IMG/VR virus record: IMGVR_UViG_3300046660_000488
Span: 310,001-374,000 of that record
Length of the DNA stretch: 64,000 bases
Strand: one strand, 5' to 3'
Shown here: in pieces, positions 1-64,000 of the stretch
Position numbering within the stretch: position 1 is the stretch's first letter
How the letters are laid out: every line of letters starts with the position of its first letter
The notes under the pieces: generated by a model
Told to the model about the DNA's origin: nothing
Database searches by the model: none
Seen by the model: only the letters and a program-made list of their open reading frames with translations
Made by a program: the position numbers and the translations under genes

Positions 1-661
1 ATTCCCGCCGAACCTGTCGGCGGAAACATCCGACGACGACGTCCGGCGGATCGGCTTCGATGCGCTCGACCATCTTGGCGACGTGGGCTTCCAGAAGCAC
101 TACGACAAGGTCATGTTCTTCGAGCCGACCTTCAAGCGGTTCTGCGACGTGTTCTCGGGCGACATCGCCGACAAGGAAATCATCCCGATCTCACGGATGA
201 TTCGTGGAGAGGGCCGTGGCGATTACGAGACGACTTTCCCACGCGGCGATGCTGAGTATTTCGAGCGGGAGAACATCAACCCGAACGTCGTCCTCGTCTC
301 GCCACAGGACGTCATCGACATGGTCTACGCGGGAGCCCCGGTCGGAACGATTTCTCTCCGCACGGTTCAGGTGATCCTCCAGCCGCCGACACGAGACAAC
401 TTGGATGGTGAGGTCATCGTCATTCCGAGTTCAACTCCGGCATTCTCCTACGTGTCGGTCGGCCCGGATTTCCAGTACTCCGTTTCACCGATCAAGGCCA
501 AGGTTCCTAGTTATCACACGTCGCGCTCTCTTGCGCTGACCGAATTCAAGATCGGTCATCTGACGCTCTACGCCGAAGAGCCGCCGCTGATGATCCATCG
601 CCTGATCACCGAAGCTCGCACGCGGGCGCTGGCCGAGAACCTGTGGGGCACGAGTGGTTGA
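1..661 (+). CDS. hypothetical protein, 5' truncated by window edge
   Basis: Frame is open from position 2 into the listed 83..661 ORF; overlaps next gene start. Confidence 0.6.
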   Translation, partial: FPPNLSAETSDDDVRRIGFDALDHLGDVGFQKHYDKVMFFEPTFKRFCDVFSGDIADKEIIPISRMIRGEGRGDYETTFPRGDAEYFERENINPNVVLVSPQDVIDMVYAGAPVGTISLRTVQVILQPPTRDNLDGEVIVIPSSTPAFSYVSVGPDFQYSVSPIKAKVPSYHTSRSLALTEFKIGHLTLYAEEPPLMIHRLITEARTRALAENLWGTSG

Positions 662-1148
662 ACTGACTTTCGAGTACCGCTCACCGACCGACGAAGAGAT
701 CGCCGACTACGCGGCCTCTGAGCCGGACGACAGTACGATCCTGTTCCAACTGATCTACAGCCACACCGGATCGTTCCCTGCTCAGAAACTCGACATCTAC
801 GAGGTGCAGAGTGAGGGCAAGGGCGCGTTCTGGGAGAACGAAAGCTGCACGCTGAATATGGGCATCGAAGCCTGTGTCGAGAGCGACGTCATCGAGGGCA
901 AAGTCACCGAAGGGTGGTGGGTGATCGAGAAATTCGTTCCCCACTATTCGAAGGACTATTACGGCGAGGTGGACTGCGATTACGAGTGCGACAACATTCG
1001 TCGTGCTCGTTGGTCAGATGTTAATCACTTCGGTCTACCATTGCCTCTCTTGGCACGACTGTTGCTGAAGGTCGGAGTGAACAACTACGTCCCGTTCAAT
1101 TTCGAGCCGAAGTACAACATCAAGCCGGTACAGGAGGGCGAGACTTGA
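654..1148 (+). CDS. acidic hypothetical protein
   Basis: 164 aa ORF in tightly packed + strand run. Confidence 0.6.
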   Translation: MVELTFEYRSPTDEEIADYAASEPDDSTILFQLIYSHTGSFPAQKLDIYEVQSEGKGAFWENESCTLNMGIEACVESDVIEGKVTEGWWVIEKFVPHYSKDYYGEVDCDYECDNIRRARWSDVNHFGLPLPLLARLLLKVGVNNYVPFNFEPKYNIKPVQEGET

Positions 1149-1453
1149 AGACCATTTTCGAACCGTTCGATTTCGAGCGCGGTGACGCCCATCGCCTCTC
1201 CGGCGCCGTGGTCCGCACCACCAAGTACGTCGATGGCAAGGTCCATTTCGGCGAGCCGTGGATGATCGGCTCGATCACCGTGATGAGCACCGACAAGGAA
1301 GCGTGCAAGAAGCGCTGGATGCTGGTCAGCACGATGGACGGCCTGTGCAACGGACCGTTCACGGCCGAAGAGTTGTGCGAGCAACTGAACAGCGCCGGGC
1401 ACGAGCGGGTCACCGTTCCTGTCAGCATCGGCAAGATGCTGGAGAAGAGATAG
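1145..1453 (+). CDS. hypothetical protein
   Basis: TTGA overlap with upstream stop; 102 aa. Confidence 0.6.
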   Translation: MKTIFEPFDFERGDAHRLSGAVVRTTKYVDGKVHFGEPWMIGSITVMSTDKEACKKRWMLVSTMDGLCNGPFTAEELCEQLNSAGHERVTVPVSIGKMLEKR

Positions 1454-1480
1454 TATTCAGCAATCTGTGCTTGACTGTGA

Positions 1481-1517
1481 AGCCTCCGTAGTGTAACCAC
1501 TGCGGAGGTTTTTCTTT
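1481..1517 (+). terminator. intrinsic terminator
   Basis: CCTCCGTAGTG-TAAC-CACTGCGGAGG stem followed by TTTTTCTTT. Confidence 0.7.
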
Positions 1518-1526
1518 GGAGGCTGC

Positions 1527-1802
1527 ATGGCCGATCTCAGCGAACAGGACCGCGCCGCGCTGCTGCGCGTTCTGGACCGCATTCGAGTTAGCTCGGGCAA
1601 CACGGCCCGGCTGGCGCGCGAGGCCGATCATGGTCACCGCATGCTGGTTCGCAAGGCCAAGGAACGTGTCGAGCGCGTCAACAGCGCCCACGAAGAAATC
1701 CGGGCGCTGAAGAAGGCTCTGGACCTTCCGCTGGAAGGCTGGGAATCTGTGGTGATGGTCTACAAGACCGACGAAGAGAAATACGGTTTGGAGACCGCCT
1801 GA
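1527..1802 (+). CDS. hypothetical coiled-coil protein
   Basis: GGAGG RBS upstream; 91 aa. Confidence 0.65.
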   Translation: MADLSEQDRAALLRVLDRIRVSSGNTARLAREADHGHRMLVRKAKERVERVNSAHEEIRALKKALDLPLEGWESVVMVYKTDEEKYGLETA

Positions 1803-2251
1803 TGGAAAAGCAACCGCCGTTCGAAGGCCACGAGTGGGACGCCCAACTGATCGAAGGTCGGTGGCGCGTCGGTATGAAGGGCAACCTCGACACACCGCAT
1901 GACGCGATCCTGTCGATCCATCCCGGCATCATCAACGAAGCGCTGGCCGAGCGCATCGCGCGCGACATCGTCGAGCTTCAGAACACCCGCCTGAAGAACG
2001 TCGGTTGGGTGCACGTCGCCCAGTGCGATTTCTATCACTTCAAGGACGGGCGCCAAGTTCTGGGCAAGCTCGACGACGGCGAGGTCATGATCCTCTACTG
2101 GGAGGACAAGACCGACTACAAGGACACCTGCGACACCGTCACCTACAAGGCCGGGTGGAGCAACGGTGAACGCTGCATGGACGGCGGCCGGAACACCCAT
2201 GGCCGTCTGCTCGTTTTCGAACCGACCTTCGTACGCGCCATTCCGGAATAA
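1802..2251 (+). CDS. hypothetical protein
   Basis: TGATG coupling; 149 aa. Confidence 0.65.
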   Translation: MEKQPPFEGHEWDAQLIEGRWRVGMKGNLDTPHDAILSIHPGIINEALAERIARDIVELQNTRLKNVGWVHVAQCDFYHFKDGRQVLGKLDDGEVMILYWEDKTDYKDTCDTVTYKAGWSNGERCMDGGRNTHGRLLVFEPTFVRAIPE

Positions 2252-2254
2252 GCC

Positions 2255-2422
2255 ATGCGGCGGGAACGCTTCTTCACCTTGCCGAGCAACATCGGCTTCC
2301 AAGTCCGCGACCGTGAAACGATGCAATGCGTCGAGGAACGCGGCGGGATGTTGGTGTTCAAGTCGCAAACCGGCGCCAGTAAAGCCGCAGCACGCCTCAA
2401 CCGGGAGACCAAAAATGTTTAA
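2255..2422 (+). CDS. small hypothetical protein (55 aa, MRRERFFTLP...)
   Basis: Translated by hand; fills gap between neighbours; below ORF-track cutoff. Confidence 0.5.
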   Translation: MRRERFFTLPSNIGFQVRDRETMQCVEERGGMLVFKSQTGASKAAARLNRETKNV

Positions 2423-2603
2423 GAACCTGCCGTTTGATCTGAACCTGATCCTGTCGAGGTCGCCGCACGACGCCAACGAAGACAACGGCCTCGTGCTGGT
2501 GGTCGGCCCTGACACGCCGCCGCACTCGCATCCGATGGGGCTTCGCGCTCCGGCGTTCATGGCCTTCATCGAAAAGATGATGACCAACCCAACCGTCCAC
2601 TAA
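2415..2603 (+). CDS. small hypothetical protein (62 aa, MFKNLPFDL...)
   Basis: Internal ATG of listed 2166..2603 ORF, overlapping previous stop. Confidence 0.5.
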   Translation: MFKNLPFDLNLILSRSPHDANEDNGLVLVVGPDTPPHSHPMGLRAPAFMAFIEKMMTNPTVH

Positions 2604-3508
2604 GCGACGCGGAACCCGTTGACGGCCTTGTCGTCCCAGAACACGTAGGCGTGGTGCTTGAAACCACCGCCCATGGTGATGCCACCGGCGTACTGAATGC
2701 CGGTGATGCGGTCTGCCTGTAGCAGGCGCCGGAAGAGGGCGTGTGCCTCTTCGTTGTGGATGAACGGGCTGTCCGCGCCGATGCCCGTGTAGACCTCACG
2801 GAACGACGGCAGGTCGCCATCCTCGCGCTCATAGCTCGTCACGAAATTGGCGACGTCACGGGCGGTGGCCCGGTCGTCGAATTTGTTGAGCACGCTGATC
2901 AGATCGTTCAGCACACCTCGGGTGATCGTCGCGTCGGCGATCAGGACCCGACGCAGATATTCATCCGGAACATCGAAGACCGCGAGCCCGGCGTTCGACA
3001 CCGGCATCTTTTTCTGGATGACGGCCGTACCGTCCAGCTTGACGCGGACCTCGTAGGTGCGCGCCAGCTTCTTCCACTGTTCAGCCGCGTACGCCATGCG
3101 CTTGGCTTCCTCAGCCTTGCGGAGATCGTTCGTCACGACTCCCCATTGGCCGCCGTCCGAAAACTCGACGGTGGAAGACCAGTACGCGGTCTCCCGGCTG
3201 TGATCGACACCATTGGCGTCGATCTTGGACGCCAGCATGCGGCAGTATTTCTGGACGACTTCCTGCTTGGTCTTGGCGCTGGTGCGGAAGATCACGTCTC
3301 CCGGTGTGTCCGTGCCCTTGGTCATGTAATCGCCCGCGACGCGGCGGCTGTCGGTCAGGTAGATGCCATGGCCGAACAGACCGTAGAGCGAAGTCTTCTC
3401 CGTCTCGAAACTGTCGATCTTGGCAGAGTCGCCACGATACAGGCGGACATGACCCGGCTTGGGAGCCGGGACCTTGGTGGCTTCGGAGAGAATTTCATTC
3501 GCGCGCAT
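2600..3508 (-). CDS. ADP-ribosyltransferase-like protein, probable virion internal protein
   Basis: LYRG...FGHGIYLTDSRRVAGDY near N-terminus and ITGIQY...YVFW near C-terminus resemble ART-PolyVal-type folds; N-terminus MRANEILSE; late motif 5 nt upstream. Confidence 0.55.
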   Translation of the reverse strand: MRANEILSEATKVPAPKPGHVRLYRGDSAKIDSFETEKTSLYGLFGHGIYLTDSRRVAGDYMTKGTDTPGDVIFRTSAKTKQEVVQKYCRMLASKIDANGVDHSRETAYWSSTVEFSDGGQWGVVTNDLRKAEEAKRMAYAAEQWKKLARTYEVRVKLDGTAVIQKKMPVSNAGLAVFDVPDEYLRRVLIADATITRGVLNDLISVLNKFDDRATARDVANFVTSYEREDGDLPSFREVYTGIGADSPFIHNEEAHALFRRLLQADRITGIQYAGGITMGGGFKHHAYVFWDDKAVNGFRVA

Positions 3509-3513
3509 GGCCT

Positions 3514-3520
3514 TATTTAT
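3514..3520 (-). promoter_or_regulatory. late promoter motif ATAAATA
   Basis: T4-like TATAAATA core; 5 nt before ATG 3508. Confidence 0.65.
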
Positions 3521-3588
3521 GGTTGATTTTCGTTGACCAAAAACTCGCAGCACGCCTATGGTGCAGGCTTCAGTTACCGGATCACGCC

Positions 3589-4152
3589 ATGCCCTCGTTC
3601 ACCGTCATGCACGCTCATCAGAAGGTCAGCGAGAGCGAGGACTACGTGTTTTTCCTCAACGGCCCGTTGAGCCAATGGCACAAGTCCACGTTCCAGCAGC
3701 GGCTGATCTACAACGGCGAACTCTTCACGTTCAGCCACGCCGAGCAGTACATGATGGCGGGCAAGGCTGTCCTGTTCGACGACTACGAAACGCTGGAAGA
3801 CATCCTGAAGGCCAAGACCCCGGACGAGCAGAAGGCGCTCGGCAAGAAAGTCAAGAATTTCAACCAGACCAAGTGGGATTCCAACGCCCGCAAGATCGTC
3901 CTGCGCGGCAATCTGGCCAAGTTCAGCCAGAACGAAGACCTCAAGCACTACCTGCTGTCGTTCGACCGCAACAAGCGCTTCGTCGAGGGCGCGTGGTACG
4001 ATCCGGTCTGGGGCGTCAAGCTGGCGTGGGACAACCCGCTGATCCTCAACCCGGCCAACTGGCAGGGGACGAACTGGCTGGGCGGTGTGCACGACATCGT
4101 CCGCCAAATCCTGATCCATGATCCGTCGCTGGACCTGATGTCGGATGCGTGA
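3589..4152 (+). CDS. NADAR family (YbiA-like) protein
   Basis: AEQYMMAGKAVLFDD, QKALGKKVKNF, FVEG..YDPVWG, GTNWLG motifs; start chosen at MPSFTV. Confidence 0.88.
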   Translation: MPSFTVMHAHQKVSESEDYVFFLNGPLSQWHKSTFQQRLIYNGELFTFSHAEQYMMAGKAVLFDDYETLEDILKAKTPDEQKALGKKVKNFNQTKWDSNARKIVLRGNLAKFSQNEDLKHYLLSFDRNKRFVEGAWYDPVWGVKLAWDNPLILNPANWQGTNWLGGVHDIVRQILIHDPSLDLMSDA

Positions 4153-5170
4153 GCCCTTCATCTTGCATGGCAAGGAAGTCGTGCCCGGCCAGACGCTGAA
4201 GGTCATCCGCGACCAGATCAACTTCGCACACTGGGCACATGCCGAAGGCTATCCGGTCGTCGGCATGCTGTGCACGGTCGCCGAAGAGCAGGACTTGATC
4301 GACACGCACATTCACATGCGGTTCAAGGCCACCGACATCGGTTATCCGGACCGTGAAGACGATGACGACCGCACGGTCGGCCGCAATTTGGAGCGCGCCT
4401 CACTGGGACTGCCGGGCGACCCGGTGGAACCCGAGCTTTTCATCGATCCGATCCCGATCACCAAAGAGCTTCGGCCGATTGACCGGCTCATCCGGCCGCT
4501 CCTGCTGCGCTATCCGTCGCTCTATCGCAAGCGCATTGAAGTGCTGTTCAGCATTTTCCTGTCGAGCGGTTTCGAGTGGAAAGACGGCGTCATCGTCCCC
4601 GACCGTTACGACCTGACCAAGCATCCGTTCGACCGTGGCCTGCACATCAATCCGCTGCGGTACATGAAAGAATTCGACACGGTCTACACGTCGCAAATGC
4701 TGCACGTGGACCAGCCGACAGACCATGGCGATCTTACTGAAGGCGTGCGGCAACTTTACGTCAAGATGGCGGAAGACCGGGCCAAGGAACTTGAACGGAA
4801 GCTGGCCGAAGACTTGGAACGGTCCAGCCGAATCGACGAGATTTGCAGCACGTGCATCCCCGGCGACACGCTGAATCGTCTCGAACACTCCGTCGTGGCC
4901 TACATGGTCCACAGCAACATGATCAGCATGTTCAGCAAAGGCGTCCTCTGGGACATGCCGGTTGAAGTAGAGCAATCCTGCTACGACGCTGCGTGCGAGT
5001 TCATGGATGCGATGGTCAACAGCCATGATTTCCTCGCCTATCCGAAATCAATACCGATTGAGAAATTCAACAATACACACATCAATGAAATCGCGATGTG
5101 TTGGAATGATTTCCATCGGTCGCGCAAGCCCAGTGAAGGGAAGTACTGGAGCGATATCCCGTACATCTAA
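4145..5170 (+). CDS. hypothetical protein
   Basis: 341 aa ORF overlapping NADAR stop. Confidence 0.65.
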   Translation: MREPFILHGKEVVPGQTLKVIRDQINFAHWAHAEGYPVVGMLCTVAEEQDLIDTHIHMRFKATDIGYPDREDDDDRTVGRNLERASLGLPGDPVEPELFIDPIPITKELRPIDRLIRPLLLRYPSLYRKRIEVLFSIFLSSGFEWKDGVIVPDRYDLTKHPFDRGLHINPLRYMKEFDTVYTSQMLHVDQPTDHGDLTEGVRQLYVKMAEDRAKELERKLAEDLERSSRIDEICSTCIPGDTLNRLEHSVVAYMVHSNMISMFSKGVLWDMPVEVEQSCYDAACEFMDAMVNSHDFLAYPKSIPIEKFNNTHINEIAMCWNDFHRSRKPSEGKYWSDIPYI

Positions 5171-5183
5171 TCGGCACAGCCTC

Positions 5184-5205
5184 TTTACATGGGTAACCAT
5201 GTAAA
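5184..5205. repeat. perfect AT-rich inverted repeat
   Basis: TTTACATGG-GTAA-CCATGTAAA; no U-tract after it on either strand, so operator or weak terminator. Confidence 0.4.
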
Positions 5206-5282
5206 AGAAAAATCCGTTTGCCGTGCGTAATCTGGTGCACTAAAGTGCTCGCAGACAGTTCGCGCGTACTCGGAGAGCAACC

Positions 5283-5567
5283 TTGCCCAAGGCGTACTAC
5301 CACGTTGAGCAACACCCCGGCGTGATTGTGCTCACGGACCTGAACGGGTCTCAGAGCATCACCAACGACGCCGAAGCGGTGATTGTTGACCTCTCCACGA
5401 AATACGATCTCGTCAAGAACCGGGTGATCTACCGTGACTCGATGGGCCGTTACGACGGTCTGGCCGTCAAGGGCAACCGCTTCGTCGGTTTCATCCACAT
5501 CGGCCTCGACGACAAGCACAAAGCGATCATGGCTGCGGCCAGCCGCGAGCGGTGGCCCGACCGATGA
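5283..5567 (+). CDS. phage hypothetical protein
   Basis: GGAG RBS, TTG start; SITNDAE and RVIYRDS motifs. Confidence 0.65.
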   Translation: MPKAYYHVEQHPGVIVLTDLNGSQSITNDAEAVIVDLSTKYDLVKNRVIYRDSMGRYDGLAVKGNRFVGFIHIGLDDKHKAIMAAASRERWPDR

Positions 5568-5749
5568 TGATCCGCTCCGCGATGCTCGAACGCATCGCCC
5601 GACTCATCAGCCCGCACGATTGGGCGGCCTTCGACCAGTTGTCCACGGAGGACTATCGCTTCGTGGGTCTGAGCATCGAACCGTCGCTGGACAAGGCCGA
5701 TAAGATCATCGCGATGATCGAAGAAGATCGAGCGGGAAGGCTGTACTGA
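5564..5749 (+). CDS. hypothetical protein
   Basis: ATGA overlap. Confidence 0.55.
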   Translation: MMIRSAMLERIARLISPHDWAAFDQLSTEDYRFVGLSIEPSLDKADKIIAMIEEDRAGRLY

Positions 5750-6108
5750 TGGCGCGCATTTCCACACACAACAAGACCATGGTGATCGTCGAAGAGACGG
5801 TGCAGCGCGTCTATCTGCTCGACCCGGACGACCAGAAAACGGCCCATACCGTCGAAGCCTTGCGTGGGCTGGTGTCCGGCCAATATCTCGAAGGCATTCC
5901 GATGTCGTGGGACAAGCCGATCACGCTGGGCAAGCGCGCCAAGAAGGCGCCGCTGATGCCCAACATCACGCTGCGCGAACTGAACGAAGTCGAGCGCTTC
6001 AGCACGTTCGCCAAGCTGACGGTCGTCGTTCCGGACGAGACCGGCAATCCGTCCTTGGAGTTCAACTTCACCAAGACGACTGCCTCGCGCAAGCCGGTGA
6101 AAGCGTGA
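5749..6108 (+). CDS. hypothetical protein
   Basis: TGATG coupling; 119 aa. Confidence 0.65.
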   Translation: MARISTHNKTMVIVEETVQRVYLLDPDDQKTAHTVEALRGLVSGQYLEGIPMSWDKPITLGKRAKKAPLMPNITLRELNEVERFSTFAKLTVVVPDETGNPSLEFNFTKTTASRKPVKA

Positions 6109-6287
6109 AGGAAACCCCTCTGACGGCCTACTACCGCCGGATCAAGGCCATCAAGCGTGGTGGCGCGGCGGAACAACGTATCTGGGAAGAGATCGACAAG
6201 TTGTCGGCTTACGAACAGGGCCAGTACCTGTTCTACAAGAAGCATGGCGACAAGACGTTCCTCCAAATCACGGGAGTAAGCATTTGA
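6105..6287 (+). CDS. hypothetical protein (MKETPLTAYYRR...)
   Basis: GTGA overlap with upstream stop. Confidence 0.55.
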   Translation: MKETPLTAYYRRIKAIKRGGAAEQRIWEEIDKLSAYEQGQYLFYKKHGDKTFLQITGVSI

Positions 6288-6781
6288 TCAACCTACCAGC
6301 CGAACACCTCGCGCTCGACACCAAGATCAAGAAACTGCGCGAGCAGAAATGGTCGCCGGAGCAAATCGCGTTGTACCTCAAGGCCGACGTCGCCTACGTG
6401 CGGTCAACGCTCATTGATCTGGGCCTGATGCAGTACCGTCTGCCGAAGGCGGCTCGTCCCGTGGCGCCGGTCGTTGATCAAAAGCTGATCGACGACATTG
6501 AGGTCTATGGCAAGGACTTCCCCAAGAGCGCCCAGACGATCCGCCAGATGCTTCGCCACCTGTCGGTGTCGGAAGTGGCCGCCAAGCTCCAGATGACCTA
6601 CAGCGAGGTCTACATCTTCGCCCGCAAGGCTGGGATGATCTCGGCGCGCACCATCACCGTCGCCCAGCGACGGGAAGCCGTCAAGCTGGCCAAGCAAGTC
6701 GGTGAGGCGGCGGCTGCGCGCCAACTTGGCTTCAGCCCGGCCACGGTCTCTCGGTGGGCCAGCACCCCCAAATTCGCATGA
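6284..6781 (+). CDS. multi-HTH DNA-binding protein
   Basis: Three HTH-like segments: SPEQIALYL, SVSEVAAKLQMTYSEV, GEAAAARQLGFSPATVSRW. Confidence 0.6.
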   Translation: MINLPAEHLALDTKIKKLREQKWSPEQIALYLKADVAYVRSTLIDLGLMQYRLPKAARPVAPVVDQKLIDDIEVYGKDFPKSAQTIRQMLRHLSVSEVAAKLQMTYSEVYIFARKAGMISARTITVAQRREAVKLAKQVGEAAAARQLGFSPATVSRWASTPKFA

Positions 6782-6978
6782 GCCGGACCAGCGCCAAAGG
6801 GCCATCGTTCTGGGTCGATAACGACGGCAAGGTCATGCAGGTGATCGACGGCCAGTCGGTGCATATCGACACGCTCGACCCCGGCGAACTGTTCAAGATG
6901 CGGAACACCATCCGCGTCGGCTCGTCCACCTATCGCTACACAGCCAATCCGGTGATGTTTGTTCGACCCCGCAAATAA
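6778..6978 (+). CDS. hypothetical protein
   Basis: ATGA overlap. Confidence 0.5.
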   Translation: MSRTSAKGPSFWVDNDGKVMQVIDGQSVHIDTLDPGELFKMRNTIRVGSSTYRYTANPVMFVRPRK

Positions 6979-7483
6979 CAGCCTCGGCAAGCGCGTCCTG
7001 ACCTTTCGCGAGCACGAGACCATCAACCGGGCCATGCAGTCGGTCTGGACCATGCCCAAGACACTCATCGAGCAGCCGGGACCGTCCACCAAGGACGAGT
7101 TTATGGAAATCCGGATGCTTCCACGAAAGCATCCGGACGGCGTCGTCGCCGAGCGCGTCGGATTGTTCGGCCGGGCCATCGCGCTGCATGATTACCTCTA
7201 TCCGATCAAGGAGGTGATGGTGAACCCGCGCCGCTATTTCCTGTTCGCGCCGGAGTGGGGGATCATGCTGGCCCCGTACACCTTCGTCCTGCCGGACCGT
7301 GATTTCGCGGGCGTGATCCAGAAACCGGCCACGTTTTACTGGCAAGACCCGGACCACGATGCTTGCTGGATTGGGGCGCCGCTGAAGGATGCTCCGCGAC
7401 CGCACATCCATTTCTACGCAGAGAACGGCGAGACCAAGTTCACCACCGATCTCATGATGATGAAGATGATGTACGAGGATTGA
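6959..7483 (+). CDS. hypothetical protein
   Basis: 174 aa ORF continuing the operon. Confidence 0.6.
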   Translation: MFDPANNSLGKRVLTFREHETINRAMQSVWTMPKTLIEQPGPSTKDEFMEIRMLPRKHPDGVVAERVGLFGRAIALHDYLYPIKEVMVNPRRYFLFAPEWGIMLAPYTFVLPDRDFAGVIQKPATFYWQDPDHDACWIGAPLKDAPRPHIHFYAENGETKFTTDLMMMKMMYED

Positions 7484-7508
7484 CACCAGTCGTCACCTCG
7501 ACTATGAC
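7480..7508 (+). promoter_or_regulatory. sigma70-like promoter
   Basis: TTGACA-N17-TATGAC. Confidence 0.5.
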
Positions 7509-7509
7509 T

Positions 7510-7694
7510 TCTACATAGAACGCACTATACGACAAGCTATAGCTGGTTCTAAATCAAGACTGCTTCCCGCAACGGTGAAAGCGTCAACGTGGACTGTGTT
7601 GGCAATAGTGTTTGCTGGCAAGTCAAAGCGAGGCTGAATCGCGATTTCAGCACCCTGTCCACTTCACGCCATAACTCCGTCCTCGGGGAGCCCC
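7510..7694 (+). ncRNA. structured 5' leader, partly resembling a cobalamin riboswitch
   Basis: GGTTCTAAATCAAGACTGCTTCCCGCAACGGTGA core plus GTGGAC/GTCCAC and GCTGAA/TTCAGC stems; lacks GGGAA element. Confidence 0.3.
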
Positions 7695-8189
7695 ATGACA
7701 CGCACGATCCGGCGCCTGCCGGTGAACAGGTACTCACGACCGTTCAGACGGTACGTGTACGCCTTCGCCACCAAAGACATCAACGTCCTGCGCGAGCACC
7801 GCTACCGGCCTCCGCCGTGTCCGCAGTACGTGCATGTCTGGCGTGAAGAAATGCGCGACGTCTATACGTGGCATACGCGCACGGTGCAGTATCTGAGCGA
7901 GTACACTCGCCGGTGGGTGTCTTATGAAGAGCACTATAGCACCAAGGTAAAGAAGCTCCAGCGCTGGCAGGAGCGTGTGCCCAACCCGGACTGGGACTGG
8001 CGGGCCGACGACACGCACCACATGTGGATCAACGTCCATCACCATGTCTACCGCAACGGATCGGTGACGCGGTGCAGCGCCATAAACGTGCGCTTGGATC
8101 GTCGTCTCTACCATCAGGCCCAGCGCGCGAGGGCCAAGGTTGCACTGCGGAATTTGGTTGACGAATTTTATAATGAACCGATAGGGTAA
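7695..8189 (+). CDS. Arg-rich basic hypothetical protein
   Basis: GGGGAG RBS; 164 aa. Confidence 0.65.
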   Translation: MTRTIRRLPVNRYSRPFRRYVYAFATKDINVLREHRYRPPPCPQYVHVWREEMRDVYTWHTRTVQYLSEYTRRWVSYEEHYSTKVKKLQRWQERVPNPDWDWRADDTHHMWINVHHHVYRNGSVTRCSAINVRLDRRLYHQAQRARAKVALRNLVDEFYNEPIG

Positions 8190-8210
8190 CCATATTGTGG
8201 AGACCCCATT

Positions 8211-8561
8211 TTGCAACCCGTGTTCTATTTTGGACCCGAACATGAACACCCCGGCTACGTCATGTTCCGGGTCAGTCGTGGGGAGAAGATTCCTAAGAAT
8301 TGGTACAAGGTGAGCACCCGTGTGGCGACGGTTGAGTCGGAGCATCCGGGCAGTTGTCGGCCGGAAGCCGGAGCGTTGGAATGGCCAATCCTCCAGCTAA
8401 AGACGGAGGCCAACAAATGGCTCGACGACCAGTGCCGTGGGCATCAGGCGATCCTGCTTGAACGGCGTGACGAGTGTGGCGTTTATCACGACGTCCACAT
8501 CGAGTTCAGCCGAGTGGAGGACGAAACCCTCTTCCACTTCATGTTCCATTGCGGTGAGTAA
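8211..8561 (+). CDS. hypothetical protein (paralog family, C-terminal F-x-x-x-x-D-x-x-x-F motif)
   Basis: C-terminus IEFSRVEDETLFHFMF. Confidence 0.55.
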   Translation: MQPVFYFGPEHEHPGYVMFRVSRGEKIPKNWYKVSTRVATVESEHPGSCRPEAGALEWPILQLKTEANKWLDDQCRGHQAILLERRDECGVYHDVHIEFSRVEDETLFHFMFHCGE

Positions 8562-8777
8562 GTGTCCAAGCTCTACATCGTCGAAGGTCTCTACGAGAGC
8601 TACAAAGCACCGGCTCTCAAGTACTGGGGCATGGTCGCGTTCAACGACTATGGCTACGGCGTCTTCAAGGATAAGGCGGCGGCGGACTTGATGATCGCGA
8701 TGGCGGATATTTCGCAGATTGGTATTCATCCGAGAGACAAACTCGTGAAGCTTCGCATTGTGAAGCAGCGCGTCTAA
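8562..8777 (+). CDS. hypothetical protein
   Basis: GTG directly after upstream stop. Confidence 0.55.
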   Translation: MSKLYIVEGLYESYKAPALKYWGMVAFNDYGYGVFKDKAAADLMIAMADISQIGIHPRDKLVKLRIVKQRV

Positions 8778-8798
8778 CCAATACTTCAGGTAATTTCT

Positions 8799-9059
8799 AT
8801 GACCGATTTCAGTGACCAAAAAACGCTCACGTCTCTCTTCGTGCATGCGCTGATGTACATCATCCCCGAAGATCATGCGCTCGTCGTCGAGTTCCAAGGC
8901 GAGAAATACGACCTGACGCGCAAGGGCGACAATTTCGAAATCTGGCCGTGCGATTACGACACCGCGCCGGGCTCCATTGTCACGACGGTCGAGGTCGCGC
9001 CGGAAGAAAAGGGAATGTTCGACCAGTTGAACGACATGATCAACAGGATGAAGCCGTAA
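8799..9059 (+). CDS. hypothetical protein
   Basis: 86 aa ORF. Confidence 0.6.
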   Translation: MTDFSDQKTLTSLFVHALMYIIPEDHALVVEFQGEKYDLTRKGDNFEIWPCDYDTAPGSIVTTVEVAPEEKGMFDQLNDMINRMKP

Positions 9060-9125
9060 TCTCGTTTACGACCTTGACTTCAGAGGGGTGATCTGGCACG
9101 CAAGAGGCTTGCCCTCGGAGTGCCT

Positions 9126-10418
9126 ATGGACATCGAACTGAAATCGGATTTCCTGCGCGTGATGCAGGAGCGTGGCTTCATCCACCAATGCACCAATCTG
9201 GCTGCGTTGGACGAGGTCATGGCTACGGGTCCGATGAAGGCCTACATCGGCTTCGACCTGACGGCTGACAGCCTGCACGTCGGATCGCTGATCCAACTGA
9301 TGGTCCTACGTCACCTGATCTCGACCGGCCACACGCCGGTGATCCTGTTCGGCGGCGCGACCACGCGCATCGGTGATCCGACCGGCAAGGACAGCATGCG
9401 TCCCCAGTTGACGCCCGATCAGATCGAGACGAACGAGGTCGGCATCCTGAAGGTGGTTGACCGCATCGTCGGCCGGTTCGCTCTCGACCAGAAAAAGAAC
9501 GTTCCGACCATCCTCAACAATCTGACGTGGATGCAGCCCAGCAGGACGCTGGACTACCTGCGGGAGTACGGGCCGCACTTCACGATCAACCGCATGCTGA
9601 CGCTCGACAGTGTCAAGACGCGGCTTGAGCGCCAGCAGCCGATGACGTTCCTCGAATTCAACTACATGCTGTTCCAAGCCATCGACTTCCGGTGGCTGAA
9701 CAGCAACTGCGACATCGAGCTTCAGATCGGCGGCTCCGACCAGTGGGGCAACATCGTCAACGGCGTGGACCTGATTCGTCGCATGGACGGTGAGCAGGCG
9801 TACGGCCTGACCACGCCGCTGCTGGCCAACAGTGCTGGCGAGAAAATGGGCAAGACTGCTGGCGGCGCCGTCTGGCTCGACCCGGACAAGACATCGCCGT
9901 TCGATTTCTGGCAATTCTGGTACAACATCGAGGACGGCAAGGTCGCCTCGTTCCTGCGGTTGTTCACGGAGCTTGATCTGCCGACGATCCGCGACATCTG
10001 CGCGCTCGACATCTTGGAGAGCAAGTCGATCCTCGCGACAGAAATCACGTCGGTCGTGCACGGTCACGAAAAGGCGTTGGAAGTCCTCGACACGGTCAAC
10101 AAGGCCAAGCGCGGCGAGCCGGGTGAGGACTTGGTCTTGATCTCGTGCACAACCAGCATCTACAGCGGTGTGCACGGCTACTGCACGTGGGCCGACATGT
10201 TTGCCGAAGACCCGACCGGTGAGCCTAACCTGTCGAAGGGCGAGACCACGCGGCTGGTCGCCAATGGCGGCATCAAGCTCGACGGCGTGAAGCTGACGGA
10301 TGCGCGTGAATTCGTGAAGGACACGGTTCGCAATCGTCACCTTCAGGGCAAGACGGTCCTGCTGACCATCGGCAAGAAGCGCGCCTTCCGCATTTCCTTC
10401 CCGGAGGAACGCACATGA
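9126..10418 (+). CDS. tyrS: tyrosyl-tRNA synthetase
   Basis: YIGFDLTADSLHVGS (HIGH), FNYMLFQAIDF, QIGGSDQWGNI, KMGKT (KMSKS), C-terminal S4-like domain. Confidence 0.95.
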   Translation: MDIELKSDFLRVMQERGFIHQCTNLAALDEVMATGPMKAYIGFDLTADSLHVGSLIQLMVLRHLISTGHTPVILFGGATTRIGDPTGKDSMRPQLTPDQIETNEVGILKVVDRIVGRFALDQKKNVPTILNNLTWMQPSRTLDYLREYGPHFTINRMLTLDSVKTRLERQQPMTFLEFNYMLFQAIDFRWLNSNCDIELQIGGSDQWGNIVNGVDLIRRMDGEQAYGLTTPLLANSAGEKMGKTAGGAVWLDPDKTSPFDFWQFWYNIEDGKVASFLRLFTELDLPTIRDICALDILESKSILATEITSVVHGHEKALEVLDTVNKAKRGEPGEDLVLISCTTSIYSGVHGYCTWADMFAEDPTGEPNLSKGETTRLVANGGIKLDGVKLTDAREFVKDTVRNRHLQGKTVLLTIGKKRAFRISFPEERT

Positions 10419-10564
10419 AACTGCTCTTCTGGCGAAAGCCCAAGCCTGCACCTGAGCCCAAGCCGGAACCTCCGGCGGGCTACAAATCACTGGCGGAGGC
10501 CGAAGCGGCTCTCCGGCGCGGCGAGATCACAATGCTCGTCTACGAGAAAGGGACCATCGTCTGA
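10415..10564 (+). CDS. small hypothetical protein (49 aa, MKLLFWRKPKP...)
   Basis: GGAGG RBS, ATGA overlap with tyrS stop, TGATG coupling to next gene; translated by hand. Confidence 0.6.
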   Translation: MKLLFWRKPKPAPEPKPEPPAGYKSLAEAEAALRRGEITMLVYEKGTIV

Positions 10565-11127
10565 TGATCCGCCAACTCCTGTCTGGATTTTTCGAAACCA
10601 TGGCCGCCATCTTCCGCATCAACGACGGCGACAATGTCGCTGGTCGGAACCTCTTCATCAGCAGCAACCTCGTCATCATCGACGGCGTCGAATATGACAT
10701 GAAGGGCGTCCCTCCGGTGAAGCTGGAGATCGTCAACGGTTCGCTCGACACGCTAAGGGTCTACGGCAACGCCTATGTCGCTGAAGCCGTCACGGTCAAA
10801 ACCGTGGACGCCAGCGGCAACGTCGTCTGCGGACCTGTGACCGGCGACGTGGACGCCAGCGGCGACGTGACCGTGCACGGCAGTGTCGGCGGAAACGTCG
10901 ATTCGTCCAGCGACGTGACGGTCACCGGAAGCGTGGGCGGCTATGTGGACGCCTCGGGTGACGTTCGCTGCGGCGATGTCGGCCAGTACGTCGAATCTTC
11001 CGGCGACGTTGAGGCCGGAGACGTGAACGGCAACATCGACGCCTCGGGTGATGTGACCTGCGGCGGCATCAACGGCAACATCGACGCCTCGGGCGACGTG
11101 ACCGTGAACACCGGCCGTCCGGCATGA
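10564..11127 (+). CDS. beta-solenoid repeat protein (bactofilin-like)
   Basis: Seven 15-16 aa repeats of V/I-x-G-x-V/I-D-A-S-G-D-V. Confidence 0.7.
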   Translation: MIRQLLSGFFETMAAIFRINDGDNVAGRNLFISSNLVIIDGVEYDMKGVPPVKLEIVNGSLDTLRVYGNAYVAEAVTVKTVDASGNVVCGPVTGDVDASGDVTVHGSVGGNVDSSSDVTVTGSVGGYVDASGDVRCGDVGQYVESSGDVEAGDVNGNIDASGDVTCGGINGNIDASGDVTVNTGRPA

Positions 11128-12275
11128 GAATCCTATCCGGCGTCCAGCCCACCGGCAACCTGCACCTTGGCAACTATCTCGGCGCCATCAAGCAGTTCGC
11201 CAAGCTCCAGCAGCCCGGCAACAAGTGCTTCTACAGCGTGGTCGATCTACATGCGATCACCGCTGGCAAGCACGATCCGAACGTGCTGGCCCAGCACACC
11301 CGCGAGATCGCGGCGGCGTACATCGCCTCGGGTGTGGACCCCAACCGCTCGACGATCTTCGTCCAGTCACAGGTTCCGGAAATCGCCGAGCTTCACTGGC
11401 TGCTGTGCAACGTCGCGCGCATGGGCTGGCTGGAACGGATGACGCAGTATCGGGAGAAGACCAACAGCGTCCCTCCCGCTGACCTGCGTGGCATCCTCAG
11501 CCGCGTCGAGAAAGTGCTGAAGGGATCGGGGAGCTACAACCTCGAACCGCTGGAAGGCAATGCCGGGACCGTCTTCAACCACAATGACGTGCTGGCCATG
11601 TACGACATGCTGTCGCGCGTCACCTCCAACAAGGAGGGCGCGAGCGTCGGTCTGTTCACCTATCCGGTGCTGATGGCCGCCGACATCCTGTCGGTCGGCG
11701 CCACGCACGTTCCGGTCGGTCATGACCAACGCCAGCACCTGAACTTGGCTCGCGACATCATCGAGAAGCTGAACACCGACTTCCTGATGGTCCGTGACAT
11801 CCCCGAAGCGCTGCACGTCGCCGAAGGCGCGCGCGTCATGTCGCTGAAGGATGGCACGCGCAAGATGTCCAAGAGCGATGCCGACGACGCTGGCCGGATC
11901 AACATGACCGACAGCGACGAGGTGATCGCCAAGAAGGTCCGCAAGGCGACGGCCGACAGCCTGCCGTTCCCTGAGCACGACGTTGACCTGAAGCCGGAAG
12001 TGGCCAACCTGATCTCGATCTATGCTGGGGTCTCTGGGCTGGCGCGTGAGGCGATCTTCGCCGAATTCGCTGGCAAGGGCTGGGGCGTGTTCAAACCGGC
12101 CCTGACGGACGTCCTGATCACCAACATCGGTCCGATCCGCAACCAGATGGAACGGCTGCTCAAGGACGAAGGCTTCCTCGACTATCTGCTCGGCGAAGGC
12201 GCGATGAAAGCGCGGGAAGAAGCCGCGCGCACCTTGGGCATGACCAAGCACATGATGGGCTTCTACGGTGCTTGA
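11124..12275 (+). CDS. trpS: tryptophanyl-tRNA synthetase
   Basis: MRILSGVQPTGNLHLGNYLG, YPVLMAADIL, VPVGHDQ, KMSKS. Confidence 0.95.
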   Translation: MRILSGVQPTGNLHLGNYLGAIKQFAKLQQPGNKCFYSVVDLHAITAGKHDPNVLAQHTREIAAAYIASGVDPNRSTIFVQSQVPEIAELHWLLCNVARMGWLERMTQYREKTNSVPPADLRGILSRVEKVLKGSGSYNLEPLEGNAGTVFNHNDVLAMYDMLSRVTSNKEGASVGLFTYPVLMAADILSVGATHVPVGHDQRQHLNLARDIIEKLNTDFLMVRDIPEALHVAEGARVMSLKDGTRKMSKSDADDAGRINMTDSDEVIAKKVRKATADSLPFPEHDVDLKPEVANLISIYAGVSGLAREAIFAEFAGKGWGVFKPALTDVLITNIGPIRNQMERLLKDEGFLDYLLGEGAMKAREEAARTLGMTKHMMGFYGA

Positions 12276-12375
12276 TCTGGCCAACCAAATCGCCGGTGTC
12301 AGTGTTGCGGTTATCACCGCCTCACTGGCATCCGGCTTTGCTGGTATTCGTTACATCGCCCGCAACTGGCGTTAG
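12268..12375 (+). CDS. 35 aa single-TM peptide ([35 protein letters not shown])
   Basis: Translated by hand; GTG overlaps trpS end and TAG overlaps prs stop; hydrophobic core then basic tail. Confidence 0.4.
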
Positions 12376-13286
12376 ATACTGAGGCGAGACACCGACTCTT
12401 CGTGAGCCGCCCGGCGGATCGCTTCGCCGAACACGTCAGCCACCGACACCACCCGGATTTTCTTTGGCAGGTCCGCCTGCGGGATCGTGTCGGTGATAAC
12501 CACGGTCTTGATTGGCGAAGCGATGATGCGCTCGCGGGCTGGGCCAGACAGCACCCCGTGGGTGACGTAGGCGCTGACCGAAGCCGCACCCTTGGCGAGA
12601 AGAGCGTCGGCCGCGTGGCAGAGCGTTCCGGCCGTATCGACGATGTCGTCGTACAGGATGCAGTCGAAGCCTTCGACGTCGCCGATGATGTTCATCACCT
12701 CGCTCTCGTTGGCCTTCTCGCGGCGCTTGTCCACGATGGCCATGCCGATGCCGAGCTTTCCGGCCAGACCACGGGCGCGCACGACGCCGCCGACGTCAGG
12801 GGAGACGACGAGCGGGTTCTTGTAGCTGCGCTCGATGTCGCGGGCCAGCGTCGGCATGGCGGCGAGGTTGTCCACCGGGATGTTGAAGAAGCCTTCGATC
12901 TGTCCGGCGTGCAGGTCCATGGTCAGGATGCGCTGGGCGCCCGCCGTGGTCAGGATGTCGGCGACCAGCTTGGCCGAGATCGCCGTGCGACCGCCTTTGC
13001 GATCCTGCCGGGCGTAGCCGAAGTAGGGGATGACGGCAGTGATCCGCTTGGTGCTGGCGCGCTTGAGCGCGTCGATGCAGATCAGAAGCTCCATTAGGTT
13101 GTCGTTGGCTGGATTGCTGGTCGATTGCATGACGTAGACGTCCTGCCCGCGCATGTTCTCGAAGATGCGGACGGAGATTTCCTTGTCGGAGAACGTCTTG
13201 ACCGTGGACTCACACAGACGGATGCCGAGATATTCGGCAACGGTCTCGGCGAAAGCCGGATTGGAATTGCCAGCCAACAGCTTCAT
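12372..13286 (-). CDS. prs: ribose-phosphate pyrophosphokinase (PRPP synthetase)
   Basis: [48 protein letters not shown]. Confidence 0.95.
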
Positions 13287-13353
13287 GGTCGTGCCTCGTC
13301 AGAAACGTTGCACGACCTATAATGTTTCCGACCATTTGGTCAACCAAATTCGG

Positions 13354-13851
13354 TCAGGATTCGAAGAAGAAATGGTCCGCCAGTTCGAGGAATTTGTCGA
13401 GGGGCAGGAGCCAGTAATCCTTGTAGACGATGATCGGTTCCAACGGGACGCTACCTTTGTCCACGACGACCATTTCCGGCACGTTGTTGAACTTCATAAT
13501 GACGAGGACTTTCTTGTTCGCCTGCTTGGCGTCATGCTCGCACTGCTTGATCCACTCGTCGATGAACGTGCATTTCTGGTTCACCATGGACACGAAGGTC
13601 GGCGGCGTCTTGTAGTGCTTGCACTCGATGGAGAACTTGAAGCCGTCCGGGCAGATGATGTCGCCGAACGTCGCTTTGTCTAGGTCGTGAGTCTGCGTGC
13701 GGCGCGCGTTGCTTCCGCCGAAGAACGATCCTGAGTCTGCATTTCGGCGAAACGATTTCTCGATGCCTGTATGCTTCTCGAAGCGAGAAGAGAACGTGTT
13801 CGAGATTTTACGCTCGAAGGTGTTGCCTTTGTTTTTACCGTTAACGGGCAT
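13354..13851 (-). CDS. Holliday junction resolvase-like PD-(D/E)xK nuclease
   Basis: KGNTFER, GDIICP, IECKHY motifs. Confidence 0.75.
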   Translation of the reverse strand: MPVNGKNKGNTFERKISNTFSSRFEKHTGIEKSFRRNADSGSFFGGSNARRTQTHDLDKATFGDIICPDGFKFSIECKHYKTPPTFVSMVNQKCTFIDEWIKQCEHDAKQANKKVLVIMKFNNVPEMVVVDKGSVPLEPIIVYKDYWLLPLDKFLELADHFFFES

Positions 13852-13880
13852 GAGTTCCACTGCTGAATAAACGCTGCCCT

Positions 13881-13887
13881 TATTTAT
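13881..13887 (-). promoter_or_regulatory. late promoter motif ATAAATA
   Basis: Upstream of resolvase. Confidence 0.55.
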
Positions 13888-13934
13888 CGCGTCGAATTTT
13901 TGCCTCTGGTTATATGGGGTTCGAAGGAGCCCCC

Positions 13935-14249
13935 ATGACCGCTGTCGATCCCATTCAAAAGCAAATCCGCAAGGTCGCCAACCGCATGGAGCGGCAGAAT
14001 TATCTGGAATCGCGGCCTCTGTCGGACGCCAAGGTCCGGGCCGTGGTCAAGCACAATCTCTCCGTCGCCCATCCGGAAAAGACTGGCGAAGAGCTTGACA
14101 AAATGGTAAACGAAATCCTCAAATCGGTGATGCAGCCCTACAAGGGTCCTGCCGCCACCAAGCCGCCGCCCAAGCCGATCCTCGGCCGGGATTTGTACGA
14201 CGCCGAACGCCGCCAGACGGTGAAGAACATGCGGAGCCGCAGACGATGA
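13935..14249 (+). CDS. basic hypothetical protein
   Basis: AGGAG RBS before ATG. Confidence 0.6.
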   Translation: MTAVDPIQKQIRKVANRMERQNYLESRPLSDAKVRAVVKHNLSVAHPEKTGEELDKMVNEILKSVMQPYKGPAATKPPPKPILGRDLYDAERRQTVKNMRSRRR

Positions 14250-14431
14250 CCATCATGGCTGCTTTTGGCGTCATCCTCGCCGTTCTGTGTTCGGTCGGAA
14301 CCTACTTCGCCATCACCCGTCGTTTGCGGCGCGAGATTTCGGCCGAGTATTTCTGGGCCGCCATGGTCATCCTGTTCGTCGTCCAGATCATCGGCTGGCG
14401 CCTGTTCATCGTCAACGGCGGCCTCGGATGA
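14246..14431 (+). CDS. small two-TM membrane protein
   Basis: Two hydrophobic segments; ATGA overlaps. Confidence 0.6.
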   Translation: MTIMAAFGVILAVLCSVGTYFAITRRLRREISAEYFWAAMVILFVVQIIGWRLFIVNGGLG

Positions 14432-14799
14432 AGTATTATTTCGACGGTGGCTGCAAGCCGAACCCCGGTCAGATGGAAGTGGCGGTGGTCTCCGACGACG
14501 GAGCCGTCAAGCGCCATGGTTTCGTCGGCATGGGGACCAACAACGAGGCCGAATGGCTGGCGTTCATCTGGGCCTGCAATCTGGCGCTGGAGAATGGCCA
14601 CACCGACCTGACGATCAGCGGCGATTCAAAGCTGGTGATCTGCCAAGCCTTGGGCGAATGGCGGGTCAAGCATGAAGCGCTGCGGCCGTTCTACGAAACG
14701 TTCAAGGCGCTGCGGCCCAAGTTCACGAACTTGAAGCTCGTGCACGTTTTGCGCGGCAAGAACCCGGCTGGCCACTACATCGAAAGTCTGCACCGATGA
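14428..14799 (+). CDS. ribonuclease HI-like protein
   Basis: YFDGGCKPNPG, GTNNEAEW, GDSKLVICQ..GEWRVK catalytic D/E/D pattern. Confidence 0.88.
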   Translation: MKYYFDGGCKPNPGQMEVAVVSDDGAVKRHGFVGMGTNNEAEWLAFIWACNLALENGHTDLTISGDSKLVICQALGEWRVKHEALRPFYETFKALRPKFTNLKLVHVLRGKNPAGHYIESLHR

Positions 14800-14981
14800 C
14801 CGCATCCCAGATGATCGACGTCGCCTTCGTCGTGTGCCTTGGTGGCCTGCTGCTGACCTACGTCCTCGACGCGGTGGCGTTCATCTTCATCCACGTGTCG
14901 ATCTGGTGGATCAGCCGGACCGATCCAGAGCGAGCGGAAGGCCATCGGCGCTACTATCGCTACATGCGAGATCGCCGATGA
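14796..14981 (+). CDS. small membrane protein
   Basis: Hydrophobic N-terminal half; ATGA overlaps. Confidence 0.55.
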   Translation: MTASQMIDVAFVVCLGGLLLTYVLDAVAFIFIHVSIWWISRTDPERAEGHRRYYRYMRDRR

Positions 14982-15169
14982 ACACGGTGTTCGTTCTGAA
15001 GACCCCGGACGTTGCCAGCACCCTCGCATTCTTCGAGGAACTTGGGCTGGTGTTCCAGACGGAAATCCACGGGACCGGCCCGGTGCACTATGCGTGCGAG
15101 CAGAACGGCCGCGTGTTCGAAATCTACCCGTCCAAGGACGGAGGGACGACTACCAAATTTTTTGACTAA
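14978..15169 (+). CDS. glyoxalase/VOC-like half-domain protein (63 aa)
   Basis: FVLKTPDV..TLAFFEELGL.F, HGTGPVHYA, FEIYP. Confidence 0.6.
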   Translation: MNTVFVLKTPDVASTLAFFEELGLVFQTEIHGTGPVHYACEQNGRVFEIYPSKDGGTTTKFFD

Positions 15170-15183
15170 TTCTGGAAGCGATT

Positions 15184-15852
15184 ATGATGGACAAATTTTG
15201 CCATGCGTGCGGCGTCAAGCACGTGGACATTGCCTACCCCAAGACCTGCATGGCTTGCAGCCGGATCACCTATTCCAACCCCAAGCCGGTCGCCGTCGCG
15301 CTAGTCCCGGTCTACGACCGCAAGAACAAGCGCACGGGCATCCTGATCGGTGAACGCGGCATCGAGCCCCAGAAAGGCACGTACGGCCTGCCGGGCGGCT
15401 ACGTGGACGACAAGGACACGAGCTTTGCTGGCGCCGCCGCGCGCGAGGTCTTCGAAGAGACCGGTCTGCGCGTCGATCCCAACGAGCTTGTCCCGTTCCA
15501 TTCCTTCTCGGACGGTCGCAACATCCTCGTCTTCCTGACGATGAGCGAGACGATCTCGTTCGACACGGTGGTGAAGAATTTCGAGCCGTGCGATGAGTGC
15601 CCGGCCGTTCGCGTCGCATGGGAACCGGAAGACCTGTCGTTCTCGTCGCACACCATCGCCATGGAAAAGTGGTTTGACCGCCGGGCGGCCATCGAACGCA
15701 TTCGCGGTGACATCGGTGAAGGTCTTGAGATCACAGGCCTGCAAACGCAGGCCGTCTACGAGGCCATGGAGATCGGCATCAAATCGTTCGTGGACATCGC
15801 GTCTGAACTGCGCGCTCAGGAACGCGAAGACCTCAAATCCACCGCAGTTTGA
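15184..15852 (+). CDS. Nudix hydrolase with N-terminal zinc ribbon
   Basis: CHAC...CMAC, NPKPVA, Nudix box PGGYVD...AAREVFEETG. Confidence 0.9.
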   Translation: MMDKFCHACGVKHVDIAYPKTCMACSRITYSNPKPVAVALVPVYDRKNKRTGILIGERGIEPQKGTYGLPGGYVDDKDTSFAGAAAREVFEETGLRVDPNELVPFHSFSDGRNILVFLTMSETISFDTVVKNFEPCDECPAVRVAWEPEDLSFSSHTIAMEKWFDRRAAIERIRGDIGEGLEITGLQTQAVYEAMEIGIKSFVDIASELRAQEREDLKSTAV

Positions 15853-16180
15853 AGTACGTCGCCTCGGTGAGGTCTTCGAAATAGAATCCGTCGTGCTTCA
15901 TGTGCCATCGCTTGTGAAGCGTCTCGACGATCCAGACTACCATGTCGGCGGTTTCGGCTGATTTCCAGCCCTTCTCTTCGATGTGGTAGTCAAAGGGTAG
16001 CAGGCAGTATCGGTCAAGTTGCTTGATGCTATGCTTACCCCGCAGCCATTCAGGCAAGTCGGGATAGTTCTTCACACCGATACACTCCAGTGTGGTATTG
16101 ACTTTGGATACTGGGCGACCGAAGAATTCTTCAAGGTCGCCCAGCATCTTCTGTTCATATCGTGACTTCGATAGCATCAT
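15833..16180 (-). CDS. hypothetical protein (paralog family)
   Basis: C-terminus FYFEDLTEATYFKLRWI; start at MMLSKSR overlapping upstream stop. Confidence 0.6.
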   Translation of the reverse strand: MMLSKSRYEQKMLGDLEEFFGRPVSKVNTTLECIGVKNYPDLPEWLRGKHSIKQLDRYCLLPFDYHIEEKGWKSAETADMVVWIVETLHKRWHMKHDGFYFEDLTEATYFKLRWI

Positions 16181-16416
16181 AGGATCGGCAGGTTCGTCTT
16201 CTCGACAAATTTGATTCTGTCTTCTATGTATCGAATGTAACGCTTGCGCTCTTCGTGACTTAGAGACCACGCTTCATCACGAGTGAGACCGCCACGCATG
16301 TGCCAACTCAGCGTAATGACGTGGTCAATCAGTTCCCTCTGTTGAGCGCGAAAGCTCCTGATCAACCGCTGAATATCGTTCGGGTCTGTTAGGCTCAGGA
16401 GCCTTGCTCGAAAAAA
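16177..16416 (-). CDS. gp51-like baseplate/tail assembly chaperone; may be translated as a frameshift extension of the upstream gene
   Basis: LSWHMRGGLTRDEAWSLSHEER...LPIL; no ATG between the upstream stop and the motif. Confidence 0.6.
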   Translation of the reverse strand, partial: FFRARLLSLTDPNDIQRLIRSFRAQQRELIDHVITLSWHMRGGLTRDEAWSLSHEERKRYIRYIEDRIKFVEKTNLPIL

Positions 16417-17522
16417 GTTGACGGGTTGAACTCGATCTCGGTTTCCCATTCGTGCTGGCAAGCCGTGCACGCCACGTGGATAGCCTTGTCGATGCCCTTG
16501 GTGTTGATCTCGCGCAGCTTGGCTTCGAGCTTGGAGGTCATTGACCGGCCGACGTTCTGGATGAAGCGGCCAATGGCCCCACGATCCGTCACGGTGGCTT
16601 CCGGGGTAACCAGCGCCACGATAGCCCCGATCATCGCGTTGGATTGCAGCGACGACAGGCGACGGAACGCGCGGTTACGAGCAGCAGAAATCTGAACCTC
16701 GTCGCCGGATGCTTCCGCGATCTGTAGGGATCGACCTTCCTCGTAGCTGGTCAGCGTGATGGTCGTCACCGTCTCCAGCGTATAGGGCTTGACATAGGCG
16801 GTAAGGCCCGGAGCCAGTTCGACCGGGTTCTGCTGATCTACATAGGTCATCGAGCCCATGACGGACGGCAGGTGGCACTCGAACGTGTGCTCGGCGCCGC
16901 AGGACGGGCAAGCAACCTCGATCTCCATGTTGTCGCCATACGATGCGGCGCGGATGGCCAGCAGCAGGACGTCAAGGTCCGGGCTCGACACGGCGCGCGG
17001 GTTTCGGATCGCCGGGACGCACGACTTCAGAAGTTCCTCGATAGCGTATCCGCTCATCAGGGCGTCGGGGTTCTTCATCAGAAGCTCGTCCTGAGCCCGC
17101 ATCGGGAAGATCGGCACTTCGTGGTTCAGGGCCGGGTTGTAGTCCCGTTGATCGAAGAACGCGCCACGGGTCGGGAGCATCACCGTCAGGCCGGGCACGC
17201 GATAGAAGCGCGCCAGCGGGTCGATGGCCGCCTGTTGAGCCTGATCCAGCGCGGCCAGTGCTTCAGCCGGAGACGTGAAGGGCTGCTCGCCGAACGCTGG
17301 GAACGACGGCGGAGCGCCCATGCCCGGAGGCGGAGCGAACGCTTGGGGCGCGGGCTGCGTGAACTCGGTCCGATGCTGCGGTTGCGGCTGTTGGACCTGT
17401 TGCGGACGCGGCGGCGGGATGTGAGGCGCGGCCGGGCGCTGCATGGCTTGGAACGGATGGGGCGGCGGAAGATCACCGTCACCGTAGTTCTCGTTGAATT
17501 CGTCGTCGGGGAATTGCGTCAT
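16395..17522 (-). CDS. T4 gp26-like baseplate hub assembly protein with Pro/Gln-rich N-terminus
   Basis: LARFYRVP...LPTRG...PIFPMRAQDELLMKNPDALMSG...SCVP; CPSC and CTAC pairs. Confidence 0.75.
   Translation of the reverse strand: MTQFPDDEFNENYGDGDLPPPHPFQAMQRPAAPHIPPPRPQQVQQPQPQHRTEFTQPAPQAFAPPPGMGAPPSFPAFGEQPFTSPAEALAALDQAQQAAIDPLARFYRVPGLTVMLPTRGAFFDQRDYNPALNHEVPIFPMRAQDELLMKNPDALMSGYAIEELLKSCVPAIRNPRAVSSPDLDVLLLAIRAASYGDNMEIEVACPSCGAEHTFECHLPSVMGSMTYVDQQNPVELAPGLTAYVKPYTLETVTTITLTSYEEGRSLQIAEASGDEVQISAARNRAFRRLSSLQSNAMIGAIVALVTPEATVTDRGAIGRFIQNVGRSMTSKLEAKLREINTKGIDKAIHVACTACQHEWETEIEFNPSTFFEQGS
16410..16416 (-). promoter_or_regulatory. candidate -1 frameshift heptamer T TTT TTC
   Basis: In frame in gp26-like gene; AGGCTC-CT-GAGCCT hairpin starts 5 nt downstream. 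Confidence 0.55.
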
Positions 17523-17557
17523 GGGGAGTAAACACCCTCTAAATTAGTTGTCAGCAG

Positions 17558-17564
17558 TATTTAG
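17558..17564 (-). promoter_or_regulatory. late promoter motif CTAAATA
   Basis: Upstream of gp26-like gene. Confidence 0.6.
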
Positions 17565-17595
17565 AGAGGCAGAAAAGTCAGCAGTTAAATGGGCC

Positions 17596-17602
17596 ATAAA
17601 TA
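17596..17602 (+). promoter_or_regulatory. late promoter motif ATAAATA
   Basis: Upstream of tape measure gene. Confidence 0.65.
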
Positions 17603-17629
17603 ATCACATAACCAATAAATCCCAGTGAC

Positions 17630-20347
17630 ATGAGCGATATTACAGCACGCCAGATGGATGACCTCCTGTCCCAGTTGAAATCAGCAACTGGTGCATTTGG
17701 TAAAGCCGCCGACAAACTCAACGACACTGGGTCGTCGAAGAATGCTGCATCGAAGGCTGCGAAGGAGACGCTTGATCTTGAGGATAAGAAGCAAGGCTTC
17801 ATTTCCAAGAACATTCAGAGCCTGAAGCAGAGCACCCACGCACAAGACACCTTCGCCGAACGCATCGGGAAATCCTCGGGAATCCTCGGGGCTGCTTTGG
17901 GCGAGTTCGTCAATTGGTCCAAGGAAACGGTCTCCACCTACCGCGAAATGGTTCAGGTCGGCCAGACGTTCAACGGCTCGATGCTGGAAATGAGCAAGGC
18001 TGCGGCCGAGAGCGGCATGCCGCTGAAGGAATTCGCGGAAGCCATCAAATCCAACAGCCACGTCGTCGCCCAGCTTGGCGCGAGCGGTAAGTCGGGTAGC
18101 TTCGGCGACCTTCAGAAGAAAATTCGCATCGCCACTGAGAGCGCTGGTCTGTTCGGCCTGTCCGTCCAAGGCCTGACCGCGTTCCAAGGCGACTATCTCG
18201 AAATCCAGCGTCTGTCGAACGATCTCGATACGCGCGCCTCGTCGCGTTACCAGAAGACGATCATCGACTTGGCCAGTTCGGCTGGCGTGATGGCTCAGAT
18301 CACGGGTGAAGCACAGGATCAAATCCGCGAGAAATCAAAGGCTGCTCTAAGCGATTCTCTGGTCACCGCGACGCTGGCCCAAAACGCGCAGCGCGGCATG
18401 GGCGCCTACAACGACGCCCTCCAGAAAGCCGTTGTCGAACTGGCCGCGCAGCCGGGCATCGCCGGTACGATGCTGTCCAAGGGCATGGCCGACACCTTCT
18501 CCCACTTCGGCATGGCCTACATGACCGAAGCCGGTCAGAAATTCATTGAAGCCGGTGTCTCGGGAGCGTCGGACGTTCTGGGTGAAGCGGCGCGCCGCAT
18601 TTCGGCCGGTGAGGACGCCACGACCGTCAACATGCAGATGGTCAGCCAACTGAAGACGATGCTGTCCGATCCGCAGACGCGCGAATCTCTGAAGCTGCAA
18701 GCGGTCGCTGGCAACAAAGCCGCCGAAGAAATCCTCCAGCTTTCTGCTGACCTGAAAACCTATACCAAGGCCGACATCGCCAAGGCGAAGAACGATCAGA
18801 AGAACAAGGACATGATCACGCAGATCAGCCTTGCTGGTAAGAGCGTGTGGGATCGTCTGACTGGCGACTTCCTGACCGGGTTCCTGCAACCGATCACCGA
18901 AATCTTCAACGACCCCAAGGCCGTCGCCGAGTGGAAGACGACGTTCGAGGAGCTTGCCAAGCAGATTGAACCTCTGGGTAAGCAATTCGGTCAATTCGTC
19001 AAGGAAGTCTTCACGCCGGGGATGGTAAAGGACTTGGTGAATGGATTGGTCGCCACCGTCAAAACGGTCAAGGTCATCGGTGATCTTGGCTTCGGCCTGA
19101 CCAAGATCGTCTTTGGCTACACCAATTTCATCAGCAAGATCACCAAGCCGCTCGACGGTCTGCATAAGGGGCTCGGTGGTCTGGCTACGGGCATTGCTCT
19201 GGTCGCCACATGGTTCGCTGGCAAGAAACTGATCGGTGCGATCATGAAGGGCATGGGCCTTGGTGGTGGCAAGACCACGATCAAGGCGACCGTCGCCAAC
19301 ATCTTCGCGAACAAGATCACCGGCGGGCGGCGCGGTCGCGGCGGGCGCGGATCGGGCGCGGCCGGAGCCATGGGCGACGCTGCTGAGGAAGTGCTGGAAG
19401 ACACCGTCGAGGGCGGCGCTGGCAAGATCGGCCGTAAGCGTCGTGGCGTCGGCGGTCTGCTCAAGCGCGCCATGAAGGGTCGTGGAACGAAGGGTCTGAA
19501 GGCGTTCGCAAAGCGCGTTCCGGGCGCTGCATGGGATTTCGCCAAGAAACACCCCAAGGACTTGATCAAGGGAGCCGCGAAGGGCGCGGTTGTCGGCGCC
19601 GTCGTGGGCATCGCCACGGACATGGCCACCGAAGCGGTCTTGGATAAGCTGGGCGTCAAGGGCGACGACAAGAAAGCCGTGTCGGACATCACGAGCGGTG
19701 TGACCGGTGGAGCGTCCATGGGCGCGACCATCGGCTCGATCATTCCCGGCGTCGGAACGCTGGCTGGCGGCATCATCGGTGGCGCGGTCGGCGGCCTGAT
19801 CGGCGTGGCCAAGAACTTCAAGACCGTGAAAAAGTGGGTCGGTGATTTCGCCAAGGGCGCTGGCGACATGTTCAAGAACATGTGGGACTGGATCACCAAG
19901 GCCGAGTGGATGAAGCCGATCCTGACCATGCTGAAATTCAGCCCGGTTGGTCTGGCTTTCATGGGCACGAAGGCGCTCGCCGGAGCCCTCACCAAGCCGA
20001 AGGACTTGCCGGGCGGCACGCTGGGCGATCCTGATGGCGCGTCAGCCCCGCAAGCCAAGGCCGGTATCTTCGACCGCCTCGGCGATTTCTTCAAGCCGAA
20101 GGCTTCGGGCGTCAAGACCCCGCCGCCTCCGTCAGGCACGGGAACATTGGGCGGCGCTGATCGTCTTCGCAACAACCAGCAGTCCGGAAATGGTGGTCAG
20201 AACGTCTCGAACGCTGACCTTCTGAAGGAAATGAAGGCTGGACGAGAGGCGACTGAACGTCAAACGGCCATCATGTCACGCCTGCTGCAACAGTCGAACC
20301 AGTTGTCACAGAAGGGTATTTCGGCTTCGGAAATGAAGGGAATGTAA
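17630..20347 (+). CDS. tail tape measure protein
   Basis: 905 aa, Ala/Gly/Lys-rich helical protein with Gly-rich hydrophobic segments; next to chaperone and portal genes. Confidence 0.75.
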   Translation: MSDITARQMDDLLSQLKSATGAFGKAADKLNDTGSSKNAASKAAKETLDLEDKKQGFISKNIQSLKQSTHAQDTFAERIGKSSGILGAALGEFVNWSKETVSTYREMVQVGQTFNGSMLEMSKAAAESGMPLKEFAEAIKSNSHVVAQLGASGKSGSFGDLQKKIRIATESAGLFGLSVQGLTAFQGDYLEIQRLSNDLDTRASSRYQKTIIDLASSAGVMAQITGEAQDQIREKSKAALSDSLVTATLAQNAQRGMGAYNDALQKAVVELAAQPGIAGTMLSKGMADTFSHFGMAYMTEAGQKFIEAGVSGASDVLGEAARRISAGEDATTVNMQMVSQLKTMLSDPQTRESLKLQAVAGNKAAEEILQLSADLKTYTKADIAKAKNDQKNKDMITQISLAGKSVWDRLTGDFLTGFLQPITEIFNDPKAVAEWKTTFEELAKQIEPLGKQFGQFVKEVFTPGMVKDLVNGLVATVKTVKVIGDLGFGLTKIVFGYTNFISKITKPLDGLHKGLGGLATGIALVATWFAGKKLIGAIMKGMGLGGGKTTIKATVANIFANKITGGRRGRGGRGSGAAGAMGDAAEEVLEDTVEGGAGKIGRKRRGVGGLLKRAMKGRGTKGLKAFAKRVPGAAWDFAKKHPKDLIKGAAKGAVVGAVVGIATDMATEAVLDKLGVKGDDKKAVSDITSGVTGGASMGATIGSIIPGVGTLAGGIIGGAVGGLIGVAKNFKTVKKWVGDFAKGAGDMFKNMWDWITKAEWMKPILTMLKFSPVGLAFMGTKALAGALTKPKDLPGGTLGDPDGASAPQAKAGIFDRLGDFFKPKASGVKTPPPPSGTGTLGGADRLRNNQQSGNGGQNVSNADLLKEMKAGREATERQTAIMSRLLQQSNQLSQKGISASEMKGM

Positions 20348-20356
20348 GCGTCCACG

Positions 20357-20363
20357 CTAAATA
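20357..20363 (+). promoter_or_regulatory. late promoter motif CTAAATA
   Basis: Upstream of portal. Confidence 0.65.
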
Positions 20364-20393
20364 AGATCGCATATTTCCTCGAAATGGTTTGCG

Positions 20394-22193
20394 ATGTGGA
20401 CGAAACACTTCCGGAAAGTTGACCGGGCCTCTTATACTTCTGATCAACTTCCTGTACATGCGGGCGACAACTTCAATGGCGCGGCGACAAGCTCGAAATT
20501 TTCGAGCTTCTTGCCGGAGGTCTATGCTGGTCACCCTAACCGCATCCAGCGCTACTACCAATACGCTGAAATGGACCGCGACAGTGACATCGGCGCCGCG
20601 CTGAACACCATCGCCGATTTCTGCACCCAGTCGGAAGAACAGGCCGAAGAGCCGTTCATGATCAAGTTCGACGATGACGCCTCTGAAGCAGAGATCAACG
20701 TCATCAACACGAATCTGAAGGTCTGGGTCAAGATCAACAAGTTCCGTAGCCGTCTGTGGGAGATTTTCCGCAAGACGATCATGAACGGTGACCAATTCTT
20801 CCTGCGCGATCCCGAGACCATGGAATGGCTCTGGGTCGATCACTTCGCCGTGGAAATGGTCGAAGTCGATGACGCCAAGGGCAAGAAGCCGGACAAGTAC
20901 GTGATCCGTGGCCTCGACCTGAACCGTCAGGTCAAGTTCGCCACGCGCTCGGCCGACCCCACCCAGTATCGCAACCCCTTCGGCACGAGCCTCGTGCCCG
21001 GCGCTCGCGCGGCTCCGCCGCCTTCGTCGTCGGCCGGTGGCGCCAATGTGTTCCAGATGGCTGGCGGCGGTCGTGATGCTCGCCAGAACATGGGCGGCCA
21101 ACAGGCCAACGAACTCGTCGTCATCGAAGCCGAGCACATGATCCACCTTTCGCTGTCGGCGGAAATGGACGTCAACTGGCCGTTCGGCCAATCCGTGCTT
21201 GAGCCCATCTTCAAGACCTACAAGCAGAAAGAACTGCTTGAGGACTCGATCATCATCTATCGCGTCCAGCGCGCCCCCGAGCGCCGCATCTTCTACATCG
21301 ACGTTGGCGACATGAACCCGGTCCGGGCGCGTTCCTACGTCGAGCAAGTCAAGACCGACATCCACCAGCGTCGCATCCCCAACCGTACGGGCGGTGGTTC
21401 GTCGGTGATGGATGCCGCCTACAACCCCATGGGCGTTCTGGACGATTACTTCTTCGCCCAGTCTGCCAATGGTCGCGGCTCGAAGGTCGAAACCCTGCCC
21501 GGTGGTGAACTGGTTGGTGAGATCGGCGACTTGACCTACTTCACCAAGAAGCTGGCCCGTGGTCTGCAAATCCCGACGAGCTACATGTCCTTCGGCGACG
21601 ACAGCCAGCAGGCGACGTTCAATGACGGACGTCTTGGCCAAGCAGTCATCGAAGAATTCAAGTTCAACAAGTACTGCATGCGTCTTCAAGGTCTGCTTTC
21701 GCCGACTTTCGACACTGACTTCAAGTTCTTCCTGAAGAACAACGGCGTCAAGGAAGACCTGTTCGGCATCTTTGAACTCCGTTTTAACCCCCCGCAAAAC
21801 TTCACTAAATATCGCCAGATCGAACTCGACTCTGCACAAGTCGCTGTTTACCAGCAAATCGCCGACAACAAGAAGTTGTCGGAGCGTTTCAAGATGAAGC
21901 GTTACCTCGGAATGACTGACGAGGAGATTTTGGAAAACGAGCGCATGTGGAAGGAAGAGAACCCGACGAAGGTCAAGAAGGTGCAAGGCGCCACTTCGGC
22001 CGAGTCGGAGCCGGAAGGCGATCTGGCATCGGTTGGCCTGCGTATGCCCGGAGACGATGGCATGGGCGATCTCGGCGACGAAACGATGCCTGACGACATG
22101 AACGCAGATGGGGCCATGGCTCCAGACGCAGGCGCCGGGGCTCCGCCTCCTCCAGCCGGTGGTGACGCCGGTGGCGGCGGTCCTCCGCTCTAA
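20394..22193 (+). CDS. portal protein (T4 gp20-like)
   Basis: LLEDSIIIYRVQRAPERRIFYIDVG, DDYFF, GSKVETLPGG. Confidence 0.95.
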   Translation: MWTKHFRKVDRASYTSDQLPVHAGDNFNGAATSSKFSSFLPEVYAGHPNRIQRYYQYAEMDRDSDIGAALNTIADFCTQSEEQAEEPFMIKFDDDASEAEINVINTNLKVWVKINKFRSRLWEIFRKTIMNGDQFFLRDPETMEWLWVDHFAVEMVEVDDAKGKKPDKYVIRGLDLNRQVKFATRSADPTQYRNPFGTSLVPGARAAPPPSSSAGGANVFQMAGGGRDARQNMGGQQANELVVIEAEHMIHLSLSAEMDVNWPFGQSVLEPIFKTYKQKELLEDSIIIYRVQRAPERRIFYIDVGDMNPVRARSYVEQVKTDIHQRRIPNRTGGGSSVMDAAYNPMGVLDDYFFAQSANGRGSKVETLPGGELVGEIGDLTYFTKKLARGLQIPTSYMSFGDDSQQATFNDGRLGQAVIEEFKFNKYCMRLQGLLSPTFDTDFKFFLKNNGVKEDLFGIFELRFNPPQNFTKYRQIELDSAQVAVYQQIADNKKLSERFKMKRYLGMTDEEILENERMWKEENPTKVKKVQGATSAESEPEGDLASVGLRMPGDDGMGDLGDETMPDDMNADGAMAPDAGAGAPPPPAGGDAGGGGPPL

Positions 22194-22205
22194 GAGGACA
22201 GGCAA

Positions 22206-22451
22206 ATGAGAATTGACGAATTCGTAGATCAGAGAGACTTGGAAACGGCCATCTATGAACCGGCCGAAGACGAGTACAACAAGCGCCATCTGGACGACAC
22301 GCGCAAGCCCGTCCTGACGCTGGCGACGTTGAACCGCCTCAAGCGCATGCGCGCTCTGCGGAAGCTCGAAGCGCTGAAGCGCGAAGACCTGATCGCCGTG
22401 ATGTACGCAGCCCCGTCCGACGCGGGCGGCGGTGGCCTTCCCGGTTTCTAA
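22206..22451 (+). CDS. head-module hypothetical protein
   Basis: DDTRKPVLTLATLNRLKRMR; GAGG RBS; directly after portal. Confidence 0.7.
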   Translation: MRIDEFVDQRDLETAIYEPAEDEYNKRHLDDTRKPVLTLATLNRLKRMRALRKLEALKREDLIAVMYAAPSDAGGGGLPGF

Positions 22452-22636
22452 TACGATCCGGGGTTGGTGACCTTCAGGAGGTGGATCAGCCCCGGATTTT
22501 TCGTCTCGACGACAATGAAGTTGTCGCTGTGCTCCAGAGAGTAATCATCCCCATAACAAGCACTTTCGATGCGTTCGAGGATGCAAATCGCATCCTCTTC
22601 GCAGTTGTACGGTATTTTCAGGCGGAATTTCGTCAC
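22448..22636 (-). CDS. small hypothetical protein
   Basis: 62 aa; GTAAATA motif at 22669-22675 points into it. Confidence 0.4.
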   Translation of the reverse strand: MTKFRLKIPYNCEEDAICILERIESACYGDDYSLEHSDNFIVVETKNPGLIHLLKVTNPGSY

Positions 22637-22684
22637 AAAAAGTACCGGTTTTTGCAGTTATCGAAGGGTATTTACATCAGCATA

Positions 22685-22691
22685 CTAAATA
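22685..22691 (+). promoter_or_regulatory. late promoter motif CTAAATA
   Basis: Upstream of acidic core protein. Confidence 0.65.
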
Positions 22692-22741
22692 AAAACAGAT
22701 GCTTGAGCGGCGTCTAAAGCAACTATTTAAGGGAGAATACT

Positions 22742-23743
22742 ATGCGTTCCATTCTTGAACAGGCGTTTGATGCGCTGCTCAATGAGCAGCACGGCAAGGC
22801 TGAAGAACTGTTCCACAAATTCATGGTCGAGCGTGCTCGCCAAATCCATGAGTCGATCCGTCAGGGCGAAGACTATGTCCTCGAAGAAAACTGGCAGGAC
22901 GAACTGACGACTGAATCCTACTTCGGCGAAGAAGACCTCGATGGTCTGGACGGCGAAGAAGGTGAAGAAGGCGCTGAAGGCGGCGACGAAGGCTTCAGTG
23001 ATGAAGGCGACGATCTGGGCGCTGAAGGCGGCGAATTCGGCGCTGATGATGCGGCTGACGATCTGGGCGGCGACCTCGGCACTGAAGGTGGCGAAGAAGG
23101 CGAATTCGGCGAGCCGGAAGGCGACGACGCTTCGGTTGCTGATCGTCTGGACGACATCGAAGACACCATCGAGAAGTTCGCTGCTGAATTCACGGCGGCC
23201 ATGGACGCTCTGGCTGGCGGCGACGATCTGGGCGACGAAGACGACCTCGGCGCTGAAGGCGGCGAAGAAGACTTCGGTGCTGGCGAAGGTGAAGACGACG
23301 GCCTCGGCGCCGAAGTTGACGGCGCTGGCGAGTTCGGCGGCGAAGCACCGGAAGACGACATGGAAGACGGCGAAGATCAGCCGATGGAGAACGCCGAGTA
23401 CGACGACATGATGGAATCCATCATCGACGAACTCGAAAAGGTCTCGGTCACGCTGGACGACGGCAAGGAAATCGGCACGGGTTCGAGCTTCACGCAAGTG
23501 AAGACGGCCGCGATTCCGCAGAAGAGCCCGGACGCCCGTCAGGGTGGCGCGCCGATCAAGCAGAAGCGCGATGACCACAAGAGCTTCGAGCGCGAAACCG
23601 CTCCTTCGGTTGCCGACATGAAGAAGCGTCGCAACACCAAGGGCAAGGGCACGGAAGGCCAATCGTCGGTTTCGAAAGAAGGCGACAAGTCGGCTGAACT
23701 GAACAAGCTGGACTCGGAACAAAACACCAAGTCCCTGTTCTAA
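22742..23743 (+). CDS. highly acidic prohead core-like protein
   Basis: Long D/E/G low-complexity tract; sits between portal and protease like T4 gp67/68. Confidence 0.65.
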   Translation: MRSILEQAFDALLNEQHGKAEELFHKFMVERARQIHESIRQGEDYVLEENWQDELTTESYFGEEDLDGLDGEEGEEGAEGGDEGFSDEGDDLGAEGGEFGADDAADDLGGDLGTEGGEEGEFGEPEGDDASVADRLDDIEDTIEKFAAEFTAAMDALAGGDDLGDEDDLGAEGGEEDFGAGEGEDDGLGAEVDGAGEFGGEAPEDDMEDGEDQPMENAEYDDMMESIIDELEKVSVTLDDGKEIGTGSSFTQVKTAAIPQKSPDARQGGAPIKQKRDDHKSFERETAPSVADMKKRRNTKGKGTEGQSSVSKEGDKSAELNKLDSEQNTKSLF

Positions 23744-23769
23744 GTCTTAGAGCAGACCCAAAAGTCAAG

Positions 23770-23800
23770 AACCCCCAAGGAAACTTGGGGGTTTTTCTTT
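23770..23800 (+). terminator. intrinsic terminator
   Basis: AACCCCCAAG-GAAA-CTTGGGGGTT then T run. Confidence 0.85.
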
Positions 23801-23806
23801 GTCCGC

Positions 23807-23813
23807 ATAAATA
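23807..23813 (+). promoter_or_regulatory. late promoter motif ATAAATA
   Basis: Upstream of prohead protease. Confidence 0.65.
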
Positions 23814-23862
23814 CTTGACATGATTTTACGGGTGTTAGTGCCCTACTCTACAGGAGAACACC

Positions 23863-24501
23863 ATGTCTAAGTTTCTCACTGAACGCCTGACTTTCGACGA
23901 AGCCAATCTGACCATCGAACGACTGGTCGAAGGTGAAGGCGAGAACGCGAAGAAGTCGCTGTTCATGTCGGGCGTGTTCATTCAGGGCGGCGTCCGCAAC
24001 CTGAACCAGCGCGTCTATCCGGTCCACGAGATCAGCGGCGCCGTTGACAACATCAACGAGATCATCCGCAAGGGCGAAAGCGTCCTCGGCGAGCTTGATC
24101 ACCCGGAAGAACTGACGATCAACCTCGACCGCGTCACCCACATGATCACCAAGATGTGGATGGAAGGCAATACTGGCATGGGCAAGTTGAAGCTCATCCC
24201 GACGCCGAGCGGTGAAATTGCCCGCACGATGCTGGAAGCCGGTGTGAAGCTGGGCGTTTCGAGCCGTGGTTCGGGCAACGTCGATGAGAGCGGCCACGTC
24301 TCGGACTACGAGATCGTCACGGTTGACATCGTCGCCCGTCCGTCTGCCCCGAACGCTTACCCCAAAGCCGTCTACGAAGCAATGATGGGCCGTCGCGGGG
24401 CCGTCATCGAAGACCTCGCCCGTTCGGTCATCAACGATCCGAAGGCCCAGAAGCACCTGCACACTGAACTGCTTGGTTGGATCAACAACCTGAAGGCCTA
24501 A
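23863..24501 (+). CDS. prohead protease (T4 gp21-like)
   Basis: NLNQRVYP, GELDHP, LGVSSRGSG, DIVARPSAPNA. Confidence 0.95.
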   Translation: MSKFLTERLTFDEANLTIERLVEGEGENAKKSLFMSGVFIQGGVRNLNQRVYPVHEISGAVDNINEIIRKGESVLGELDHPEELTINLDRVTHMITKMWMEGNTGMGKLKLIPTPSGEIARTMLEAGVKLGVSSRGSGNVDESGHVSDYEIVTVDIVARPSAPNAYPKAVYEAMMGRRGAVIEDLARSVINDPKAQKHLHTELLGWINNLKA

Positions 24502-24525
24502 AAAGCCTGCGAAAACAACACAGAA

Positions 24526-24558
24526 TAGCCCCGCAAAATAATGCGGGGCTAATTCTTC
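24526..24558 (+). terminator. intrinsic terminator
   Basis: TAGCCCCGCA-N6-TGCGGGGCTA. Confidence 0.65.
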
Positions 24559-24609
24559 TCCGAAAATCGCGAAAATTCAGCCTTATTCGGAACGTTTTCA
24601 AACAGCCAC

Positions 24610-24616
24610 ATAAATA
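24610..24616 (+). promoter_or_regulatory. late promoter motif ATAAATA
   Basis: Upstream of scaffold-capsid operon. Confidence 0.65.
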
Positions 24617-24740
24617 TAGCAAGAGTCATTGATATACTTAAGCCTTTTGGATTCTATCCGGTTCGCTTGATTACTGTGGCTCCCGAAGTTCGGGGTAGGG
24701 AAACCTTCCCAATAATTTGAACCCAAGGAGAACTCATCCT

Positions 24741-25988
24741 ATGGATAAAACTCTCGCCAGCATTCTTGGGGCATCCGGTCTCTCTACGGAGATCGTTGAA
24801 AGCCTTCAAGAAGCCTTCGACAAGAAGGTGGCAGAGGCCCGCGCGGAAGCTGAACTGGCGATGCGCGAAGAGTTCGCTCGTCGTTATGAACACGACAAGT
24901 CTGCTCTGGTCGAAGCCATGGACCGTATGCTCACCACGGAAGTGGGAAAGTTTGCGGACCAGAACGCGGCACAGTTTGCCCAGTTCAATGAAGCACGGGA
25001 TGCGTTCCGTGCCGCAGTGAACGAAAGCCGCACCCACTACCAAAAGAAGCTCCGTGAGCACCTGTCCATGACGAAGCAATTCGCCAAGGAACAACTCATG
25101 AAGGAAGCGATGTCTTATCGCGCCGCCAAGAAGTCGCTTGCAGAAGCAAAGGCCTCGGCCCGCGCTGAACTGACCGCCTTCAAGGAAGCTGCTGTCAAGA
25201 CCCAAGCTGCTCGCATGAAGAAGATCGACGAATTCGTTGTCGCACAAGTCGGCAAGGAACTGCGTGAATTCTCTGAAGACCACCGCGCTCTGGTTGAAAC
25301 CCGCGTTAAGCTGGTTACCGAAGGTCGCAAGCGTCTGAAGGAAACTCGCGACGCCTTCATCAAGCAATCGGCCACCAAGGTCGAGCAGATGGTTACGGAA
25401 TCGCTGAAGAGCGAAATGAAGCAACTGCACGAAGACTTGGAGCGTAACCGTCAGAACACGTTCGGTCGCCGTATCTTCGAAGCCGTCGCCGCCGAATACA
25501 TGGCCTCGTATCTCGCCGAAGGCACTGAAGTCAAGAAGCTTCAGAGCATGCTCGAAGGCCAGACTGCCGAACTGAGCGAAGTCAAGACCAAGCTCGATGA
25601 AGCACAAAAGGGCGCCGACCAAATCCGTCGCAAAGCACATCTGGCCGAAAGCCGTGCCGAGCGTAGTCGAGTCATGGCCGAACTTCTCTCTCCTCTTCGT
25701 GGAGAGAAGCGCGTGGTCATGGAAGGCATGCTGGAGACTGTCAAAACCGACAACCTCCGTACTGCTTTCAAGAAACTTCTCCCGGTTGTCATGACTGAAA
25801 GCCGTCGTCCAGCAGCACAGGCCCCGGCCGGTGCACGGAAGCTGATGGAGAACCCCCAAACGCCTACGCGCGCCGTCACTGGCGACCGCGCTAACCGCAC
25901 GCTCTTCGAATCGTCGCAAGCCGAAATCGAAAGCGAAATTGATCTTGAACTCGCGAAAGTCGTCCGACTCGCCGGTATCCAGAAGTAA
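24741..25988 (+). CDS. prohead scaffolding protein (T4 gp22-like)
   Basis: Long coiled coil between protease and capsid genes; AAGGAG RBS; C-terminus VRLAGIQK. Confidence 0.8.
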   Translation: MDKTLASILGASGLSTEIVESLQEAFDKKVAEARAEAELAMREEFARRYEHDKSALVEAMDRMLTTEVGKFADQNAAQFAQFNEARDAFRAAVNESRTHYQKKLREHLSMTKQFAKEQLMKEAMSYRAAKKSLAEAKASARAELTAFKEAAVKTQAARMKKIDEFVVAQVGKELREFSEDHRALVETRVKLVTEGRKRLKETRDAFIKQSATKVEQMVTESLKSEMKQLHEDLERNRQNTFGRRIFEAVAAEYMASYLAEGTEVKKLQSMLEGQTAELSEVKTKLDEAQKGADQIRRKAHLAESRAERSRVMAELLSPLRGEKRVVMEGMLETVKTDNLRTAFKKLLPVVMTESRRPAAQAPAGARKLMENPQTPTRAVTGDRANRTLFESSQAEIESEIDLELAKVVRLAGIQK

Positions 25989-26003
25989 GAAGGAAACTAT
26001 TCA

Positions 26004-27215
26004 ATGAACAAGTTTGAAGGACAGTGGCAAGCCACTAAGAAGGCCCTTTGCGAAGGCGCCGACCTCAAGAAGAACGCTGACGGTACTGCGAACAAGACCA
26101 AGCAGCGCATGATGGAAACCATTCTCGACAACACCCGTCGTGAACTGAAGCTGCTGGAATCGGCCACCGCCGGTGCCACCAACGCCGCCTCCATCGCCAC
26201 CCTGAACAAGGTCATCATGCCGGTCATCCGCCGCGTCATGCCGACCGTGATCGCCAACGAAATCATCGGCATTCAGCCGATGACGGGTCCGGTCGCCCAA
26301 ATCCACACGCTGCGCGTTCGCTACGCCGACACGGTCCCGACCGCTGGCGGTGGTGTTACCGCCGGTAACGAAGCTCTGGGTCCGTTCGACATCGCTCGCT
26401 TCTACAGCGGTAACGAAAACCCGGCTAACCCGCGTGCGGCCTCGACGCCGTCGCTGGAAGGTCGCGCTGGCAACCGCCTGTCGATCCAAATCCTGAAGGA
26501 AGTCGTCGAAGCCAAGACCCGCAAGCTGTCGGCTCGCTGGACCTTCGAAGCTGCTCAGGACGCCCAAGCTCAGCAGGGCATCGACATCGAAGCCGAAATC
26601 ATGGCCGCTCTGGCTCAGGAAATCACGGCCGAAATCGACCAAGAAATCCTGTTCAGCCTGCGCGCCCTGCCGGGTACGCCGGGTTCGATCTTCAAGCAAG
26701 ACGACGTGACGGGCACGCCGACCTTCGTGGGCGACGTCCACGCTGCTCTGGCCATCCTGATCAACCGTCAGTCCAACCTGATCGCTCAGCGCACGCGCCG
26801 TGGTTCGGGTAACTGGGTTGTCGTTTCGCCGACCGCTCTGACGATCCTGCAATCGGCCACCACGTCGGCGTTCGCTCGCACGACGGAAGGCGTTTTCGAA
26901 GCTCCGACCAACACCAAGTACGTTGGTACGCTGAACAACTCGCTGAAGGTCTACGTTGACCAGTACGCCAACGATGCGACCCCGGTCCTCATCGGCTACA
27001 AGGGCAACGAAATGGACGCCGCCGCGTTCTACTGCCCCTACGTTCCGCTGACCTCGTCGGGCGTGATCATCGATCCGCAGACCTTCGAGCCGGTCGTTTC
27101 GTTCATGACCCGCTACGGCTACCTCGAACTGACGAACTCCGCTTCGTCGCTCGGCAACGCCGCTGACTATCTGGGTCTGGTCGGCATCGACACCGGTTCG
27201 CTGACCTTCATCTAA
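26004..27215 (+). CDS. major capsid protein (T4 gp23-like)
   Basis: IGIQPMTGP, AKTRKLSARWTFEAAQD, AEIDQEI, FYCPYVPL, MTRYG. Confidence 0.96.
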   Translation: MNKFEGQWQATKKALCEGADLKKNADGTANKTKQRMMETILDNTRRELKLLESATAGATNAASIATLNKVIMPVIRRVMPTVIANEIIGIQPMTGPVAQIHTLRVRYADTVPTAGGGVTAGNEALGPFDIARFYSGNENPANPRAASTPSLEGRAGNRLSIQILKEVVEAKTRKLSARWTFEAAQDAQAQQGIDIEAEIMAALAQEITAEIDQEILFSLRALPGTPGSIFKQDDVTGTPTFVGDVHAALAILINRQSNLIAQRTRRGSGNWVVVSPTALTILQSATTSAFARTTEGVFEAPTNTKYVGTLNNSLKVYVDQYANDATPVLIGYKGNEMDAAAFYCPYVPLTSSGVIIDPQTFEPVVSFMTRYGYLELTNSASSLGNAADYLGLVGIDTGSLTFI

Positions 27216-27251
27216 GCTTCGGCTTATTGAAGGACTTCGGTCCCAACAATT

Positions 27252-27285
27252 GCGGCGGGAGCTTAACGGCTCCCGCCGTTCTTGT
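27252..27285 (+). terminator. intrinsic terminator
   Basis: GCGGCGGGAGC-TTAACG-GCTCCCGCCGT then T-rich tail. Confidence 0.7.
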
Positions 27286-27312
27286 ATCTGCCATCCAAAG
27301 ACCAACGGTCGC

Positions 27313-27319
27313 CTAAATA
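27313..27319 (+). promoter_or_regulatory. late promoter motif CTAAATA
   Basis: Upstream of 27348 gene. Confidence 0.6.
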
Positions 27320-27347
27320 CCCGAAACCCAATGTCGGGAGCACGACC

Positions 27348-28529
27348 ATGTCTTACAATACCGGATACCGCGAAAGCATTCGCGGAACTATGTACCGCTC
27401 GTTCAAGATCAGCAAGAACGGGCCGACCATCTATCAAGGCGATGACATCGCCGATTACGCCGTCCCGCAGGAAGGCGACCTCTGGATTCAGACCGACGTC
27501 GCGGGTCTCCAGCAATACACCAGCGGTGCATGGGCGCCGATCTCGGCCGCTGGCGGCGGTGTTTCCCCGTCCGATCTGACCACGGCCCTCAACGCCGCTC
27601 TGGCCCCGATGGCAGACCCAAAGGTTCTGCACGTCTCGAAGGTCACGCACAGCTTCACGGCTGACGGTTCACCGAACAAACCCTTCAACACCATCCAAGC
27701 CGCTCACAACTGGGCCGCAACCAACGTCAACGAGAACGCCGGTGGCGTCGTTCTTCTGGTTCATCCGGGCGTCTATTCCGAGAACGTGACGATCACCCGC
27801 GCCAAAACCCATATCCGTGGGCTGTTCGGTCCGCAGGTCGTGACGGCTATCGCGGGCAACGTCGTGGTCAATCTGACCAACTCGCTCGGCAACTGGACCA
27901 ACAACCGCGTCAGCATCGAAGACATCCAGATCACCTCTGCTTCGACCGGCGCTCTGGTGGCCCTGTCCGGCGCCAACCCCATCGGGTTCTACATGAACCG
28001 CGTGAAGCTTTTCTCGTCCACGGCTGGCCAGACCCTGTTCCTCACGAACAACACGGTCGGCGCGGGCGTCCGCTTCGAGATCGACCACTGCGACATCCAA
28101 ACCTCGTCGAACGCCATCGCCTTCGACATCGCTAACGCCGCTGCCGGTTCGGTGATCCGCCGCACGATCTCGGAAACCAATACTGCCGCCGCCATGCGTT
28201 TCCGCTCGGGCTCGATGGCCATGGAAGACACGCAGATCGGAACGACGGGATCGCAAGTCGCGATCCAAGTTGACGCTGGCACGCTGACCCTTCAGCGCGA
28301 CACGATCTACAACACCTTCGCCAACGGCGATGGCCTGTCCCTGTTGGGCGGCACGACCTCCTTGGGCTTCAGCGTCATCAACGTTCCGGCCGGAACCGGC
28401 TTTGCCGTTCGTGGCGTCTCGGGCGCGGTGTTTGCCCATGCGACGAACGTCTATCAGACCAACAACAAGGTCTCGTCGGCAATGGGTGCTGGTCTGGTTG
28501 CTTTGACCACCACCGTTTCCGCAGTCTAA
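27348..28529 (+). CDS. virion structural protein with predicted parallel beta-helix (decoration/fibre)
   Basis: DGSPNKPFNTIQAA and LVHPGVYSENV pectin-lyase-like leader; late motif; follows capsid gene. Confidence 0.6.
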   Translation: MSYNTGYRESIRGTMYRSFKISKNGPTIYQGDDIADYAVPQEGDLWIQTDVAGLQQYTSGAWAPISAAGGGVSPSDLTTALNAALAPMADPKVLHVSKVTHSFTADGSPNKPFNTIQAAHNWAATNVNENAGGVVLLVHPGVYSENVTITRAKTHIRGLFGPQVVTAIAGNVVVNLTNSLGNWTNNRVSIEDIQITSASTGALVALSGANPIGFYMNRVKLFSSTAGQTLFLTNNTVGAGVRFEIDHCDIQTSSNAIAFDIANAAAGSVIRRTISETNTAAAMRFRSGSMAMEDTQIGTTGSQVAIQVDAGTLTLQRDTIYNTFANGDGLSLLGGTTSLGFSVINVPAGTGFAVRGVSGAVFAHATNVYQTNNKVSSAMGAGLVALTTTVSAV

Positions 28530-28558
28530 GAAACACAGATCGGGCGTCAATATTTTGC

Positions 28559-28586
28559 TTGACGTCCGATCAACTTTCTATACTAT
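28559..28586 (+). promoter_or_regulatory. sigma70-like promoter
   Basis: TTGACG-N16-TACTAT. Confidence 0.6.
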
Positions 28587-28621
28587 GCCTCCAGCATCGA
28601 AACAGATCAAGGAGAGCACAG

Positions 28622-28981
28622 ATGGCCTATCCGAGCGCCGACGACTACAAGAACACCCTGCCCTATCCGAGCATTCCGGGTGAACCCGCCGTGCTCCGGA
28701 AGAAGGCCCGTGATCTGACCGCCGACGAAGCCGCCAGCCTCACCACCACGCTCGCCGATCACGAAGCCGCCGTCGCCGCCGCCAAGGCCGCGCGGACCGC
28801 TTACAACGCCGAGAACAACCGCCTGCACCTGCAACTGAAGGCCGACCTCGAAGTCGCCGAAGACGTCGTGGGTCACCCCAAGGCCGACAAGGTCTGGAAG
28901 ATGGCCAACGATCAGGCCAACGGGAGCGGCCACAGCGACATCATCAGCATCTACAGCGATCTGGTTGAACTGATCAAGTAA
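28622..28981 (+). CDS. hypothetical protein
   Basis: AGGAG RBS; start MAYPSADD. Confidence 0.7.
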   Translation: MAYPSADDYKNTLPYPSIPGEPAVLRKKARDLTADEAASLTTTLADHEAAVAAAKAARTAYNAENNRLHLQLKADLEVAEDVVGHPKADKVWKMANDQANGSGHSDIISIYSDLVELIK

Positions 28982-29009
28982 GGCCGGGTCAAAGATCGAA
29001 GAAAGGTTG

Positions 29010-29045
29010 AGCGGCGGATGCTTCGGCGTCCGTCGCTTTTTCTTT
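29010..29045 (+). terminator. intrinsic terminator
   Basis: AGCGGCGGATGC-TTCG-GCGTCCGTCGCT then T run. Confidence 0.85.
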
Positions 29046-29065
29046 GTCTACTTGCATTTTGACCG

Positions 29066-29093
29066 TTGACTTCAGCACAGATTCCGTTACTGT
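29066..29093 (+). promoter_or_regulatory. sigma70-like promoter
   Basis: TTGACT-N16-TACTGT. Confidence 0.5.
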
Positions 29094-29125
29094 GCTCTCA
29101 ACGTCAACGAACGGAGACCAAGCGC

Positions 29126-29446
29126 ATGTCGGAATATAGCTTCAACATCGCCGACGAAGTCCGTAAGGCGACCGTCAAGTTTCTGGATTCGATCTTCAGC
29201 GGCAACACGAACACCGCGTTCGAAAAGCTGATCTCGCATGCGCGCAGCATCGGCCTGCGTTCGCCCAGCCTGAAGAACGTCTACACGCTGAACGACACCG
29301 ACGCGATGAGCTACGCCCGCACCATGTACCTCGACGAGGTTCTGTGCGGCGACATGAAGGTCGGCAAATTCGTCGATGACGTGTTCATGCACGTGGCGAT
29401 CCAAGCCGCCTACTCGAACCCGCATTTCCTGACGTCGGAGGGCTAA
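29126..29446 (+). CDS. hypothetical protein
   Basis: GGAG RBS; start MSEYSF. Confidence 0.65.
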   Translation: MSEYSFNIADEVRKATVKFLDSIFSGNTNTAFEKLISHARSIGLRSPSLKNVYTLNDTDAMSYARTMYLDEVLCGDMKVGKFVDDVFMHVAIQAAYSNPHFLTSEG

Positions 29447-29451
29447 CGCCC

Positions 29452-29664
29452 ATGGCGCCGCGCCCCAAGAAAACCCTGTACGAGCGCACGCAGGAAGCGG
29501 ACGTTCGTGCAGGGACCTACCTCGCCGACGCCAACGAGGCCTCGGAAGCTGGCAAGCACGCTCTTGCCACCAAGCTCTACGACAAGGCCCAATTCTGGCT
29601 CGACCGCTACAACCTGCTGTCCGGCAACGGTAACGGCAACAATCGTCCCCGCCCCAAGTACTAG
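29452..29664 (+). CDS. hypothetical protein
   Basis: 70 aa. Confidence 0.6.
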   Translation: MAPRPKKTLYERTQEADVRAGTYLADANEASEAGKHALATKLYDKAQFWLDRYNLLSGNGNGNNRPRPKY

Positions 29665-29676
29665 GAGACTGCACCC

Positions 29677-30156
29677 ATGAAGACCCTCATCCTGATCGTC
29701 GCCGCCGGTGCAGCCTTCGCCAGCCCTGTGGCCGCCCAGTCCTATTACTCGGCTCCGCAGGCCCAGTATCAGCCCCAGCAGAACCGCAACTGCGACGGGA
29801 CTATCCAGAGCGGCGTCGCCGGTGCGACCCTCGGGGCGTCCATGGCGGGCAACAACAGCGGCAACAAGGCTGGCGGCGCCCTGATCGGCGCTCTGCTGGG
29901 CGCGGCGGTGAACCACGCCGCCTGCGACCGCGAGCAGCCTCGCCAGCAATACTACGCCCCGCCGCCGCAGCCGCAGTATCAGCAGTCGGCGGGCTACGGC
30001 TTCCAGCAGCCGCAGCAGTACTCCCCGCAGCCGGTCTATCAACGCCAACCCGAGTGCGGTATGGGTCAGATCATCATCCGCGCTCCGGATGGCACGACCA
30101 CCGCCATCGACAAGCAAATGTGTATGACCGCCCAAGGCTGGAAGATCGCCCAATGA
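29677..30156 (+). CDS. secreted glycine-zipper protein
   Basis: Signal peptide MKTLILIVAAGAAFASPVAA; GVAGATLGA...GGALIGALLGAAV; Gln/Pro/Tyr-rich linker. Confidence 0.75.
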   Translation: MKTLILIVAAGAAFASPVAAQSYYSAPQAQYQPQQNRNCDGTIQSGVAGATLGASMAGNNSGNKAGGALIGALLGAAVNHAACDREQPRQQYYAPPPQPQYQQSAGYGFQQPQQYSPQPVYQRQPECGMGQIIIRAPDGTTTAIDKQMCMTAQGWKIAQ

Positions 30157-30497
30157 TCAGCATCGACCCCTCCATTTTCTCGGCCGCACTAGCGCCGGGC
30201 GCGATCAACGCGCTGATGACCTCGCTGCGCTTCCTCGGCGACTGCCAGATGCGGGGCGACCTGCGTGGCCCGATGGAGGTCCGGCCGGTCTACGGCAAGC
30301 CCCAGCGCCTGTATCAGCACGGCGGCACGGTCCTCGTGCCGTTCCTCGTGGCGCTCGAAATCACCGTCGAGTGGTCGAAATTCGAGGACACCACCATGAC
30401 CATGCCGCTCGGCGGCTCGGACTGGAAGGCGTTTCAAGACTACAAGGACATGATCGCCAGCGCTGTGGCGCGAGAGCCGGAGGAAGACCCCGCATGA
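30153..30497 (+). CDS. hypothetical protein
   Basis: ATGA overlap. Confidence 0.6.
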   Translation: MISIDPSIFSAALAPGAINALMTSLRFLGDCQMRGDLRGPMEVRPVYGKPQRLYQHGGTVLVPFLVALEITVEWSKFEDTTMTMPLGGSDWKAFQDYKDMIASAVAREPEEDPA

Positions 30498-31099
30498 CCC
30501 GCTCACAGTACCGCACGGTCTCGCCACACACCTTCTATTTCCGTGACCAGCCCAAGGGCCGGACGGCCTACTATTTCGTTCGCGACAGCCTGAACGGCAA
30601 TCGCTACGTGAAGGTGGACAAGGTCACCCTCGAAGGTACGCAATTTTTCGCCGCCATCGACCATCGCCGCATCCCGCTGCACATCGACACCAGCGAACTC
30701 TATATGGAATGGGGCGTCGTCACGTACTTCGGCCTGCCGGATGTCGTGGAAGAGACTTTCACGAGCCTGAAGGTCGGCGTCCAAGACGAGCTTCGCAACA
30801 TCGACCACGAAATCGCCGAGCGAGAACCATTCGAGGAATTCGGCGCCGAGCACCTACTGTCGATTTTCGAGGACGCGGTTAAAGCGGCGGGCGAAAGCTA
30901 CGAACGCCACGCTCCGACAAAATTCGCGGCCGAGCCATATCCGGTCTGGCGCCGTCGTCAGGAGACGATGGCCAAGCTGATCGGGGCGATCCGCAACATC
31001 GAGTTGGGTTTCTACGACGAAGCCCTCTCCCTGATCGGTGACGCCAAGCTGGAGATCGCTGACTACAAGGTCATGGCGGACGCGATCTTCCAGAAGTAA
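30494..31099 (+). CDS. hypothetical protein
   Basis: ATGA overlap, GGAGG RBS. Confidence 0.65.
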   Translation: MTRSQYRTVSPHTFYFRDQPKGRTAYYFVRDSLNGNRYVKVDKVTLEGTQFFAAIDHRRIPLHIDTSELYMEWGVVTYFGLPDVVEETFTSLKVGVQDELRNIDHEIAEREPFEEFGAEHLLSIFEDAVKAAGESYERHAPTKFAAEPYPVWRRRQETMAKLIGAIRNIELGFYDEALSLIGDAKLEIADYKVMADAIFQK

Positions 31100-31142
31100 T
31101 CTCTGCTTCCGGCAGAAATCGGCATGAAGCACAGTTTAGCGC

Positions 31143-31170
31143 TTGCGTTAGACTGTGCTTCGTGTATTAT
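31143..31170 (+). promoter_or_regulatory. sigma70-like promoter
   Basis: TTGCGT-N16-TATTAT. Confidence 0.5.
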
Positions 31171-31196
31171 GCTGTTCTCTTCAAGCGGAGGACACC

Positions 31197-31490
31197 ATGA
31201 TCGCGAACGCCGTCGAAATCTGGAAGAGCCTCCCCGCTGGCGTCAGCCGCGACATGTTCGAGGCCAAGGTCTCGCGAGCCACCAAATCGCTGCACGCCCG
31301 CTATGAAGCCCAAGACCGCGCCCGCAAGGTTCTGGTGCAGTTCATCATGCGCTGCGACCACAACTCGCAGCAGTACTTCACCATCGAAGCGATGTCGCGC
31401 CTGCTGATGCAGGACGCCCCGCTGTCGGCGCTGCACGCGCTGGCCAAGGCTCGCCGCTTCCGCACCCAAAACCAACTCGCCAACATCTAA
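31197..31490 (+). CDS. hypothetical protein
   Basis: GGAGG RBS. Confidence 0.65.
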   Translation: MIANAVEIWKSLPAGVSRDMFEAKVSRATKSLHARYEAQDRARKVLVQFIMRCDHNSQQYFTIEAMSRLLMQDAPLSALHALAKARRFRTQNQLANI

Positions 31491-31502
31491 GGGAGGATCA
31501 TC

Positions 31503-31904
31503 ATGGGCCGTGCCTTGAAGTCTTGGCAGACGATGCCGAACGCGCCGAGCACCTACGAGGTCGCTCCGCACCGCTACACCATCGAAGGCACGGATTCCTC
31601 GTACCGGTGGGCCGACAGCTATGACCAGTTCATGGCGGGCGTGCCCTACAAGGAAGGCGAGGTCGTCTACCTGCTCCGCAACGGCGTGGCGGCCAAGGCC
31701 TTCATCCTGAGCGTGTGGTACGAGCGCGACAGCCTCGGCGACCGGCGCGAGAAATTCAAGGTGGTGGTCGAGCGCCTGACCGGCGACGCCTTCTCCAAAA
31801 ACTGGGAGTGGGTCCACCCCGGCTTCATCCAGCGCGGCTACGCGGCTGCTGGTCTGGCGCCGGACGTCGTGGCGTGGGAAGCGCGGGAGCTAGAACCCGC
31901 ATGA
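31503..31904 (+). CDS. hypothetical protein
   Basis: GGAGG RBS; 133 aa. Confidence 0.7.
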   Translation: MGRALKSWQTMPNAPSTYEVAPHRYTIEGTDSSYRWADSYDQFMAGVPYKEGEVVYLLRNGVAAKAFILSVWYERDSLGDRREKFKVVVERLTGDAFSKNWEWVHPGFIQRGYAAAGLAPDVVAWEARELEPA

Positions 31905-32059
31905 ACCCAGTCCTCTACGCCGCAGTGACCCTCGCCAAGAACGAGCAGATCAGGTCGGTTCGAGTCCTCCGCAGCCGCCTCAGCCAGTACGGCTTCAGCG
32001 ACGAGGAAATTTCCGAAGGTCTGAACCTCTGGGCTGAATACGCCCGCGCCACCCGATGA
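31901..32059 (+). CDS. small hypothetical protein
   Basis: ATGA overlap; MNPVLYAAV. Confidence 0.55.
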   Translation: MNPVLYAAVTLAKNEQIRSVRVLRSRLSQYGFSDEEISEGLNLWAEYARATR

Positions 32060-32062
32060 CAA

Positions 32063-32093
32063 GAAACCCCCGGACACAATGTCCGGGGGTTTC
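32063..32093. terminator. bidirectional terminator
   Basis: GAAACCCCCGGACA-CAA-TGTCCGGGGGTTTC between convergent genes. Confidence 0.85.
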
Positions 32094-32143
32094 TCTAATT
32101 CCGGGGAGGGAGGTGAGCGGCGTTCCCCGAGTGATTGACTTGC

Positions 32144-32935
32144 TTAGACTTCCGAACCGTAGAGGTCGAGGATTTCTTCGATGACCGGGTGACGTTCAAC
32201 GTCGCCTGCCTCGAACGAAACCACTTCCATGGCCGAGCTTCCGCGTGCGGCCAAACGGGTGGTGAAGTCCTTCAGACCGTTGTCGTGCAGACCACGGTCG
32301 TGCTGGGCGAGGTCGCCCGTGACGAACATGCGGCAGTTGTCGCCGATGCGCGTCAGGATCATCTTCATCTGGTTCGGGTTGGTGTTTTGCATTTCGTCGG
32401 CGAGAACGATGCAGTTTTTCATCGTTCGGCCGCGCATGTACGCGAGCGGTGCGATCTCGATGACTTCCTCTTCGAGCATCTTGTCGATCTGCTTGGGCGT
32501 GTAATAATCCTTGAACACGTCCATGATCGGGATGACCCACGGCGCCATTTTCTCGATCAACGTACCCGGCAGGAAACCGTGCTGCTCGTCAACCGACACC
32601 GCAGGGCGGGTCAGGATGACCTTGTCGATCTTGCCCTCTTGCAGGGACTTGATCGCGAACAGCGTTGCCAGAAGCGTCTTACCGCAGCCTGCCGGACCCA
32701 TCGCAAACACAATGTGCTTGGATTCGTCGTAGAGGGCGTCGATATAATTTTCCTGAGCAAGGTTGCGGGGTGTGATCGTGACGCGCTTTGCGCGGGACGA
32801 CTTGGCTTCATCAAAATCGACCACGTTGTCGCCAATTTGACGACGACGGTTCTTTTGATACTCGGGAGCATTACGCTCTTCCCGAGGATTAGGCTTGTTG
32901 GAACGCTTAGCGTTCCGGGCGAGGTGTCTAGCCAC
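32144..32935 (-). CDS. phoH: PhoH-like ATPase
   Basis: GPAGCGKT, LTRPAV, LAYMRGRT, DEMQN, TGDLAQHD; GTG start after GGAGG. Confidence 0.93.
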   Translation of the reverse strand: MARHLARNAKRSNKPNPREERNAPEYQKNRRRQIGDNVVDFDEAKSSRAKRVTITPRNLAQENYIDALYDESKHIVFAMGPAGCGKTLLATLFAIKSLQEGKIDKVILTRPAVSVDEQHGFLPGTLIEKMAPWVIPIMDVFKDYYTPKQIDKMLEEEVIEIAPLAYMRGRTMKNCIVLADEMQNTNPNQMKMILTRIGDNCRMFVTGDLAQHDRGLHDNGLKDFTTRLAARGSSAMEVVSFEAGDVERHPVIEEILDLYGSEV

Positions 32936-32973
32936 TTCTGCCTCCGTTAGGTGGTTTGTTAACCGCTCGAAAG

Positions 32974-32980
32974 TATTTAT
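32974..32980 (-). promoter_or_regulatory. late promoter motif ATAAATA
   Basis: Upstream of phoH. Confidence 0.55.
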
Positions 32981-33136
32981 AGGGAGGGGTATCCTCAATA
33001 GTACTGACATAATAACTACGGTGTTTGCCTATACGTGTCGGACCAGAAACTCTGCTCACCTAAGCTTCTGATCTACTTTAATAATACTTCCGTCACATAA
33101 TCCCGGCGATATAAAACGGAGGCAGAATTAGTTCGG

Positions 33137-33601
33137 ATGGCAGACAAATATTCGCGGTTAATCCGGTTGACACGGAGAGGTCCGAGTGCAATTTGGTTCA
33201 CGAGATTGTGGGGTTTGTGTATGCCGCCGAGACGAGACGATTCCGCGTTCGAACGCGCGAAAAAGAAGGCTCACGACATCATTCAGGGAATGGTGTTCCG
33301 GCCGCCAGAAGACGATCTGGTGGTGCTGAAATCACAGATCATGGTGATGAAGCAGACCGGCCTGCGGCCGTCCGGCGATCCAGACAGCATGCCTCACCTG
33401 TATCCGGAGGACCGGAGGGTCGTGGACGTGGCGGAAAGCTTCGTGGCGTCCGTGGAGGCCGCCGGTTACCCACCGAGCCTCTACCAGCCTCCCTGCGCGC
33501 CCAAGGACCCCAACAAGGGCCTGTATTTCCTCTACGGCCTGATGGCCGGTAGCGGTAGCGCGATCATCGTCATTTCGATGATCCTGATGATGTCCAAATA
33601 A
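33137..33601 (+). CDS. C-terminally anchored membrane protein (start may be 33221)
   Basis: Hydrophobic C-terminal segment. Confidence 0.55.
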   Translation: MADKYSRLIRLTRRGPSAIWFTRLWGLCMPPRRDDSAFERAKKKAHDIIQGMVFRPPEDDLVVLKSQIMVMKQTGLRPSGDPDSMPHLYPEDRRVVDVAESFVASVEAAGYPPSLYQPPCAPKDPNKGLYFLYGLMAGSGSAIIVISMILMMSK

Positions 33602-33627
33602 AAAGGCGGGGATTGCTCCCCGCCCTT
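33598..33627. terminator. bidirectional terminator
   Basis: GGCGGGGA-TTGC-TCCCCGCC between convergent genes. Confidence 0.75.
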
Positions 33628-34217
33628 CAGTTATCGCCCCAGTGGTCGTTGCATCGCGCCTCGTATTTGTCGAGAGCGCCAAGTTCCACCTGCGCGCCTT
33701 CTCCAGACTTCTTGTGAGTCTTTGTGGCCGGACGGCCGCACACGGTACAATTCGCCGTGATCTTGACCATTTCATCCGCCATGGCGCCCAGTTGAGCGGT
33801 CTTGGAAAAGGGCTGGCCTTGCCAGTCCATGTCCAATCCAGTGACGACGACATCTACGCCCTTGCCCAGCAGGGCTCGGACGACTTCTACGATGTCGCCA
33901 TCGAAATGCGGGTCCGTGAAGAACTGGACCTCGTCGATGAACACGCAATCGGGCCGGACCACGCAACGGCCATCGCGCTCGATCCAAGCCTCTTTCTCGG
34001 CCGTGATCTCGTCAGCCGACCGCACCGAGATTGCTTCCACCCGAAGTCCGTCATGGCTGACGATGCTTTCGGTGGCGTAACGGTCGTCGAACGAAGGCTT
34101 GTAGACCTTCACGCGGCGGTTCTGGCCGCTCTTGGCCCACAGCACTCGCTTGAGCAGTTCAGTGGTTTTCCCGGCGTACATAGGGCCGCAGATGACCGTC
34201 AGTCGGCCGTAGCTCAT
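33627..34217 (-). CDS. tdk: thymidine kinase
   Basis: GPMYAGKTTELL, VFIDEVQFF, GLDMDWQGQPF, CTVCG, YEARC. Confidence 0.95.
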   Translation of the reverse strand: MSYGRLTVICGPMYAGKTTELLKRVLWAKSGQNRRVKVYKPSFDDRYATESIVSHDGLRVEAISVRSADEITAEKEAWIERDGRCVVRPDCVFIDEVQFFTDPHFDGDIVEVVRALLGKGVDVVVTGLDMDWQGQPFSKTAQLGAMADEMVKITANCTVCGRPATKTHKKSGEGAQVELGALDKYEARCNDHWGDN

Positions 34218-34423
34218 GTGTGCCTCGCATTGTGCATCACGAGGGCTTCCTGAAGCTTCTGCCGGATTGGATCACCGACCGTGAGGACGGAGATCAGGCC
34301 TTCCAACTGAAGCTTGAAGAGGTCCGACGAGGCAGTGCGCGGCTTGGCGTCGCGAGCAAGCCGGGCTTCGCGATCCAAGCGCTCTTGCTCGCGAAGTTGA
34401 TCGTCAATGCTCACGCGGGTCAT
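34214..34423 (-). CDS. hypothetical protein
   Basis: ATGA-type overlaps at both ends. Confidence 0.55.
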   Translation of the reverse strand: MTRVSIDDQLREQERLDREARLARDAKPRTASSDLFKLQLEGLISVLTVGDPIRQKLQEALVMHNARHT

Positions 34424-35004
34424 GCGGTAATGGCCTTGTGGATTTCGCGCCAGCATTGGACGCGTTTGGGCTTAATCTCGGCGGTCACGCCATCGGGAAC
34501 GAAGCGGTTGTAGGGACGGTCGAGTAGGAAGGTCTGGTGACCAATCCCGGCACCGGTGTGGGCGTGCCACACGTTGTCCTCGACCCAGACCGTGCTGTCG
34601 TACTGCATCAGGGTCTGAACCTTGGGCTTCAGCAGACCAACACAGTGGATCACTTCCCACGGGAAGCCGAAGGACCGCTCAAGGTTCTCCAGACGCATGT
34701 CTGCGACCTCTGGGGTGTCCACGCAGGCCGAGATAGCCACGAAGCGGAAGCCTTCCGCATAGAGCTTGGGAAGCACCTCTAGGGCGTCTTCCTCGGGCTC
34801 CAGATACGGCATGGTGTCACGGCACGTGGAGAATTCGATGACCAGTTCCGTGGCGCGGTCGCGGTCACAGTTCAGGAAGGTCTCGATGGTGCAGAGATCG
34901 CGCAGTCGGCCGAAGGTCGGCAGACCCTTTGCTTCGCACCAGTCTTGAAATTTGTCGCCAAACTTCAAGACGGTATCGTCGATGTCCGTCAGGATGAGGT
35001 TCAT
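34420..35004 (-). CDS. HAD-family 5'(3')-deoxyribonucleotidase-like protein
   Basis: DIDDTV motif I, WVEDN motif IV, LLDRPYN. Confidence 0.8.
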   Translation of the reverse strand: MNLILTDIDDTVLKFGDKFQDWCEAKGLPTFGRLRDLCTIETFLNCDRDRATELVIEFSTCRDTMPYLEPEEDALEVLPKLYAEGFRFVAISACVDTPEVADMRLENLERSFGFPWEVIHCVGLLKPKVQTLMQYDSTVWVEDNVWHAHTGAGIGHQTFLLDRPYNRFVPDGVTAEIKPKRVQCWREIHKAITA

Positions 35005-35036
35005 TAGAAAATACCGTCTTGAAAATGGTCGCGGGC

Positions 35037-35453
35037 TTAGGCCAGCGAGAACGTGCCTTCGGCGACGCCAGCGTCGGCGACTTGGGCGACAGTCAGGCGC
35101 TTGGCTTCGTTGGTCAGCCAGACGTCCATGGCTTCCGTGATCTGGGCCTCGTACTTGTTGAGGTAGTAATCCATCACGTCCTCGTCCGGAGTGTTGACGA
35201 GGTTGTTCTTGATCACCTTGGTCTGGGTCACGTCGATGATGACGTTGGCGTTCCGAAGGTGGACGGCGTTGACGCGGTCAACCAGCGACGGCTGCTCGAA
35301 CGCATCCAGATTGCCGGTGACTTCCTTCCAGCCCTTCTTTTCCGTGCGGACGCCCTTGGCCGGGCGTTGGATCAGGGAAATGATCAGGAAGGGGCGGTTC
35401 CGCAGGTAACGATCAACCTTCGGGGCCAGCGACGGGGCGGCTTGTTCTGTCAA
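35037..35453 (-). CDS. hypothetical protein
   Basis: GGAG RBS, TTG start; GTAAATA at 35556-35562 upstream. Confidence 0.65.
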   Translation of the reverse strand: MTEQAAPSLAPKVDRYLRNRPFLIISLIQRPAKGVRTEKKGWKEVTGNLDAFEQPSLVDRVNAVHLRNANVIIDVTQTKVIKNNLVNTPDEDVMDYYLNKYEAQITEAMDVWLTNEAKRLTVAQVADAGVAEGTFSLA

Positions 35454-35558
35454 AATAGTCTCCAGTATGGCTTCAACTATGAAAGTAGAGTTTGGTGCGA
35501 TTTCTCGCTGTCCATCATCTTCTTCACAATATCAGCTTCGACTTTCCTACCGCAATAT

Positions 35559-36497
35559 TTACCGGCGGGCGATCTTGATCAAAGCAGCCACGCAGCCAGC
35601 CAAATTGATCTCAGGGTCGGCGCTGATCCCGTGGTTCACCAGATACTGGGCGATAACCGACAGGGCGTCGTTTTCCTGATCTTCAGTCGAGCCCCACAGT
35701 TGGAGGTTCGTGTAGAAATACCGGTAGATGTCCGGGTAATCCTCGATCAAGGCGTTCGCCGTGACGACCTCGCGGCCCTGCTTGAACTTGCCCTGCTTGA
35801 ACAGGTCGATCATGTCCAGCAGGTATTCCTTGGCGTCAACGAGGGTTTCCTTCGCGGGCGCCGGGCCGAGCACGCCGCCGACCGTTTCCTTGTCCATCAG
35901 GCCGATGCAGCGCCGAAGGTCGGGGTAGGTCAGGTCGCAGTACTTGATCAGGTTGTCGATGTCGAAACCGATGTTCTCCAGCGTCAGGATTTCGCCTGCG
36001 CGGGCCATGAACTCGTTGCGGTCCATGGCCGAGAACGAATAATGCTGAATTCGGCTCGTGATCGCTTCGATGATCTTGTTTGGATAGTTGCAGGTCAGGA
36101 TGAACCGGCAAGTCCGTTCCTTCTGCTCCATTTCAGTGCGAAGGAATTTCTGGGACAGGACCGACAGGGCGTCGGCCTCGTCGAGGATCACGTACTTGAT
36201 CCCGGTGGCGTTGAAGGCCCACGTGTTGCAGAAATTGACGATGCGATCCTGCACCTCGTCGATCTTCCGTTCGCGGCTCGCCGGGATGAACAGGATGTCG
36301 CCCTTGGGGATACCAAGCTCGTTCATCAGAACGAAGGCCAGCGACGTCTTGCCAGTGCCCGGCGTGCCGGAGAACAGCAGGTGGGGCAGAGAGCCCTTCT
36401 TCACCATTTCTTCGAACTTCGAACGCTGGCGGAAATCCTGCCAGACGTACTCCGCGATGGTCTTCGGACGGTATTTTTCCGTGAGAAGGCTTGCCAT
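35559..36497 (-). CDS. clamp loader subunit (T4 gp44/RFC-like AAA+)
   Basis: EKYRPKT, GTPGTGKTS, ILDEAD, CNYPNKIIEAITSR. Confidence 0.93.
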   Translation of the reverse strand: MASLLTEKYRPKTIAEYVWQDFRQRSKFEEMVKKGSLPHLLFSGTPGTGKTSLAFVLMNELGIPKGDILFIPASRERKIDEVQDRIVNFCNTWAFNATGIKYVILDEADALSVLSQKFLRTEMEQKERTCRFILTCNYPNKIIEAITSRIQHYSFSAMDRNEFMARAGEILTLENIGFDIDNLIKYCDLTYPDLRRCIGLMDKETVGGVLGPAPAKETLVDAKEYLLDMIDLFKQGKFKQGREVVTANALIEDYPDIYRYFYTNLQLWGSTEDQENDALSVIAQYLVNHGISADPEINLAGCVAALIKIARR

Positions 36498-36554
36498 GAA
36501 ATGACCTACTGCAATCTGGTAAACAAAATGGGTAAACGAAAATACGAGACTGGT

Positions 36555-36944
36555 TTACCAGTTTGTTCCACGAACCGCAAATTCCAATCCGGGGTTCGAT
36601 TGGGCGCCCGACTCTTTCCTCGGGTCTTCGTCGGTCACCAGCATGACCGCCTTGGGCCAATCGACGCGCCACAGGTCCACGGACACGCCGTCGATCTCGA
36701 TGACGGTCTTGTTGGTCCAGCGGCCGTGTTCGGTCATGATCCACTGGCCGACCTTGACTTCGGTGACGTCGGGACCGACCATATAGACGCGGCCCCAGCG
36801 GGCACGGATGCCCCGGTTGGTCATGTCGTCGTCGGGGATGATCAGACCGGCCTTGGTGAACTTGTGGCCATGGTCCAGATCGGTGATCCAGACGTGGTCC
36901 TTGCGCGGGGTGAACGTCTTGGCCTTGATAGTGGTAATCGCCAT
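36555..36944 (-). CDS. GroES-like co-chaperonin
   Basis: P..DHV, TKAGLIIPD, GRVYMVGPD..EVKVG. Confidence 0.8.
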   Translation of the reverse strand: MAITTIKAKTFTPRKDHVWITDLDHGHKFTKAGLIIPDDDMTNRGIRARWGRVYMVGPDVTEVKVGQWIMTEHGRWTNKTVIEIDGVSVDLWRVDWPKAVMLVTDEDPRKESGAQSNPGLEFAVRGTNW

Positions 36945-37011
36945 GTCGGAAATGCCTTAAGAAAATATCGTAAACGCATGATACCGGATGGCGAAAATCG
37001 GCGTCAAAATC

Positions 37012-37040
37012 AAAAGGGCGGAACCGAAGCCCCGCCCTTT
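37012..37040 (-). terminator. intrinsic terminator
   Basis: AAAGGGCGG/CCGCCCTTT stem after holin-like gene. Confidence 0.6.
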
Positions 37041-37041
37041 C

Positions 37042-37548
37042 TTAGACTGAAGTCTCCGGCGGAACCGGAGAGTTCGGAACCGACACCGACACGGTGGTCG
37101 CATCGGGTGGGATGGACGCCGTGACTGTGGTCGAGGCGCCTGCCGAATCCACAGAGAAACTGTGGTGGTTGTCGTCGTCATCGTCGAACTCAAGGTTCGC
37201 GCCGATGCCGTTGGGGGCGGTGACGGCCAATTGCTTGACCTTGCCGAACGCCAGAGCAACGATCACCAGACCGATAAGGCCCAGCGAGATCATCAGGCCA
37301 GAGCCGAGCGAATGGATACGGTCAGCCGCGACCGCCTCCGGCCACTTTCCGTAGCCAATGATCATCGTGTACCACGCGGCGAACGCAGTCACGACCATCC
37401 CGGCTCCGAGCATGAGGGCGAAAGTAATGGTTGGGAGCAGTTTCAATTGATTGAACAGCTTACGGAGTTTTGGTGCCTCCGCCGTTCCCATCCTTTGCAG
37501 ATTTTGCTGAAGGTTGGGCGGCAGTTTGGGCAGATTTGGTAGCTTCAT
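37042..37548 (-). CDS. two-TM membrane protein, holin candidate
   Basis: Two TM segments; directly follows spanin-like pair. Confidence 0.45.
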   Translation of the reverse strand: MKLPNLPKLPPNLQQNLQRMGTAEAPKLRKLFNQLKLLPTITFALMLGAGMVVTAFAAWYTMIIGYGKWPEAVAADRIHSLGSGLMISLGLIGLVIVALAFGKVKQLAVTAPNGIGANLEFDDDDDNHHSFSVDSAGASTTVTASIPPDATTVSVSVPNSPVPPETSV

Positions 37549-37849
37549 CTTGGTTCCTCTTTTCGATGTCTTTTGCCTGTCTTTCTGTTTCGCTCTTGAT
37601 TTTCATGCGAGTTTCGTGCTCGCAAATCCAAGCAGTGTATCCGGCAAGCATCCAGTCAGAGACTTCCAAGTCGGTTCCGGTACGAACGTAGTCCGCCTTG
37701 GCGGGCCAAGGGCACTTGTTTTCGTCGAAGAACTCAGCAGCGGGTTTGACCGCGACGTAGGTTACCTTCGTCACGATTTGAGGCTTGGGGTTACCACCGC
37801 ATCCAGCAAGCAGCAGGGCGGCGAAAGTCATGGCGAGTAGCTTCTTCAC
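37460..37849 (-). CDS. outer-membrane lipoprotein, o-spanin candidate
   Basis: MKKLLAMTFAALLLAGC lipobox; further Cys residues. Confidence 0.7.
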   Translation of the reverse strand: MKKLLAMTFAALLLAGCGGNPKPQIVTKVTYVAVKPAAEFFDENKCPWPAKADYVRTGTDLEVSDWMLAGYTAWICEHETRMKIKSETERQAKDIEKRNQDEATKSAQTAAQPSAKSAKDGNGGGTKTP

Positions 37850-38265
37850 TTCTGTGCCTTCCTGTCTGCTTCCAATTGCTCGATACGATCCACCGTCTCG
37901 ATGACCACCGGACCGGCTTTGCCGTTCTGAAGCTCACCGGTGGCGACCCGGTCATGGATCACGGTGGATGTGTTCTTGATCTTGCCGACCGCTACCGACA
38001 GGCTGTCACGAAGTTCCTGAGCGGCCTGCTCGGATTTCTTTGCTTGCTCGTCGGAGAATTTGCGGTCTTTTTCAGCTTGTACAACTGCGGCCTTCAAGTC
38101 GCGTACGACATATTCCTCTCGAACGTCGTCTCGAACACCATCCAAGAACTTGTGGGTGTAGTGCTGCGCGGCAAAGAACAGCCCAATCGCCAGCGCGATC
38201 CCACCAAATAGCTTGGCGAGAAACTTGCCGAGTGGCGAATTCAGGAAAACCCAAGCCGCGCCCAC
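37846..38265 (-). CDS. i-spanin candidate
   Basis: N-terminal TM then coiled coil; overlaps lipoprotein start. Confidence 0.65.
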   Translation of the reverse strand: MGAAWVFLNSPLGKFLAKLFGGIALAIGLFFAAQHYTHKFLDGVRDDVREEYVVRDLKAAVVQAEKDRKFSDEQAKKSEQAAQELRDSLSVAVGKIKNTSTVIHDRVATGELQNGKAGPVVIETVDRIEQLEADRKAQK

Positions 38266-38267
38266 GG

Positions 38268-38624
38268 TTAGTCTTCCTTGTCTTCGATCTTGCGGGCCTT
38301 GCGCGGCGCTTCACGGACGGCTTGCGTCGGCGCCTTGGGCGTCGAGGCGGCCTTCATCGCAGCGGCCACAGCTTCTTCCGGCGTCGCGAAGGTCGTCGGA
38401 GCATCGACCGCGATGTTGCGGAGCGAAACTTGGCGGACAGCCTTGGGGTTCTGCGCGTAGTATTGCTGGGTCACGACTTCGCGGCGCTGCAAGATTTGGC
38501 CACGAGCGCCGATACGGTCGCCACGGGCGTTCATGCTTGCGTTGCCGAGCGCGATCACATTCTCGTTCTCGGCCATCAGGCGGGTCATATCGACCTCTTC
38601 GCCCTTCATCGAACGAACTTTCAT
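38268..38624 (-). CDS. phage hypothetical protein
   Basis: GEEVDMTRL..ENE..IALGN..MNARGDRIG..GQI; late motif upstream. Confidence 0.7.
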   Translation of the reverse strand: MKVRSMKGEEVDMTRLMAENENVIALGNASMNARGDRIGARGQILQRREVVTQQYYAQNPKAVRQVSLRNIAVDAPTTFATPEEAVAAAMKAASTPKAPTQAVREAPRKARKIEDKED

Positions 38625-38653
38625 AGTAGTCACTCCTGTTAAGTGTGCGCTGG

Positions 38654-38660
38654 TATTTAG
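38654..38660 (-). promoter_or_regulatory. late promoter motif CTAAATA
   Basis: Heads the lysis-like operon. Confidence 0.6.
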
Positions 38661-38704
38661 CCATGCGGGTGGCTTAACTACCGACACATCACAAAACGGT
38701 GTGA

Positions 38705-39232
38705 CTACTTAAGGAAGTCGTGGACGTCCAAGTTGAATGTGATGGGATTTACTTTGTGGACGCCGATCAGGAACAGGCAGAAACTGGTCACCGAAGACCC
38801 CCGGCCCACGCCCCAGACGATCTTGTTCTTCCTGAAATGGTCGATCAGGTAGATCATCAACTGGAGCAGCGGAATCAACTGCCGTTCCTCGAACAGGTCC
38901 ATTTCCATGTTGACCCGCTCGACCTCGACGACGGTCTTGCATTTGTCCAGCAGATAGTGGCGGACGTCTATGGCCTTGAACTCGTCAGGGACGAACCATG
39001 TGGCCGCGCGCTGGGCGTGTTCTTCCTCGGGGGAATGGTCGATGGGCGGCGGCATGGTCAGGGCGGCGTGCCGCTTGTCGAAATGCCGACACCATTCGTT
39101 ATAGGCGGCGATCTCGTCGCTGGGTTCGACGAAGATGCGAGAAATGTCCGCACCAGTCATCAGCAACTCGCCAACGGACGCGGGGTCGATGATCGTTCGA
39201 CCCCATTCGTCCACACGCCTATTCACGCTCAT
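38705..39232 (-). CDS. DNA polymerase III alpha (DnaE)-like fragment
   Basis: IVWGVGRGSSVTSFCLFLIGVHKVNPITF resembles DnaE GPGRGSAAGS..LGIT.VDP; ends before catalytic Asp motif. Confidence 0.7.
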   Translation of the reverse strand: MSVNRRVDEWGRTIIDPASVGELLMTGADISRIFVEPSDEIAAYNEWCRHFDKRHAALTMPPPIDHSPEEEHAQRAATWFVPDEFKAIDVRHYLLDKCKTVVEVERVNMEMDLFEERQLIPLLQLMIYLIDHFRKNKIVWGVGRGSSVTSFCLFLIGVHKVNPITFNLDVHDFLK

Positions 39233-39251
39233 CGTCGTCTCTCAGGAAACC

Positions 39252-39944
39252 TCAGTCCTGAGTCTTACCACCATCGATAACCGTAGGCCTAAAATTATGT
39301 CGCACGATGGCGCCATTTGATGCCGTGGGCCGTTTCTGGTCAAGGAAATCGAACGTGAAGGCGTAGGCCGGGCGAACCGACAGATCGGCGTCATCCGGTG
39401 GAACTGTGTCCAGCGTCGAGCCGTCGTCGCGATCCCACCACGGCTCGTCGAAGTAGCGGCGGGTGTCGAACCATTCATCAGCGTCAGGCAGGACAGCCGA
39501 CGAATCGCCGACGAAATCGAACGAGACGCCCAGTTGGTTTCCGGTTTCGATCCGCATGGCGCCGAAGGCCATGGAAAGACCCGAGAGGGCTTGCAGCTTG
39601 GCTTGCAGCAGCGGGGCCATGTGTTGGTCAGTCGGCTCGAACGGCGTCAGCATCAGGACGTTGCTGATCATCGGTTTGGTCCCGGCGTCGTCGAAGATCA
39701 TCTTGATGGCCGTGGCGTTGCTCTGGGCGAACACGATGGCCCCGTCGAGGATGTTGTCCAGCCAGAAGCGGATTTTCTCGAAGGCGCGGTCAATCTCGTG
39801 CTCGGACGCTTCGTCCAGCGGGATGAATTCGGCGCGGACCCGCATCTTGGTGGGGACCAGCAAATCTTCGATCATCCGCACGAACCCGACTTCAAAATGG
39901 AAATAGTTGAAGCAATTCACTTCGAGGTCATCTTCGTCAATCAT
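39252..39944 (-). CDS. hypothetical protein
   Basis: 230 aa ORF. Confidence 0.7.
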   Translation of the reverse strand: MIDEDDLEVNCFNYFHFEVGFVRMIEDLLVPTKMRVRAEFIPLDEASEHEIDRAFEKIRFWLDNILDGAIVFAQSNATAIKMIFDDAGTKPMISNVLMLTPFEPTDQHMAPLLQAKLQALSGLSMAFGAMRIETGNQLGVSFDFVGDSSAVLPDADEWFDTRRYFDEPWWDRDDGSTLDTVPPDDADLSVRPAYAFTFDFLDQKRPTASNGAIVRHNFRPTVIDGGKTQD

Positions 39945-39947
39945 GGG

Positions 39948-40397
39948 TTACTCGCCTTCTCGGGTGTCGTCGGGGGTATCTTCAGGGGGCTTGGGGCGCG
40001 CATCGCTTCGTTCGAACCGGCGATGCGGCGCCGCAGGCTCCGGGTTGAGGGGATTTGTCGTGCGCTGAGCGGCAAGACGTTCGCGGCCGACTTTGCGGCG
40101 CTGCGACATTTTGCTCTCTTCTTCGGAGACCACGTTGTCGCGGTGGTTCTTGCCAGCGAGGTCGGGTTCGGTCTCGATCACATCGGGGAAGATTTTCTTC
40201 TGCTCTTCGAACAGGTCACGGAGCATGCGTTCGCGCCGCTCGGCGTTGATCACGGCGAGCATGTTCCACAGTTGAGTGACCATGTCGGTGCTATGCCACC
40301 GGCTGGCCAGATTCATCTTACGGCTTAGCTCTTCCGATTTGCGGTTGAGTTCATCTTCACTCATCCCAGAAACATCGAAGCCCGGCAAATCGAACAT
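39948..40397 (-). CDS. hypothetical protein
   Basis: 149 aa; ATAAATA at 40454-40460 upstream. Confidence 0.7.
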   Translation of the reverse strand: MFDLPGFDVSGMSEDELNRKSEELSRKMNLASRWHSTDMVTQLWNMLAVINAERRERMLRDLFEEQKKIFPDVIETEPDLAGKNHRDNVVSEEESKMSQRRKVGRERLAAQRTTNPLNPEPAAPHRRFERSDARPKPPEDTPDDTREGE

Positions 40398-40453
40398 ATC
40401 TCTGTATACCAGTTTTCAGGCCGTTTCCCTAAATGAAAACAGCCATATGCTGG

Positions 40454-40460
40454 TATTTAT
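40454..40460 (-). promoter_or_regulatory. late promoter motif ATAAATA
   Basis: Upstream of 40397 start. Confidence 0.55.
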
Positions 40461-40466
40461 GATCGG

Positions 40467-40706
40467 TTATTTCTTTGGGGGCGCTTTAGGAAGCCTATTT
40501 ACGAACGCAGGATTTGTGACCCTATAGTTCGTACCACAGTTGGAGCAATAGAAATCCACGTAACGAAAGATGACATTCTTGAACCCAAGTTCCGACACGC
40601 TTCCGCAATCGCAACTAAAGCACAATGGTCCATCTACCGTCAGACGTCGATCTTGGTTTGCTTCTACCTTTGGTTCTTTACCGCCCGGAAAACGAATGAT
40701 CTCCAT
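40467..40706 (-). CDS. small zinc-ribbon protein
   Basis: CDCG and CSNCG; ATAAATA at 40750-40756 upstream. Confidence 0.6.
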   Translation of the reverse strand: MEIIRFPGGKEPKVEANQDRRLTVDGPLCFSCDCGSVSELGFKNVIFRYVDFYCSNCGTNYRVTNPAFVNRLPKAPPKK

Positions 40707-40825
40707 ACCCTTACGCCCGTGGACCCACCCACTAAACTTGTTACCAAAATATTTATGGGGTCCTATGCCACAAATAAGACGCCTTTTGCTTTGGACGGTG
40801 GGTGACTAACGATGCACGCTAGGGG

Positions 40826-42829
40826 TTAATGATCGTTCATATACACCAGAGCGAGGCCGCCGCCTGATGTGCCCGGCCGGGTTCCCGTGTTCAGGGACGT
40901 GACCGCACTTGGGGCCTGAACCGGCGGCTCGTTGTAAAGTGTCGCGCCGACTTGCAGAGAGCTACCGCCGGTGTTGAACCGCGCCAACACGGTGGTTCCA
41001 TTATACGTCCCGGTAAAACTTCCACCCACTCCGTAACTGGCATAGGCCACGGGCGGATAACTTGTGGAGTCCGAATAATTGATGGTGCTGTTGTACGGCC
41101 GCGTTGATCCATAACCGTAGAGCATCACCGTGGGCAAAAGCTCTGCGAATGTGGTCGAGGCATGGCTGATCGGGCAACCGGCGGCTCCGAACGATCCGCT
41201 GGAAGCACCCGAACCGACCCGCAGTTCCTTGCCATCATTTACGCCGCCGTTGACGCGGAACGCCAAACGAGGGGCTGTGACGTTGGCGACCTGATCGGGG
41301 GCCGCGTTGAAGTTGGTCTGCACGAGGCTGAACGAGGTTTCATCACCAAGGCATTGGTAATCCCAGACCGCAGTTTCGCCATAGGATTGCGGACCGCCCT
41401 TCGAATCATCCGACCAGTACGCACCAACTGCGGACGCCGTGCCCGCGAGGTGGACCCGCAACGTCCCAGCGTAACCCTGACCGGGGATCGTGACCGTGGT
41501 CGCAATGGACGATTGGGGAGCAGCCGCCGTCTGGACGTAAGGAACGTTCTGGCTGAGACCTCCAGCATAGACTGCCACGGGTGTCGGTCCGGTGAGTGTG
41601 ACATAGCCCGTATAACCCGCTGCGATGAACTGGTTGGCCGAGTATTTCCGCAGGAAGGGAACGGACACACCGGTGGTTCCCAGCGGGTTGAAATCGACCG
41701 GGCCGTAGGATACCGGCGACCCTTGTTGCGCGTAGGTCTGGTCGATCCAGCGGAAGTACCGGACGTCAACGGCGGTGGTGACCGCGAGATCAGATTGTAG
41801 AGCGACAATGCTCTTGATGTTAGCCACACCAACCGTCGCGACTTGCGACCACGACGAGCCGTTGTAGCGGAAGATGTAGACCGTCGTCCGCAGGTGGTTC
41901 AGGGCGAAGAAATGGGTTCCGTCCGGCGAGAAGACACCTTGGATGAAATGCCGATTGTTCGTTTCAAGGTAGAACGCCTGCACGCTCGCGCCCGTTGCTC
42001 CGCTCAATGTGCTGATGGCCACCACGGCGTGGTTGTCACCGTCGCCATTTCCGAACGCGGCGATGTGTTGCTTGGTCGGTGAGACCACGCAAGCGAACTG
42101 GTTGTTGTTTCCAAAACCGGCTTCACCACCATCCGGATCGTACGGCCAGCCGCTGAAGCTGGTCATCGTATACTGAGTGTAGGGCGTCGCCCCTGTCGCT
42201 GAATACAGGAACCGATTACTCGGGCCTGAAATGTATTTCTCATCGTCCGTGACCGACAAATTGACCGGAGATTCCGCGCCACTCATTAGGTACAGCGGCA
42301 ACGAGCCAATCGAGACGCGCGAGCTATAGTTTGGCGATCCGTTCGCATTGGTGTCAAAGCGCCAGACCGTGCCGCCGGAGTCGAGCAAGTAAACTCGCGT
42401 ACCCGTCGTATTGAACGTGATCGCACGGAAATATCCCGTGCCCCAGCCGGATGACGTATCGGCGTACGATCCTGACCCGGAGCCGTCTTCCTTAGCGGTT
42501 TGGAGGTAACCAATCGTGTCCTGAGCAACCGTACCGGAATAGACCCAGCCGTTGGAATTGCGGACGATCACTGCCGAGTACGGTGATCCCGTGGCGGACA
42601 GGCGAGTCGTCAGGTCGTAATAAGTACCAGACCCGGTGTCAGCGGCGTTCGACGCACCGTAGAAATGGTGGAAGCTGAGCGGGCCTGATGTGGGGATGCC
42701 TTGATTTGCTACGGTATCGGGAACAAACGGCCCGCCGCGATAATAATTCGAAAGCTTGATCGGCGCCGAGCCGCCGAATTCGGCCACCAAGTCGCTGAAG
42801 CTGATTTTGCCGTTTGTGGGAAGAGCCAT
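40826..42829 (-). CDS. gp38-like adhesin / receptor-binding virion protein
   Basis: N-terminal LP..G.ISFSDLVAEFGG..P..LSNYYRGG..VP adhesin-type head, then beta-propeller-like repeats. Confidence 0.65.
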   Translation of the reverse strand: MALPTNGKISFSDLVAEFGGSAPIKLSNYYRGGPFVPDTVANQGIPTSGPLSFHHFYGASNAADTGSGTYYDLTTRLSATGSPYSAVIVRNSNGWVYSGTVAQDTIGYLQTAKEDGSGSGSYADTSSGWGTGYFRAITFNTTGTRVYLLDSGGTVWRFDTNANGSPNYSSRVSIGSLPLYLMSGAESPVNLSVTDDEKYISGPSNRFLYSATGATPYTQYTMTSFSGWPYDPDGGEAGFGNNNQFACVVSPTKQHIAAFGNGDGDNHAVVAISTLSGATGASVQAFYLETNNRHFIQGVFSPDGTHFFALNHLRTTVYIFRYNGSSWSQVATVGVANIKSIVALQSDLAVTTAVDVRYFRWIDQTYAQQGSPVSYGPVDFNPLGTTGVSVPFLRKYSANQFIAAGYTGYVTLTGPTPVAVYAGGLSQNVPYVQTAAAPQSSIATTVTIPGQGYAGTLRVHLAGTASAVGAYWSDDSKGGPQSYGETAVWDYQCLGDETSFSLVQTNFNAAPDQVANVTAPRLAFRVNGGVNDGKELRVGSGASSGSFGAAGCPISHASTTFAELLPTVMLYGYGSTRPYNSTINYSDSTSYPPVAYASYGVGGSFTGTYNGTTVLARFNTGGSSLQVGATLYNEPPVQAPSAVTSLNTGTRPGTSGGGLALVYMNDH

Positions 42830-42833
42830 GCCG

Positions 42834-42840
42834 TATTTAT
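42834..42840 (-). promoter_or_regulatory. late promoter motif ATAAATA
   Basis: 4 nt before ATG 42829. Confidence 0.65.
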
Positions 42841-42883
42841 TTGGTTGACCACATCAACATTTCGTGCTCAAACCCCCGGTATT

Positions 42884-43291
42884 ATGGCCGCAACAGACCG
42901 CCTCTTGGATCGCAAAGAATTCGGCGAGCGTGTATACGCCCGTGACAAGCACAAGTGCGTCTTCTGCGGAGCAAAGGCTGACGACCCTCACCACATCTTG
43001 GATCGCAAGCTCTATCCGGATGGCGGCTATTACCTGAACAACGGCGCGTCCGTCTGCAACCCGTGCCACATGAAATGCGAGACCGGTGAGTTCACCGTCG
43101 AGCAGGTTCGAGTCAAGGCTGGGATCACCGATCCGATCTACCCGCCGGGCATCACGGCCGACATGGTCGTGGACAAATGGGGCAACCAGTATCTGGAGGA
43201 TGGGCGGCGGATCAAAGGCCCACTGTTCGAGGACACGGCCGTTCAGAAACTGTTCAAGCGCGATCTGTGGATGTTCGAAGACCATGAGTAA
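42884..43291 (+). CDS. HNH endonuclease family protein
   Basis: RDKHKCVFCG, DPHHI, NNGASVCNPCH. Confidence 0.85.
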   Translation: MAATDRLLDRKEFGERVYARDKHKCVFCGAKADDPHHILDRKLYPDGGYYLNNGASVCNPCHMKCETGEFTVEQVRVKAGITDPIYPPGITADMVVDKWGNQYLEDGRRIKGPLFEDTAVQKLFKRDLWMFEDHE

Positions 43292-43559
43292 GAAGAGCCT
43301 CAGCACCTACCATTTCACGGTCAACGGCAGTCCCGAGAAAGTCTGCGATCTGAAATCCACTATCTATGACGAGGCAGTCGCGGCGATCCCTGCAATGCTG
43401 AGTGAGCCAGAGAAGCAGTATCCGCTCGAAATCACGATCTGGGTTCCGGACCTTCTTCCCGACTATGGGCCGTATGATTACTACATCGAAAAGCCGGGTG
43501 GTGCTGTCGCCATTGCTGTGACCCGGCCGGATGGAACAAAGATGGCCATCTACACTTGA
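43284..43559 (+). CDS. hypothetical protein
   Basis: Overlaps HNH stop. Confidence 0.55.
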   Translation: MSKKSLSTYHFTVNGSPEKVCDLKSTIYDEAVAAIPAMLSEPEKQYPLEITIWVPDLLPDYGPYDYYIEKPGGAVAIAVTRPDGTKMAIYT

Positions 43560-43583
43560 CTTGGGTCGTATCTCCAGTATAAT
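43556..43583 (+). promoter_or_regulatory. sigma70-like promoter
   Basis: TTGACT-N16-TATAAT. Confidence 0.75.
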
Positions 43584-43619
43584 GGGAGCTTCTATTCAAC
43601 CCTCAATGAGGAGGCGGCC

Positions 43620-44276
43620 ATGCTGGACTACTCGATCCTGCACAAATATCCGCATACGCCGCACCTGCCTCAGTCGCGGTCGCGGACCGATGACGACCGG
43701 GTTCTGACCAAGACCACGCACCTTCTGGGCATGGACGTCGTGATGTCGGAGAAGATGGATGGCGAGAACGCCTCCCTCTACAACCATCACATCCACGCCC
43801 GGTCGCTGGACTCGCGTCCTCGCCCTGATCAGGACTGGGTTCGCCGGTTCTGGTCCAACCGACGCGCCGACATTCCGGCCAAGTGGCGGGTCTGCGGCGA
43901 GAACCTGTGGGCCAAGCACTCGATCATCTACGACAACCTCCCGAGCTACTTCCTTGGGTTCTCCATCTGGAATGACGAGAACGTCACGCTGGGTTGGGAC
44001 GAAACGCTGGAGTGGTTCAAGCTGCTGGACATCATCCCGGTTCGCGAACTCTATCGCGGCCCGTACTCGGATGACGTGGTCCTCGACCTCATCAGCAAGA
44101 TGAACCCGGACAAGCAAGAAGGGTTTGTCGTCCGCAACATCAACTCGTTCTCGCATGACGATTTCGAGTTGAATGCGGCCAAGTACGTTCGGCCCAAGCA
44201 CGTGCAGACCGATCAGCACTGGCTACACGGCGCCATCACGCCAAACGGGCTCGCCCCGGACGGCCAGCAACAGTAA
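43620..44276 (+). CDS. ATP-dependent RNA ligase family protein (short Rnl2-like)
   Basis: KYPHTPHLP, EKMDGEN (motif I), CGEN, EGFVVR, AKYVR. Confidence 0.85.
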   Translation: MLDYSILHKYPHTPHLPQSRSRTDDDRVLTKTTHLLGMDVVMSEKMDGENASLYNHHIHARSLDSRPRPDQDWVRRFWSNRRADIPAKWRVCGENLWAKHSIIYDNLPSYFLGFSIWNDENVTLGWDETLEWFKLLDIIPVRELYRGPYSDDVVLDLISKMNPDKQEGFVVRNINSFSHDDFELNAAKYVRPKHVQTDQHWLHGAITPNGLAPDGQQQ

Positions 44277-44287
44277 CGGACGCTTTC

Positions 44288-44530
44288 ATGTCCCATATGA
44301 AATACCTCGTGCACGACAAAAATGGGGTGGAAGAGCCTTTCATCTTCCCCGAGACAATTGAGCACGTAGAAATGGCCGACCTTCTGGGTGTTGAAAACAA
44401 CGTCGTCTCGGCGGGTTTCTTCACCATCACCGATAGGGGCGCGTCCTGCTACGGTTCGTCGATGACGCTGATGGTCAGCGCCCGCCGGATCGAGGACCGC
44501 GACCTCATCAACCGTTTAGCGGGGTACTGA
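44288..44530 (+). CDS. hypothetical protein
   Basis: 80 aa between ligase and PNKP. Confidence 0.6.
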   Translation: MSHMKYLVHDKNGVEEPFIFPETIEHVEMADLLGVENNVVSAGFFTITDRGASCYGSSMTLMVSARRIEDRDLINRLAGY

Positions 44531-44531
44531 C

Positions 44532-45509
44532 ATGATCCGGGCGATCATCGTTGACATGGACGGGACGCTCGCGAACGTGAAGCACCGTCTGCATTATCTG
44601 AGCCGCTTGCCCAAGGGCATGTCGAGCTTCGAGACCTACCATGGCCTGATCGACCAGCCCAAGGACTGGACGAGCTTCCATGACGCCTGCGTGGACGACA
44701 CGCCCATCGAAGCGGTGGCGTGGCTGGTCACGGCCCTGTTCGCCACCACGAGCCTGTCGAGTGGCAAGTACGCCATCGTCATCGTCTCGGCGCGCCATGA
44801 GCCCTATCGCGAGCGGACCGAAGCGTGGCTGGCCAAATTCGGCATCCCCCACGACCGCCTGTATATGCGGACGGACGAGGACACGCGACCGGACCACGAG
44901 ATCAAGGCGGACATCCTCGCCCAGATGATGGACGACGGATACGAGCCGTGGCTGGCCATCGACGACCGGCCGGAGGTCTGCGACATGTGGGAGAGCTTCG
45001 GGATCGCGGTCCTGCGGTGCTCCTACGAGGACGTACAGGCCAAGTACGCTGGCAAGGTGATGGTGACCCTGCTCGTCGGCCCGTCCGGCGCCGGGAAGTC
45101 CACCTACGCCAAGAAGCACTTCAAGCCGGGCGAGATCATCGAAACCGACGCCATCCGTGAAGCGGAAGGTTTGGGTCATGATCCGGACGCGCTGGCTCTG
45201 ACCTTCAAGCTGGCGCGCGGCTATGCCAAGGCGCGGCTTGATGCTGGCCTGCCGGTGGTCATCGACGCGACCAACCTTCGCAAGAAGGATCGCGCCCATT
45301 TCACCCGGCTCGTCCCGACCGGCGCGTTGATCAAGTACGTCCTGATCGACCGCAACTACGAGGACAAGGTCGAGACCAAGGGCGACCGGCTCGCCGACAT
45401 CGTGGACCGGCATCACCGGTATTTCCGCGACACGACGATGAAGGACATGAAGCTGGCCGATGGGCTGGGCAACGTCATCGTCGAAGACAAGCGTATCGGT
45501 CGCCGCTAA
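44532..45509 (+). CDS. polynucleotide 3'-phosphatase/5'-kinase (PseT-like, phosphatase first)
   Basis: N-terminal HAD DMDGT, IDDRPEV; C-terminal P-loop GPSGAGKST and IDATN. Confidence 0.88.
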   Translation: MIRAIIVDMDGTLANVKHRLHYLSRLPKGMSSFETYHGLIDQPKDWTSFHDACVDDTPIEAVAWLVTALFATTSLSSGKYAIVIVSARHEPYRERTEAWLAKFGIPHDRLYMRTDEDTRPDHEIKADILAQMMDDGYEPWLAIDDRPEVCDMWESFGIAVLRCSYEDVQAKYAGKVMVTLLVGPSGAGKSTYAKKHFKPGEIIETDAIREAEGLGHDPDALALTFKLARGYAKARLDAGLPVVIDATNLRKKDRAHFTRLVPTGALIKYVLIDRNYEDKVETKGDRLADIVDRHHRYFRDTTMKDMKLADGLGNVIVEDKRIGRR

Positions 45510-45529
45510 CCCGGCGGCCGATATTCTCG

Positions 45530-45559
45530 TTGACGAATTTCTATTTTCGGGCGTATGAT
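45530..45559 (+). promoter_or_regulatory. sigma70-like promoter
   Basis: TTGACG-N18-TATGAT. Confidence 0.45.
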
Positions 45560-45585
45560 CTCGCGGAATCTCGTAGGAGAATGCC

Positions 45586-46269
45586 TTGCTTCGCCATGTC
45601 CGCCACGTCCGAGAAATGCCGTTCCTCGCCAAGCAATGGTCGCTGATCCATGACGCCGAAGGCATGTTTCCGGACTGGAAGGAATTCTGGCGGATCATCG
45701 AGTGCTACAATGAGAAGCACCGTTCCTACCACGCGCTCGACCACCTGATCTTCGGCCTCAAGGAAATTGAACGGCTGGGCAAGGAATTGTCCAACCGCAC
45801 GACCGTGACCTTGGCCTATTTCTACCACGACATCCGCTACGACCCGCACCGCAAGGACAACGAGGAAGTCAGTGCCATCCAACTGCGCGAGTACGCTCAG
45901 CGCCGGGGCTTCAGCCCGCATCGCACGACGATCTCGTTCAACCTCGTGATCGAGACCTCGCGCCACATGACGTCCAAGCTGCGCTCGCCGCACTGGAAGC
46001 TGATGAGCGACGCCGACATGGCGATCTTCGCCACGCCGCCCAAGACCTACATGAAGTACGCCAAGGGCATCTGGTCGGAATACTCGTTCGTCGGGATCGA
46101 AACCTACGTCGAGAACCGCTGCAAATTCCTCAAAAGTCTCGACGGCCTGAAAATCCTCTGGCTTCCTGACGGGGCCATGACGAAGGCCGAGCGCAACAAT
46201 ATCGCGCAGAAGAACGTCGCTCTCGAACTGGCGACCCTTCAGGAATGCCCGGCCCTAATCACTGGCTAA
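45586..46269 (+). CDS. HD-superfamily metal-dependent phosphohydrolase (COG4339-like)
   Basis: RSYHALDHL, YFYHDIRYDP, DNEEVSA, DADMAIF; AGGAG RBS. Confidence 0.8.
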   Translation: MLRHVRHVREMPFLAKQWSLIHDAEGMFPDWKEFWRIIECYNEKHRSYHALDHLIFGLKEIERLGKELSNRTTVTLAYFYHDIRYDPHRKDNEEVSAIQLREYAQRRGFSPHRTTISFNLVIETSRHMTSKLRSPHWKLMSDADMAIFATPPKTYMKYAKGIWSEYSFVGIETYVENRCKFLKSLDGLKILWLPDGAMTKAERNNIAQKNVALELATLQECPALITG

Positions 46270-46331
46270 CGGGAACGGCCCACTGTCGCGGTGGGTCTCA
46301 TAGCGCACGTCTTGGCACGCTTCACATAGAT

Positions 46332-46367
46332 AAGCCCCGCCCTTTACAGGGACGGGGCTTTCTTTTT
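46332..46367. terminator. bidirectional terminator
   Basis: AAGCCCCG/CGGGGCTT stem followed by T run. Confidence 0.75.
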
Positions 46368-46394
46368 GACAGTCTGAGCAGGGCATAGCCCTAT

Positions 46395-47735
46395 TTACTT
46401 GGTCTCTTCGACGTAGGCGCCGTGCAGCGCGTCGGTGAACAGGGTTTCGAAATCGATGCCCTCGGGGATGCCGCCAGCGACCACCAGAGTGGGGCTGATG
46501 GACGACAGAAGCTCTTGTGCCGCTTCGATCACTTCGTCGCGGGTCACCGACCGGTAGCGGTCGAGCAGGACTTGGTCCGACTCCGCCTCGCCCTTGGCGA
46601 ACAGTTGGGTGGCGACCGAGTCCGTCACATAGTCCGGGTTACGGTTCTGGGACAGTTGCTGGAGGATGATCTGGTTGCGCGAGCGCGTCCAGTCGGCTTC
46701 GGTGACTTCGCCCTGCGCGATGCGAACCAGTTCGCTGATCGCCGTCTTCAGAAATTCGACGACGTTGCCGGTCGAGGCCGAACCCTTGATGACGAAGAGC
46801 GACAGGTCTGCGTTGCGGAGCAGGCCCGAGCCCACCGAATAACAGAGAGCCTTGCGCTCGCGGGTGTTCTGGAACAGCGGTGAGGACATGCCGCCGCCCA
46901 GCACGTTGGCCAACATGGCGTACTTGGTCAGCGACAGGTCAATCGAGCCCGGCGCCGGGAAGGCGACGTACATGTGCGATTGCTCGAAGCGGTCGTCCTC
47001 GTGGATGGTCACGCCGCCGACGTACTGGGCCGGTTCGATGGCGACGGCCGGAGCGCGCTCCAGATGGCCGAAGTACTTCTCGCCCATGGCGACCAGAGCG
47101 TCGTGGTCCACGTCACCGGCCGCGATCAGCAGCATGTGCTCCGGGTGGTAGAAAGTCTTGACGTAGTTGAACAGGTCGTCCTGCGTGAACGACATGACAT
47201 TTTCGGACGTGCCAAGGATTTCGCGGCCCAGCGGAGTGTTGCCGTAGGCCGTCAGGTCCAACTGGGCGCGGGCGATGTGCGAAATCTTGTCGCCGTACTC
47301 GGCGATCTCTTCGCAGACCACGCCCTTCTCGCGCTCGATCTCGTCCATCGGGAAGGTGGCGTGACAGACGATGTCGGCGAGGATTTCCACCGACTTCTCC
47401 ATGTGCTCGCTCAGGCCCTCGACCAGATAAGAAGTGGCGGCCTTGCCGGTGGCGGCATTCACGTAGCCGCCGAGCACTTCGATCTGTTCGGCGATTTCCT
47501 TGACGTTCCGGTGCTTCGTGCCCTTGAACAGCACGTGCTCCAGATAGTGGGTGATCCCGTTCAACTCGCTGGTCTCGTTGCGAGCGCCGACCTTCGTGTA
47601 GACCGTGACCTGAACCTCGCCCGGCGTGGGACGCACGGCGCTGACCACGCGCAACCCGTTCGGGAGCGTGGTGATGGTGACGCCTTCCTTGGCGGAGACG
47701 ATGGTGTCGGGTGCGGTCTGGGTCAGGTTGGTCAA
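46395..47735 (-). CDS. M16 family (pitrilysin/MPP-like) zinc peptidase
   Basis: TLPNGLRV, HYLEH inverted zinc motif, NAATG, EREKGVVCEEI, LGGGMSSPLFQ; TTG start after AGGAG. Confidence 0.92.
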   Translation of the reverse strand: MTNLTQTAPDTIVSAKEGVTITTLPNGLRVVSAVRPTPGEVQVTVYTKVGARNETSELNGITHYLEHVLFKGTKHRNVKEIAEQIEVLGGYVNAATGKAATSYLVEGLSEHMEKSVEILADIVCHATFPMDEIEREKGVVCEEIAEYGDKISHIARAQLDLTAYGNTPLGREILGTSENVMSFTQDDLFNYVKTFYHPEHMLLIAAGDVDHDALVAMGEKYFGHLERAPAVAIEPAQYVGGVTIHEDDRFEQSHMYVAFPAPGSIDLSLTKYAMLANVLGGGMSSPLFQNTRERKALCYSVGSGLLRNADLSLFVIKGSASTGNVVEFLKTAISELVRIAQGEVTEADWTRSRNQIILQQLSQNRNPDYVTDSVATQLFAKGEAESDQVLLDRYRSVTRDEVIEAAQELLSSISPTLVVAGGIPEGIDFETLFTDALHGAYVEETK

Positions 47736-47868
47736 AGGAACTCCTTGAAACTGAAAGAGCACGGTAGACTGAAAACACGATCTCGTCAACCAGTTTTACT
47801 CTGTGCTGTATAGATTTCTCTCAGAATAGCAGAGAGAAACGCCAAAACCAATTTCCACGTTTGGCCGC

Positions 47869-47875
47869 CTAAATA
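47869..47875 (+). promoter_or_regulatory. late promoter motif CTAAATA
   Basis: 4 nt before ATG 47880. Confidence 0.65.
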
Positions 47876-47879
47876 AGGG

Positions 47880-48494
47880 ATGGCCAACGAAATCGACATC
47901 GAAAAGATTCAGGAATCACCGCACCTTCTGGACATGCTGCTCCAGATGGAAGACGTGCTTGATTCGCTGGACATCTACGTTTTCAAGAACTGGTACAAGG
48001 GCGAGGTGGTCGAAGGACCCGGCGTGCGTCGGTATTGGCTCGATTTCACGCTGAAGTACAAGCACAACCAGATGCCCGATCCCAAGGCCGCCATGCGGTT
48101 GATCAAGCACGGCATCCGCGTTGACTTCTCCAAGGGTACGGAGAAATCCAAGGAATACAACGCCAACTACGATCAGACGGTTCACGACGACACTGTTCCA
48201 GTGCAGAAGGGCGACGCCCCGCCGGAAGAGAAAGACGTTCGCCCCGAGGACACGGTTTGGCTGGTGGCCATCAGCATCCCGCGTCGCCTCGTTGCTGAAC
48301 TGTCGGCCGAGCAGATCGACAACGAATACGACGACGAAGTCGATATCGAGGACGTCGATGACGCCATGGATACCGGCATCGACGACGAGAGCGAGGTCAT
48401 GGCTGACGAGAACGGCGCGTCCGCTGACGGCGCGGCTGATCCGATGGCCGACATGGGCGGCGCGCCTCCGCCTCAGCAGGGAGCGCCCCAATGA
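47880..48494 (+). CDS. phage protein with acidic C-terminus
   Basis: LDIYVFKNWYKGEVVEGP..RRYW; late motif. Confidence 0.75.
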   Translation: MANEIDIEKIQESPHLLDMLLQMEDVLDSLDIYVFKNWYKGEVVEGPGVRRYWLDFTLKYKHNQMPDPKAAMRLIKHGIRVDFSKGTEKSKEYNANYDQTVHDDTVPVQKGDAPPEEKDVRPEDTVWLVAISIPRRLVAELSAEQIDNEYDDEVDIEDVDDAMDTGIDDESEVMADENGASADGAADPMADMGGAPPPQQGAPQ

Positions 48495-49249
48495 TGAAAC
48501 TGGTTGAAGGTATGCGTCACGGCGATCTGGAAGACATGGTCCTCCAGATGATCAGCGTGGACGAGTACGAGAGCAAACTGGACGATTCGGCAATCGTCAT
48601 CGGCTTCTATGTCAACGACAAGGACGCGGCCGACGACCTGAACCGCTTCATCCAAAAGTCGGCGGTCGAACTGCTGGACACCGAGGTGTCTCCGGCTCCG
48701 GACCAGCACGGCTACTACATGGTCTTCGTCGAGCTTCTGAACGACATCAAGATCGTGGACAACATTGAGGCGATTTTGGCCGAGGTCTCCGCATTGGTTG
48801 CGGACGACAAGTGGCAAATGCAGGTCTACGGCATCGACAAGGTGCTCGATTTCTCGCGTAAGGTACTCAAAAATAGGTTCGATCAGCTTCGCCACGAGCC
48901 CAAAAATGACGACGACGAGCGCACCGAAAACGAGAGCCGCGTGGTCGAATTTTTGGAAAACAGCGATCTGTCAAATGCTCTCTATGAAAACGAGCATGTT
49001 GAGTTGACTTCGCTCTGCGGTAACTTTCGTGGGCTCGTTGTGAGCATGGGATCGTACGAAGACGTGATCTCGCGCAATGGGCTTGAGAATACCGCAATCT
49101 CCATGGAGTTCGCCCATATTAGCGAATGCCGGGTGTTGTCTCAAATGCTCGGAGAGAACTGGGTGCCTATGCGTATTGGTGACTACGTTTTGCTCCAGCG
49201 ACATGACACCGATGATGCCCTGTTGCTCAGAAAACCGCTGTTTTTCTAG
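48491..49249 (+). CDS. phage hypothetical protein
   Basis: ISVDEYESKL, IVIGFYV..KDAADDL; ATGA overlap. Confidence 0.75.
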   Translation: MMKLVEGMRHGDLEDMVLQMISVDEYESKLDDSAIVIGFYVNDKDAADDLNRFIQKSAVELLDTEVSPAPDQHGYYMVFVELLNDIKIVDNIEAILAEVSALVADDKWQMQVYGIDKVLDFSRKVLKNRFDQLRHEPKNDDDERTENESRVVEFLENSDLSNALYENEHVELTSLCGNFRGLVVSMGSYEDVISRNGLENTAISMEFAHISECRVLSQMLGENWVPMRIGDYVLLQRHDTDDALLLRKPLFF

Positions 49250-49355
49250 TCAATAGCGGAAATCAGTCGGCGGACCGAAAAAGCGTTTTGCACAACGTCA
49301 GCGGCTGTGCGATTGTTTCCATCGCTAAGGGGACTTTAACGTTTACGGGGTTCGG

Positions 49356-49697
49356 ATGTCTGCGTCGTTCGCGGAAATGCCTTCTGCTTCATGGAAGAAG
49401 CTTGACAATTGGAAAAAGCCGAACCTGCGTCCCTCCTTCACCGAGTTGCGTGCGGCCAAGCCCTCTTTTGAGTTCGTCGAGAAACCTGCCGTTTTCGTCA
49501 CGCTTGACGATGTCGTGCTCTTCGATATGCGCGACTGGATTCATAATCGTGTCGCCAAACACGGCGATGAAAATTGCCGCCAGTACGAAATGTACGGCCG
49601 TTTCCATGTCCGGCAGTTCGAGGTCGATTACGTCGGCGCCTCGTTCCGCTTCCTCGACATCCAAGACGCGGTTCTCTTCAAGATGTTCTGGGCCTAA
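49356..49697 (+). CDS. hypothetical protein (paralog family)
   Basis: C-terminus FRFLDIQDAVLFKMFWA. Confidence 0.65.
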   Translation: MSASFAEMPSASWKKLDNWKKPNLRPSFTELRAAKPSFEFVEKPAVFVTLDDVVLFDMRDWIHNRVAKHGDENCRQYEMYGRFHVRQFEVDYVGASFRFLDIQDAVLFKMFWA

Positions 49698-49747
49698 CCC
49701 ACACAACTAGAAGAGTAATATACATCCACCTACACAGAGAGCCCTCG

Positions 49748-49754
49748 CTAAATA
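49748..49754 (+). promoter_or_regulatory. late promoter motif CTAAATA
   Basis: Upstream of TM-PAS pair. Confidence 0.6.
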
Positions 49755-49809
49755 AAGCCGAGGGCTTTTTTGCGTGGTGGTTGCTGTGGAGGGATTTCTA
49801 GGGTCGTTG

Positions 49810-50052
49810 ATGAGTCTTTTGACAAGTGGGAAGAGCGCGGCTGACGTGCTCCCCATTGTCATGAGTCTTGTTATTTGGCATCTACTCGTCGAGCGAAAGA
49901 AGCTCATTGAAGACAACAAGAAAAAAGACGAGAAGATTGATAAAATTTTGGACGATTACTACAAGGGAAACCTGACCCTCACTGAGGCTCTGAATTCCTT
50001 GAAGCTCGTACTTTATGAAATTCGTGGCAATATTACATTTCGTCGGGACTAA
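49810..50052 (+). CDS. single-TM coiled-coil protein (start may be 49774)
   Basis: VLPIVMSLVIWHLL TM then charged helix; ends 3 nt before PAS gene. Confidence 0.65.
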   Translation: MSLLTSGKSAADVLPIVMSLVIWHLLVERKKLIEDNKKKDEKIDKILDDYYKGNLTLTEALNSLKLVLYEIRGNITFRRD

Positions 50053-50055
50053 ACT

Positions 50056-51258
50056 ATGATCTGGCCGTTCAATTCCCGTCGCAAAGTGGATGATCGCCGT
50101 GAGCGCGACATTCTCCGCGATCTGCGCGTGTTGGAAAGCCAGCACGCGCTGCTCGAAGCTGCGACGCAAACGGCCGATGCCGCGAATGTGGTCACCAACA
50201 GCCTGCGCGCCCGTCTTCAGGACAGCATTTCGCAGTTCGAGAACACGGCCCGCATCCTGAATGACGCTTTGGTCATCTGTGACCTTGAAGGCAAGGTTCA
50301 GGCGTTCAACCCAGCCGCTGAGCGCATGTTCAATCTCCCGGCTCGTGACGCACGCGATGCCTTCGTCGGCGACCTGCTGGAATGGGGCGACACCGCGCTG
50401 ACGGACATCGAGTACGTTTGGGAGCTACTGAGCCGCCTCGAAAAGGAAGACGACGACGGCGCCACCCTCAAAGGTGTAGCGTCTAATGGCCGCACCTTCC
50501 CCATCGACGTCAACCACACGCGCTTGGATCGCTCGGACAACTCGGCCATCGTCCTGCTGGTCATCCGCGACATCACGCCATGCGCTGACATCAAGGTCTC
50601 ACTGAAGAGCTACCGGTCGATCTTCGACTCGGCGTTCGACTGCATCCTCGTCATCGACAACGACGACATCGTCGCCGCCAACCCGGTCGCCTCGGAATTC
50701 TTCGGCTACAGCGCAGAAGAGCTTCTAAGCAAGCGTCTGGACGATCTGATCGTCACTGGCCGCCACGACCTCTCCAAGGCCTTCAGCACCGGTGACGACG
50801 CCGTGGACCTGAAAGGCAAGATCGCCGATCACGACGGTCACCAGATGGAAGTCACGTTCACCACCACCACGATCTGGTGGAACGGACGCCCGGCCGCACT
50901 GGTAACGATCAAGGACACCACGAGCGTGTACGTGCGCGCGCCGCAGATCGAGAACTTGATCTGCTGCTTCAACGACAAATTCAAGATCACCTTCGTGAAC
51001 GCGGCCTTCGCCTCGTTCTACGGTCTTGGGCGCGACAAACTGGTTGGGTCGGACATCCGCGCCCTACAGCCGGAGAACGACCGCAGCGCCTTCCTGATGC
51101 ACCTGAACGGGCTGACGCCACAAACGCCGAGCCGCCGCATGCAGCTTCGCACACGCGATCATGACGGCGCCATCTGCACGCAAGTGTGGACTGACAACGC
51201 GACCTTCGACGACGATGGCGTCGAGTATCAGCGTATCGGCCACGTCACCCGCGATTAA
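50056..51258 (+). CDS. coiled-coil plus three PAS domains, no output domain
   Basis: FNPAAERMF..IRDIT, ANPVASEFFGYS..IKDTT, VNAAFASFYG..VTRD; stop directly after third PAS. Confidence 0.88.
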   Translation: MIWPFNSRRKVDDRRERDILRDLRVLESQHALLEAATQTADAANVVTNSLRARLQDSISQFENTARILNDALVICDLEGKVQAFNPAAERMFNLPARDARDAFVGDLLEWGDTALTDIEYVWELLSRLEKEDDDGATLKGVASNGRTFPIDVNHTRLDRSDNSAIVLLVIRDITPCADIKVSLKSYRSIFDSAFDCILVIDNDDIVAANPVASEFFGYSAEELLSKRLDDLIVTGRHDLSKAFSTGDDAVDLKGKIADHDGHQMEVTFTTTTIWWNGRPAALVTIKDTTSVYVRAPQIENLICCFNDKFKITFVNAAFASFYGLGRDKLVGSDIRALQPENDRSAFLMHLNGLTPQTPSRRMQLRTRDHDGAICTQVWTDNATFDDDGVEYQRIGHVTRD

Positions 51259-51881
51259 TGGTGTAGGTCGCCCCACACCTTCATCAACCGATCCAGATAC
51301 GCATTATCTTCCGCCTCGTAGCGGTCGGCCGCGTCCATGTAGTGGTCGTAGAATTCCTCGTCGGTCGTCGGATAGTCCAGAGACTTGCGCTTGCGGCGCT
51401 CGACGTTCCACCAGCGATACAGGATCGCAGCTTCACTCCACGCCTTCTCCAGCGGCCCGTAGACGTCCTGACCATCGGTCTGGGCGCGTAAATCAGCGCA
51501 ATGGCGGTCGATGTTCTCGGCCGTGGCGTAGTAGCGCTCGACATGCTCGGAGAACACCTCGAAGGTGGCGTTGAGCATCCGGATGTCCGTCCCGTGCCAG
51601 CCGGGCTTCAGATAGCGCGGGCGGATGACGTGCTGCTGATGGGTGGTGCGGGATTTGACCCACCAAATCCATTTGTCCAGCGTCCGCCAGTACACGCGGC
51701 GTAAGCCCATGGGCACGGTCCGGGTGATGAACCAGCGCACCGGGAACCGGCTCTTGCGGAAACGGTCGATCCGCTTCCACTTATCGCAGGTCGCGCCCAC
51801 CGGCCCGGTCATGATCAGCCAGCCAAGACCGAACGGCTTTTTCTGCCGGACGTGCCGGGTCTTGCTGTGCATGATGTCCAT
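51255..51881 (-). CDS. hypothetical protein
   Basis: 208 aa, Trp/Arg-rich N-terminal half. Confidence 0.65.
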   Translation of the reverse strand: MDIMHSKTRHVRQKKPFGLGWLIMTGPVGATCDKWKRIDRFRKSRFPVRWFITRTVPMGLRRVYWRTLDKWIWWVKSRTTHQQHVIRPRYLKPGWHGTDIRMLNATFEVFSEHVERYYATAENIDRHCADLRAQTDGQDVYGPLEKAWSEAAILYRWWNVERRKRKSLDYPTTDEEFYDHYMDAADRYEAEDNAYLDRLMKVWGDLHH

Positions 51882-51884
51882 GGG

Positions 51885-52223
51885 TCAACCCCTAAGCCAA
51901 ATCAACCAGATCGCAAACCAGACCAGCTTCGCACCATAGTGCAGGAACTGGTCGGTCTTGTAGCCGATCTTTCCTTCGCACTTGGCGAAGTCGATCAGGC
52001 CGTGAGCGACGGTCTCGGCGAGGGCCAGCCCAACCGATTGCGTCAAGACGCCGACCACCGCGCCGTGGATCAGGCTATGGGCCGACAGGATGAAGGGCCA
52101 GTGGTCCTTGCCCTGCGGCATGTTGCGGTTCTTTCCGAAGGCGACGTATTCGCTCTGGGAAGCATAGTCAGCCCAAGCGTGGCCCGCTATCAGCAGGAAC
52201 AGGGTCAGGAGTGGGGTAAACAT
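51885..52223 (-). CDS. DUF3307-like membrane protein
   Basis: GHAWADY..Q, HSLIHG, HGLIDFAKC, DQFLH. Confidence 0.75.
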   Translation of the reverse strand: MFTPLLTLFLLIAGHAWADYASQSEYVAFGKNRNMPQGKDHWPFILSAHSLIHGAVVGVLTQSVGLALAETVAHGLIDFAKCEGKIGYKTDQFLHYGAKLVWFAIWLIWLRG

Positions 52224-52881
52224 CGGGTTTCAACTTTCGCAATGCGTCAAGTATGGCTTTGTCCACGGCGGCTTTGTGATTGGCCTTCAAGGACTCGTAT
52301 ATTTCCTGTTCGGCTACCGAATTGTCGCCTTCCAAGGTTTCGAGAATTTCCTTCTCGATGGTGCAAGGCCCTTGGGCCGCCCGCATGCTGGCGAACGTCA
52401 TCGGTTCGCTGATCTCGACAATTTCGAAATCAGCCTCGACGATCTTCAGCTTTACGGATCGGAAAGGCGTATCTTCACCATTCGCGCCAAACCGCCCGCC
52501 ATAGGGTCCGGGTCCACCGTCCACGAACATCGCGCCCGTGGAGTCTTGGCGCCAGTCGTGGTTCCAGCGGCTGAAGATGACCTCGCCGCCGATTTCGTAG
52601 CCGTGCCATTCGTACTCGGCCGCCGACGTGGCGTCGCAGATCATCAGCTTGTCATCGTGGACGAACAGACCGAAATAGTGCTTGTGGCCTTTGCTCAGGT
52701 CCGGCTTCTTCTTGTAGAAAACCGACACCGGAGTCTGGTTCCACTGCCCATCCCGACCTTTGAGCGCGAGGTCAGCGATGTATGTGGCCTCGTAGGCTGC
52801 TTCAGCCTTGTCGATGATGATCCCGGTGTAGGGAGCGCCCTTGTTGATCCAGATAACTTCAGCCAAAGCTGCCACCATCAA
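52168..52881 (-). CDS. hypothetical protein
   Basis: 237 aa ORF in minus-strand run. Confidence 0.65.
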   Translation of the reverse strand: MMVAALAEVIWINKGAPYTGIIIDKAEAAYEATYIADLALKGRDGQWNQTPVSVFYKKKPDLSKGHKHYFGLFVHDDKLMICDATSAAEYEWHGYEIGGEVIFSRWNHDWRQDSTGAMFVDGGPGPYGGRFGANGEDTPFRSVKLKIVEADFEIVEISEPMTFASMRAAQGPCTIEKEILETLEGDNSVAEQEIYESLKANHKAAVDKAILDALRKLKPDVYPTPDPVPADSGPRLG

Positions 52882-53089
52882 GCCTAATCGTACTACCGAG
52901 AAGCTTCTGCGTTTCGCGAAGATCGTCGGATAGAGACACGTTTCGTTGCAAAACCTGACCGATGGCGGCGACCAGATCGTTGGCCTCCGCCATCGGCAGG
53001 CGAAGCTCCTTCGAGCCGGTTCGACCGGCCTGACGGACCTTCGCTATAAAAGCATCGATTCCTTCGACGTTCAGTTTCGTAGACGACAT
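52859..53089 (-). CDS. hypothetical protein
   Basis: Start MSSTKLN directly after RNase H stop. Confidence 0.6.
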   Translation of the reverse strand: MSSTKLNVEGIDAFIAKVRQAGRTGSKELRLPMAEANDLVAAIGQVLQRNVSLSDDLRETQKLLGSTIRLDGGSFG

Positions 53090-53093
53090 ATTA

Positions 53094-54323
53094 TCACGCA
53101 TACGGGGCGTTGAGATAGGCCGCATGATCCTGAGCCTCGACAATCAGGGACGGCAGGTAGTTGTCCTTGCAGAATTTCAGGAAATGGACCCCGACGCCCT
53201 GCACCTTGGGCTTTTGGACAGCCTCGAACACAACCTCCGTCATCAGGTTCTTGATCCGGTCGGGCATCTGGGTGAGGTCGATCAGCGATTCGTTGATCTT
53301 GAACTCGGAACCCACCGTAACCTTTTCCTTGATCGGATCGCCGGTCTGCGGATCGAAACCGACGATCTTGTCCCACTCCGTCTGGAAGAAATTGTTCCAG
53401 ACGTAGTCCTTGGTCTTGCGGTCTTCCCAAGCTTCGCAGATGCCCGCGCGCTTGGATGACCCCTTGTAGAAGACGCCGGGGTAGGACGAGAACACGCTGT
53501 CGCCGACGTCGCCACGGATCAGCTTCACGAACAGGGCCTTACGCCACCATTCGGGCTCGATGGTGAACGAGAATTCTTCCCGAACAAACGGCTCCGGAAC
53601 ATACGCCACCGGCTCATACGACGGCTTCTTGACCTGTTTCTTCGCTTCGGCCGCGTCGTGGCGCTCGCGTTTCTTGACTTGTTTTTCGCGGTGCTTGATC
53701 TGCCGCTCGTCTTCCGCAAGCTCGTGCTTGGTGCGGGCTTCGGCGAACGTGCCCTTGATCGACACCTTGCCGCTGTCGGGCTTGATCGCGAACACCAGTT
53801 GTTCACCGGTCTCGACGCGGAACACGCCGTCCGTGGTCAGCAGGGTGTCGTCGAGGCCGTTGTAGATTTTGACCTTGGGGGACAGCAACTGCACGAAGTC
53901 GCTGTCGCTCGACAGGATGATGTGCTCGTCGTCCGGGTGTAGGGCGATCCAGTGCGCGATCCAGTCGTCGCCTTCCACGCCATCCTTCTGGAGGACGGTG
54001 CAGCGGGTCTTGTCGTTCAGGAATTCCTGAAAGTCGTTCATGACGTGCATGAACGCGGCTTCCTCTTCCTTTTCGGCCGGGGTCGCCTCCATCTTGTCCA
54101 GCTTCCGCTTGGACTTGTACTTGGGGTAGATGTCGTAGCGCCAGCTACGGCCTTCGCAGGTGAAGACGAAGTGATCCGTCTTGAACTCGCGGTGCAGCTT
54201 CCGCAGCGAGCGGAAGATGATGGTCAGAGCCAGACCCGCCTTCGTGAAGGCGTCGCCCTGTGCGGCGTGGCGGGCGCGATAAAACAGGTTTGCGACATCA
54301 ACAATCGCGTAGCGTCTGGACAT
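53094..54323 (-). CDS. rnh: T4-type RNase H (FEN-like 5'-3' exonuclease)
   Basis: IVDVANL, EGRSWR, EGDDWI, SSDSDFVQL, RGDVGD. Confidence 0.88.
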   Translation of the reverse strand: MSRRYAIVDVANLFYRARHAAQGDAFTKAGLALTIIFRSLRKLHREFKTDHFVFTCEGRSWRYDIYPKYKSKRKLDKMEATPAEKEEEAAFMHVMNDFQEFLNDKTRCTVLQKDGVEGDDWIAHWIALHPDDEHIILSSDSDFVQLLSPKVKIYNGLDDTLLTTDGVFRVETGEQLVFAIKPDSGKVSIKGTFAEARTKHELAEDERQIKHREKQVKKRERHDAAEAKKQVKKPSYEPVAYVPEPFVREEFSFTIEPEWWRKALFVKLIRGDVGDSVFSSYPGVFYKGSSKRAGICEAWEDRKTKDYVWNNFFQTEWDKIVGFDPQTGDPIKEKVTVGSEFKINESLIDLTQMPDRIKNLMTEVVFEAVQKPKVQGVGVHFLKFCKDNYLPSLIVEAQDHAAYLNAPYA

Positions 54324-54393
54324 GAATGGCCTCAAATAATGACCCCCATCTTAGGAGCCAATTAGAAGCCTGTCAAATTTTGGTTAACCAGAT

Positions 54394-54621
54394 TTAGGCC
54401 GCGAGTTTGGCCGCCTGCTGCGCGCTGATCTGGTCGTAGAATTTCGACCGCCAGTCGCCCCAGTCGCCGAAACAGCCGATGCTGATCATCACGTGTTCGG
54501 GGACGATTTCTGTGTCGAGCACGAGCGCGCTGATGCGGCGCCCGAACAGGTAGGTTTCCCTGACCAGCTTCTGAACGTTGTCGCCCGGCTTGCGAGTGAC
54601 CCTATCCTTGATCGTGATCAT
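54394..54621 (-). CDS. hypothetical protein
   Basis: 75 aa. Confidence 0.55.
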   Translation of the reverse strand: MITIKDRVTRKPGDNVQKLVRETYLFGRRISALVLDTEIVPEHVMISIGCFGDWGDWRSKFYDQISAQQAAKLAA

Positions 54622-54650
54622 AAAAAATCCCCTCTGTGGAGCAGAGGGGG
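54622..54650 (-). terminator. intrinsic terminator
   Basis: CCCCTCTG/CAGAGGGG stem with minus-strand T run. Confidence 0.65.
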
Positions 54651-54675
54651 ACTTTAGAGCAAGTTCAGGGAGAAA

Positions 54676-55008
54676 TCAAGCCTTGAGTTTGAACTGAATG
54701 GCAACCACAGAATCAGAGGCTGCTTCGATGCTGTAGCTTTCACCGAGGCCAGAGCTAAACAGCTTCAGGAGAATGGCGAACGGAATACCTTCAGCGGGGA
54801 CGAACACCGCGACGCTCACGCTGCCATTTTCGATGTAGACCGCATTGCGGCGAGCGAATTCGAGGCCCAGACGTTCGAAAACTTCCTTCGTCTTTGCCTC
54901 GATCTGTTGGTCGCGCATGGCCTCAGCTTCGGACGCTTCCGGGTCGTAGCCGTATTCGTCTGGTTCTTCGTTGATACCAGCCAATTCGATGATGCGAGAG
55001 TGATCCAT
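54676..55008 (-). CDS. probable virion internal protein
   Basis: N-terminus MDHSRIIELAGINEE; GTAAATA 6 nt upstream. Confidence 0.6.
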   Translation of the reverse strand: MDHSRIIELAGINEEPDEYGYDPEASEAEAMRDQQIEAKTKEVFERLGLEFARRNAVYIENGSVSVAVFVPAEGIPFAILLKLFSSGLGESYSIEAASDSVVAIQFKLKA

Positions 55009-55014
55009 GGGTAC

Positions 55015-55021
55015 TATTTAC
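55015..55021 (-). promoter_or_regulatory. late promoter motif GTAAATA
   Basis: 6 nt before ATG 55008. Confidence 0.55.
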
Positions 55022-55023
55022 CC

Positions 55024-55974
55024 TTAGTACCGGTAGCGGCCGTTCTGTCCGTTGTTGTAGAACCGGTTGGAGTTGAACGGGACGGGCTCGTCGTCAAACG
55101 GGATGCCAGCGTTGTCGCGGCAGACGTCCGAGAACCATTGCTCGACCAGTTCTTCATCCGTGCGGCCGATGTAGCCGTTCAGACGAAGCTCTTCGATCCA
55201 GCGCTCATTCCAGTCGAATTTGAAGAAGATGCCGTTGATGCCCTTGGAGGGGTCGAACGAGTTGTCCACGACGGCGACCCACGGCTCACCCTTGGCGGTG
55301 GCCATGGCCTTGTCGTACTCGAACTGGGTCATCTTGCCGTGCTTGAAATCGACGGTCAGGAACGCCTGTTCCTTCTCCTGATCGGTCAGATACTCGTCGA
55401 GCTTGGCCGACTCCATGTCGTAATCGTACTGGCTGATCTTGCCGTGCTTCAGCTTGGCGTCGAGCACTTCGTATTCGGTCAGGGCCGAGCCGAGATCGTA
55501 GTCGAATTCGCTGATCTTGCCGTGGTTGTAAAGGACCCGGAGGCGGTCGTTGTCCGTCTCGGCGACCGACATGTCGAAATCGAATTGGGTCAACAAGCCG
55601 TGCTTCAACTTGACCAAGCTCTGGGCATGCTCGTTCGGCGCCTGAAGCATGTCGTAGTCGTACTGGCTAATCTTGCCGTGTTTCAGGTCGATCTTGGCCT
55701 GCTGGTCGGGATCAACCTCGCCGCCGTTGGCGTACAGGGCCTTGGCCGAGTCGTAGTCCCAGTCGGCAATCTTGCCGTATTTCTTGGACACTTCGAGGAC
55801 CGCGCTCAGGTACTCGATGGATTTCTTGTTCGGGTTCGCGATCTCGGCGAGCCGCAGATCGAGGTCTTCGCCGTCGAAATAGTAGTGAGCTTCAGCTTCA
55901 TCGTACACCCGACCCACGAGCCCCCAGCTTGCCGGGAGAAGGTTGAACGGGATGAATTTGGTCTTCTTGGCCAT
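55024..55974 (-). CDS. protein with six tandem KHGKISQYDYD-like repeats
   Basis: Repeats visible in translation; C-terminal GEPWV...FDWN domain. Confidence 0.75.
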   Translation of the reverse strand: MAKKTKFIPFNLLPASWGLVGRVYDEAEAHYYFDGEDLDLRLAEIANPNKKSIEYLSAVLEVSKKYGKIADWDYDSAKALYANGGEVDPDQQAKIDLKHGKISQYDYDMLQAPNEHAQSLVKLKHGLLTQFDFDMSVAETDNDRLRVLYNHGKISEFDYDLGSALTEYEVLDAKLKHGKISQYDYDMESAKLDEYLTDQEKEQAFLTVDFKHGKMTQFEYDKAMATAKGEPWVAVVDNSFDPSKGINGIFFKFDWNERWIEELRLNGYIGRTDEELVEQWFSDVCRDNAGIPFDDEPVPFNSNRFYNNGQNGRYRY

Positions 55975-55978
55975 GGGA

Positions 55979-56449
55979 TCAGTCCTGTGCGAGACGCAGG
56001 AACATGCAGAACCGGTCCCACTCGCTCTTGAGGGTTGGATTTTCGTGCACGACGTTCATGATCTTGGCGAAGTCAGTGCCGACCGTGAGGTAGTGATTGA
56101 TGATGTGGGAGATATCCATGATCGTCTGTTCGTCCGGCGGATCGCCATTGCCGGTCGAATACAGAGAGGGGACGTCGATGTCCCGAGAGTGGAGCAGAGA
56201 GCATGCTTCCTGCATGATGCCGTGACCCGCCTTCAGGTACATTAGCTCAATTGGTTGCTGTTCCATGAAATCGGAGAACCGAGCAGTCCACTGGGCATTG
56301 ATGTCCTTCTCAAGCTCAGCAAGTTGATCGCGGATGTCGGCGCGCCGTTCGCGGCGCTCATCGGTGTTGGCCGCGTCGTTGTTCTTGAGGTCTTCGCCTA
56401 CGACATCATAGATGGCGGCGACGGTGGCTTCTTCGGGGGTGTTATCCAT
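55979..56449 (-). CDS. hypothetical protein
   Basis: 156 aa; CTAAATA at 56476-56482 upstream. Confidence 0.65.
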   Translation of the reverse strand: MDNTPEEATVAAIYDVVGEDLKNNDAANTDERRERRADIRDQLAELEKDINAQWTARFSDFMEQQPIELMYLKAGHGIMQEACSLLHSRDIDVPSLYSTGNGDPPDEQTIMDISHIINHYLTVGTDFAKIMNVVHENPTLKSEWDRFCMFLRLAQD

Positions 56450-56493
56450 GGTGTTTACTTCGAAAACTGCGAAGTTATTTAGTCCAAGAAGGG

Positions 56494-56521
56494 AAAAGGG
56501 CAGGCCGCAGCCTGCCCTTTT
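56494..56521. terminator. intrinsic terminator
   Basis: AAAAGGGCAGGC-CGCA-GCCTGCCCTTTT perfect inverted repeat. Confidence 0.85.
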
Positions 56522-56625
56522 AAGTCACGGTGGGCTGTCTGGGAGACCTCCCGCCGCTGCGTGCCGCCCGCGAGTGATTTGGATCACCTCCCTTTTTGGA
56601 CGATTGCTGGGCGGCCGGTCGGTGA

Positions 56626-57042
56626 TCACGTCTCGCGGGTTTGACCCTTCGGAGGCGTGGGATAGGAGGGGTGCAGCGTCGGATCGTTGACGTTGAACAC
56701 CGTGAAAGATGGGCGCTGGTTGGTTCCCGAGAAACCGTAGCCCGAGCCCACGACGGGCTCGCCGAACGTGCCGTTCATGTTGTCGAAGCCGCCGGGCGTC
56801 AGCGAGGATTCCACGGCGCCGACCGTGACGATGTTCGGGCCGAGGATCATGCCCAGACCACCGGCGATGGCCTCCATGATTTCCTTGGGGTCGTGCTTGA
56901 CATCCAACTGGCGTCCACCCTTGAGGTGAACGGCCGACGCCGAATAGCCAAGGTAGTCGATTGGCGAGACTTGCACGATCTGGCCAGCCTTGACGTACGT
57001 GGTCTGATCGTTGCAGGTCGTCATTTCCAGAAACTGGCTCAT
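56626..57042 (-). CDS. hypothetical protein, FlbD-like N-terminal domain possible
   Basis: TYVKAGQIVQV...VHLKGGRQLDVKHDPKEI; overlap with clamp stop. Confidence 0.5.
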   Translation of the reverse strand: MSQFLEMTTCNDQTTYVKAGQIVQVSPIDYLGYSASAVHLKGGRQLDVKHDPKEIMEAIAGGLGMILGPNIVTVGAVESSLTPGGFDNMNGTFGEPVVGSGYGFSGTNQRPSFTVFNVNDPTLHPSYPTPPKGQTRET

Positions 57043-57776
57043 GCGTTTGCTCTCATGACGTAGCTGTAGTCGCCGTAGGGTGTCTCGACTTGCACCGAGA
57101 TCACGCCACGGTCGGTGACGTTGAAGGTGGCGAGGTGGTTGCCCGCCTGCTTGAGGTATTCGAGGATCATCTTGACATCCCACTGGATGTCGCCTCTGAG
57201 CTTGCCTTCCACGCCTTCGGCGAAGACCATGCTCGCCCGGTGGGTCGAGGACGAGTCGTCGCCGAGGATGAAGTGGAGGTTGCCTTCCTCATCGGTGCGG
57301 ATGTCCACGGTCGTGTGGAACTCGCTGTACATGTTGTACAGTTGGTTGAATTCGGTGACCTTTTCCTTCTTGATCTCGACCGATACATCCCAAGGGATAC
57401 GGCCGATGATCGTCACGCTGGGCGCCGCTTCCGGGTTCATGACCCGATAGTCGGCCTTGCTGCGCGTTTTCGGGTTGCGGAACTCGATCTGCTCGACCGT
57501 GGTGGTGTCATTGTAGTCCCGGCGTTTGACCGCGACCGTGGCGTCCATCGACTTGTAGGACGCAAAGTTCAGCAGGCCCGACAGCAATTCCATGTTGGCC
57601 ATGCCGAATTCGCCGCTCAGATCAGCCAGCGGTTCCTTCAGCTTGCCCTCGAAGAAACGGATCATGTTCCCGTCTTCGCCTTTGATCAGGGTCTCAGTCT
57701 CTGAGCCGATCACGCGAACCACGGGGAAAAGGGCCGACGCCTGTTTGACGATGTCAGAAAGCGCGTCGCGCATCAA
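57039..57776 (-). CDS. sliding clamp (T4 gp45-like)
   Basis: 245 aa, two-domain beta-rich pattern; close to polymerase; clamp loader in window. Confidence 0.6.
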   Translation of the reverse strand: MMRDALSDIVKQASALFPVVRVIGSETETLIKGEDGNMIRFFEGKLKEPLADLSGEFGMANMELLSGLLNFASYKSMDATVAVKRRDYNDTTTVEQIEFRNPKTRSKADYRVMNPEAAPSVTIIGRIPWDVSVEIKKEKVTEFNQLYNMYSEFHTTVDIRTDEEGNLHFILGDDSSSTHRASMVFAEGVEGKLRGDIQWDVKMILEYLKQAGNHLATFNVTDRGVISVQVETPYGDYSYVMRANA

Positions 57777-57829
57777 AAAATCTCCTAAAGTATGACTCAG
57801 TTAACCAAAATGGAAAATGCGCGGCAATA

Positions 57830-58333
57830 TCAGTCTTGCTTGAACATCTTGAAGAGGGTCGCCGTAACGTCGTTCTCGAAACTGTAGACGGCGAAATTCG
57901 ACTTGATCTTTGGGGTGGGCGCGAAAATGGAATGGGTGGTGGTGATTTCGTACTGAACTGTCCAGCCGCCGCCTTTGCCTTGCGTCGCGATCCACAACGC
58001 ATCGCCTTCGAGCGCTCGTTTTTCGCCACAGTCGATCCGCACCTTGAACGGGAACGGTTCGGTTCGGATGACGAAATCGACCGCATGCTCAGCAGGTGGA
58101 TGGTAGTGCATCTTCCCACCGTCCTCAGACACGAACAGGATCGTGAATTCCGGTGGCAGGTGATCATGCAATTTGGCCATGCCCATCTGACGCGGGAGGA
58201 ACACGTGATCCTTCGTCACCGTGGGGTCAATCGGCTGGACGCCGACGATGGCCTTGGCGATGCGCTGGACTTCGCTCAGGACTTCGCTCAGGACTTCGTC
58301 TTCATCGTCAGGCAAATGTGAAGAATTCTGCAC
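57830..58333 (-). CDS. hypothetical protein (paralog family)
   Basis: C-terminus YSFENDVTATLFKMFKQD. Confidence 0.6.
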   Translation of the reverse strand: MQNSSHLPDDEDEVLSEVLSEVQRIAKAIVGVQPIDPTVTKDHVFLPRQMGMAKLHDHLPPEFTILFVSEDGGKMHYHPPAEHAVDFVIRTEPFPFKVRIDCGEKRALEGDALWIATQGKGGGWTVQYEITTTHSIFAPTPKIKSNFAVYSFENDVTATLFKMFKQD

Positions 58334-61190
58334 CCATTCTCTCCTTGGTTTCTTCCATATTCCACTTCAGCACGCCAAAGAGGTTGTTGAGCTTGTTGTC
58401 GATGATCGTGGTCTCCATCGCCTCGTGGTTGAAGGGCAAGTCCTTGAACCACTGCGGGATTTGCAGTTCGTCGATGGGATATGCCACTTCCGAGACCCCA
58501 AGCATGTTGTGCTTGAGCTTGCAGACGACGATCTTGGAGCCGTCGCCGATCCGCATGGAGTACTTGTCGTCGAAGGTTTTGCAGAGCTTGTTCCAGTTCA
58601 TGGCGGCCTCGACGTGCGAGACCTTGTTGACCTTGACCTTCGTGCCCTTGCGGAGCTTCAGCGCTTCTTGGAACGACAGGTCGTTCACGTACTGCTTGCG
58701 GCTGACGTAGTCCGCCAGCGCCGACACCTTCTTAGGCGCGCCCTTGTCCCAGCCGGGCTTCGTCTTGAAGTCCTTCCGGAAGGCTCGGATTTGGTCGAAG
58801 ATGTTCGCCTTATCGACGCCGCAAAGCAGGTCCATCAGCACCTTGGACAGGAATTCCTGCATGTACTTGGGCGTGTCGGCGCGCTTCAGGTCCAGACCCA
58901 TGACCTTGAGCTTGCCCGGCTTGCCGTCGATATCCAGACGGTGGCCGTCCTTGTCGTACATCAGCACCGCGTATTTCTTCTTCTTGATGAAGAGGCCCTT
59001 CGACGCCACCAGTTCGCGACCGGCCTTGATCAGCCCGCCGCGCTCTTCGCCAGTGTTGAAGGTCCGGTTCATGAATTCGGGGAACGTCGCGTTGCACTGC
59101 TCAGCGATCTGGTCGTACAGTTCGATGGTCTGATCGCGGGTCCAGCCCTCGACGTCCTTGAACAGCATCTTCGCCGTGAAATACGAGGAGTCCGTGTCCG
59201 AGTAGATGATCGCGTCGCCGTCGATCTGGTACGTGCCCGTGATGATCTCGTTGATCTTCGAGTTCATGTGACGCACGACCGACCGGCCGGTCAGGGTGAC
59301 CGACTGACCAAGGCGCTCGTCATAGAACCGCAGGCCTTCGTTAAGCAGGGCGCCGTACAGCGAGTTCAGCAGAATCTTACGAGCCTGCTGGCGCTGATTC
59401 CAGAAGCCTTCCCAGTAGATGCAGAGTTCCTTCTGCTCCGGGGTCAGGTCGCCGGTCAGGGGCAGGTTCACCTCTTGGACGAACGCGGCTTCCGCGTCCT
59501 TCAGGGGCTTGCCTTCCTTGCGCTTGGTGAAAGCCTCTTCCTTGGCCTGCATCTGCTTACGTTCGGAATACCACTTGGCCAGCAGTTGCGGGATGATGCC
59601 GCTCTTCTTGGTCGAGAAGATCGTTCCGTTGGCAGTGACGCAGAGCTTGTTCGCCGGGTTGAAGATGTAGTCGTAGAACGACAGGCCCGTGAACGAACGC
59701 GACGTGCCGTCCTCGAAATCGACAACGAACGGGGTGTCGTCGCGGCGGTGCATGGCGTCCACCTCGAAACAGGCGAACACCCCTTCCCACGCTTCGGCCC
59801 GCTTCTTGGGACCAAGCTCCAGCACCTTCTTGTTGATGAAATCCATCGTCGAGCCCAGACGAATCTGGCCAACGATGGTCTCAGGGCTCATGTTGAGCGA
59901 CCGGATCACGGACGGGTACAGCGAGTTGATGTCCACGCAGCCGATCTCGTCCCACAACCCAGTCTTGGGCGGGGCGACATAGGCGCCGACGACCGGCGTA
60001 CGGCCGTCAACTACAGGCGGAGCCGGGCCATCATCGTCGTCGTTCTCGTAGCCGAAGTTGTCCTTGAATTCTTCTTCCTTCAGGACGTTCTTGCGGTCGG
60101 GCACGACGAAACCCATCGCGTGCATTTCGTTGATGATCGCGGTCTCGACCAGCGACACCGACCCGAGCGTCGTCTTCAGCAGCACACAGTTGCCGTGTGC
60201 GACTTGGTTCGAAAGCTCGATGAAGCGCTTCTTCTTGTCGATCTTGTACAGCAGCAGGGTATCCTGCCGATTGTATTCGATGAACTTGTGGAAGTCCTTC
60301 TTGTACAGGTCGTCCAGCGTCCCTTGGTATGGGACCTTGTTCTCCTTCACTTCGATTTCACCAACGAAATCGAGGCGGTAGGAGTGAAGTTGCTGGGTGT
60401 TGTGCTTCTGGTAGAGGTCCAGATAGTCAAGGTGGACCCGGCCGACCAGATCGTAGGTCTTATGAGTCCGCTTGAACTTCATGTACTCGCGCTCGCGCGG
60501 GTACTGGCGCCACAGGCACAGGTCGCGCGTGTAGTCCTTGCCCAGCACCCTCGTCATGCGGTTGACGATGTAGGGAATGTCGAAGCCGGTTGAATTCCAG
60601 CCCGACAGCACGTCAACGTCTTCGATCAGGTCGATGAAAGTCTTCATCAGTTCACCTTCGTTGGTGAACAGGAAGGTGTCTTCGATGCTGTCGGCGATGG
60701 CCTGACCATCCTCGTGGGTGTAGGTCGGCGGAAGCAGGACGAGCGTGACCAGACGCGAGATCGAAGTCAGATAGACAGAGATCGCGGTGATGGCGCTGAA
60801 AGGGTCCACGGTGGTGGCCCACCCACGGTCGGGGTTCCAGTCCACCTCAATATCGAAGAAGCCGATGTTGAGGACAGGCGCTTCCACACCCATGTAATGC
60901 GTGGCCAGCGAGCGGAACACCGGGTTGATGTCCGACTCGAAGATTTTGGGCGCGCGCTTGTTGCCTGTGCCACCCTGCATTTTCTCCAACTCCTTGCGGA
61001 ACTTGCCGCCGTGGTTGGTCGAGTATTTCTTGCAGGGGTCGCCGAAAATTGACTGGTGGGAACCGGAGTTGGCTTCGTAGTAGAAGACATACTCGGCGTC
61101 GTGTTCCGTGAGCACACGTTGACCGTTGTGCCGCTCCGCCACCAGAATCTTGTCGTTCTTGCGGTCGTGAATGGCGTCAACGTAGCTCAT
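58308..61190 (-). CDS. family B DNA polymerase (T4 gp43-like)
   Basis: FDIE, WNSTGFDIPY, YNRQD, DINSLYPS, KILLNSLYG, YSDTDS, KKKYA; no intein seen. Confidence 0.96.
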   Translation of the reverse strand: MSYVDAIHDRKNDKILVAERHNGQRVLTEHDAEYVFYYEANSGSHQSIFGDPCKKYSTNHGGKFRKELEKMQGGTGNKRAPKIFESDINPVFRSLATHYMGVEAPVLNIGFFDIEVDWNPDRGWATTVDPFSAITAISVYLTSISRLVTLVLLPPTYTHEDGQAIADSIEDTFLFTNEGELMKTFIDLIEDVDVLSGWNSTGFDIPYIVNRMTRVLGKDYTRDLCLWRQYPREREYMKFKRTHKTYDLVGRVHLDYLDLYQKHNTQQLHSYRLDFVGEIEVKENKVPYQGTLDDLYKKDFHKFIEYNRQDTLLLYKIDKKKRFIELSNQVAHGNCVLLKTTLGSVSLVETAIINEMHAMGFVVPDRKNVLKEEEFKDNFGYENDDDDGPAPPVVDGRTPVVGAYVAPPKTGLWDEIGCVDINSLYPSVIRSLNMSPETIVGQIRLGSTMDFINKKVLELGPKKRAEAWEGVFACFEVDAMHRRDDTPFVVDFEDGTSRSFTGLSFYDYIFNPANKLCVTANGTIFSTKKSGIIPQLLAKWYSERKQMQAKEEAFTKRKEGKPLKDAEAAFVQEVNLPLTGDLTPEQKELCIYWEGFWNQRQQARKILLNSLYGALLNEGLRFYDERLGQSVTLTGRSVVRHMNSKINEIITGTYQIDGDAIIYSDTDSSYFTAKMLFKDVEGWTRDQTIELYDQIAEQCNATFPEFMNRTFNTGEERGGLIKAGRELVASKGLFIKKKKYAVLMYDKDGHRLDIDGKPGKLKVMGLDLKRADTPKYMQEFLSKVLMDLLCGVDKANIFDQIRAFRKDFKTKPGWDKGAPKKVSALADYVSRKQYVNDLSFQEALKLRKGTKVKVNKVSHVEAAMNWNKLCKTFDDKYSMRIGDGSKIVVCKLKHNMLGVSEVAYPIDELQIPQWFKDLPFNHEAMETTIIDNKLNNLFGVLKWNMEETKERMGAEFFTFA

Positions 61191-61219
61191 GAAATCGTAC
61201 CAGAGTTGGGAATGGGCAG

Positions 61220-61226
61220 TATTTAT
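61220..61226 (-). promoter_or_regulatory. late-type promoter motif ATAAATA
   Basis: Upstream of polymerase, just downstream of a terminator. Confidence 0.5.
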
Positions 61227-61231
61227 TGGCG

Positions 61232-61259
61232 GGGAGAGGGGCAAAATTTCCCCTCTCCC
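61232..61259 (-). terminator. probable terminator hairpin
   Basis: GGGAGAGGGG-N8-CCCCTCTCCC. Confidence 0.65.
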
Positions 61260-61283
61260 GTATTATCCAGAGCCTTTTGGGGC

Positions 61284-61559
61284 TTAGATAACCTCGCCGC
61301 CGCGACCGGTGACTTCGAGGATTTCGTCCACGATGTCGTGGTTTTCCTTCTCGGCCTGACGCGAGGCCTTGTAGGCGATGCGGGCGGCCTTCATCAGGTG
61401 GGCGGGCTTCCAGCCGAACTCTTCGGCCAGCGCCTTCGCCGAGTCCTTCAGGCCTGCCTTCAGGTCGTCGGTCTCTTGGAAAATCTTGGTCGAGGCGTCC
61501 ATGAACTGGCCGAGCTTGACGCGGTCGTTGGTCGAGAGGGTTTCAACGTCGATAGCCAT
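61284..61559 (-). CDS. DsbA/GapR-like double-stranded DNA-binding protein
   Basis: DDLKAGLKD..K.LAEEFG.KP..L.KAARIAYK helical pattern. Confidence 0.6.
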   Translation of the reverse strand: MAIDVETLSTNDRVKLGQFMDASTKIFQETDDLKAGLKDSAKALAEEFGWKPAHLMKAARIAYKASRQAEKENHDIVDEILEVTGRGGEVI

Positions 61560-61713
61560 GTGAAAATATCCGGCAAAAATGGTTTCAAGAAATCAGCCGG
61601 TGGAAATCCCCGGCTCACTTTCTGACCATATCGAACCGAAAAATTCAGCGCAAAATTTCGTTTACCAAGGCGGAGGGCTGGACATCGTTTCCCAGATTGC
61701 TACAGTGGCGTCC

Positions 61714-62001
61714 ATGGCAATTTCACATTACCTCGGGGTCGTCCTCGACCAGACAAGCTGGCCGCAGCCCGGTCACCGGATGCAGTTCACCGGCAAGGGT
61801 GGCTACGATGGCGAGATCGAGCATGCGTCCTCGAAATTCGAGCCGAACCAAATCCTGACCGTGAAGGAATTCGTGGTCGGCGGGTCGGCCAGCCGGGTCA
61901 TCTTCAATGAGATCGACGGCGGCTGGAATTCGGTCCTGTTCGAATGGCTGGACGATCCGCGTCCGCCCGAGGATGTGTCTCAATACGTGGACCCCGCCTG
62001 A
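61714..62001 (+). CDS. hypothetical protein
   Basis: Internal ATG of listed ORF; TGATG coupling to coaD. Confidence 0.5.
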   Translation: MAISHYLGVVLDQTSWPQPGHRMQFTGKGGYDGEIEHASSKFEPNQILTVKEFVVGGSASRVIFNEIDGGWNSVLFEWLDDPRPPEDVSQYVDPA

Positions 62002-62654
62002 TGGAAACCGTTGGCCTCTACGTCGGCTCGTTCGATCCGGTGACCCTTGGACACCTCGACATCGTCAGCAAAGCGATGAAGACCTTCGACAAGGTCATCG
62101 TCGGCAAGGGCTTCAACCCGAAGAAAAAACAATCCCTCCTGCATCCGGGCGTCGCAGCGGCTATGATCGCCCACGCCGCCAGAGAAGCGCTTGGCGTCGA
62201 ATTCGACACGCGAATCGCCAAGGGTGGTGAGATCGGCGAGGGCAAGGTCATCATCCGACATGACCGCAAGGACAAGCGATATCCCTCCACCGAGCAATAC
62301 CCTCGCGAAAACCTGCATCCGGCCTACACGTCGCTGGACGGCCGCCTGCACATCGGTGTCTACGAGGACGACATTTCGGCCTACGCAAAGCGCATGGGCG
62401 CCACCCATCTGGTGCGGGGCCTTCGGCAGGTCAGCGATTTCAACGACGAATTCACCCTGCACGGGGTGATGCGCGAGATTTCGCCTGAACTGATCCCGAT
62501 CCACATCATCTGCGACGCCAAATTCCTGCACGTCTCGTCGAGCACGGTGCGTGAACTGGCCAAGCTCGGCTACAACGACAACCTCGACTGGCTGGTTACA
62601 CCCACGGTCAAGGACATGGTGATCGACTGCACGGCGTCGGTGCTGCGCTGGTGA
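62001..62654 (+). CDS. coaD: phosphopantetheine adenylyltransferase-like nucleotidyltransferase
   Basis: YVGSFDPVTLGHLDIV, LVRGLRQVSDFNDEF, VSSSTVRELA. Confidence 0.85.
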   Translation: METVGLYVGSFDPVTLGHLDIVSKAMKTFDKVIVGKGFNPKKKQSLLHPGVAAAMIAHAAREALGVEFDTRIAKGGEIGEGKVIIRHDRKDKRYPSTEQYPRENLHPAYTSLDGRLHIGVYEDDISAYAKRMGATHLVRGLRQVSDFNDEFTLHGVMREISPELIPIHIICDAKFLHVSSSTVRELAKLGYNDNLDWLVTPTVKDMVIDCTASVLRW

Positions 62655-62917
62655 TCCATCGCGGCTTGCATACGCGAGAGCGGCAGGAGTCCAAGGGCTG
62701 GAAGAGCATCGCGTGGTGCTCCACGCCGGTCTATGCCGGGACAACCATGGTTGGCCGGGACGTGGAAGGCGGTGGCTGGTTCCGCACTTTCCAGAAGGGT
62801 GGCATGCTGTTCTACTACCACGGGGTCGATGACCACGGTGGCCCGTTCGACGGCGGACCCTGCAAAACCAGAGCCGCCGCCGCGCGGCTGGCGTCTCGCC
62901 TGTTTATGAAAACTTGA
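62651..62917 (+). CDS. hypothetical protein
   Basis: GTGA overlap. Confidence 0.5.
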   Translation: MIHRGLHTRERQESKGWKSIAWCSTPVYAGTTMVGRDVEGGGWFRTFQKGGMLFYYHGVDDHGGPFDGGPCKTRAAAARLASRLFMKT

Positions 62918-63134
62918 CCACAAGCCTGATGCCATACTGATCGTCGGTCGGAGGATCGCGCATCAAGCTGATCCGCGCGTTGGTCGGCTTTTGGGGCGGC
63001 GGCAGGTTCGCCACGTGGCGCTGTATGGCTTTCGTGACGAATGCGACGACGTTGATGCCATAGTGACGCTCAGCGTCCTCAACGGCTTCGGATGTGATCT
63101 GGAACGTGACGCCGTCTACGGTGTGTGTTTGCAT
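62904..63134 (-). CDS. hypothetical protein
   Basis: AGGAG RBS; 76 aa. Confidence 0.6.
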   Translation of the reverse strand: MQTHTVDGVTFQITSEAVEDAERHYGINVVAFVTKAIQRHVANLPPPQKPTNARISLMRDPPTDDQYGIRLVVKFS

Positions 63135-63148
63135 GGTGCTCTCCTACG

Positions 63149-63173
63149 AAAAAGGGAGGGCCGAAGCCCTCCC
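63149..63173 (-). terminator. intrinsic terminator
   Basis: GGGAGGGC-CGAA-GCCCTCCC with minus-strand T run after thyX. Confidence 0.75.
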
Positions 63174-63178
63174 GATCC

Positions 63179-64000
63179 TTATTTCTTCTTCTTGGTCTTG
63201 CCGATTTGAACAGGCGGTGTCTGGGGCGCGGTGTTGACCAGCAACTCAACCGCCTTGGGAAGGATTTCTTCCTCAAGCCTCTTGCTGGCGGCGGCCATCG
63301 ACTTGGTCAGTTCGCCGTAGGCGGGAAGGCCCCATTGCGTCGCGAATTCGCGAAGCTCACGGGGCGACATTTCGTACTTGTCGGCGAAGGCCTTATCCGA
63401 GCCCGCTTCAAGAAGCGCGTCGGTCCACCAGACCTTCGGCGCGCTCGGGCACGCCAGCAGGGCCTTCAGCAGCGAAGTCTCCATCCGCGAGTTGTGGGTC
63501 GCTTGGCGGATGTAATCCTCGAAAGCCTGAACCGACTCGGGGAACAGCGGCTGGATCAGGTCATAGATCGCGTTGGCGACGTCGCGGATTTCCCGCTGAG
63601 CATGCGGGTCCATACGCAGACGCAGAAGGTGGAACAGGTTGTGGAGGTCTTGCTTCCAGTACAGTTCCGTGTAGTTGCCGGTCGGTAGGATCGTGCGGGC
63701 CAGTTCGCGAGCGATGCCGCCGAAATCGTCGCTCAGCAGCGGGTCGGCTGGATCATACGGATCGCACCAGACATCGCGCTTGTTTTCTCCGCGATCACCA
63801 AGCAGGGCCTTGTAGATGTCGTAGGACGTGCGATTGGCTTGCTCGATCATCCAACGAACGCCGGTCTTATCCTCGTCCGAGAGGTCACCGGAGCGGCCCT
63901 GTTTGTTGTCCTTGGACTGGGGCGCGATGTAATCGGGCTCGGGCATGTAGAATTCGTCGGTCATGACCGAGTAACGACCCGAGTACTCGTTCAGGCTGGC
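63179..64000 (-). CDS. thyX: flavin-dependent thymidylate synthase, 5' truncated by window edge
   Basis: SLNEYSGRYS at window end, ARELARTILP, HAQREIR. Confidence 0.92.
   Translation of the reverse strand, partial: ASLNEYSGRYSVMTDEFYMPEPDYIAPQSKDNKQGRSGDLSDEDKTGVRWMIEQANRTSYDIYKALLGDRGENKRDVWCDPYDPADPLLSDDFGGIARELARTILPTGNYTELYWKQDLHNLFHLLRLRMDPHAQREIRDVANAIYDLIQPLFPESVQAFEDYIRQATHNSRMETSLLKALLACPSAPKVWWTDALLEAGSDKAFADKYEMSPRELREFATQWGLPAYGELTKSMAAASKRLEEEILPKAVELLVNTAPQTPPVQIGKTKKKK

What the first reader, a model, noticed from the sequence alone, without database searches (positions are those of the whole stretch)
16177..17522. Candidate programmed -1 frameshift fusing gp26-like and gp51-like chaperones beside the tape measure gene
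Seen on the minus strand: the gp26-like gene ends ...ACT TTT TTC GAG CAA GGC TCC TGA. The heptamer T TTT TTC (16416-16410) is in frame, a hairpin AGGCTC-CT-GAGCCT (16404-16391) starts 5 nt later, and the -1 frame (TTT TTT CGA GCA AGG CTC CTG...) runs without a stop into the gp51-like ORF. That ORF has no ATG between the upstream stop and its HMRGG motif. Known: long-tailed phages make tail chaperones G and GT by such a shift next to the tape measure gene, whereas T4 gp26 and gp51 are separate genes. Inference: the T4-type hub chaperones here are a G/GT system.
Basis: partly seen in the sequence, partly recalled or inferred. Interest (0 to 1): 0.8.

Follow-up and report, generated by a model that had tools for sequence, protein, structure and literature searches.

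The report
Frameshifted gp26/gp51 tail-hub chaperone gene
This giant-phage gene very probably makes a short and a long version of a baseplate-hub assembly protein because some ribosomes slip back one base at T TTT TTC. The signal is real and strikingly conserved, but the principle was already published for T4-like phages in 2022.

Summary
On the minus strand a PF12322 (T4 gp26/gp51-type) hub gene (17522-16395) carries T TTT TTC (16416-16410) in the slip register, four codons before its stop. The -1 frame stays open for 77 more codons, to 16177.

The heptamer is the only TTT codon in the gene; the other 16 Phe codons are TTC. An in-register slippery heptamer sits at this spot in all 89 jumbo/mega-phage hub loci and all 48 distinct cyanophage-type contexts examined. 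Most relatives have no usable start codon for the -1 ORF. Stable stem-loops follow the heptamer far more often than in control windows (p = 1e-21).

The -1 tail is homologous to the C-terminal domain of T4 gp51. gp51's first 200 residues belong to the same family as gp26. So slipping yields a gp26-like short form and a gp51-like long form. Natural in-frame hub+tail fusions exist, one beside a separate short paralog.

The tape-measure identity of the neighbour is only a candidate, and the small hairpin is not the main structure.

Vladimirov, Gautam & Davidson (Virology 2022), seen only through its title and two citing papers, apparently established the concept. This is therefore a new, unannotated member of a known kind.

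The parts
16395..17522 (-). Zero-frame gene for the short product (375 aa). It is a gp26/gp51-type baseplate-hub assembly protein with two CxxC pairs. Residues 1-100 are a Pro/Gln-rich extension that most relatives lack.
   Evidence: ORF list. Pfam PF12322 2.9e-14 and phrog_150 'baseplate hub' 1.4e-18. AlphaFold model of residues 101-375 has mean pLDDT 94.4. It is the only hub-profile hit in the window.
16410..16416 (-). Slippery heptamer T TTT TTC in the X XXY YYZ register. Phe370 would sit in the P site and Phe371 in the A site.
   Evidence: Sequence. It holds the only TTT codon of the gene. The heptamer is conserved in every homologous locus examined.
16177..16409 (-). -1-frame extension. 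Its first codon, CGA, spans 16410-16408, so it shares one base with the heptamer. It runs 77 codons plus the TGA at 16179-16177 and encodes the gp51-C-like helical tail (RARLLSLTDP...WHMRGGLTRDEAWSLSHEER...).
   Evidence: ORF 16177-16470. Tail alignments A2, A4 and A7. hhalign against the gp51 C-terminal profile gives 88%, E 3e-6. The tail profile finds 732 proteins at E<=1e-3 in the representative library. In a natural in-frame fusion the same region models as helices with pLDDT 74-93.
16344..16409 (-). Predicted stimulatory stem-loop. An 11-bp stem pairs 16405-16395 (which includes the zero-frame UGA) with 16361-16351. A 4-bp outer helix pairs 16409-16406 with 16347-16344.
   Evidence: strand folding gives -24.8 kcal/mol, z -2.54. 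Relatives have stems starting 5-7 nt after the heptamer. Family-wide enrichment against control windows has p = 1e-21.
16391..16404 (-). It competes with the long stem for the same 5' arm.
   Evidence: -6.0 kcal/mol, z -0.94, 24 of 200 shuffles fold as well.
17630..20347 (+). Divergently transcribed 905-aa protein with Gly-rich hydrophobic segments. It is a candidate tape measure and a virion structural protein.
   Evidence: phrog_14121 1.6e-9. The syntenic CBB and vB_Ec-M-J proteins belong to the same PHROG. One GenBank record labels it 'tail length tape measure protein'. There is local BLASTP similarity, E 8e-7. There is no similarity to T4 gp29 and no tblastn match in the phage collection.
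15833..16180 (-). 115-aa ORF of unknown function. Its ATG overlaps the tail's TGA (ATGA), so it is probably read by ribosomes finishing the -1 frame or by re-initiation.
   Evidence: Sequence, ORF list, no Pfam hit.

Best explanation
One gene yields two proteins.

- Ribosomes that read straight through terminate at 16395 and make a 375-aa gp26-like hub-assembly protein.
- A fraction slips back one base while Phe-tRNAs sit on T TTT TTC, paused by a stem-loop that starts a few bases downstream.
- Those ribosomes continue in the -1 frame for 77 codons and make a 448-aa protein. Its added helical tail corresponds to the C-terminal domain of T4 gp51.

The two forms are the counterparts of T4's separate hub-assembly chaperones gp26 and gp51. 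By analogy with lambda G/GT they would act together in building the hub and tail around the tape-measure protein.

Shown here: the recoding signals, their conservation, the homologies, and the existence of natural in-frame long forms.

Inferred: that slipping actually occurs in this phage, its efficiency, and the chaperone mechanism.
For: 1. The heptamer is in register, 4 codons before the stop. It holds the only TTT among 17 Phe codons in a gene where 12.8% of codons end in T.

2. Conservation at 25-46% protein identity.
   - 84 of 84 loci have a slippery heptamer.
   - So do 5 of 5 more distant jumbo phages: CBB, Vibrio 2.275.O, XacN1, SCTP-2 and Asteriusvirus.
   - So do 3 T4-like phages (OLIVR5, S-WAM1, LPCS28) and 48 of 48 distinct cyanophage-type contexts.
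   - The preceding codon is NNT in 75 of 75 contexts across 7 amino acids. The other FF dipeptides in hub genes are slippery in 0 of 11 cases.
   - Where a T is lost, A AAT TTT takes over in register.

3. Independent initiation is not generally possible.
   - Only 7 of 72 distinct loci have a start codon upstream in the -1 frame.
   - Many have their first start 30-50 codons into the conserved tail. PA5oct has none.

4. Downstream structure.
   - Window: z -2.54.
   - Family: mean z -1.82 against -0.18 in control windows of the same genes, p = 1e-21.
   - Stems begin 5-7 nt after the heptamer in relatives.

5. The long form is a real protein. About 20 of the top 150 hits to the tail profile are 319-351-aa in-frame hub+tail proteins with a non-slippery junction. 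One of them models at pLDDT 90.

6. Both forms are wanted.
   - That fusion sits next to a separate short paralog.
   - T4 keeps gp26 (short) and gp51 (long). Both are PF12322.
   - gp51 is collinear with hub+tail.

7. PRF-type genomes carry a single copy.

8. [quoted passage not shown]
Against: - There is no expression data for this or any relative here: no peptide, ribosome profiling or reporter assay.
- In this window the -1 frame is open 86 codons upstream, with GTG, TTG and ATG at codons -18, -15 and -11. Internal initiation cannot be excluded for this phage on its own sequence. None of these starts has an obvious Shine-Dalgarno sequence, by my reading.
- RNAalifold finds no single consensus structure across the family, so the stimulators are lineage-specific.
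- The window's long stem starts 4 nt after the heptamer, or 0 nt counting the outer helix. That is shorter than in the relatives folded.
- The host, and the efficiency of U UUU UUC on its ribosomes, are unknown.
- The chaperone role rests on T4 genetics and the lambda analogy.
- The fold has no solved relative. It shows no similarity to canonical tail assembly chaperones.
- The neighbour's tape-measure identity is unproven.
Confidence: 0.88

Rival explanations
1. The tail ORF is a separate small gene, translated from its own start. Candidates are ATG near 16449, GTG 16470, or the TTG at tail codon 17. The heptamer would then be incidental.
For: Start codons exist upstream in the -1 frame in this window and in its closest relative L008. 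Phosso, Atu_ph07 and many cyanophages have an ATG at or near the junction. Annotators have called small genes there.
Against: Such starts are absent in 65 of 72 distinct relatives. PA5oct has none at all. Conservation of the tail peptide begins at the slip site itself, FFRxRLL. The heptamer is invariant despite amino-acid turnover before it. Natural in-frame fusions show the tail works attached to the hub domain. I see no Shine-Dalgarno sequence before the candidate starts.
Confidence: 0.05
2. The same fusion is made by transcriptional slippage: RNA polymerase adds one extra U in the T6 run, rather than the ribosome slipping.
For: The site is a homopolymer run. One metagenomic contig carries T7 there, which puts the tail in frame.
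Against: Six T is short for efficient polymerase slippage; known cases use runs of about nine or more (established knowledge; review PMC5009743). The codon register of the run is strictly conserved. Five loci shorten the run to T5 yet keep an in-register A AAT TTT. A downstream stem-loop at frameshift spacing is enriched. The T7 contig is a long-read assembly with other split genes, so it is probably a homopolymer error.
Confidence: 0.04
3. Assembly or sequencing error, or a pseudogene: the true gene is a single in-frame hub+tail ORF.
For: Homopolymer runs are error-prone, and in-frame versions exist in nature.
Against: The same T6 and -1 arrangement is found in well over 100 independent contigs and in finished genomes of isolated phages. 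True in-frame versions have a different, non-slippery junction with a single Phe.
Confidence: 0.02

Closest known systems
[quoted passage not shown]
   Same: As cited by others, that paper reports poly-T -1 slippery sequences in the 'TAC-N' genes of T4-like phages. It also reports that some T4-like phages carry one short gene plus one long fused gene instead. That is the pattern found here: PRF in cyanophage, OLIVR5 and LPCS28 types, and two genes in T4.
   Different: I could not read the paper, so its exact scope is unknown to me. The window is a 578-kb megaphage contig. In its jumbo relatives (Phosso, Atu_ph07, PA5oct, CBB, XacN1, SCTP-2, Asteriusvirus) the shift is not annotated. Their tail is longer (70-83 aa, WYMRGG motif) than the ~50-65-aa gp51-type tail.
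Bacteriophage T4 gp26 and gp51 (hub assembly chaperones)
   Same: The hub domain is the same Pfam family: window 2.9e-14, gp26 8.8e-64, gp51 3.9e-52. gp51's C-terminal ~50 residues align with the -1 tails from the Phe of the slip site onward. T4 lists both as hub assembly chaperones (PMC3004832).
   Different: T4 uses two divergently placed genes. gp26 ends ...GAG TTC TTT..., which is not slippery, and is followed by gene 25. gp51 is one continuous ORF.
Lambda gpG/gpGT tail assembly chaperones (Levin 1993; Xu, Hendrix & Duda 2004, 2013, 2014)
   Same: Two products share an N-terminal body. The long one is made by a -1 shift a few codons before the stop of the first ORF. Both are assembly factors, and the locus lies next to a tape-measure candidate.
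   Different: No sequence or fold similarity was detected. The first ORF is 275-375 aa with a zinc-ribbon-like pair of CxxC motifs, not the small helical gpG (about 140 aa, from memory). The gene is divergent from the tape-measure candidate, not between the tube and tape-measure genes. The heptamer is T TTT TTC, not G GGA AAG.
Cyanophage 'short gp51'
   Same: Sullivan et al. 2010 noted that cyanophage and marine vibriophage gp51 is only ~20% the length of T4 gp51, with similarity confined to the C-terminus (PMC3037559). Those ORFs are the -1 tails described here.
   Different: That paper does not mention a frameshift (0 occurrences of 'frameshift'). The jumbo-phage tail is a more divergent, longer version.

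Membership tests
PF12322 T4_baseplate (gp26/gp51 hub assembly proteins) | Significant match to the family profile over most of its length | tested here: met
   Window residues 141-371 match profile positions 23-218 of 219: E 2.9e-14, 53.7 bits against a cutoff of 24.5. phrog_150 gives 1.4e-18.
gp51 C-terminal domain (listed as PF28602 in the precomputed annotations) | Homology of the -1 tail to the last ~50 residues of T4 gp51 | tested here: met
   hhalign of A4 against A11 gives 88% probability, E 3e-6, over 60 columns. A4 against full-length gp51 (A8) gives E 1.2e-4, aligning C-terminus to C-terminus. The S-WAM1 tail against T4 gp51 by BLASTP gives 9e-6. Direct BLASTP of the window tail fails, E 6.7. 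PF28602 itself is not in the Pfam copy I could scan.
Programmed -1 ribosomal frameshift cassette | X XXY YYZ heptamer in the zero-frame register near the end of ORF1 | tested here: met
   T TTT TTC at 16416-16410. It is invariant across relatives.
Programmed -1 ribosomal frameshift cassette | Stimulatory RNA structure a few nucleotides downstream | tested here: met
   Window z -2.54. Family against controls, p = 1e-21. Spacing is 5-7 nt in relatives. There is no shared consensus structure.
Programmed -1 ribosomal frameshift cassette | The -1 ORF lacks its own initiation site | tested here: inconclusive
   Met in 65 of 72 distinct relatives. In this window, GTG, TTG and ATG lie 18, 15 and 11 codons upstream of the slip site.
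Programmed -1 ribosomal frameshift cassette | Trans-frame protein detected | not testable with these tools
   No proteomic or ribosome-profiling data are available here. The natural in-frame fusions show only that such a protein is viable.
Lambda-type G/GT tail assembly chaperones | Sequence or fold homology to gpG-like chaperones | tested here: not met
   There is no Pfam or PHROG chaperone hit. PDB profile searches find nothing at E<0.01. The best Foldseek E-values are 0.12 and 0.84, with TM below 0.25 for full-length matches.
Lambda-type G/GT tail assembly chaperones | Gene pair located between the tail-tube gene and the tape-measure gene, on the same strand | tested here: not met
   The gene is divergent from the 905-aa tape-measure candidate. 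Its other neighbours are a 115-aa ORF and a NUDIX gene. In Atu_ph07 the divergent neighbours are small ORFs.
Lambda-type G/GT tail assembly chaperones | Short and long forms share the N-terminal body; the long form is made by a -1 shift near the 3' end | tested here: met
Lambda-type G/GT tail assembly chaperones | Both forms needed for tail assembly, absent from virions, and binding the tape measure and the tube | not testable with these tools
   There are indirect hints only. The T4 review lists gp26 and gp51 as hub assembly chaperones and says gp51 is required for assembly but absent from the final particle. In the PA5oct record the neighbour carries an 'ESI-MS/MS' note and the hub gene does not.

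The most novel reading that the evidence does not exclude
The -1 frameshift is the ancestral way of making the short and long hub chaperones across the whole T4 superfamily, from cyanophages to >500-kb megaphages. It has been replaced by a pair of duplicated genes at least twice independently: once in the T-even line (gp26 + gp51), and once inside the jumbo clade (tandem short gene + in-frame fusion, L091). That would be a natural experiment showing that recoding and gene duplication are interchangeable solutions. In the jumbo clade, the conserved divergent neighbour (phrog_14121) would be the long-sought tape measure.
Probability: 0.45. Interest if true: 0.55.

Novelty: new member of a known kind. 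Interest (0 to 1): 0.4.

Why it matters
- It corrects the annotation of a core structural gene. In dozens of isolated jumbo phages and T4-like phages the tail ORF is currently missing, truncated at an internal Met, or labelled as a tiny 'gp51'.
- It explains the old observation that cyanophage gp51 is only a fifth of the T4 length.
- It gives a compact, testable recoding signal: an invariant heptamer plus a lineage-specific stem-loop.
- The two-gene and one-gene versions offer a way to ask why tail and hub assembly needs a fixed ratio of short to long chaperone.
- The general idea is already in the literature, so the gain is breadth and detail rather than a new principle.

Tried and rejected
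- A DNA-level search of the region against phage genomes found nothing.
- Pfam, PHROGs and direct BLASTP gave nothing for the tail alone. Only profiles linked it to gp51.
- The first alignment that included T4 gp26 was too divergent to seed a locus search.
- RNAalifold on 78 aligned junctions predicted no common structure. I therefore compared folding z-scores with control windows instead.
- PDB sequence-profile and Foldseek searches of two confident models found no relative.
- The 905-aa neighbour showed no significant similarity to T4 gp29 and had no tblastn match in the phage collection. Atu_ph07's annotated 'tape measure' is 205 aa and distant, so it was no help.
- A locus search with T4 gp26 returned only near-identical T-evens, so it was useless as a negative control. 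I used a tblastn spread instead.
- The other two TTTTTTC sites in the window are not in register with a long ORF.
- The Vladimirov 2022 paper is not held.
Full report
**What is in the window.** On the minus strand, an ORF from 17522 to 16395 (375 aa) ends ...ACT TTT TTC GAG CAA GGC TCC TGA. The heptamer T TTT TTC lies at 16416-16410 in the X XXY YYZ register. The -1 frame reads TTT TTT CGA GCA AGG... and runs without a stop to TGA at 16179-16177. The predicted trans-frame product is 371 + 77 = 448 aa, with junction ...NPSTFFRAR....

The ORF is a member of PF12322, 'T4 bacteriophage base plate protein' (E 2.9e-14), and of phrog_150, 'baseplate hub'. The -1 ORF has no Pfam or PHROG hit on its own.

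The window is part of a 578-kb viral contig. Around the gene lie:
- a divergent 905-aa protein (17630-20347), followed by a T4-type portal gene;
- on the other side, a 115-aa ORF that overlaps the tail's stop codon (ATGA), and a NUDIX gene.

**Is the heptamer more than chance?**
- Within this gene the other 16 Phe codons are all TTC, and only 12.8% of codons end in T. ACT TTT TTC is strongly against the gene's own codon usage.
- TTTTTTC is rare in the window: 3 sites against 7.6 expected.
- The other two sites are not in register with a long ORF.

**Comparative evidence.**

*Named relatives.* tblastn found homologs of both the hub and the tail in Sinorhizobium phage Phosso, Agrobacterium phage Atu_ph07, the Pseudomonas PA5oct group and Xanthomonas Xoo-sp13. 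The tail is always in the -1 frame directly after the hub gene.

*The wider jumbo clade.* A scan of IMG/VR gave 80 loci at 30-46% identity. Together with the four genomes above, 84 of 84 loci have an in-register slippery heptamer 1-10 codons before the hub stop:
- T TTT TTC in 78;
- A AAT TTT alone in 5, where one T of the run is lost;
- T TTT TTT in 1.

Each is followed by a conserved 70-83-aa -1 ORF. Five more distant jumbo phages show the same arrangement: CBB, Vibrio 2.275.O, XacN1, Salicola SCTP-2 and an Asteriusvirus.

*Nucleotide-level selection.* The codon before the two Phe codons encodes seven different amino acids (N, S, T, D, H, A, Y). It ends in T in 75 of 75 distinct contexts, against a background of 35% T at third positions. 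Eleven other FF dipeptides in these genes are never slippery.

*No start codon for the tail.* Only 7 of 72 distinct loci have any ATG, GTG or TTG upstream of the slip site in the -1 frame. In many the first start lies 30-50 codons into the conserved tail. PA5oct has none. Independent initiation cannot therefore be the general way this ORF is expressed. In this particular window, upstream starts do exist, at codons -18, -15 and -11.

**RNA structure.** The 77 nt from the heptamer fold into an 11-bp stem, 16405-16395 with 16361-16351, plus a 4-bp outer helix (-24.8 kcal/mol, z -2.54).

Relatives have different sequences but similar arrangements. Stems begin 5-7 nt after the heptamer in L008, L007, PA5oct, S-WAM1 (z -5.4) and OLIVR5.

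Across 78 distinct junctions, the 60 nt after the heptamer have mean z -1.82 and mean energy -14.6 kcal/mol. Control windows in the same genes have mean z -0.18 and -7.8 kcal/mol (Mann-Whitney p = 1e-21). In the junction set 46% have z < -2, against 6% of controls. No single consensus structure exists, so the stimulators appear lineage-specific.

**What the tail is.**

*gp26 and gp51 are paralogs.* T4 gp26 (208 aa) matches PF12322 over residues 1-206, and T4 gp51 (249 aa) matches it over residues 1-201 (8.8e-64 and 3.9e-52). gp51 has about 50 extra C-terminal residues.

*The short 'gp51' of T4-like phages.* Agrobacterium phage OLIVR5, Synechococcus phage S-WAM1 and Cronobacter phage LPCS28 have T TTT TTC one or two codons before the hub stop. 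The -1 tails that follow align residue by residue with the gp51 C-terminus, starting at the Phe of the slip site. S-WAM1 against T4 gp51 by BLASTP gives E 9e-6. All 48 distinct cyanophage-type contexts recovered from IMG/VR have the same heptamer.

*The jumbo tail.* The jumbo-phage tail profile matches the gp51-C profile at 88% probability, E 3e-6.

*An old puzzle.* Sullivan et al. 2010 noted that cyanophage gp51 is only ~20% as long as T4 gp51, and did not mention a frameshift. This result accounts for that observation.

**The long form is a real protein, and both forms are kept.**

*In-frame fusions.* A profile search with the tail against 1.84 billion representative proteins gave 732 hits at E<=1e-3. 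Most are ORF fragments of 55-100 aa. About 20 of the top 150 are proteins of 319-351 aa with PF12322 followed in frame by the tail. Their junction has a single Phe and a non-slippery sequence, for example AGT TTC AGA.

*Collinearity and structure.* These fusions align collinearly with the T4 gp51 family over their full length (E 1.1e-4). One models confidently (pLDDT 90), with the tail as a set of helices following the hub domain.

*A separate short paralog.* On contig L091 the fusion gene is immediately preceded by a separate 294-aa PF12322 gene without a tail.

*Copy number.* Every phage-collection genome with a hub match listed shows a single matching place, and the window has one hub ORF and one tail ORF.

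*A tree of the hub domain.*
- T4 gp26 and gp51 fall in one supported clade with the PRF-type LPCS28 (97/92). That clade is nested among PRF-type cyanophage and OLIVR5 genes.
- The in-frame fusions fall with their short paralog and a PRF-type gene in another supported clade (98/96), inside the jumbo group.
- This suggests two independent changes from one frameshifted gene to two genes.
- Caveats: the root is a midpoint root, and the branches of the short paralog and of one gp26 are long.

**Mechanism and function.** The best-supported reading is a classical tandem-slippage -1 frameshift that gives a fixed ratio of short to long protein. This is analogous to lambda G/GT.

The chaperone role is inferred. 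The T4 tail review lists gp26 and gp51 as hub assembly chaperones and notes that gp51 is absent from particles (PMC3004832). In the PA5oct record the neighbouring 799-aa protein is flagged as detected in virions, and the hub gene is not.

The proteins are not homologs of gpG. There are no family hits, and two high-confidence models have no Foldseek match in the PDB.

The claim 'beside the tape measure gene' is only partly secured.
- For: the 905-aa neighbour belongs to the same PHROG as the syntenic virion proteins of CBB and an Asteriusvirus. One record calls it a tape measure.
- For, roughly: PA5oct's 799 residues and 136-nm tail (abstract of PMC3936114) give a length per residue similar to T4 gp29. 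The T4 tail length used here is from my own knowledge, so this is a rough check.
- Against: there is no sequence link to gp29, and the adjacency is not universal.

**Rivals.** I rate three alternatives low, for the reasons given in the rival entries: independent initiation, transcriptional slippage on the T6 run, and homopolymer sequencing error. The T7 variant in contig L093 comes from a long-read assembly with other split genes.

**Novelty.** Full-text searches found no paper describing this shift in jumbo phages. [quoted passage not shown]
- One says that some T4-like phages carry one short gene and one long fused gene instead of frameshifting.
- The other says that poly-T slippery sequences are known in the TAC-N genes of T4-like phages.

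I could not read the paper itself. On this evidence the concept is already published.

What this window adds:
- a new, unannotated member in a megaphage;
- a family-wide demonstration in the Rak2, PA5oct and Atu_ph07-type jumbo phages;
- the downstream-structure statistics;
- a possible second, independent origin of the two-gene solution.

I therefore score interest as moderate (0.4) and classify the finding as a new member of a known kind.

Noticed in passing
window 17222-17522 (-): The first ~100 residues of the hub protein are a Pro/Gln-rich low-complexity extension. Nearly all homologs lack it; among the 80 loci only L009 matches the query from residue 2. Its function is unknown.
   Followed up: no
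L001-L004, L086-L090, L101-L103 (GenBank records): The tail ORF is annotated inconsistently. It is missing in PA5oct, S-WAM1 and LPCS28. It is truncated at internal starts in Atu_ph07, CBB, XacN1, SCTP-2 and Xoo-sp13. In OLIVR5 it is a 46-aa 'baseplate hub assembly catalyst'. No record marks ribosomal slippage.
   Followed up: yes
L091:411-1295: The separate short paralog next to an in-frame fusion still ends ...A AAT TTT TTC..., but its -1 frame stops after three codons. It also lacks the CxxC pairs. The heptamer may be a relic, or simply AT-rich codon usage.
   Followed up: partly
L093:2443-2449: One metagenomic long-read contig has T7 instead of T6 at the slip site, which fuses hub and tail in frame (protein P0195). 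Neighbouring genes look split, so a homopolymer error is likely.
   Followed up: partly
window 16177-16394 vs 16395-17522: G+C drops from 63.6% in the hub ORF to 50% in the tail region. The window average is 58.5%.
   Followed up: no
window 11124-13286: ORFs that read like a tryptophanyl-tRNA synthetase (11124-12275, +) and a ribose-phosphate pyrophosphokinase (12372-13286, -) lie near the structural genes. I judged this from the translations and did not scan them against families.
   Followed up: no
window 13354-15852: A PDDEXK endonuclease (13354-13860, -), an RNase H-like gene (14287-14799, +) and a NUDIX hydrolase (15184-15852, +) follow the hub locus. Phosso has RNase HI and a Holliday-junction resolvase downstream of its hub gene, and PA5oct has a RusA-like resolvase.
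   Followed up: no
L185:10510-11127 (Atu_ph07 gp701): The protein annotated 'tail length tape measure protein' in Atu_ph07 is only 205 aa, implausibly short for a jumbo myovirus tail. The tape measure of this group seems unsettled.
   Followed up: partly
L005:2803-3090 (T4 gene 26'): T4 is annotated with an internal in-frame product 26', sharing the stop codon of gene 26. That would be another way of making two related hub proteins from one gene.
   Followed up: no

What the first reader, a model, noticed from the sequence alone, without database searches (positions are those of the whole stretch)
49748..51258. Late-expressed TM peptide plus output-less triple-PAS protein: a phage sensor or kinase decoy
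Seen: late motif, a single-TM coiled-coil ORF, then 3 nt later a coiled-coil-PAS-PAS-PAS protein stopping right after the third PAS, with no kinase, GGDEF or HTH output. Known: alphaproteobacterial cell-cycle kinases (DivL, CckA, PleC, PdhS) signal through PAS arrays. Inference: a split membrane-anchored sensor that poisons or rewires the CtrA pathway, or senses redox or energy state to time lysis.
Basis: partly seen in the sequence, partly recalled or inferred. Interest (0 to 1): 0.75.

Follow-up and report, generated by a model that had tools for sequence, protein, structure and literature searches.

The report
Huge-phage membrane anchor plus PAS pair
A 578-kb phage carries a late-expressed gene pair, a small membrane protein and a three-PAS "sensor" protein with no output domain. 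The pair is conserved across uncultured huge phages, probably forms a membrane-tethered sensor complex, and has no known function.

Summary
An ~88-aa single-pass membrane protein (49786-50052) is followed 3 nt later by a 400-aa protein (50056-51258) made of a long N-terminal helix and three PAS domains, with no output domain. A convergent gene overlaps its stop. The 578-kb genome has no HisKA, receiver or GGDEF domain.

It is not a truncation. About 65 relatives with 2, 3 or 4 PAS domains all lack outputs. Most with long contigs sit on 240-607 kb phage contigs.

The small gene lies upstream in 27 of 27 assessable loci. Remote small-protein relatives are likewise followed by PAS-only genes, in unrelated neighbourhoods.

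The best-conserved segments of the two proteins are the small protein's cytoplasmic helical hairpin and helix residues 21-54 of the PAS protein. These are also the predicted 2:2 interface (ipSAE 0.38, best control 0.09, weak support).

CTAAATA is enriched in the window (9 found, 0.77 expected) and precedes portal, baseplate and tail genes. The genome encodes a gp55-type late sigma factor.

The split membrane-anchored sensor idea is supported. The CtrA-decoy idea is not: the family spans loci of 29-64% GC and has no close cellular homologue. Cofactor, signal and output are unknown. Lysis timing is only a hypothesis. Sinorhizobium phage Phosso is the one cultured carrier.

The parts
49732..49775 (+). 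Hairpin followed by a T-run. Terminator-like element after gene 49356-49697, with the late motif in its apical part.
   Evidence: RNA fold dG -20.2 kcal/mol, z -4.75, 0 of 200 shuffles as stable. Equivalent hairpins enclose the motif in close relatives L008, L009, L011 and L012 (z -3.8 to -8.5). It is weak in L014 and absent in L015, L018 and L007.
49748..49754 (+). CTAAATA, a T4-type late-promoter-like motif, 31 nt upstream of GTG 49786.
   Evidence: 9 copies in the window against 0.77 expected. Copies precede the baseplate hub, portal, tail and virion genes. An xTAAATA lies upstream of the small gene in at least 23 of 28 related loci. A gp55-type sigma factor is encoded in the genome.
49786..50052 (+). 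Small membrane protein gene, 88 aa from GTG 49786 (the mechanical ORF starts at 49774, 92 aa). No Pfam or PHROG family.
   Evidence: 89 homologues of 56-128 aa. 176 representatives at 50% identity, all but one 51-162 aa. Start chosen by alignment to homologues.
49837..49890 (+). Transmembrane segment of the small protein (residues 22-39 in 92-aa numbering). Inferred orientation is N-terminus out, C-terminus in.
   Evidence: Kyte-Doolittle 19-residue maximum is 1.78 here and 1.2-2.8 in relatives. It is followed by an R/K-rich stretch. It forms the first part of AF2 helix 22-63. Topology is inferred from the positive-inside rule.
49906..50037 (+). Cytoplasmic helix-turn-helix hairpin of the small protein (residues 45-88), with the conserved ..DDYYKGN.. 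turn motif. Predicted docking surface for the PAS protein.
   Evidence: Invariant Y62, A72, L76, V79, L80 and E82; near-invariant I55, I58, D61, G65, N66, L73, K77 and K84. Median identity 0.68 against 0.30 for the N-terminus plus TM. Interface residues 55-88 in the predicted complex. Helices 22-63 and 69-91.
50056..51258 (+). Gene for a PAS-only protein of 400 aa with three PAS domains and no output domain.
   Evidence: Pfam PAS_9 2e-24, PAS 2.6e-20, PAS_4 1.3e-17, three stretches each, and no other domain. About 65 output-less relatives. It is the only PAS gene in the genome.
50116..50217 (+). Conserved Ala/Thr-rich segment of the N-terminal helix (residues 21-54). Predicted to bind the small protein's hairpin.
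   Evidence: Near-invariant S28, Q29, L32, L33, A35, A36, T39, A40, A43, V46, T47, L50 and L54. All 13 lie in the predicted interface. Median identity 0.59 against 0.46 for PAS1. It is part of AF2 helix 4-69.
50263..50571 (+). PAS1 (residues 70-172). Best sequence match among solved structures is the FixL/DosP haem PAS, but the haem histidine is missing.
   Evidence: AF2. PDB profile search: FixL 3e-10, DosP 3.5e-9. No conserved His in the F-alpha region 113-130; W122 is conserved in 53 of 59.
50641..50916 (+). PAS2 (residues 196-287).
   Evidence: Pfam PAS/PAS_9 at 186-289. AF2.
50956..51252 (+). PAS3 (residues 301-399). It ends one residue before the stop and starts with conserved vicinal Cys303-Cys304.
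   Evidence: Pfam PAS_3 at 312-395. AF2. Conservation. It is absent from the 2-PAS variants L020-L022.

Best explanation
This is a conserved two-gene module of huge phages that builds a two-subunit, membrane-tethered PAS complex with no enzymatic transmitter.

Proposed steps:
1. A gp55-type late promoter (CTAAATA), lying inside the terminator hairpin of the preceding gene, drives a translationally coupled message.
2. The ~88-aa product inserts in the inner membrane, N-terminus out and C-terminus in.
3. Its highly conserved cytoplasmic helical hairpin clamps the conserved Ala/Thr-rich N-terminal helix (residues 21-54) of the PAS protein. A dimeric array of three PAS domains is thereby held under the membrane, probably as a 2:2 helical bundle.
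4. The protein, its relatives and the whole genome lack any kinase, receiver, cyclase or DNA-binding output. Any signal read by the PAS domains must therefore be passed on by protein-protein contact. The most economical route is through the helical bundle to the membrane partner, or to a factor recruited there.
5. The likeliest role is to couple a host physiological cue (ligand, redox or energy state) to a late, membrane-located step of infection. Lysis timing is the leading candidate.

Shown: gene anatomy, domain content, absence of an output, strict pairing across phages, and the conserved promoter motif.
Predicted only: the physical complex and its interface.
Inferred: topology, sensing, and the step controlled.
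For: Anatomy.

Not a truncation:
- About 65 relatives of 264-440 aa are all output-less. Contigs with a full-length member include 287, 295, 415, 517, 549, 555, 568 and 570 kb; a 282-aa member lies on a 576-kb contig.
- The 2-, 3- and 4-PAS variants all lack outputs.

Pairing:
- The small gene lies upstream in 27 of 27 assessable loci found from the PAS side. 25 are abutting or overlapping; 2 are split by inserted ORFs.
- 4 of 4 loci found from the small-protein side, including matches at only E 1e-5 to 1e-10, have a PAS-only gene 10-11 nt downstream or overlapping by 4 nt. Their neighbourhoods differ (DNA ligase/Topo I; PTH2/AAA).

Conservation: the most conserved parts are the small protein's C-terminal hairpin (median identity 0.68) and PAS helix 21-54 (0.59). 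PAS1 scores 0.46, the TM region 0.30 and the PAS N-tail 0.25.

Predicted complex: in the 2:2 prediction exactly these segments form the interface. ipSAE was 0.38, 0.38 and 0.35 against a best control of 0.09. The tool's verdict was 'weak support'. In its calibration the mark was reached by 58 of 80 solved complexes and 2 of 110 mismatched pairs. All 13 near-invariant helix residues are interface residues.

No output anywhere in the genome.

Late expression: motif enrichment and position before structural genes, conservation upstream of the small gene across loci of 29-64% GC, and a gp55 homologue.

Phage-restricted: no relative by pattern scan in 185,579 species genomes, apart from one 3.7-kb MAG contig that carries the same pair.
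Against: - The complex prediction is only a weak pass. It used my own alignments, so conservation and predicted interface are not independent.
- Covariation over 44 pairs was inconclusive. 11 of the top 50 pairs fell in the interface against 1.6-2.9 expected, but the region-block control gave only 19 against 12.6.
- No cofactor or ligand signature is conserved. The FixL proximal His is missing, and there is no LOV NCRFL or Aer RHPD motif. The PAS domains may not sense anything.
- No expression data exist; no RNA run was listed.
- No link to lysis genes was found in any neighbourhood.
- Membrane insertion and topology are inferred from hydrophobicity alone.
Confidence: 0.55

Rival explanations
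1. Holin-antiholin-like pair. The small protein is itself a membrane-lesion former of BhlA/UviB-like architecture (one N-terminal TM plus a charged helical tail). The PAS protein is its cytoplasmic brake or trigger, releasing it according to redox or energy state. This is a sharper version of the best explanation.
For: Small size, single TM, highly charged C-terminus and a late promoter. The language-model feature search places it near Holin_BhlA clusters (score 0.90; 18 of 100 hits). 4 of 80 family members give weak Pfam Holin_BhlA hits, best E 1.4e-4. No T4-type holin T was found in the genome, but that search rang in no control either, so it is uninformative.
Against: The window's protein does not match PF10960 even at E 10. 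Comparable weak hits go to unrelated TM-plus-helix families such as DUF1722 and DUF948. Its C-terminal sequence is far more conserved than is usual for holins. No endolysin or spanin is adjacent in any context seen.
Confidence: 0.17
2. Non-sensory scaffold. The PAS domains serve only as protein-protein interaction modules. The membrane-tethered array organises or localises some late process, such as assembly, packaging or an envelope contact, without reading any signal.
For: No conserved cofactor-binding signature. The number of PAS domains varies from 2 to 4 while the N-helix and PAS1 are kept. In the window's clade the pair sits beside virion-protein genes and is under the same late motif.
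Against: The neighbourhood is not conserved in distant carriers. PAS1 keeps a strongly conserved polar cluster (D158, R159, D161; H154 in 36 of 59) and W122, which hints at a specific ligand or partner site. There is no evidence that the protein is in virions.
Confidence: 0.17
3. One reading: a decoy that heterodimerises with host PAS-containing kinases (DivL, CckA, PleC, PdhS, or host PAS kinases in general) and poisons or rewires host signalling.
For: PAS domains can heterodimerise (established knowledge). The protein has no output of its own. The only cultured carrier infects an alphaproteobacterium.
Against: The family spans loci of 29-64% GC. Stray contigs are binned with Prevotella, Cytophagaceae and Oxalobacteraceae, so it is not tied to the CtrA pathway. 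The nearest cellular proteins are generic multi-PAS kinases at 23-30% identity, E 4e-21 or weaker, with a sharp gap below the phage family. There is therefore no sign of mimicry of a particular host kinase. Late expression is an odd time to rewire the cell cycle. The most conserved surface is predicted to bind the phage's own partner.
Confidence: 0.08
4. A truncated or decaying host-derived sensor kinase gene with a chance upstream ORF, with no function.
For: Its PAS domains most resemble those of sensor kinases.
Against: About 65 intact, same-architecture relatives sit on independent huge-phage contigs, with conserved columns along the whole length. The small ORF is conserved in 176 clusters at 50% identity. 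No kinase remnant lies downstream or anywhere in the genome.
Confidence: 0.01

Closest known systems
FixL / DosP haem-PAS oxygen sensors
   Same: PAS1 gives its best sequence match among solved structures to the FixL haem domain (E 3e-10) and DosP (3.5e-9). Multi-PAS arrays of FixL and DosP are among the top Foldseek hits.
   Different: The haem-ligating histidine on the F-alpha helix is not conserved. There is no kinase or EAL/GGDEF output. The membrane anchor is a separate polypeptide.
PpsR (with antirepressor AppA), Rhodobacter sphaeroides
   Same: It is the top structural match (4hh2, E 5e-14). PpsR has three PAS-type domains and a long helix. From my own knowledge, that helical region is where its partner AppA binds. 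A PAS array controlled by a partner that docks on a helix is the closest functional analogy.
   Different: PpsR ends in an HTH DNA-binding domain and is soluble; the phage protein has neither feature. Sequence identity is 14-18% and the global TM-score only 0.22-0.24, so the match reflects the domain type, not a shared arrangement.
VqmA(Phage) of vibriophage VP882
   Same: It is a phage-encoded PAS-domain receptor that lets a phage read a chemical cue (PMC8284805).
   Different: VqmA(Phage) has one PAS domain fused to a DNA-binding domain. It is a homologue of a host receptor and acts as a transcription factor in a temperate phage. Here there are three PAS domains, no DNA-binding domain, a membrane partner, a late promoter, no close host homologue, and a huge phage that appears to be virulent.
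Small membrane-protein partners of sensors (MgrB or SafA with PhoQ; T4 antiholins RI/RIII with holin T)
   Same: A very small membrane or membrane-associated protein works as the obligate partner of a larger signalling or lysis protein (my own knowledge of these systems). The gene pairing and size class are similar.
   Different: There is no sequence or fold relationship. In those systems the large partner has its own output (a kinase) or is itself the holin. Here the large partner is PAS-only.
BhlA/UviB holin-like peptides (Pfam PF10960)
   Same: About 70-90 aa with one N-terminal TM followed by a charged helical tail. The small protein lies near these clusters in the language-model feature search.
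   Different: The window's protein does not match the family model. Only 4 of 80 relatives give sub-threshold hits. BhlA-type holins are not known to pair with PAS proteins.

Membership tests
PAS domain superfamily | Sequence match to PAS profiles above the curated cut-off, and an alpha/beta PAS fold. | tested here: met
   PAS_9 86.3 bits (cut-off 27), PAS 73 bits and PAS_4 64.5 bits, three stretches each. The AF2 model shows three PAS folds with pLDDT mostly 82-97 within the domains. Foldseek hits are all PAS proteins.
Two-component sensor histidine kinase | DHp/HisKA domain with a phospho-accepting His, plus a HATPase_c catalytic domain. | tested here: not met
   Neither domain is present in the protein or in 7 relatives with 2-4 PAS domains. 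No H-box pattern in 59 family members. No HisKA anywhere in the genome in six frames. The only HATPase_c is in a GyrB/Toprim protein.
FixL-type haem PAS | Proximal histidine on the F-alpha helix that ligates haem. | tested here: not met
   In the profile alignment to FixL, the column of His200 falls in a variable region. No column from 113 to 130 has His in more than 12 of 59 sequences, and the window's protein has none there.
LOV (flavin) PAS and Aer-type FAD PAS | LOV: conserved Cys in the NCRFL motif. Aer: RHPD-type motif plus HAMP and MCP signalling domains. | tested here: not met
   0 of 59 family members contain NCRFL, NC[RK]F or RHPD. No HAMP or MCPsignal hit. Flavin binding by another mode cannot be excluded with these tools.
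PAS-HTH transcription factors (PpsR, VqmA) | C-terminal helix-turn-helix DNA-binding domain. | tested here: not met
   The protein ends one residue after the last strand of PAS3. A convergent gene overlaps the stop.
Holin_BhlA (PF10960), for the small protein | Match to the family profile; demonstrated membrane-lesion activity. | tested here: not met
   No match for the window's protein at E 0.1 or in the genome at E 10. 4 of 80 relatives match weakly, best E 1.4e-4. Activity is not testable with these tools.
T4 holin T (PF11031) | Match to the family profile. | tested here: inconclusive
   No match in the genome, but the search rang in no control genome either.
T4-type (gp55-dependent) late gene | A TATAAATA-like -10 element upstream, without a -35; a gp55-family sigma factor in the genome; the motif shared with structural genes. 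| tested here: met
   CTAAATA occurs 9 times against 0.77 expected. It lies upstream of the portal, baseplate hub, tail and virion genes and of this pair. A gp55 homologue matches phrog_12791 at E 3.4e-65 and phrog_234 at 1e-21.
T4-type (gp55-dependent) late gene | Transcript appearing late in infection, starting a few bases downstream of the motif. | not testable with these tools
   No RNA run was listed for this sequence. The DNA source is a rhizosphere metagenome.

The most novel reading that the evidence does not exclude
Huge phages carry a kinase-free sensory device. A PAS array is held under the membrane by a small holin-like protein, reads the host's redox or energy state or a metabolite, and gates that protein's membrane activity. 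That would be a new kind of lysis clock or lysis-inhibition switch, distinct from the T4 RI/RIII-holin T system, and a signalling route in which the membrane partner itself is the output.
Probability: 0.15. Interest if true: 0.85.

Novelty: new variant of a known kind. Interest (0 to 1): 0.6.

Why it matters
How phages sense the state of their host is an active question. The known examples are mostly receptor-transcription factors of temperate phages, such as VqmA(Phage), or peptide systems.

Here a canonical sensory domain appears in a different form. It is expressed late, has no output domain, and is always paired with a tiny membrane protein. The pair is conserved across many uncultured phages of 240-607 kb from hosts of very different GC content.

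Neither protein is in PHROGs, and the small one is in no Pfam family. I found no paper on either.

If the complex is real, it shows how a PAS signal can be transmitted without a covalently attached transmitter. It may also reveal how phages with very large genomes time a late membrane event.

Sinorhizobium phage Phosso is cultured and carries the pair, so the question can be tested directly at the bench.

Tried and rejected
- Truncated kinase or frameshifted output: rejected.
- Haem, LOV or Aer cofactor signatures: none conserved. The cofactor remains open.
- BhlA-holin membership of the small protein: not met. It is only an architecture-level lead.
- T4 holin T search: uninformative, because no control rang.
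- Solved-structure relatives of the small protein: none (best E 0.033).
- Covariation between the two proteins (44 pairs, MI with APC): enriched in the interface set, but the block control was weak, so inconclusive.
- Expression evidence: only DNA runs from rhizosphere and plastic metagenomes hold the sequence; no RNA run was listed.
- Cultured carriers: tblastn with the PAS protein and with three small-protein queries against 50,697 phage records found only Phosso.
- Cellular carriers: two pattern scans of 185,579 species genomes gave one 3.7-kb MAG contig carrying the same pair.
- Literature: five searches and one in-paper search found nothing on PAS proteins of jumbo phages or on Phosso.
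- The generic terminator scan missed the hairpin because its loop-length limit is 8 nt. Direct folding found it.
- The sigma-70-like hit at 50032-50060 is at chance level (3 found against 1.7 expected).
I rebuilt the alignments without them and did not send those sequences elsewhere.
Full report
**Source.** The window is bases 310,001-374,000 of a 578,292-bp IMG/VR virus record with direct terminal repeats. DNA runs that hold the sequence come from rhizosphere metagenomes.

**Observation.**
- A 92-aa ORF occupies 49774-50052.
- Three bases after its stop, a 400-aa ORF runs from 50056 to 51258.
- Alignment to homologues, and a GGTGG 5-6 nt upstream, favour GTG 49786 as the real start of the small gene, giving 88 aa.
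- The small protein has no Pfam or PHROG family.
- Its AF2 model (pLDDT 82.6) has a short N-terminal helix (2-17) and a long helix 22-63. That helix begins with the hydrophobic stretch 22-39 and continues into an R/K-rich segment. A turn at the conserved KGN follows, then a return helix 69-91.
- The large protein has three PAS domains above Pfam's cut-offs and nothing else.
- Its AF2 model (pLDDT 83.9) has a 66-residue N-terminal helix, PAS1 70-172, a linker helix, PAS2 196-287 and PAS3 301-399 of 400 residues.

**No output domain.**
- The convergent gene 51255-51881 overlaps the stop codon, so no frameshifted domain can follow.
- Six-frame searches of the whole genome find no HisKA, Response_reg or GGDEF.
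- The single HATPase_c match lies in a GyrB/Toprim topoisomerase subunit.
- This is the only PAS gene in the genome.

**The late motif.**
- CTAAATA occurs 9 times in the window against 0.77 expected.
- Copies lie 5-50 nt upstream of the baseplate-hub, portal, tail-protein and virion-protein genes, and of the small gene.
- The genome encodes a gp55-family late sigma factor (phrog_12791 E 3.4e-65; phrog_234 E 1e-21).
- An xTAAATA element lies upstream of the small gene in at least 23 of 28 related loci, whose GC content ranges from 29 to 64%.
- At this locus the motif sits in the apical part of a strong hairpin followed by a T-run (dG -20.2 kcal/mol, z -4.75).
- The same arrangement holds in the closest relatives (z -3.8 to -8.5) but not in distant ones.
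- I read this as a compact terminator-promoter junction. Read-through RNA from the upstream gene would fold and terminate. A late transcript starting just downstream of the motif would lack the 5' arm. This last step is inference. No RNA data could be found.

**A family, not a truncation.**
- A search of 5.8 billion proteins returned about 65 relatives at E 1e-36 to 1e-173. They are 264-440 aa long and all carry only PAS families.
- Contigs carrying full-length members include 287, 295, 415, 517, 549, 555, 568 and 570 kb; a 282-aa member lies on a 576-kb contig.
- After these the scores fall sharply to generic cellular multi-PAS kinases (E 4e-21 and weaker, 23-30% identity).
- IMG/VR gave 24 loci, ten of them on contigs of 240-607 kb.
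- Variants with two PAS domains (283-309 aa) and four (553-559 aa) exist. None has an output domain.

**The pairing.**
- Every locus found from the PAS side with enough upstream sequence carries the small gene just upstream (27 of 27).
- In 25 of them the genes abut or overlap (gaps -23 to +123 nt, often ATGA-type overlaps).
- In two, an extra ORF has been inserted between them.
- A profile of the small protein finds 176 representatives at 50% identity among 1.84 billion proteins. They are 51-162 aa long, apart from one 3151-aa protein matched in 28 short stretches.
- Three of the most remote ones (E 1e-5 to 1e-10) were looked up. Each is followed by a PAS-only gene of 293, 547 or 445 aa that overlaps it by 4 nt or starts 11 nt downstream. 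Their neighbourhoods are unrelated to the window's (DNA ligase and topoisomerase I; PTH2 and an AAA protein).
- Pattern scans of 185,579 species genomes found only one carrier, a 3.7-kb contig binned as Prevotella. It holds the same pair with a 10-nt spacer.
- Among 50,697 phage records only Sinorhizobium phage Phosso (469 kb) has the pair. Its small protein is 44% identical and its PAS protein 26% identical to the window's.

**Where the proteins touch.**
- Over 43 paired loci, the best-conserved segments are the small protein's cytoplasmic hairpin (median identity to the window 0.68) and residues 21-54 of the PAS protein's N-terminal helix (0.59).
- For comparison, PAS1 scores 0.46, the TM region 0.30 and the PAS N-tail 0.25.
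- The helix motif is kept in the 2-, 3- and 4-PAS variants.
- A 2:2 complex prediction placed exactly these two segments in contact. ipSAE was 0.38, 0.38 and 0.35, against a best control of 0.09.
- The tool's verdict was weak support. In its calibration this mark was reached by 58 of 80 solved complexes and 2 of 110 mismatched pairs.
- All 13 near-invariant residues of helix 21-54 are interface residues.
- Caveat: the model saw my alignments, so conservation and interface are not independent.
- Covariation analysis on 44 pairs was inconclusive.

**What the PAS domains might sense.**
- PAS1's best sequence match among solved structures is the FixL haem domain (3e-10), then DosP. The haem-ligating histidine column is not conserved.
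- No LOV or Aer motif occurs in 59 members.
- Conserved features that might mark a site are W122, the polar cluster D158-R159-x-D161 (with H154 in 36 of 59 sequences), C75, and the vicinal C303-C304 at the start of PAS3.
- The cofactor or ligand is therefore unknown.
- Foldseek's best hit is PpsR without its HTH (E 5e-14), followed by DosP, Brucella LOV-PAS, MmoS and FixL. Global TM-scores are low (0.2-0.27 by query), reflecting domain type rather than arrangement.
- PAS-only proteins are also common in bacteria. The output-less architecture alone is not unusual. The phage-specific family and its obligate membrane partner are.

**Most likely mechanism.** The late-expressed small protein anchors a dimeric PAS array under the inner membrane through a helical bundle. 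Output is by protein contact, most simply through that bundle to the membrane partner. I put 0.55 on this general model. Within it, control of lysis timing is the leading but untested guess.

**Rivals.**
- A holin/antiholin-like pair (0.17). It rests only on architecture and a weak language-model lead. Profile membership is not met.
- A non-sensory scaffold (0.17).
The family's spread across loci of 29-64% GC, contigs binned with Bacteroidota and Betaproteobacteria, the lack of any close cellular homologue, and late timing all count against it.
- A dead truncation (0.01).

**Novelty.** Neither protein is in PHROGs, and the small one is in no Pfam family. I found no literature. The nearest described phage PAS sensor, VqmA(Phage) of VP882, is a PAS-HTH transcription factor of a temperate phage (PMC8284805). 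I rate this a new variant of a known kind, with interest 0.6.

Noticed in passing
window 46395-47789 (-), 47880-48494 (+), 48491-49249 (+): An M16-family peptidase gene lies beside two 'virion structural protein' genes (phrog_12928, phrog_13138). The peptidase and the first of these are also adjacent in the distant relative L005. The window's own peptidase ORF was not scanned against Pfam; the M16 domains were seen in the L005 homologue. A metallopeptidase next to virion genes could be a maturation protease.
   Followed up: partly
G000:C1:301389-302114 (outside the window; loci L039-L041): The gp55-type late sigma factor sits in an open frame of 329 aa, against 185 aa for T4 gp55. The extra length was not examined.
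   Followed up: partly
L005 (GCA_043956695.1 JBINOA010003469.1, 1,136,180 bp): This contig is almost exactly twice the 568-573 kb of sister contigs that carry close homologues. It may be a head-to-tail concatemer assembly rather than a 1.1-Mb genome.
   Followed up: no
L017 3665-4000; L016 3160-4000: In two relatives the otherwise abutting pair is split. In L017 a short ORF with a weak GIY-YIG match lies between the genes (E 0.009, below cut-off); it could be a decayed homing endonuclease. In L016 a 236-aa opposite-strand ORF with no family lies between them.
   Followed up: partly
window 50962-50967 (Cys303-Cys304) and 50278-50280 (Cys75): Vicinal cysteines at the first strand of PAS3, and a cysteine in the first strand of PAS1, are conserved in at least 80% of 59 family members. 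This is a possible thiol-based redox site.
   Followed up: no
window 51885-52223 (-): A 112-aa DUF3307 membrane protein (Pfam E 3.4e-7; phrog_2470 'membrane protein', moron/host-takeover category) lies two genes downstream on the opposite strand.
   Followed up: no
window 49356-49697 (+): The 113-aa ORF between the virion-protein gene and the hairpin has no Pfam or PHROG match. No ORF of that size occupies this position in L005 or L007. It may be a clade-specific insertion.
   Followed up: no
G000:C1:90816-92762 (locus L042 1333-3279): A 648-aa GyrB/Toprim type II topoisomerase subunit accounts for the genome's only HATPase_c match.
   Followed up: yes

What the first reader, a model, noticed from the sequence alone, without database searches (positions are those of the whole stretch)
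62001..62654. Phage CoaD-like adenylyltransferase with a large insertion
Seen: CoaD motifs at both ends, but 217 aa long with an extra segment of about 50 residues (LGVEFDTRIAKGG...HPAYTSLDG) before the RGLR motif; cellular CoaD is about 160 aa. CoA synthesis is not a usual phage function. Inference: altered specificity (NMN or another acceptor), loss of CoA feedback inhibition, or replacement of a host enzyme hit by defence.
Basis: partly seen in the sequence, partly recalled or inferred. Interest (0 to 1): 0.6.

Follow-up and report, generated by a model that had tools for sequence, protein, structure and literature searches.

The report
Megaphage CoaD with an oversized surface loop
A 578-kb soil phage carries an intact coenzyme-A enzyme gene (CoaD) whose about 50 extra residues sit in a surface loop that varies in length across its phage relatives, so it looks like an ordinary CoA enzyme, probably paired with a phage CoaE, not one with a new substrate.

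Summary
Window 62001-62654 (+) encodes a 217-aa CoaD/PPAT homologue. It is 51 residues longer than canonical CoaD between the HxGH histidine and the RGLR motif.

The surplus fills the loop between helix 2 and strand 3. A published PPAT crystal structure shows this loop solvent-exposed on the hexamer, away from the active site. The protein belongs to a distinct clade of large-phage CoaDs plus second CoaD copies in some alphaproteobacteria. That loop is already enlarged and variable across the clade (+3 to +36). The window has the largest version, and its middle matches nothing else.

All catalytic and phosphate-binding residues are kept. The phage also encodes CoaE. In seven related viral or metagenomic contigs, coaE abuts or overlaps coaD.

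An NMN role is unlikely, because the genome has its own NAMPT and NMNAT/Nudix genes. Two pantetheine-pocket residues (Ec L73, N106) are replaced across the clade, so kinetics or feedback may differ. That is untested and unrelated to the loop.

Verdict: a new variant of a known kind, of modest interest.

The parts
62001..62654 (+). coaD-like gene, 217 aa plus stop (P0001): phosphopantetheine adenylyltransferase of the phage/alphaproteobacterial-paralogue clade
   Evidence: ORF and translation. TIGR01510 105.8 bits against a cut-off of 103.3. 34 PPAT chains by phmmer, best E 1e-18. AF2 model pLDDT 86, Foldseek TM 0.94 to E. coli PPAT 6b7a.
62193..62345 (+). Enlarged helix2-strand3 loop (residues 65-115), net +51 residues over canonical CoaD. 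Its ends (GVEFD; SLDGRLH) resemble those of clade relatives. The middle (about residues 70-108, window 62208-62324) has no detectable relative.
   Evidence: Split alignments to PPAT structures. Alignment A1. Spacing counts. pLDDT 51-69 across residues 71-110. A search with residues 60-116 alone found only itself. No other copy in the genome, and GC3 0.73 against 0.79/0.86 in the flanks.
62025..62054 (+). GSFDPVTLGH (residues 9-18): nucleotidyltransferase HxGH motif with S10 and H18
   Evidence: Invariant in 120 relatives and shared with generic CoaD. Roles of T10/H18 taken from PMC12784347.
62124..62126 (+). K42, ligand of the 4'-phosphate of phosphopantetheine
   Evidence: Invariant in the clade and in generic CoaD. 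Role from PMC12784347.
62415..62426 (+). RGLR (residues 139-142), equivalent to E. coli R88-R91
   Evidence: Alignment offset of 51. Invariant. R88 and R91 are essential in H. pylori PPAT.
62535..62543 (+). SSS (residues 179-181), equivalent to E. coli S128-S130, ATP beta/gamma-phosphate ligands
   Evidence: Role.
61579..62001 (+). Upstream 140-aa ORF (P0121) with a phage T4 Y07B-type domain of unknown function. Its stop overlaps the coaD start, and it holds the same position in relative L002.
   Evidence: phrog_8472 E 1.6e-10. Precomputed PF27001. Atlas neighbours are Phage_T4_Y07B clusters, score 0.94. tblastn 35% identity over 133 aa in L002, just upstream of coaD.
61284..61559 (-). 91-aa ORF, phage family phrog_12534 (weak likeness to the T4 DsbA transcription regulator)
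   Evidence: 79% identical in L002.
58308..61244 (-). Family B DNA polymerase, 978 aa
   Evidence: blastn hits to annotated DNA polymerase of Sinorhizobium phage Phosso and Agrobacterium phage Atu_ph07. 70% identical in L002.
63179..63964 (-). ThyX (flavin-dependent thymidylate synthase); the frame is open to the window end
   Evidence: PF02511 E 7.7e-22. phrog_85. 58% identical in L002.

Best explanation
This is a working phosphopantetheine adenylyltransferase (CoaD) of a clade carried by very large phages. Together with the phage's own dephospho-CoA kinase (CoaE, 89 kb away in this genome), it would convert host 4'-phosphopantetheine to dephospho-CoA and then to CoA during infection. That would supply the last two steps of the pathway independently of the host enzymes.

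The roughly 50 extra residues are the extreme case of a loop between helix 2 and strand 3 that drifts in length and sequence throughout this clade. In solved PPAT hexamers this loop is solvent-exposed on the outside, at the edge of the sheet opposite the active site. The surplus most likely projects into solvent as a flexible element. At most it tunes dynamics or stability, and it does not change the substrate.

Shown here:
- identity, fold and motif conservation;
- the loop position in the sequence;
- variability of the loop among relatives;
- presence of CoaE, and coaE-coaD pairing in relatives.

Inferred:
- enzymatic activity and hexamer formation;
- solvent exposure of this particular loop;
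- the physiological purpose.
For: Identity and fold:
- CoaD profile over its cut-off, and only PPAT chains among significant PDB hits.
- Fold TM 0.94 to E. coli PPAT.
- Y7, S10, F11, H18, K42, R139/G140/R142 (Ec R88/G89/R91), D146, E150 and S179-181 are kept and invariant in 120 relatives. Their roles come from PMC12784347.

Pathway context:
- The genome encodes CoaE (PF01121, 101.5 bits). It lacks CoaBC, PanK, ACP and PPTase.
- coaE ends at or overlaps the coaD start in L003, L007, L008, L014, L015, L128 and L129.

The loop:
- HxGH-to-RGLR spacing is mostly 70 in generic CoaD, 73-106 in the clade and 121 here.
- Phage genes in the same polB / small ORF / Y07B / coaD / thyX arrangement have +19 (L002 = P0010) and +33 (P0014), with unrelated loop sequence.
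- In the literature the H2-S3 region is 'generally not conserved'. A 5-aa insertion there in Methylocapsa PPAT is a solvent-exposed strand-loop, and the hexamer survives its deletion (PMC12981448).
- The loop has low pLDDT and little secondary structure.
- Its codon bias resembles the rest of the gene, and it has no copy elsewhere in the genome.
Against: - No activity was measured.
- Two residues named in the literature as conserved pantetheine-arm contacts are replaced. Ec L73 (98% L in generic CoaD) is D124 here and S in 88% of the clade. Ec N106 (100% N in generic) is M157 here and A in 71% of the clade (contacts from PMC3764209).
- Five alphaproteobacterial genomes that hold a clade member also keep a canonical CoaD. 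The clade may therefore do something the housekeeping enzyme does not.
- In this genome coaE is not next to coaD. Several coaD-bearing phages lack coaE.
- The Methylocapsa study shows that even 5 residues in this loop can alter activity at a distance, so 'neutral' is not safe.
- The homotrimer prediction gave no verdict.
Confidence: 0.6

Rival explanations
1. The enlarged loop is a gained functional module. It could be a docking site for a phage or host protein, or an allosteric element that alters regulation (for example CoA feedback or temperature response) while the chemistry remains PPAT.
For: It is the longest loop seen among about 215 sequences measured. It is kept in frame with gene-like GC3. 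A 5-aa insertion at this very site in Methylocapsa PPAT acts allosterically on the hexamer core (PMC12981448). The gene is translationally coupled to a conserved Y07B-type ORF.
Against: The middle of the loop is not conserved in any relative. Phage genes at the same genomic position carry unrelated loop sequences of other lengths. The loop has low model confidence, no recognisable domain and no cysteine or metal motif. Fast turnover of length and sequence fits relaxed constraint better than a conserved interface.
Confidence: 0.2
2. The clade, including this protein, has a different or additional substrate. Candidates are another phosphorylated acceptor, NMN/NaMN, or 5'-triphosphate RNA that it caps with phosphopantetheine (CoA-RNA).
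For: Invariant canonical residues lining the pantetheine arm are replaced clade-wide (Ec L73, N106; also R51, F117). Cells with a clade member keep a canonical CoaD as well. E. coli PPAT can cap pppA-RNA in vitro (PMC10761072). The gene sits among replication and nucleotide-metabolism genes.
Against: The ligands of the 4'-phosphate and of ATP are all kept. The coaE-coaD overlapping pair in seven relatives points to free CoA as the product, since CoaE needs a free 3'-OH. NMNAT models score far below their cut-offs. The phage has a dedicated NMNAT/Nudix beside NAMPT.
Confidence: 0.12
3. The gene is a decaying or inactive copy, and the loop expansion reflects loss of constraint on a protein that no longer works.
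For: The branch is long (0.92) on the tree. The TIGR01510 score is barely over the cut-off. coaE is unlinked in this genome.
Against: The frame is intact at 217 codons, and every catalytic residue is retained. GC3 of 0.73-0.86 is well above the genomic GC of 0.59. The core is confidently folded. Overlap with the upstream ORF is preserved. There are no variants at word depth 178.
Confidence: 0.05

Closest known systems
Bacterial phosphopantetheine adenylyltransferase CoaD/PPAT (TIGR01510; e.g. E. coli, PDB 1B6T, 6B7A)
   Same: The fold matches (TM 0.94). HxGH, K42, RGLR and SSS motifs are all present. The profile score is over the curated cut-off.
   Different: Identity is only 22-26%. The H2-S3 loop is 51 residues longer. 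Ec L73, N106, R51 and F117 are replaced in a clade-specific way. On the tree it falls in a separate clade with 100/99 support.
CoaD annotated in Caulobacter (Bertelyvirus C1, C2, J4, RB23, BL47) and Brevundimonas (Marchewka, Bambus, Gurke and others) jumbo phages
   Same: They belong to the same clade, with 33-37% identity over the whole length in most records. They are carried by phages of 300-357 kb that infect alphaproteobacteria.
   Different: Those proteins are 162-166 aa with spacing of about 73. They lie in a different gene neighbourhood. No coaE was found in the two records searched.
coaE-coaD overlapping pair of IMG/VR megaphages and related metagenomic contigs (L003, L007, L008, L014, L015, L128, L129)
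   Same: The CoaD clade is the same (39-52% identity). Both CoA-finishing enzymes are phage-encoded.
   Different: There the two genes overlap. Here they lie 89 kb apart, and the gene overlapping coaD upstream is a Y07B-type ORF. Their loops are 73-97 against 121.
Methylocapsa palsarum PPAT with the 5-residue SCRLS insertion (PMC12981448)
   Same: The insertion is at the same place, between helix H2 and strand S3. It is solvent-exposed on the hexamer and remote from the active site.
   Different: It is 5 residues against 51. It sits in a canonical housekeeping CoaD, and its function (cold activity) has been tested. Nothing has been tested here.
Phage NAD+ salvage module (NAMPT plus NMNAT/Nudix)
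   Same: The logic would be the same: a phage rebuilding a cofactor from a late intermediate. Such a module is present in this same genome.
   Different: The enzymes and cofactor differ. No link of CoaD/CoaE to defence is known to me, and none was found here.

Membership tests
Bacterial CoaD / PPAT (TIGR01510, EC 2.7.7.3) | Scores above the curated equivalog cut-off | tested here: met
   105.8 bits against 103.3. The margin is small because the match is split by the loop. Short-loop clade members in genomes score 116-138 bits.
Bacterial CoaD / PPAT (TIGR01510, EC 2.7.7.3) | Nucleotidyltransferase alpha/beta fold with five parallel strands and an HxGH motif | tested here: met
   The AF2 model has strands 4-9, 31-37, 116-121, 136-141 and 165-170. 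Top Foldseek hits are all PPAT, TM 0.85-0.94 by target. T15-x-G17-H18 is invariant.
Bacterial CoaD / PPAT (TIGR01510, EC 2.7.7.3) | Ligands of the 4'-phosphate of phosphopantetheine (Ec T/S10, K42, R88) | tested here: met
   S10, K42 and R139 are invariant in 120 relatives. Roles.
Bacterial CoaD / PPAT (TIGR01510, EC 2.7.7.3) | ATP phosphate ligands (Ec R91, S128-S130) | tested here: met
   R142 and S179-S181 are present.
Bacterial CoaD / PPAT (TIGR01510, EC 2.7.7.3) | Conserved pantetheine-arm contacts (Ec L73, L/M74, N106) | tested here: not met
   D124 stands for L73 and M157 for N106. The clade has S (88%) and A (71%) where 66 generic CoaDs have L (98%) and N (100%). I125 stands for M/L74, a conservative change. 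The contact list is from PMC3764209.
Bacterial CoaD / PPAT (TIGR01510, EC 2.7.7.3) | Homohexamer (dimer of trimers) | tested here: inconclusive
   The three-copy prediction scored 0.36 against a mark of 0.42, which gives no verdict.
Bacterial CoaD / PPAT (TIGR01510, EC 2.7.7.3) | Pathway context: works with dephospho-CoA kinase | tested here: met
   CoaE is present in the same genome. coaE abuts coaD in seven related contigs.
Bacterial CoaD / PPAT (TIGR01510, EC 2.7.7.3) | Catalyses ATP + 4'-phosphopantetheine to dephospho-CoA + PPi | not testable with these tools
   Needs an enzyme assay.
NMN/NaMN adenylyltransferase (NadD, NadR, NadM) | Scores above family cut-offs over the whole domain | tested here: not met
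   The best score is 27 bits against a cut-off of 112, and it covers only residues 2-71, the shared HxGH region. phrog_3462 gives E 0.0046 over residues 2-34.
Phage/alphaproteobacterial CoaD paralogue clade (phrog_29208 in part) | Groups with the clade on a tree and shares its signature residues (K24, H136, N148, G155, H168, H177, T182, W197) | tested here: met
   The clade has 100/99 support, and the window pairs with L002 at 97/91. The signature residues are present. phrog_29208 gives E 4.2e-16.

The most novel reading that the evidence does not exclude
Very large phages of alphaproteobacteria carry a two-enzyme 'CoA finishing' module. It consists of a phage-type CoaD with a remodelled pantetheine pocket plus CoaE, and it would rebuild CoA from 4'-phosphopantetheine. 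That would let the phage escape host feedback control or counter a host response that lowers CoA, much as phage NAMPT/NMNAT modules restore NAD+. Under this reading, the fast-evolving H2-S3 loop, at its largest in this phage, is the surface on which host or phage factors act.
Probability: 0.12. Interest if true: 0.7.

Novelty: new variant of a known kind. Interest (0 to 1): 0.3.

Why it matters
If the enzyme is active, this phage supplies the last two steps of CoA synthesis itself. It also has NAD salvage genes, a PRPP synthetase and two aminoacyl-tRNA synthetases. That fits the picture of megaphages taking over cofactor supply.

Three points could be followed up:
- There is a distinct CoaD clade shared by large phages and a few alphaproteobacteria that also keep a normal CoaD.
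- Two normally invariant pocket residues are replaced across that clade.
- coaE and coaD are tightly coupled in many relatives.

The oversized loop is a natural series (+3 to +51) at a site where a 5-residue insertion is already known to act at a distance. It could serve as a test set for how much this enzyme tolerates or exploits surface insertions. On present evidence the loop is not a sign of a new function.

Tried and rejected
- NMNAT reading: rejected. NMNAT models score far below their cut-offs, and a separate NAMPT plus NMNAT/Nudix pair lies at G000:C1:248781-251280.
- Homology of the loop itself: a word search scored on residues 60-116 alone found only the protein itself (7 candidates). 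tblastn and blastn of the loop against the 578-kb genome found no other copy.
- Origin by internal duplication: an 11-nt exact in-frame repeat (62138 and 62312, LHP/LHP) and two weak repeats were seen. Local alignment against codon-shuffled controls gave p = 0.065 for DNA and 0.62 for protein. This is not supported.
- Intron or structured RNA: there is no Rfam match near any gathering score. The loop-coding RNA folds no better than shuffles, z = -0.32.
- Upstream ORF as a degraded CoaE: rejected. It is a T4 Y07B-type protein.
- Homotrimer prediction: no verdict (0.36 against a mark of 0.42). It is not used as evidence either way.
- Promoter and terminator scan: one promoter-like site against 0.7 expected, which is uninformative.
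- Conserved neighbours of the cellular paralogues: none were found. The contexts are ordinary chromosomal ones and differ between genomes.
- Microcystis phage MaAM05 coaD hit: set aside, because its neighbours are ribosomal protein genes, nusG and secE.
- The exhaustive representative search was not run. It was flagged as costly, and the two word searches already bear on absence of relatives. Caveat: only the best 120 of 557 hits were listed, so a weakly scoring long-loop relative cannot be excluded.
- A family look-up for PF27001 failed because the local Pfam copy lacks it.

Full report
**What is there.**
- The window is bases 310001-374000 of a 578,292-bp IMG/VR virus record with direct terminal repeats, rated 100% complete.
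- At 62001-62654 on the + strand lies an ATG-started ORF of 217 codons.
- Its ATG overlaps the TGA of the upstream ORF (61579-62001) by one base.
- A longer in-frame start at 61944 is unlikely, because relatives begin within a few residues of the 62001 start.
- A 61.9-kb Logan contig from a rhizosphere metagenome, word depth 178, covers 61500-63200 without a single difference or indel. The extra segment is therefore not a quirk of one assembly, though that sample may be the record's source.
- A second soil metagenome holds short pieces of a relative about 91% identical. These pieces do not cover the loop, which proves nothing either way.

**Identity.**
- The protein matches Pfam CTP_transf_like (48 bits) and the CoaD equivalog TIGR01510 at 105.8 bits against a cut-off of 103.3. 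The TIGR01510 match is in two stretches.
- All 34 PDB sequences found at E <= 1e-9 are phosphopantetheine adenylyltransferases.
- An AlphaFold2 model built on 120 relatives has mean pLDDT 86.
- Its best structural matches are PPATs, with TM 0.94 by target to E. coli PPAT.
- NMN/NaMN adenylyltransferase models reach at most 27 bits against cut-offs of 112-409. They match only the N-terminal HxGH region that all these transferases share.

**Where the surplus sits.**
- phmmer aligns residues 4-56 with E. coli PPAT 4-57 and residues 113-188 with E. coli 62-137. The net surplus of 51 residues therefore lies at one site.
- In the model, helix 2 is residues 49-64 and strand 3 is residues 116-121. Residues 71-110 between them have pLDDT 51-69 and almost no regular structure.
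- This is the helix-to-strand connection at the N-terminal edge of the parallel sheet. In a Rossmann-type fold that edge lies opposite the ligand-binding edge (established knowledge).
- A 2026 crystallographic study of Methylocapsa palsarum PPAT describes this H2-S3 region as generally not conserved.
  - It shows that a 5-residue insertion there forms a solvent-exposed strand-loop on the outside of the dimer-of-trimers hexamer.
  - The hexamer survives deletion of that insertion.
  - Cold activity falls through a long-range effect on helix 4 (PMC12981448).

**The loop is variable in the whole clade.** I measured the spacing from the HxGH histidine to the RGLR motif.

| Set | Spacing (residues) |
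|---|---|
| 60 generic CoaDs from genomes | mostly 70, range 69-77 |
| 119 nearest relatives | 73-106, mode 85 |
| Viral and paralogue loci | 73-97 |
| This protein | 121 |

- The next largest are P0007 (106) and P0014 (103).
- P0014 lies on a phage contig of up to 323 kb in the same arrangement as the window: polB, a small ORF, a small + strand ORF overlapping coaD, coaD, thyX.
- The 10.4-kb contig L002 shares that arrangement. Its polB is 70% identical, the 91-aa ORF 79%, the Y07B ORF 35%, CoaD 45% and ThyX 58%. Its spacing is 89.
- Phage genes at the same genomic position thus carry +19, +33 and +51 residues.
- Their loop ends resemble one another: G-[VF]-x-[FI]-D after helix 2, and L-D-G-R-L-[HE]-I-G before strand 3. 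Their middles are unrelated.
- A search scored on residues 60-116 alone found nothing but the query among 5.8 billion clustered proteins.
- The loop has no other copy in the genome. Its GC3 is 0.73, against 0.79 and 0.86 in the flanks and a genome GC of 0.59.
- It shows no significant internal duplication and no sign of an intron or structured RNA.

**The clade.**
- On a maximum-likelihood tree of 63 sequences, the phage proteins and a set of alphaproteobacterial proteins form one clade with 100/99 support. The alphaproteobacterial set comes from Phenylobacterium, Caulobacter, Tateyamaria, Reyranella, Sphingomonas, Rhizomicrobium and Acetobacteraceae.
- This clade is separate from generic CoaDs.
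- The cellular members nest among phage members under midpoint rooting, and the window pairs with L002 at 97/91.
- Each of the five cellular genomes tested holds two CoaD homologues. One is canonical at 190-198 bits. The other is the clade member at 116-138 bits.
- The clade members in cells lie in ordinary chromosomal contexts that differ between genomes.

**Residues.** Within the clade all residues with assigned catalytic or phosphate-binding roles are invariant. These are Y7, S10, F11, H18, K42, R139/G140/R142, D146, E150 and S179-181 (roles from PMC12784347). The clade differs from generic CoaD at several otherwise near-invariant positions.

| E. coli position | Generic CoaD | Clade | This protein |
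|---|---|---|---|
| N106 | N, 100% | A, 71% | M157 |
| L73 | L, 98% | S, 88% | D124 |
| R51 | R, 95% | S, 65% | A52 |
| F117 | F, 94% | H, 92% | H168 |
| R24 | R, 95% | K, 95% | K24 |

L73 and N106 are listed as conserved contacts of the pantetheine arm (PMC3764209). This is the only sequence evidence for altered binding. It belongs to the clade, not to the loop.

**Pathway context.**
- The genome encodes a dephospho-CoA kinase at C1:461472-461990 (PF01121, 101.5 bits).
- No CoaBC, PanK (two families), acyl carrier protein or phosphopantetheinyl transferase was detected.
- In five IMG/VR loci (L003, L007, L008, L014, L015) and two Logan contigs (L128, L129), coaE ends at or overlaps the coaD start.
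- Two further viral records have coaE 25 kb away from coaD.
- Five further viral records (three rated 100% complete, one 90%, one a 34% fragment) and the two cultured jumbo phages tested have coaD without coaE.
- The pairing argues that the clade makes dephospho-CoA for CoaE.
- An NMNAT role is further disfavoured. The genome has NAMPT and a 428-aa NMNAT/Nudix protein side by side, and a PRPP synthetase lies in the window.

**Neighbourhood.**
- coaD and the Y07B-type ORF form a two-gene + strand unit. It is set between - strand genes: polB and a 91-aa ORF on one side, a 76-aa ORF and thyX on the other.
- The upstream ORF carries the T4 Y07B domain of unknown function. Nothing ties it to CoA.

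**Interpretation.**
- The most likely reading (0.6) is a working phage PPAT that acts with the phage CoaE. Its oversized H2-S3 loop would be a tolerated, flexible surface element that may tune dynamics.
- A gained regulatory or docking role for the loop (0.2) is not excluded, given the Methylocapsa precedent. The lack of any conservation in the middle of the loop speaks against it.
- A changed substrate for the clade (0.12), including RNA capping as shown for E. coli PPAT in vitro (PMC10761072), rests only on the pocket substitutions and the paralogy.
- Decay (0.05) is unlikely, given the intact motifs and codon bias.

**Novelty.**
- Phage coaD is already annotated in jumbo phages, and coaD/coaE are listed among viral auxiliary genes (PMC11097641).
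- Three things appear not to have been described in the papers I could search:
  - the distinct phage/paralogue clade with its pocket changes;
  - the coaE-coaD coupling;
  - the graded loop series, of which this is the extreme.

**Limits.**
- The homotrimer prediction gave no verdict.
- I had no model coordinates, so the loop's position on the hexamer is inferred from topology and the literature.
- Only 120 of 557 hits were listed in the full-length search.
- The exhaustive protein search was not run.

Noticed in passing
G000:C1:248781-251280 (outside the window; loci L021, L022), and window 12372-13286 (-): The phage has a complete NAD salvage set. NAMPT (PF04095, 110 bits) lies next to a 428-aa NMNAT/Nudix protein, and a ribose-phosphate pyrophosphokinase (PRPP synthetase) lies in the window.
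   Followed up: partly
G000:C1:461472-461990 (-), locus L119:1447-2055: Dephospho-CoA kinase CoaE (202 aa, PF01121 101.8 bits) lies 89 kb from coaD. Its neighbours have no Pfam match.
   Followed up: partly
window 9120-10418 (+) and 11124-12275 (+): Two class I aminoacyl-tRNA synthetase genes of the Trp/Tyr type (PF00579, 219 and 223 bits) lie close together.
   Followed up: no
L021:1978-2649 (-) = G000:C1 about 251557-252228: The phage encodes a ROS/MucR-type regulator (PF05443, 119 bits). I know this family mainly from alphaproteobacteria. Taken with the blastn hits to Sinorhizobium and Agrobacterium megaphages and the rhizosphere source, it points to an alphaproteobacterial host.
   Followed up: no
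window 50056-51258 (+), 46395-47789 (-), 32144-33010 (-), 53094-54335 (-), 16395-17522 (-): Other recognisable genes in the window are a protein with several PAS domains, an M16 (insulinase-type) peptidase, PhoH, a 5'-3' exonuclease and a T4-type baseplate protein. Many long ORFs have no Pfam match.
   Followed up: no
Genomes G001-G005 (loci L103-L112): Five alphaproteobacterial genomes each carry two CoaD homologues. One is canonical, and one belongs to the phage clade, which on the tree nests among phage sequences. Gene exchange between large phages and these bacteria is likely, but the direction is not established.
   Followed up: partly
L003:4801-5367 (-), and the contig of P0014: GIY-YIG/NUMOD3 homing-endonuclease genes sit next to the coaE-coaD pair in one megaphage and next to thyX in another. 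Mobile elements visit this neighbourhood.
   Followed up: no
L121 (MW495066.1, Microcystis phage MaAM05, 32394-40843): The coaD of this 'phage' record is flanked by rplA, rplK, nusG, secE, a tRNA-Trp gene and trxB. It looks like bacterial chromosome rather than phage DNA.
   Followed up: no
window 61579-62001 (+): The ORF coupled to coaD carries the T4 Y07B domain (PF27001), which is absent from the local Pfam copy. It holds the position that coaE holds in other megaphages, but it is unrelated to CoaE.
   Followed up: partly
window 61988-62122 and 62466-62882: A soil metagenome from another study (X2) holds short contigs about 91% identical to the ends of coaD and its downstream spacer. A close relative of this phage therefore exists in another sample.
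   Followed up: no
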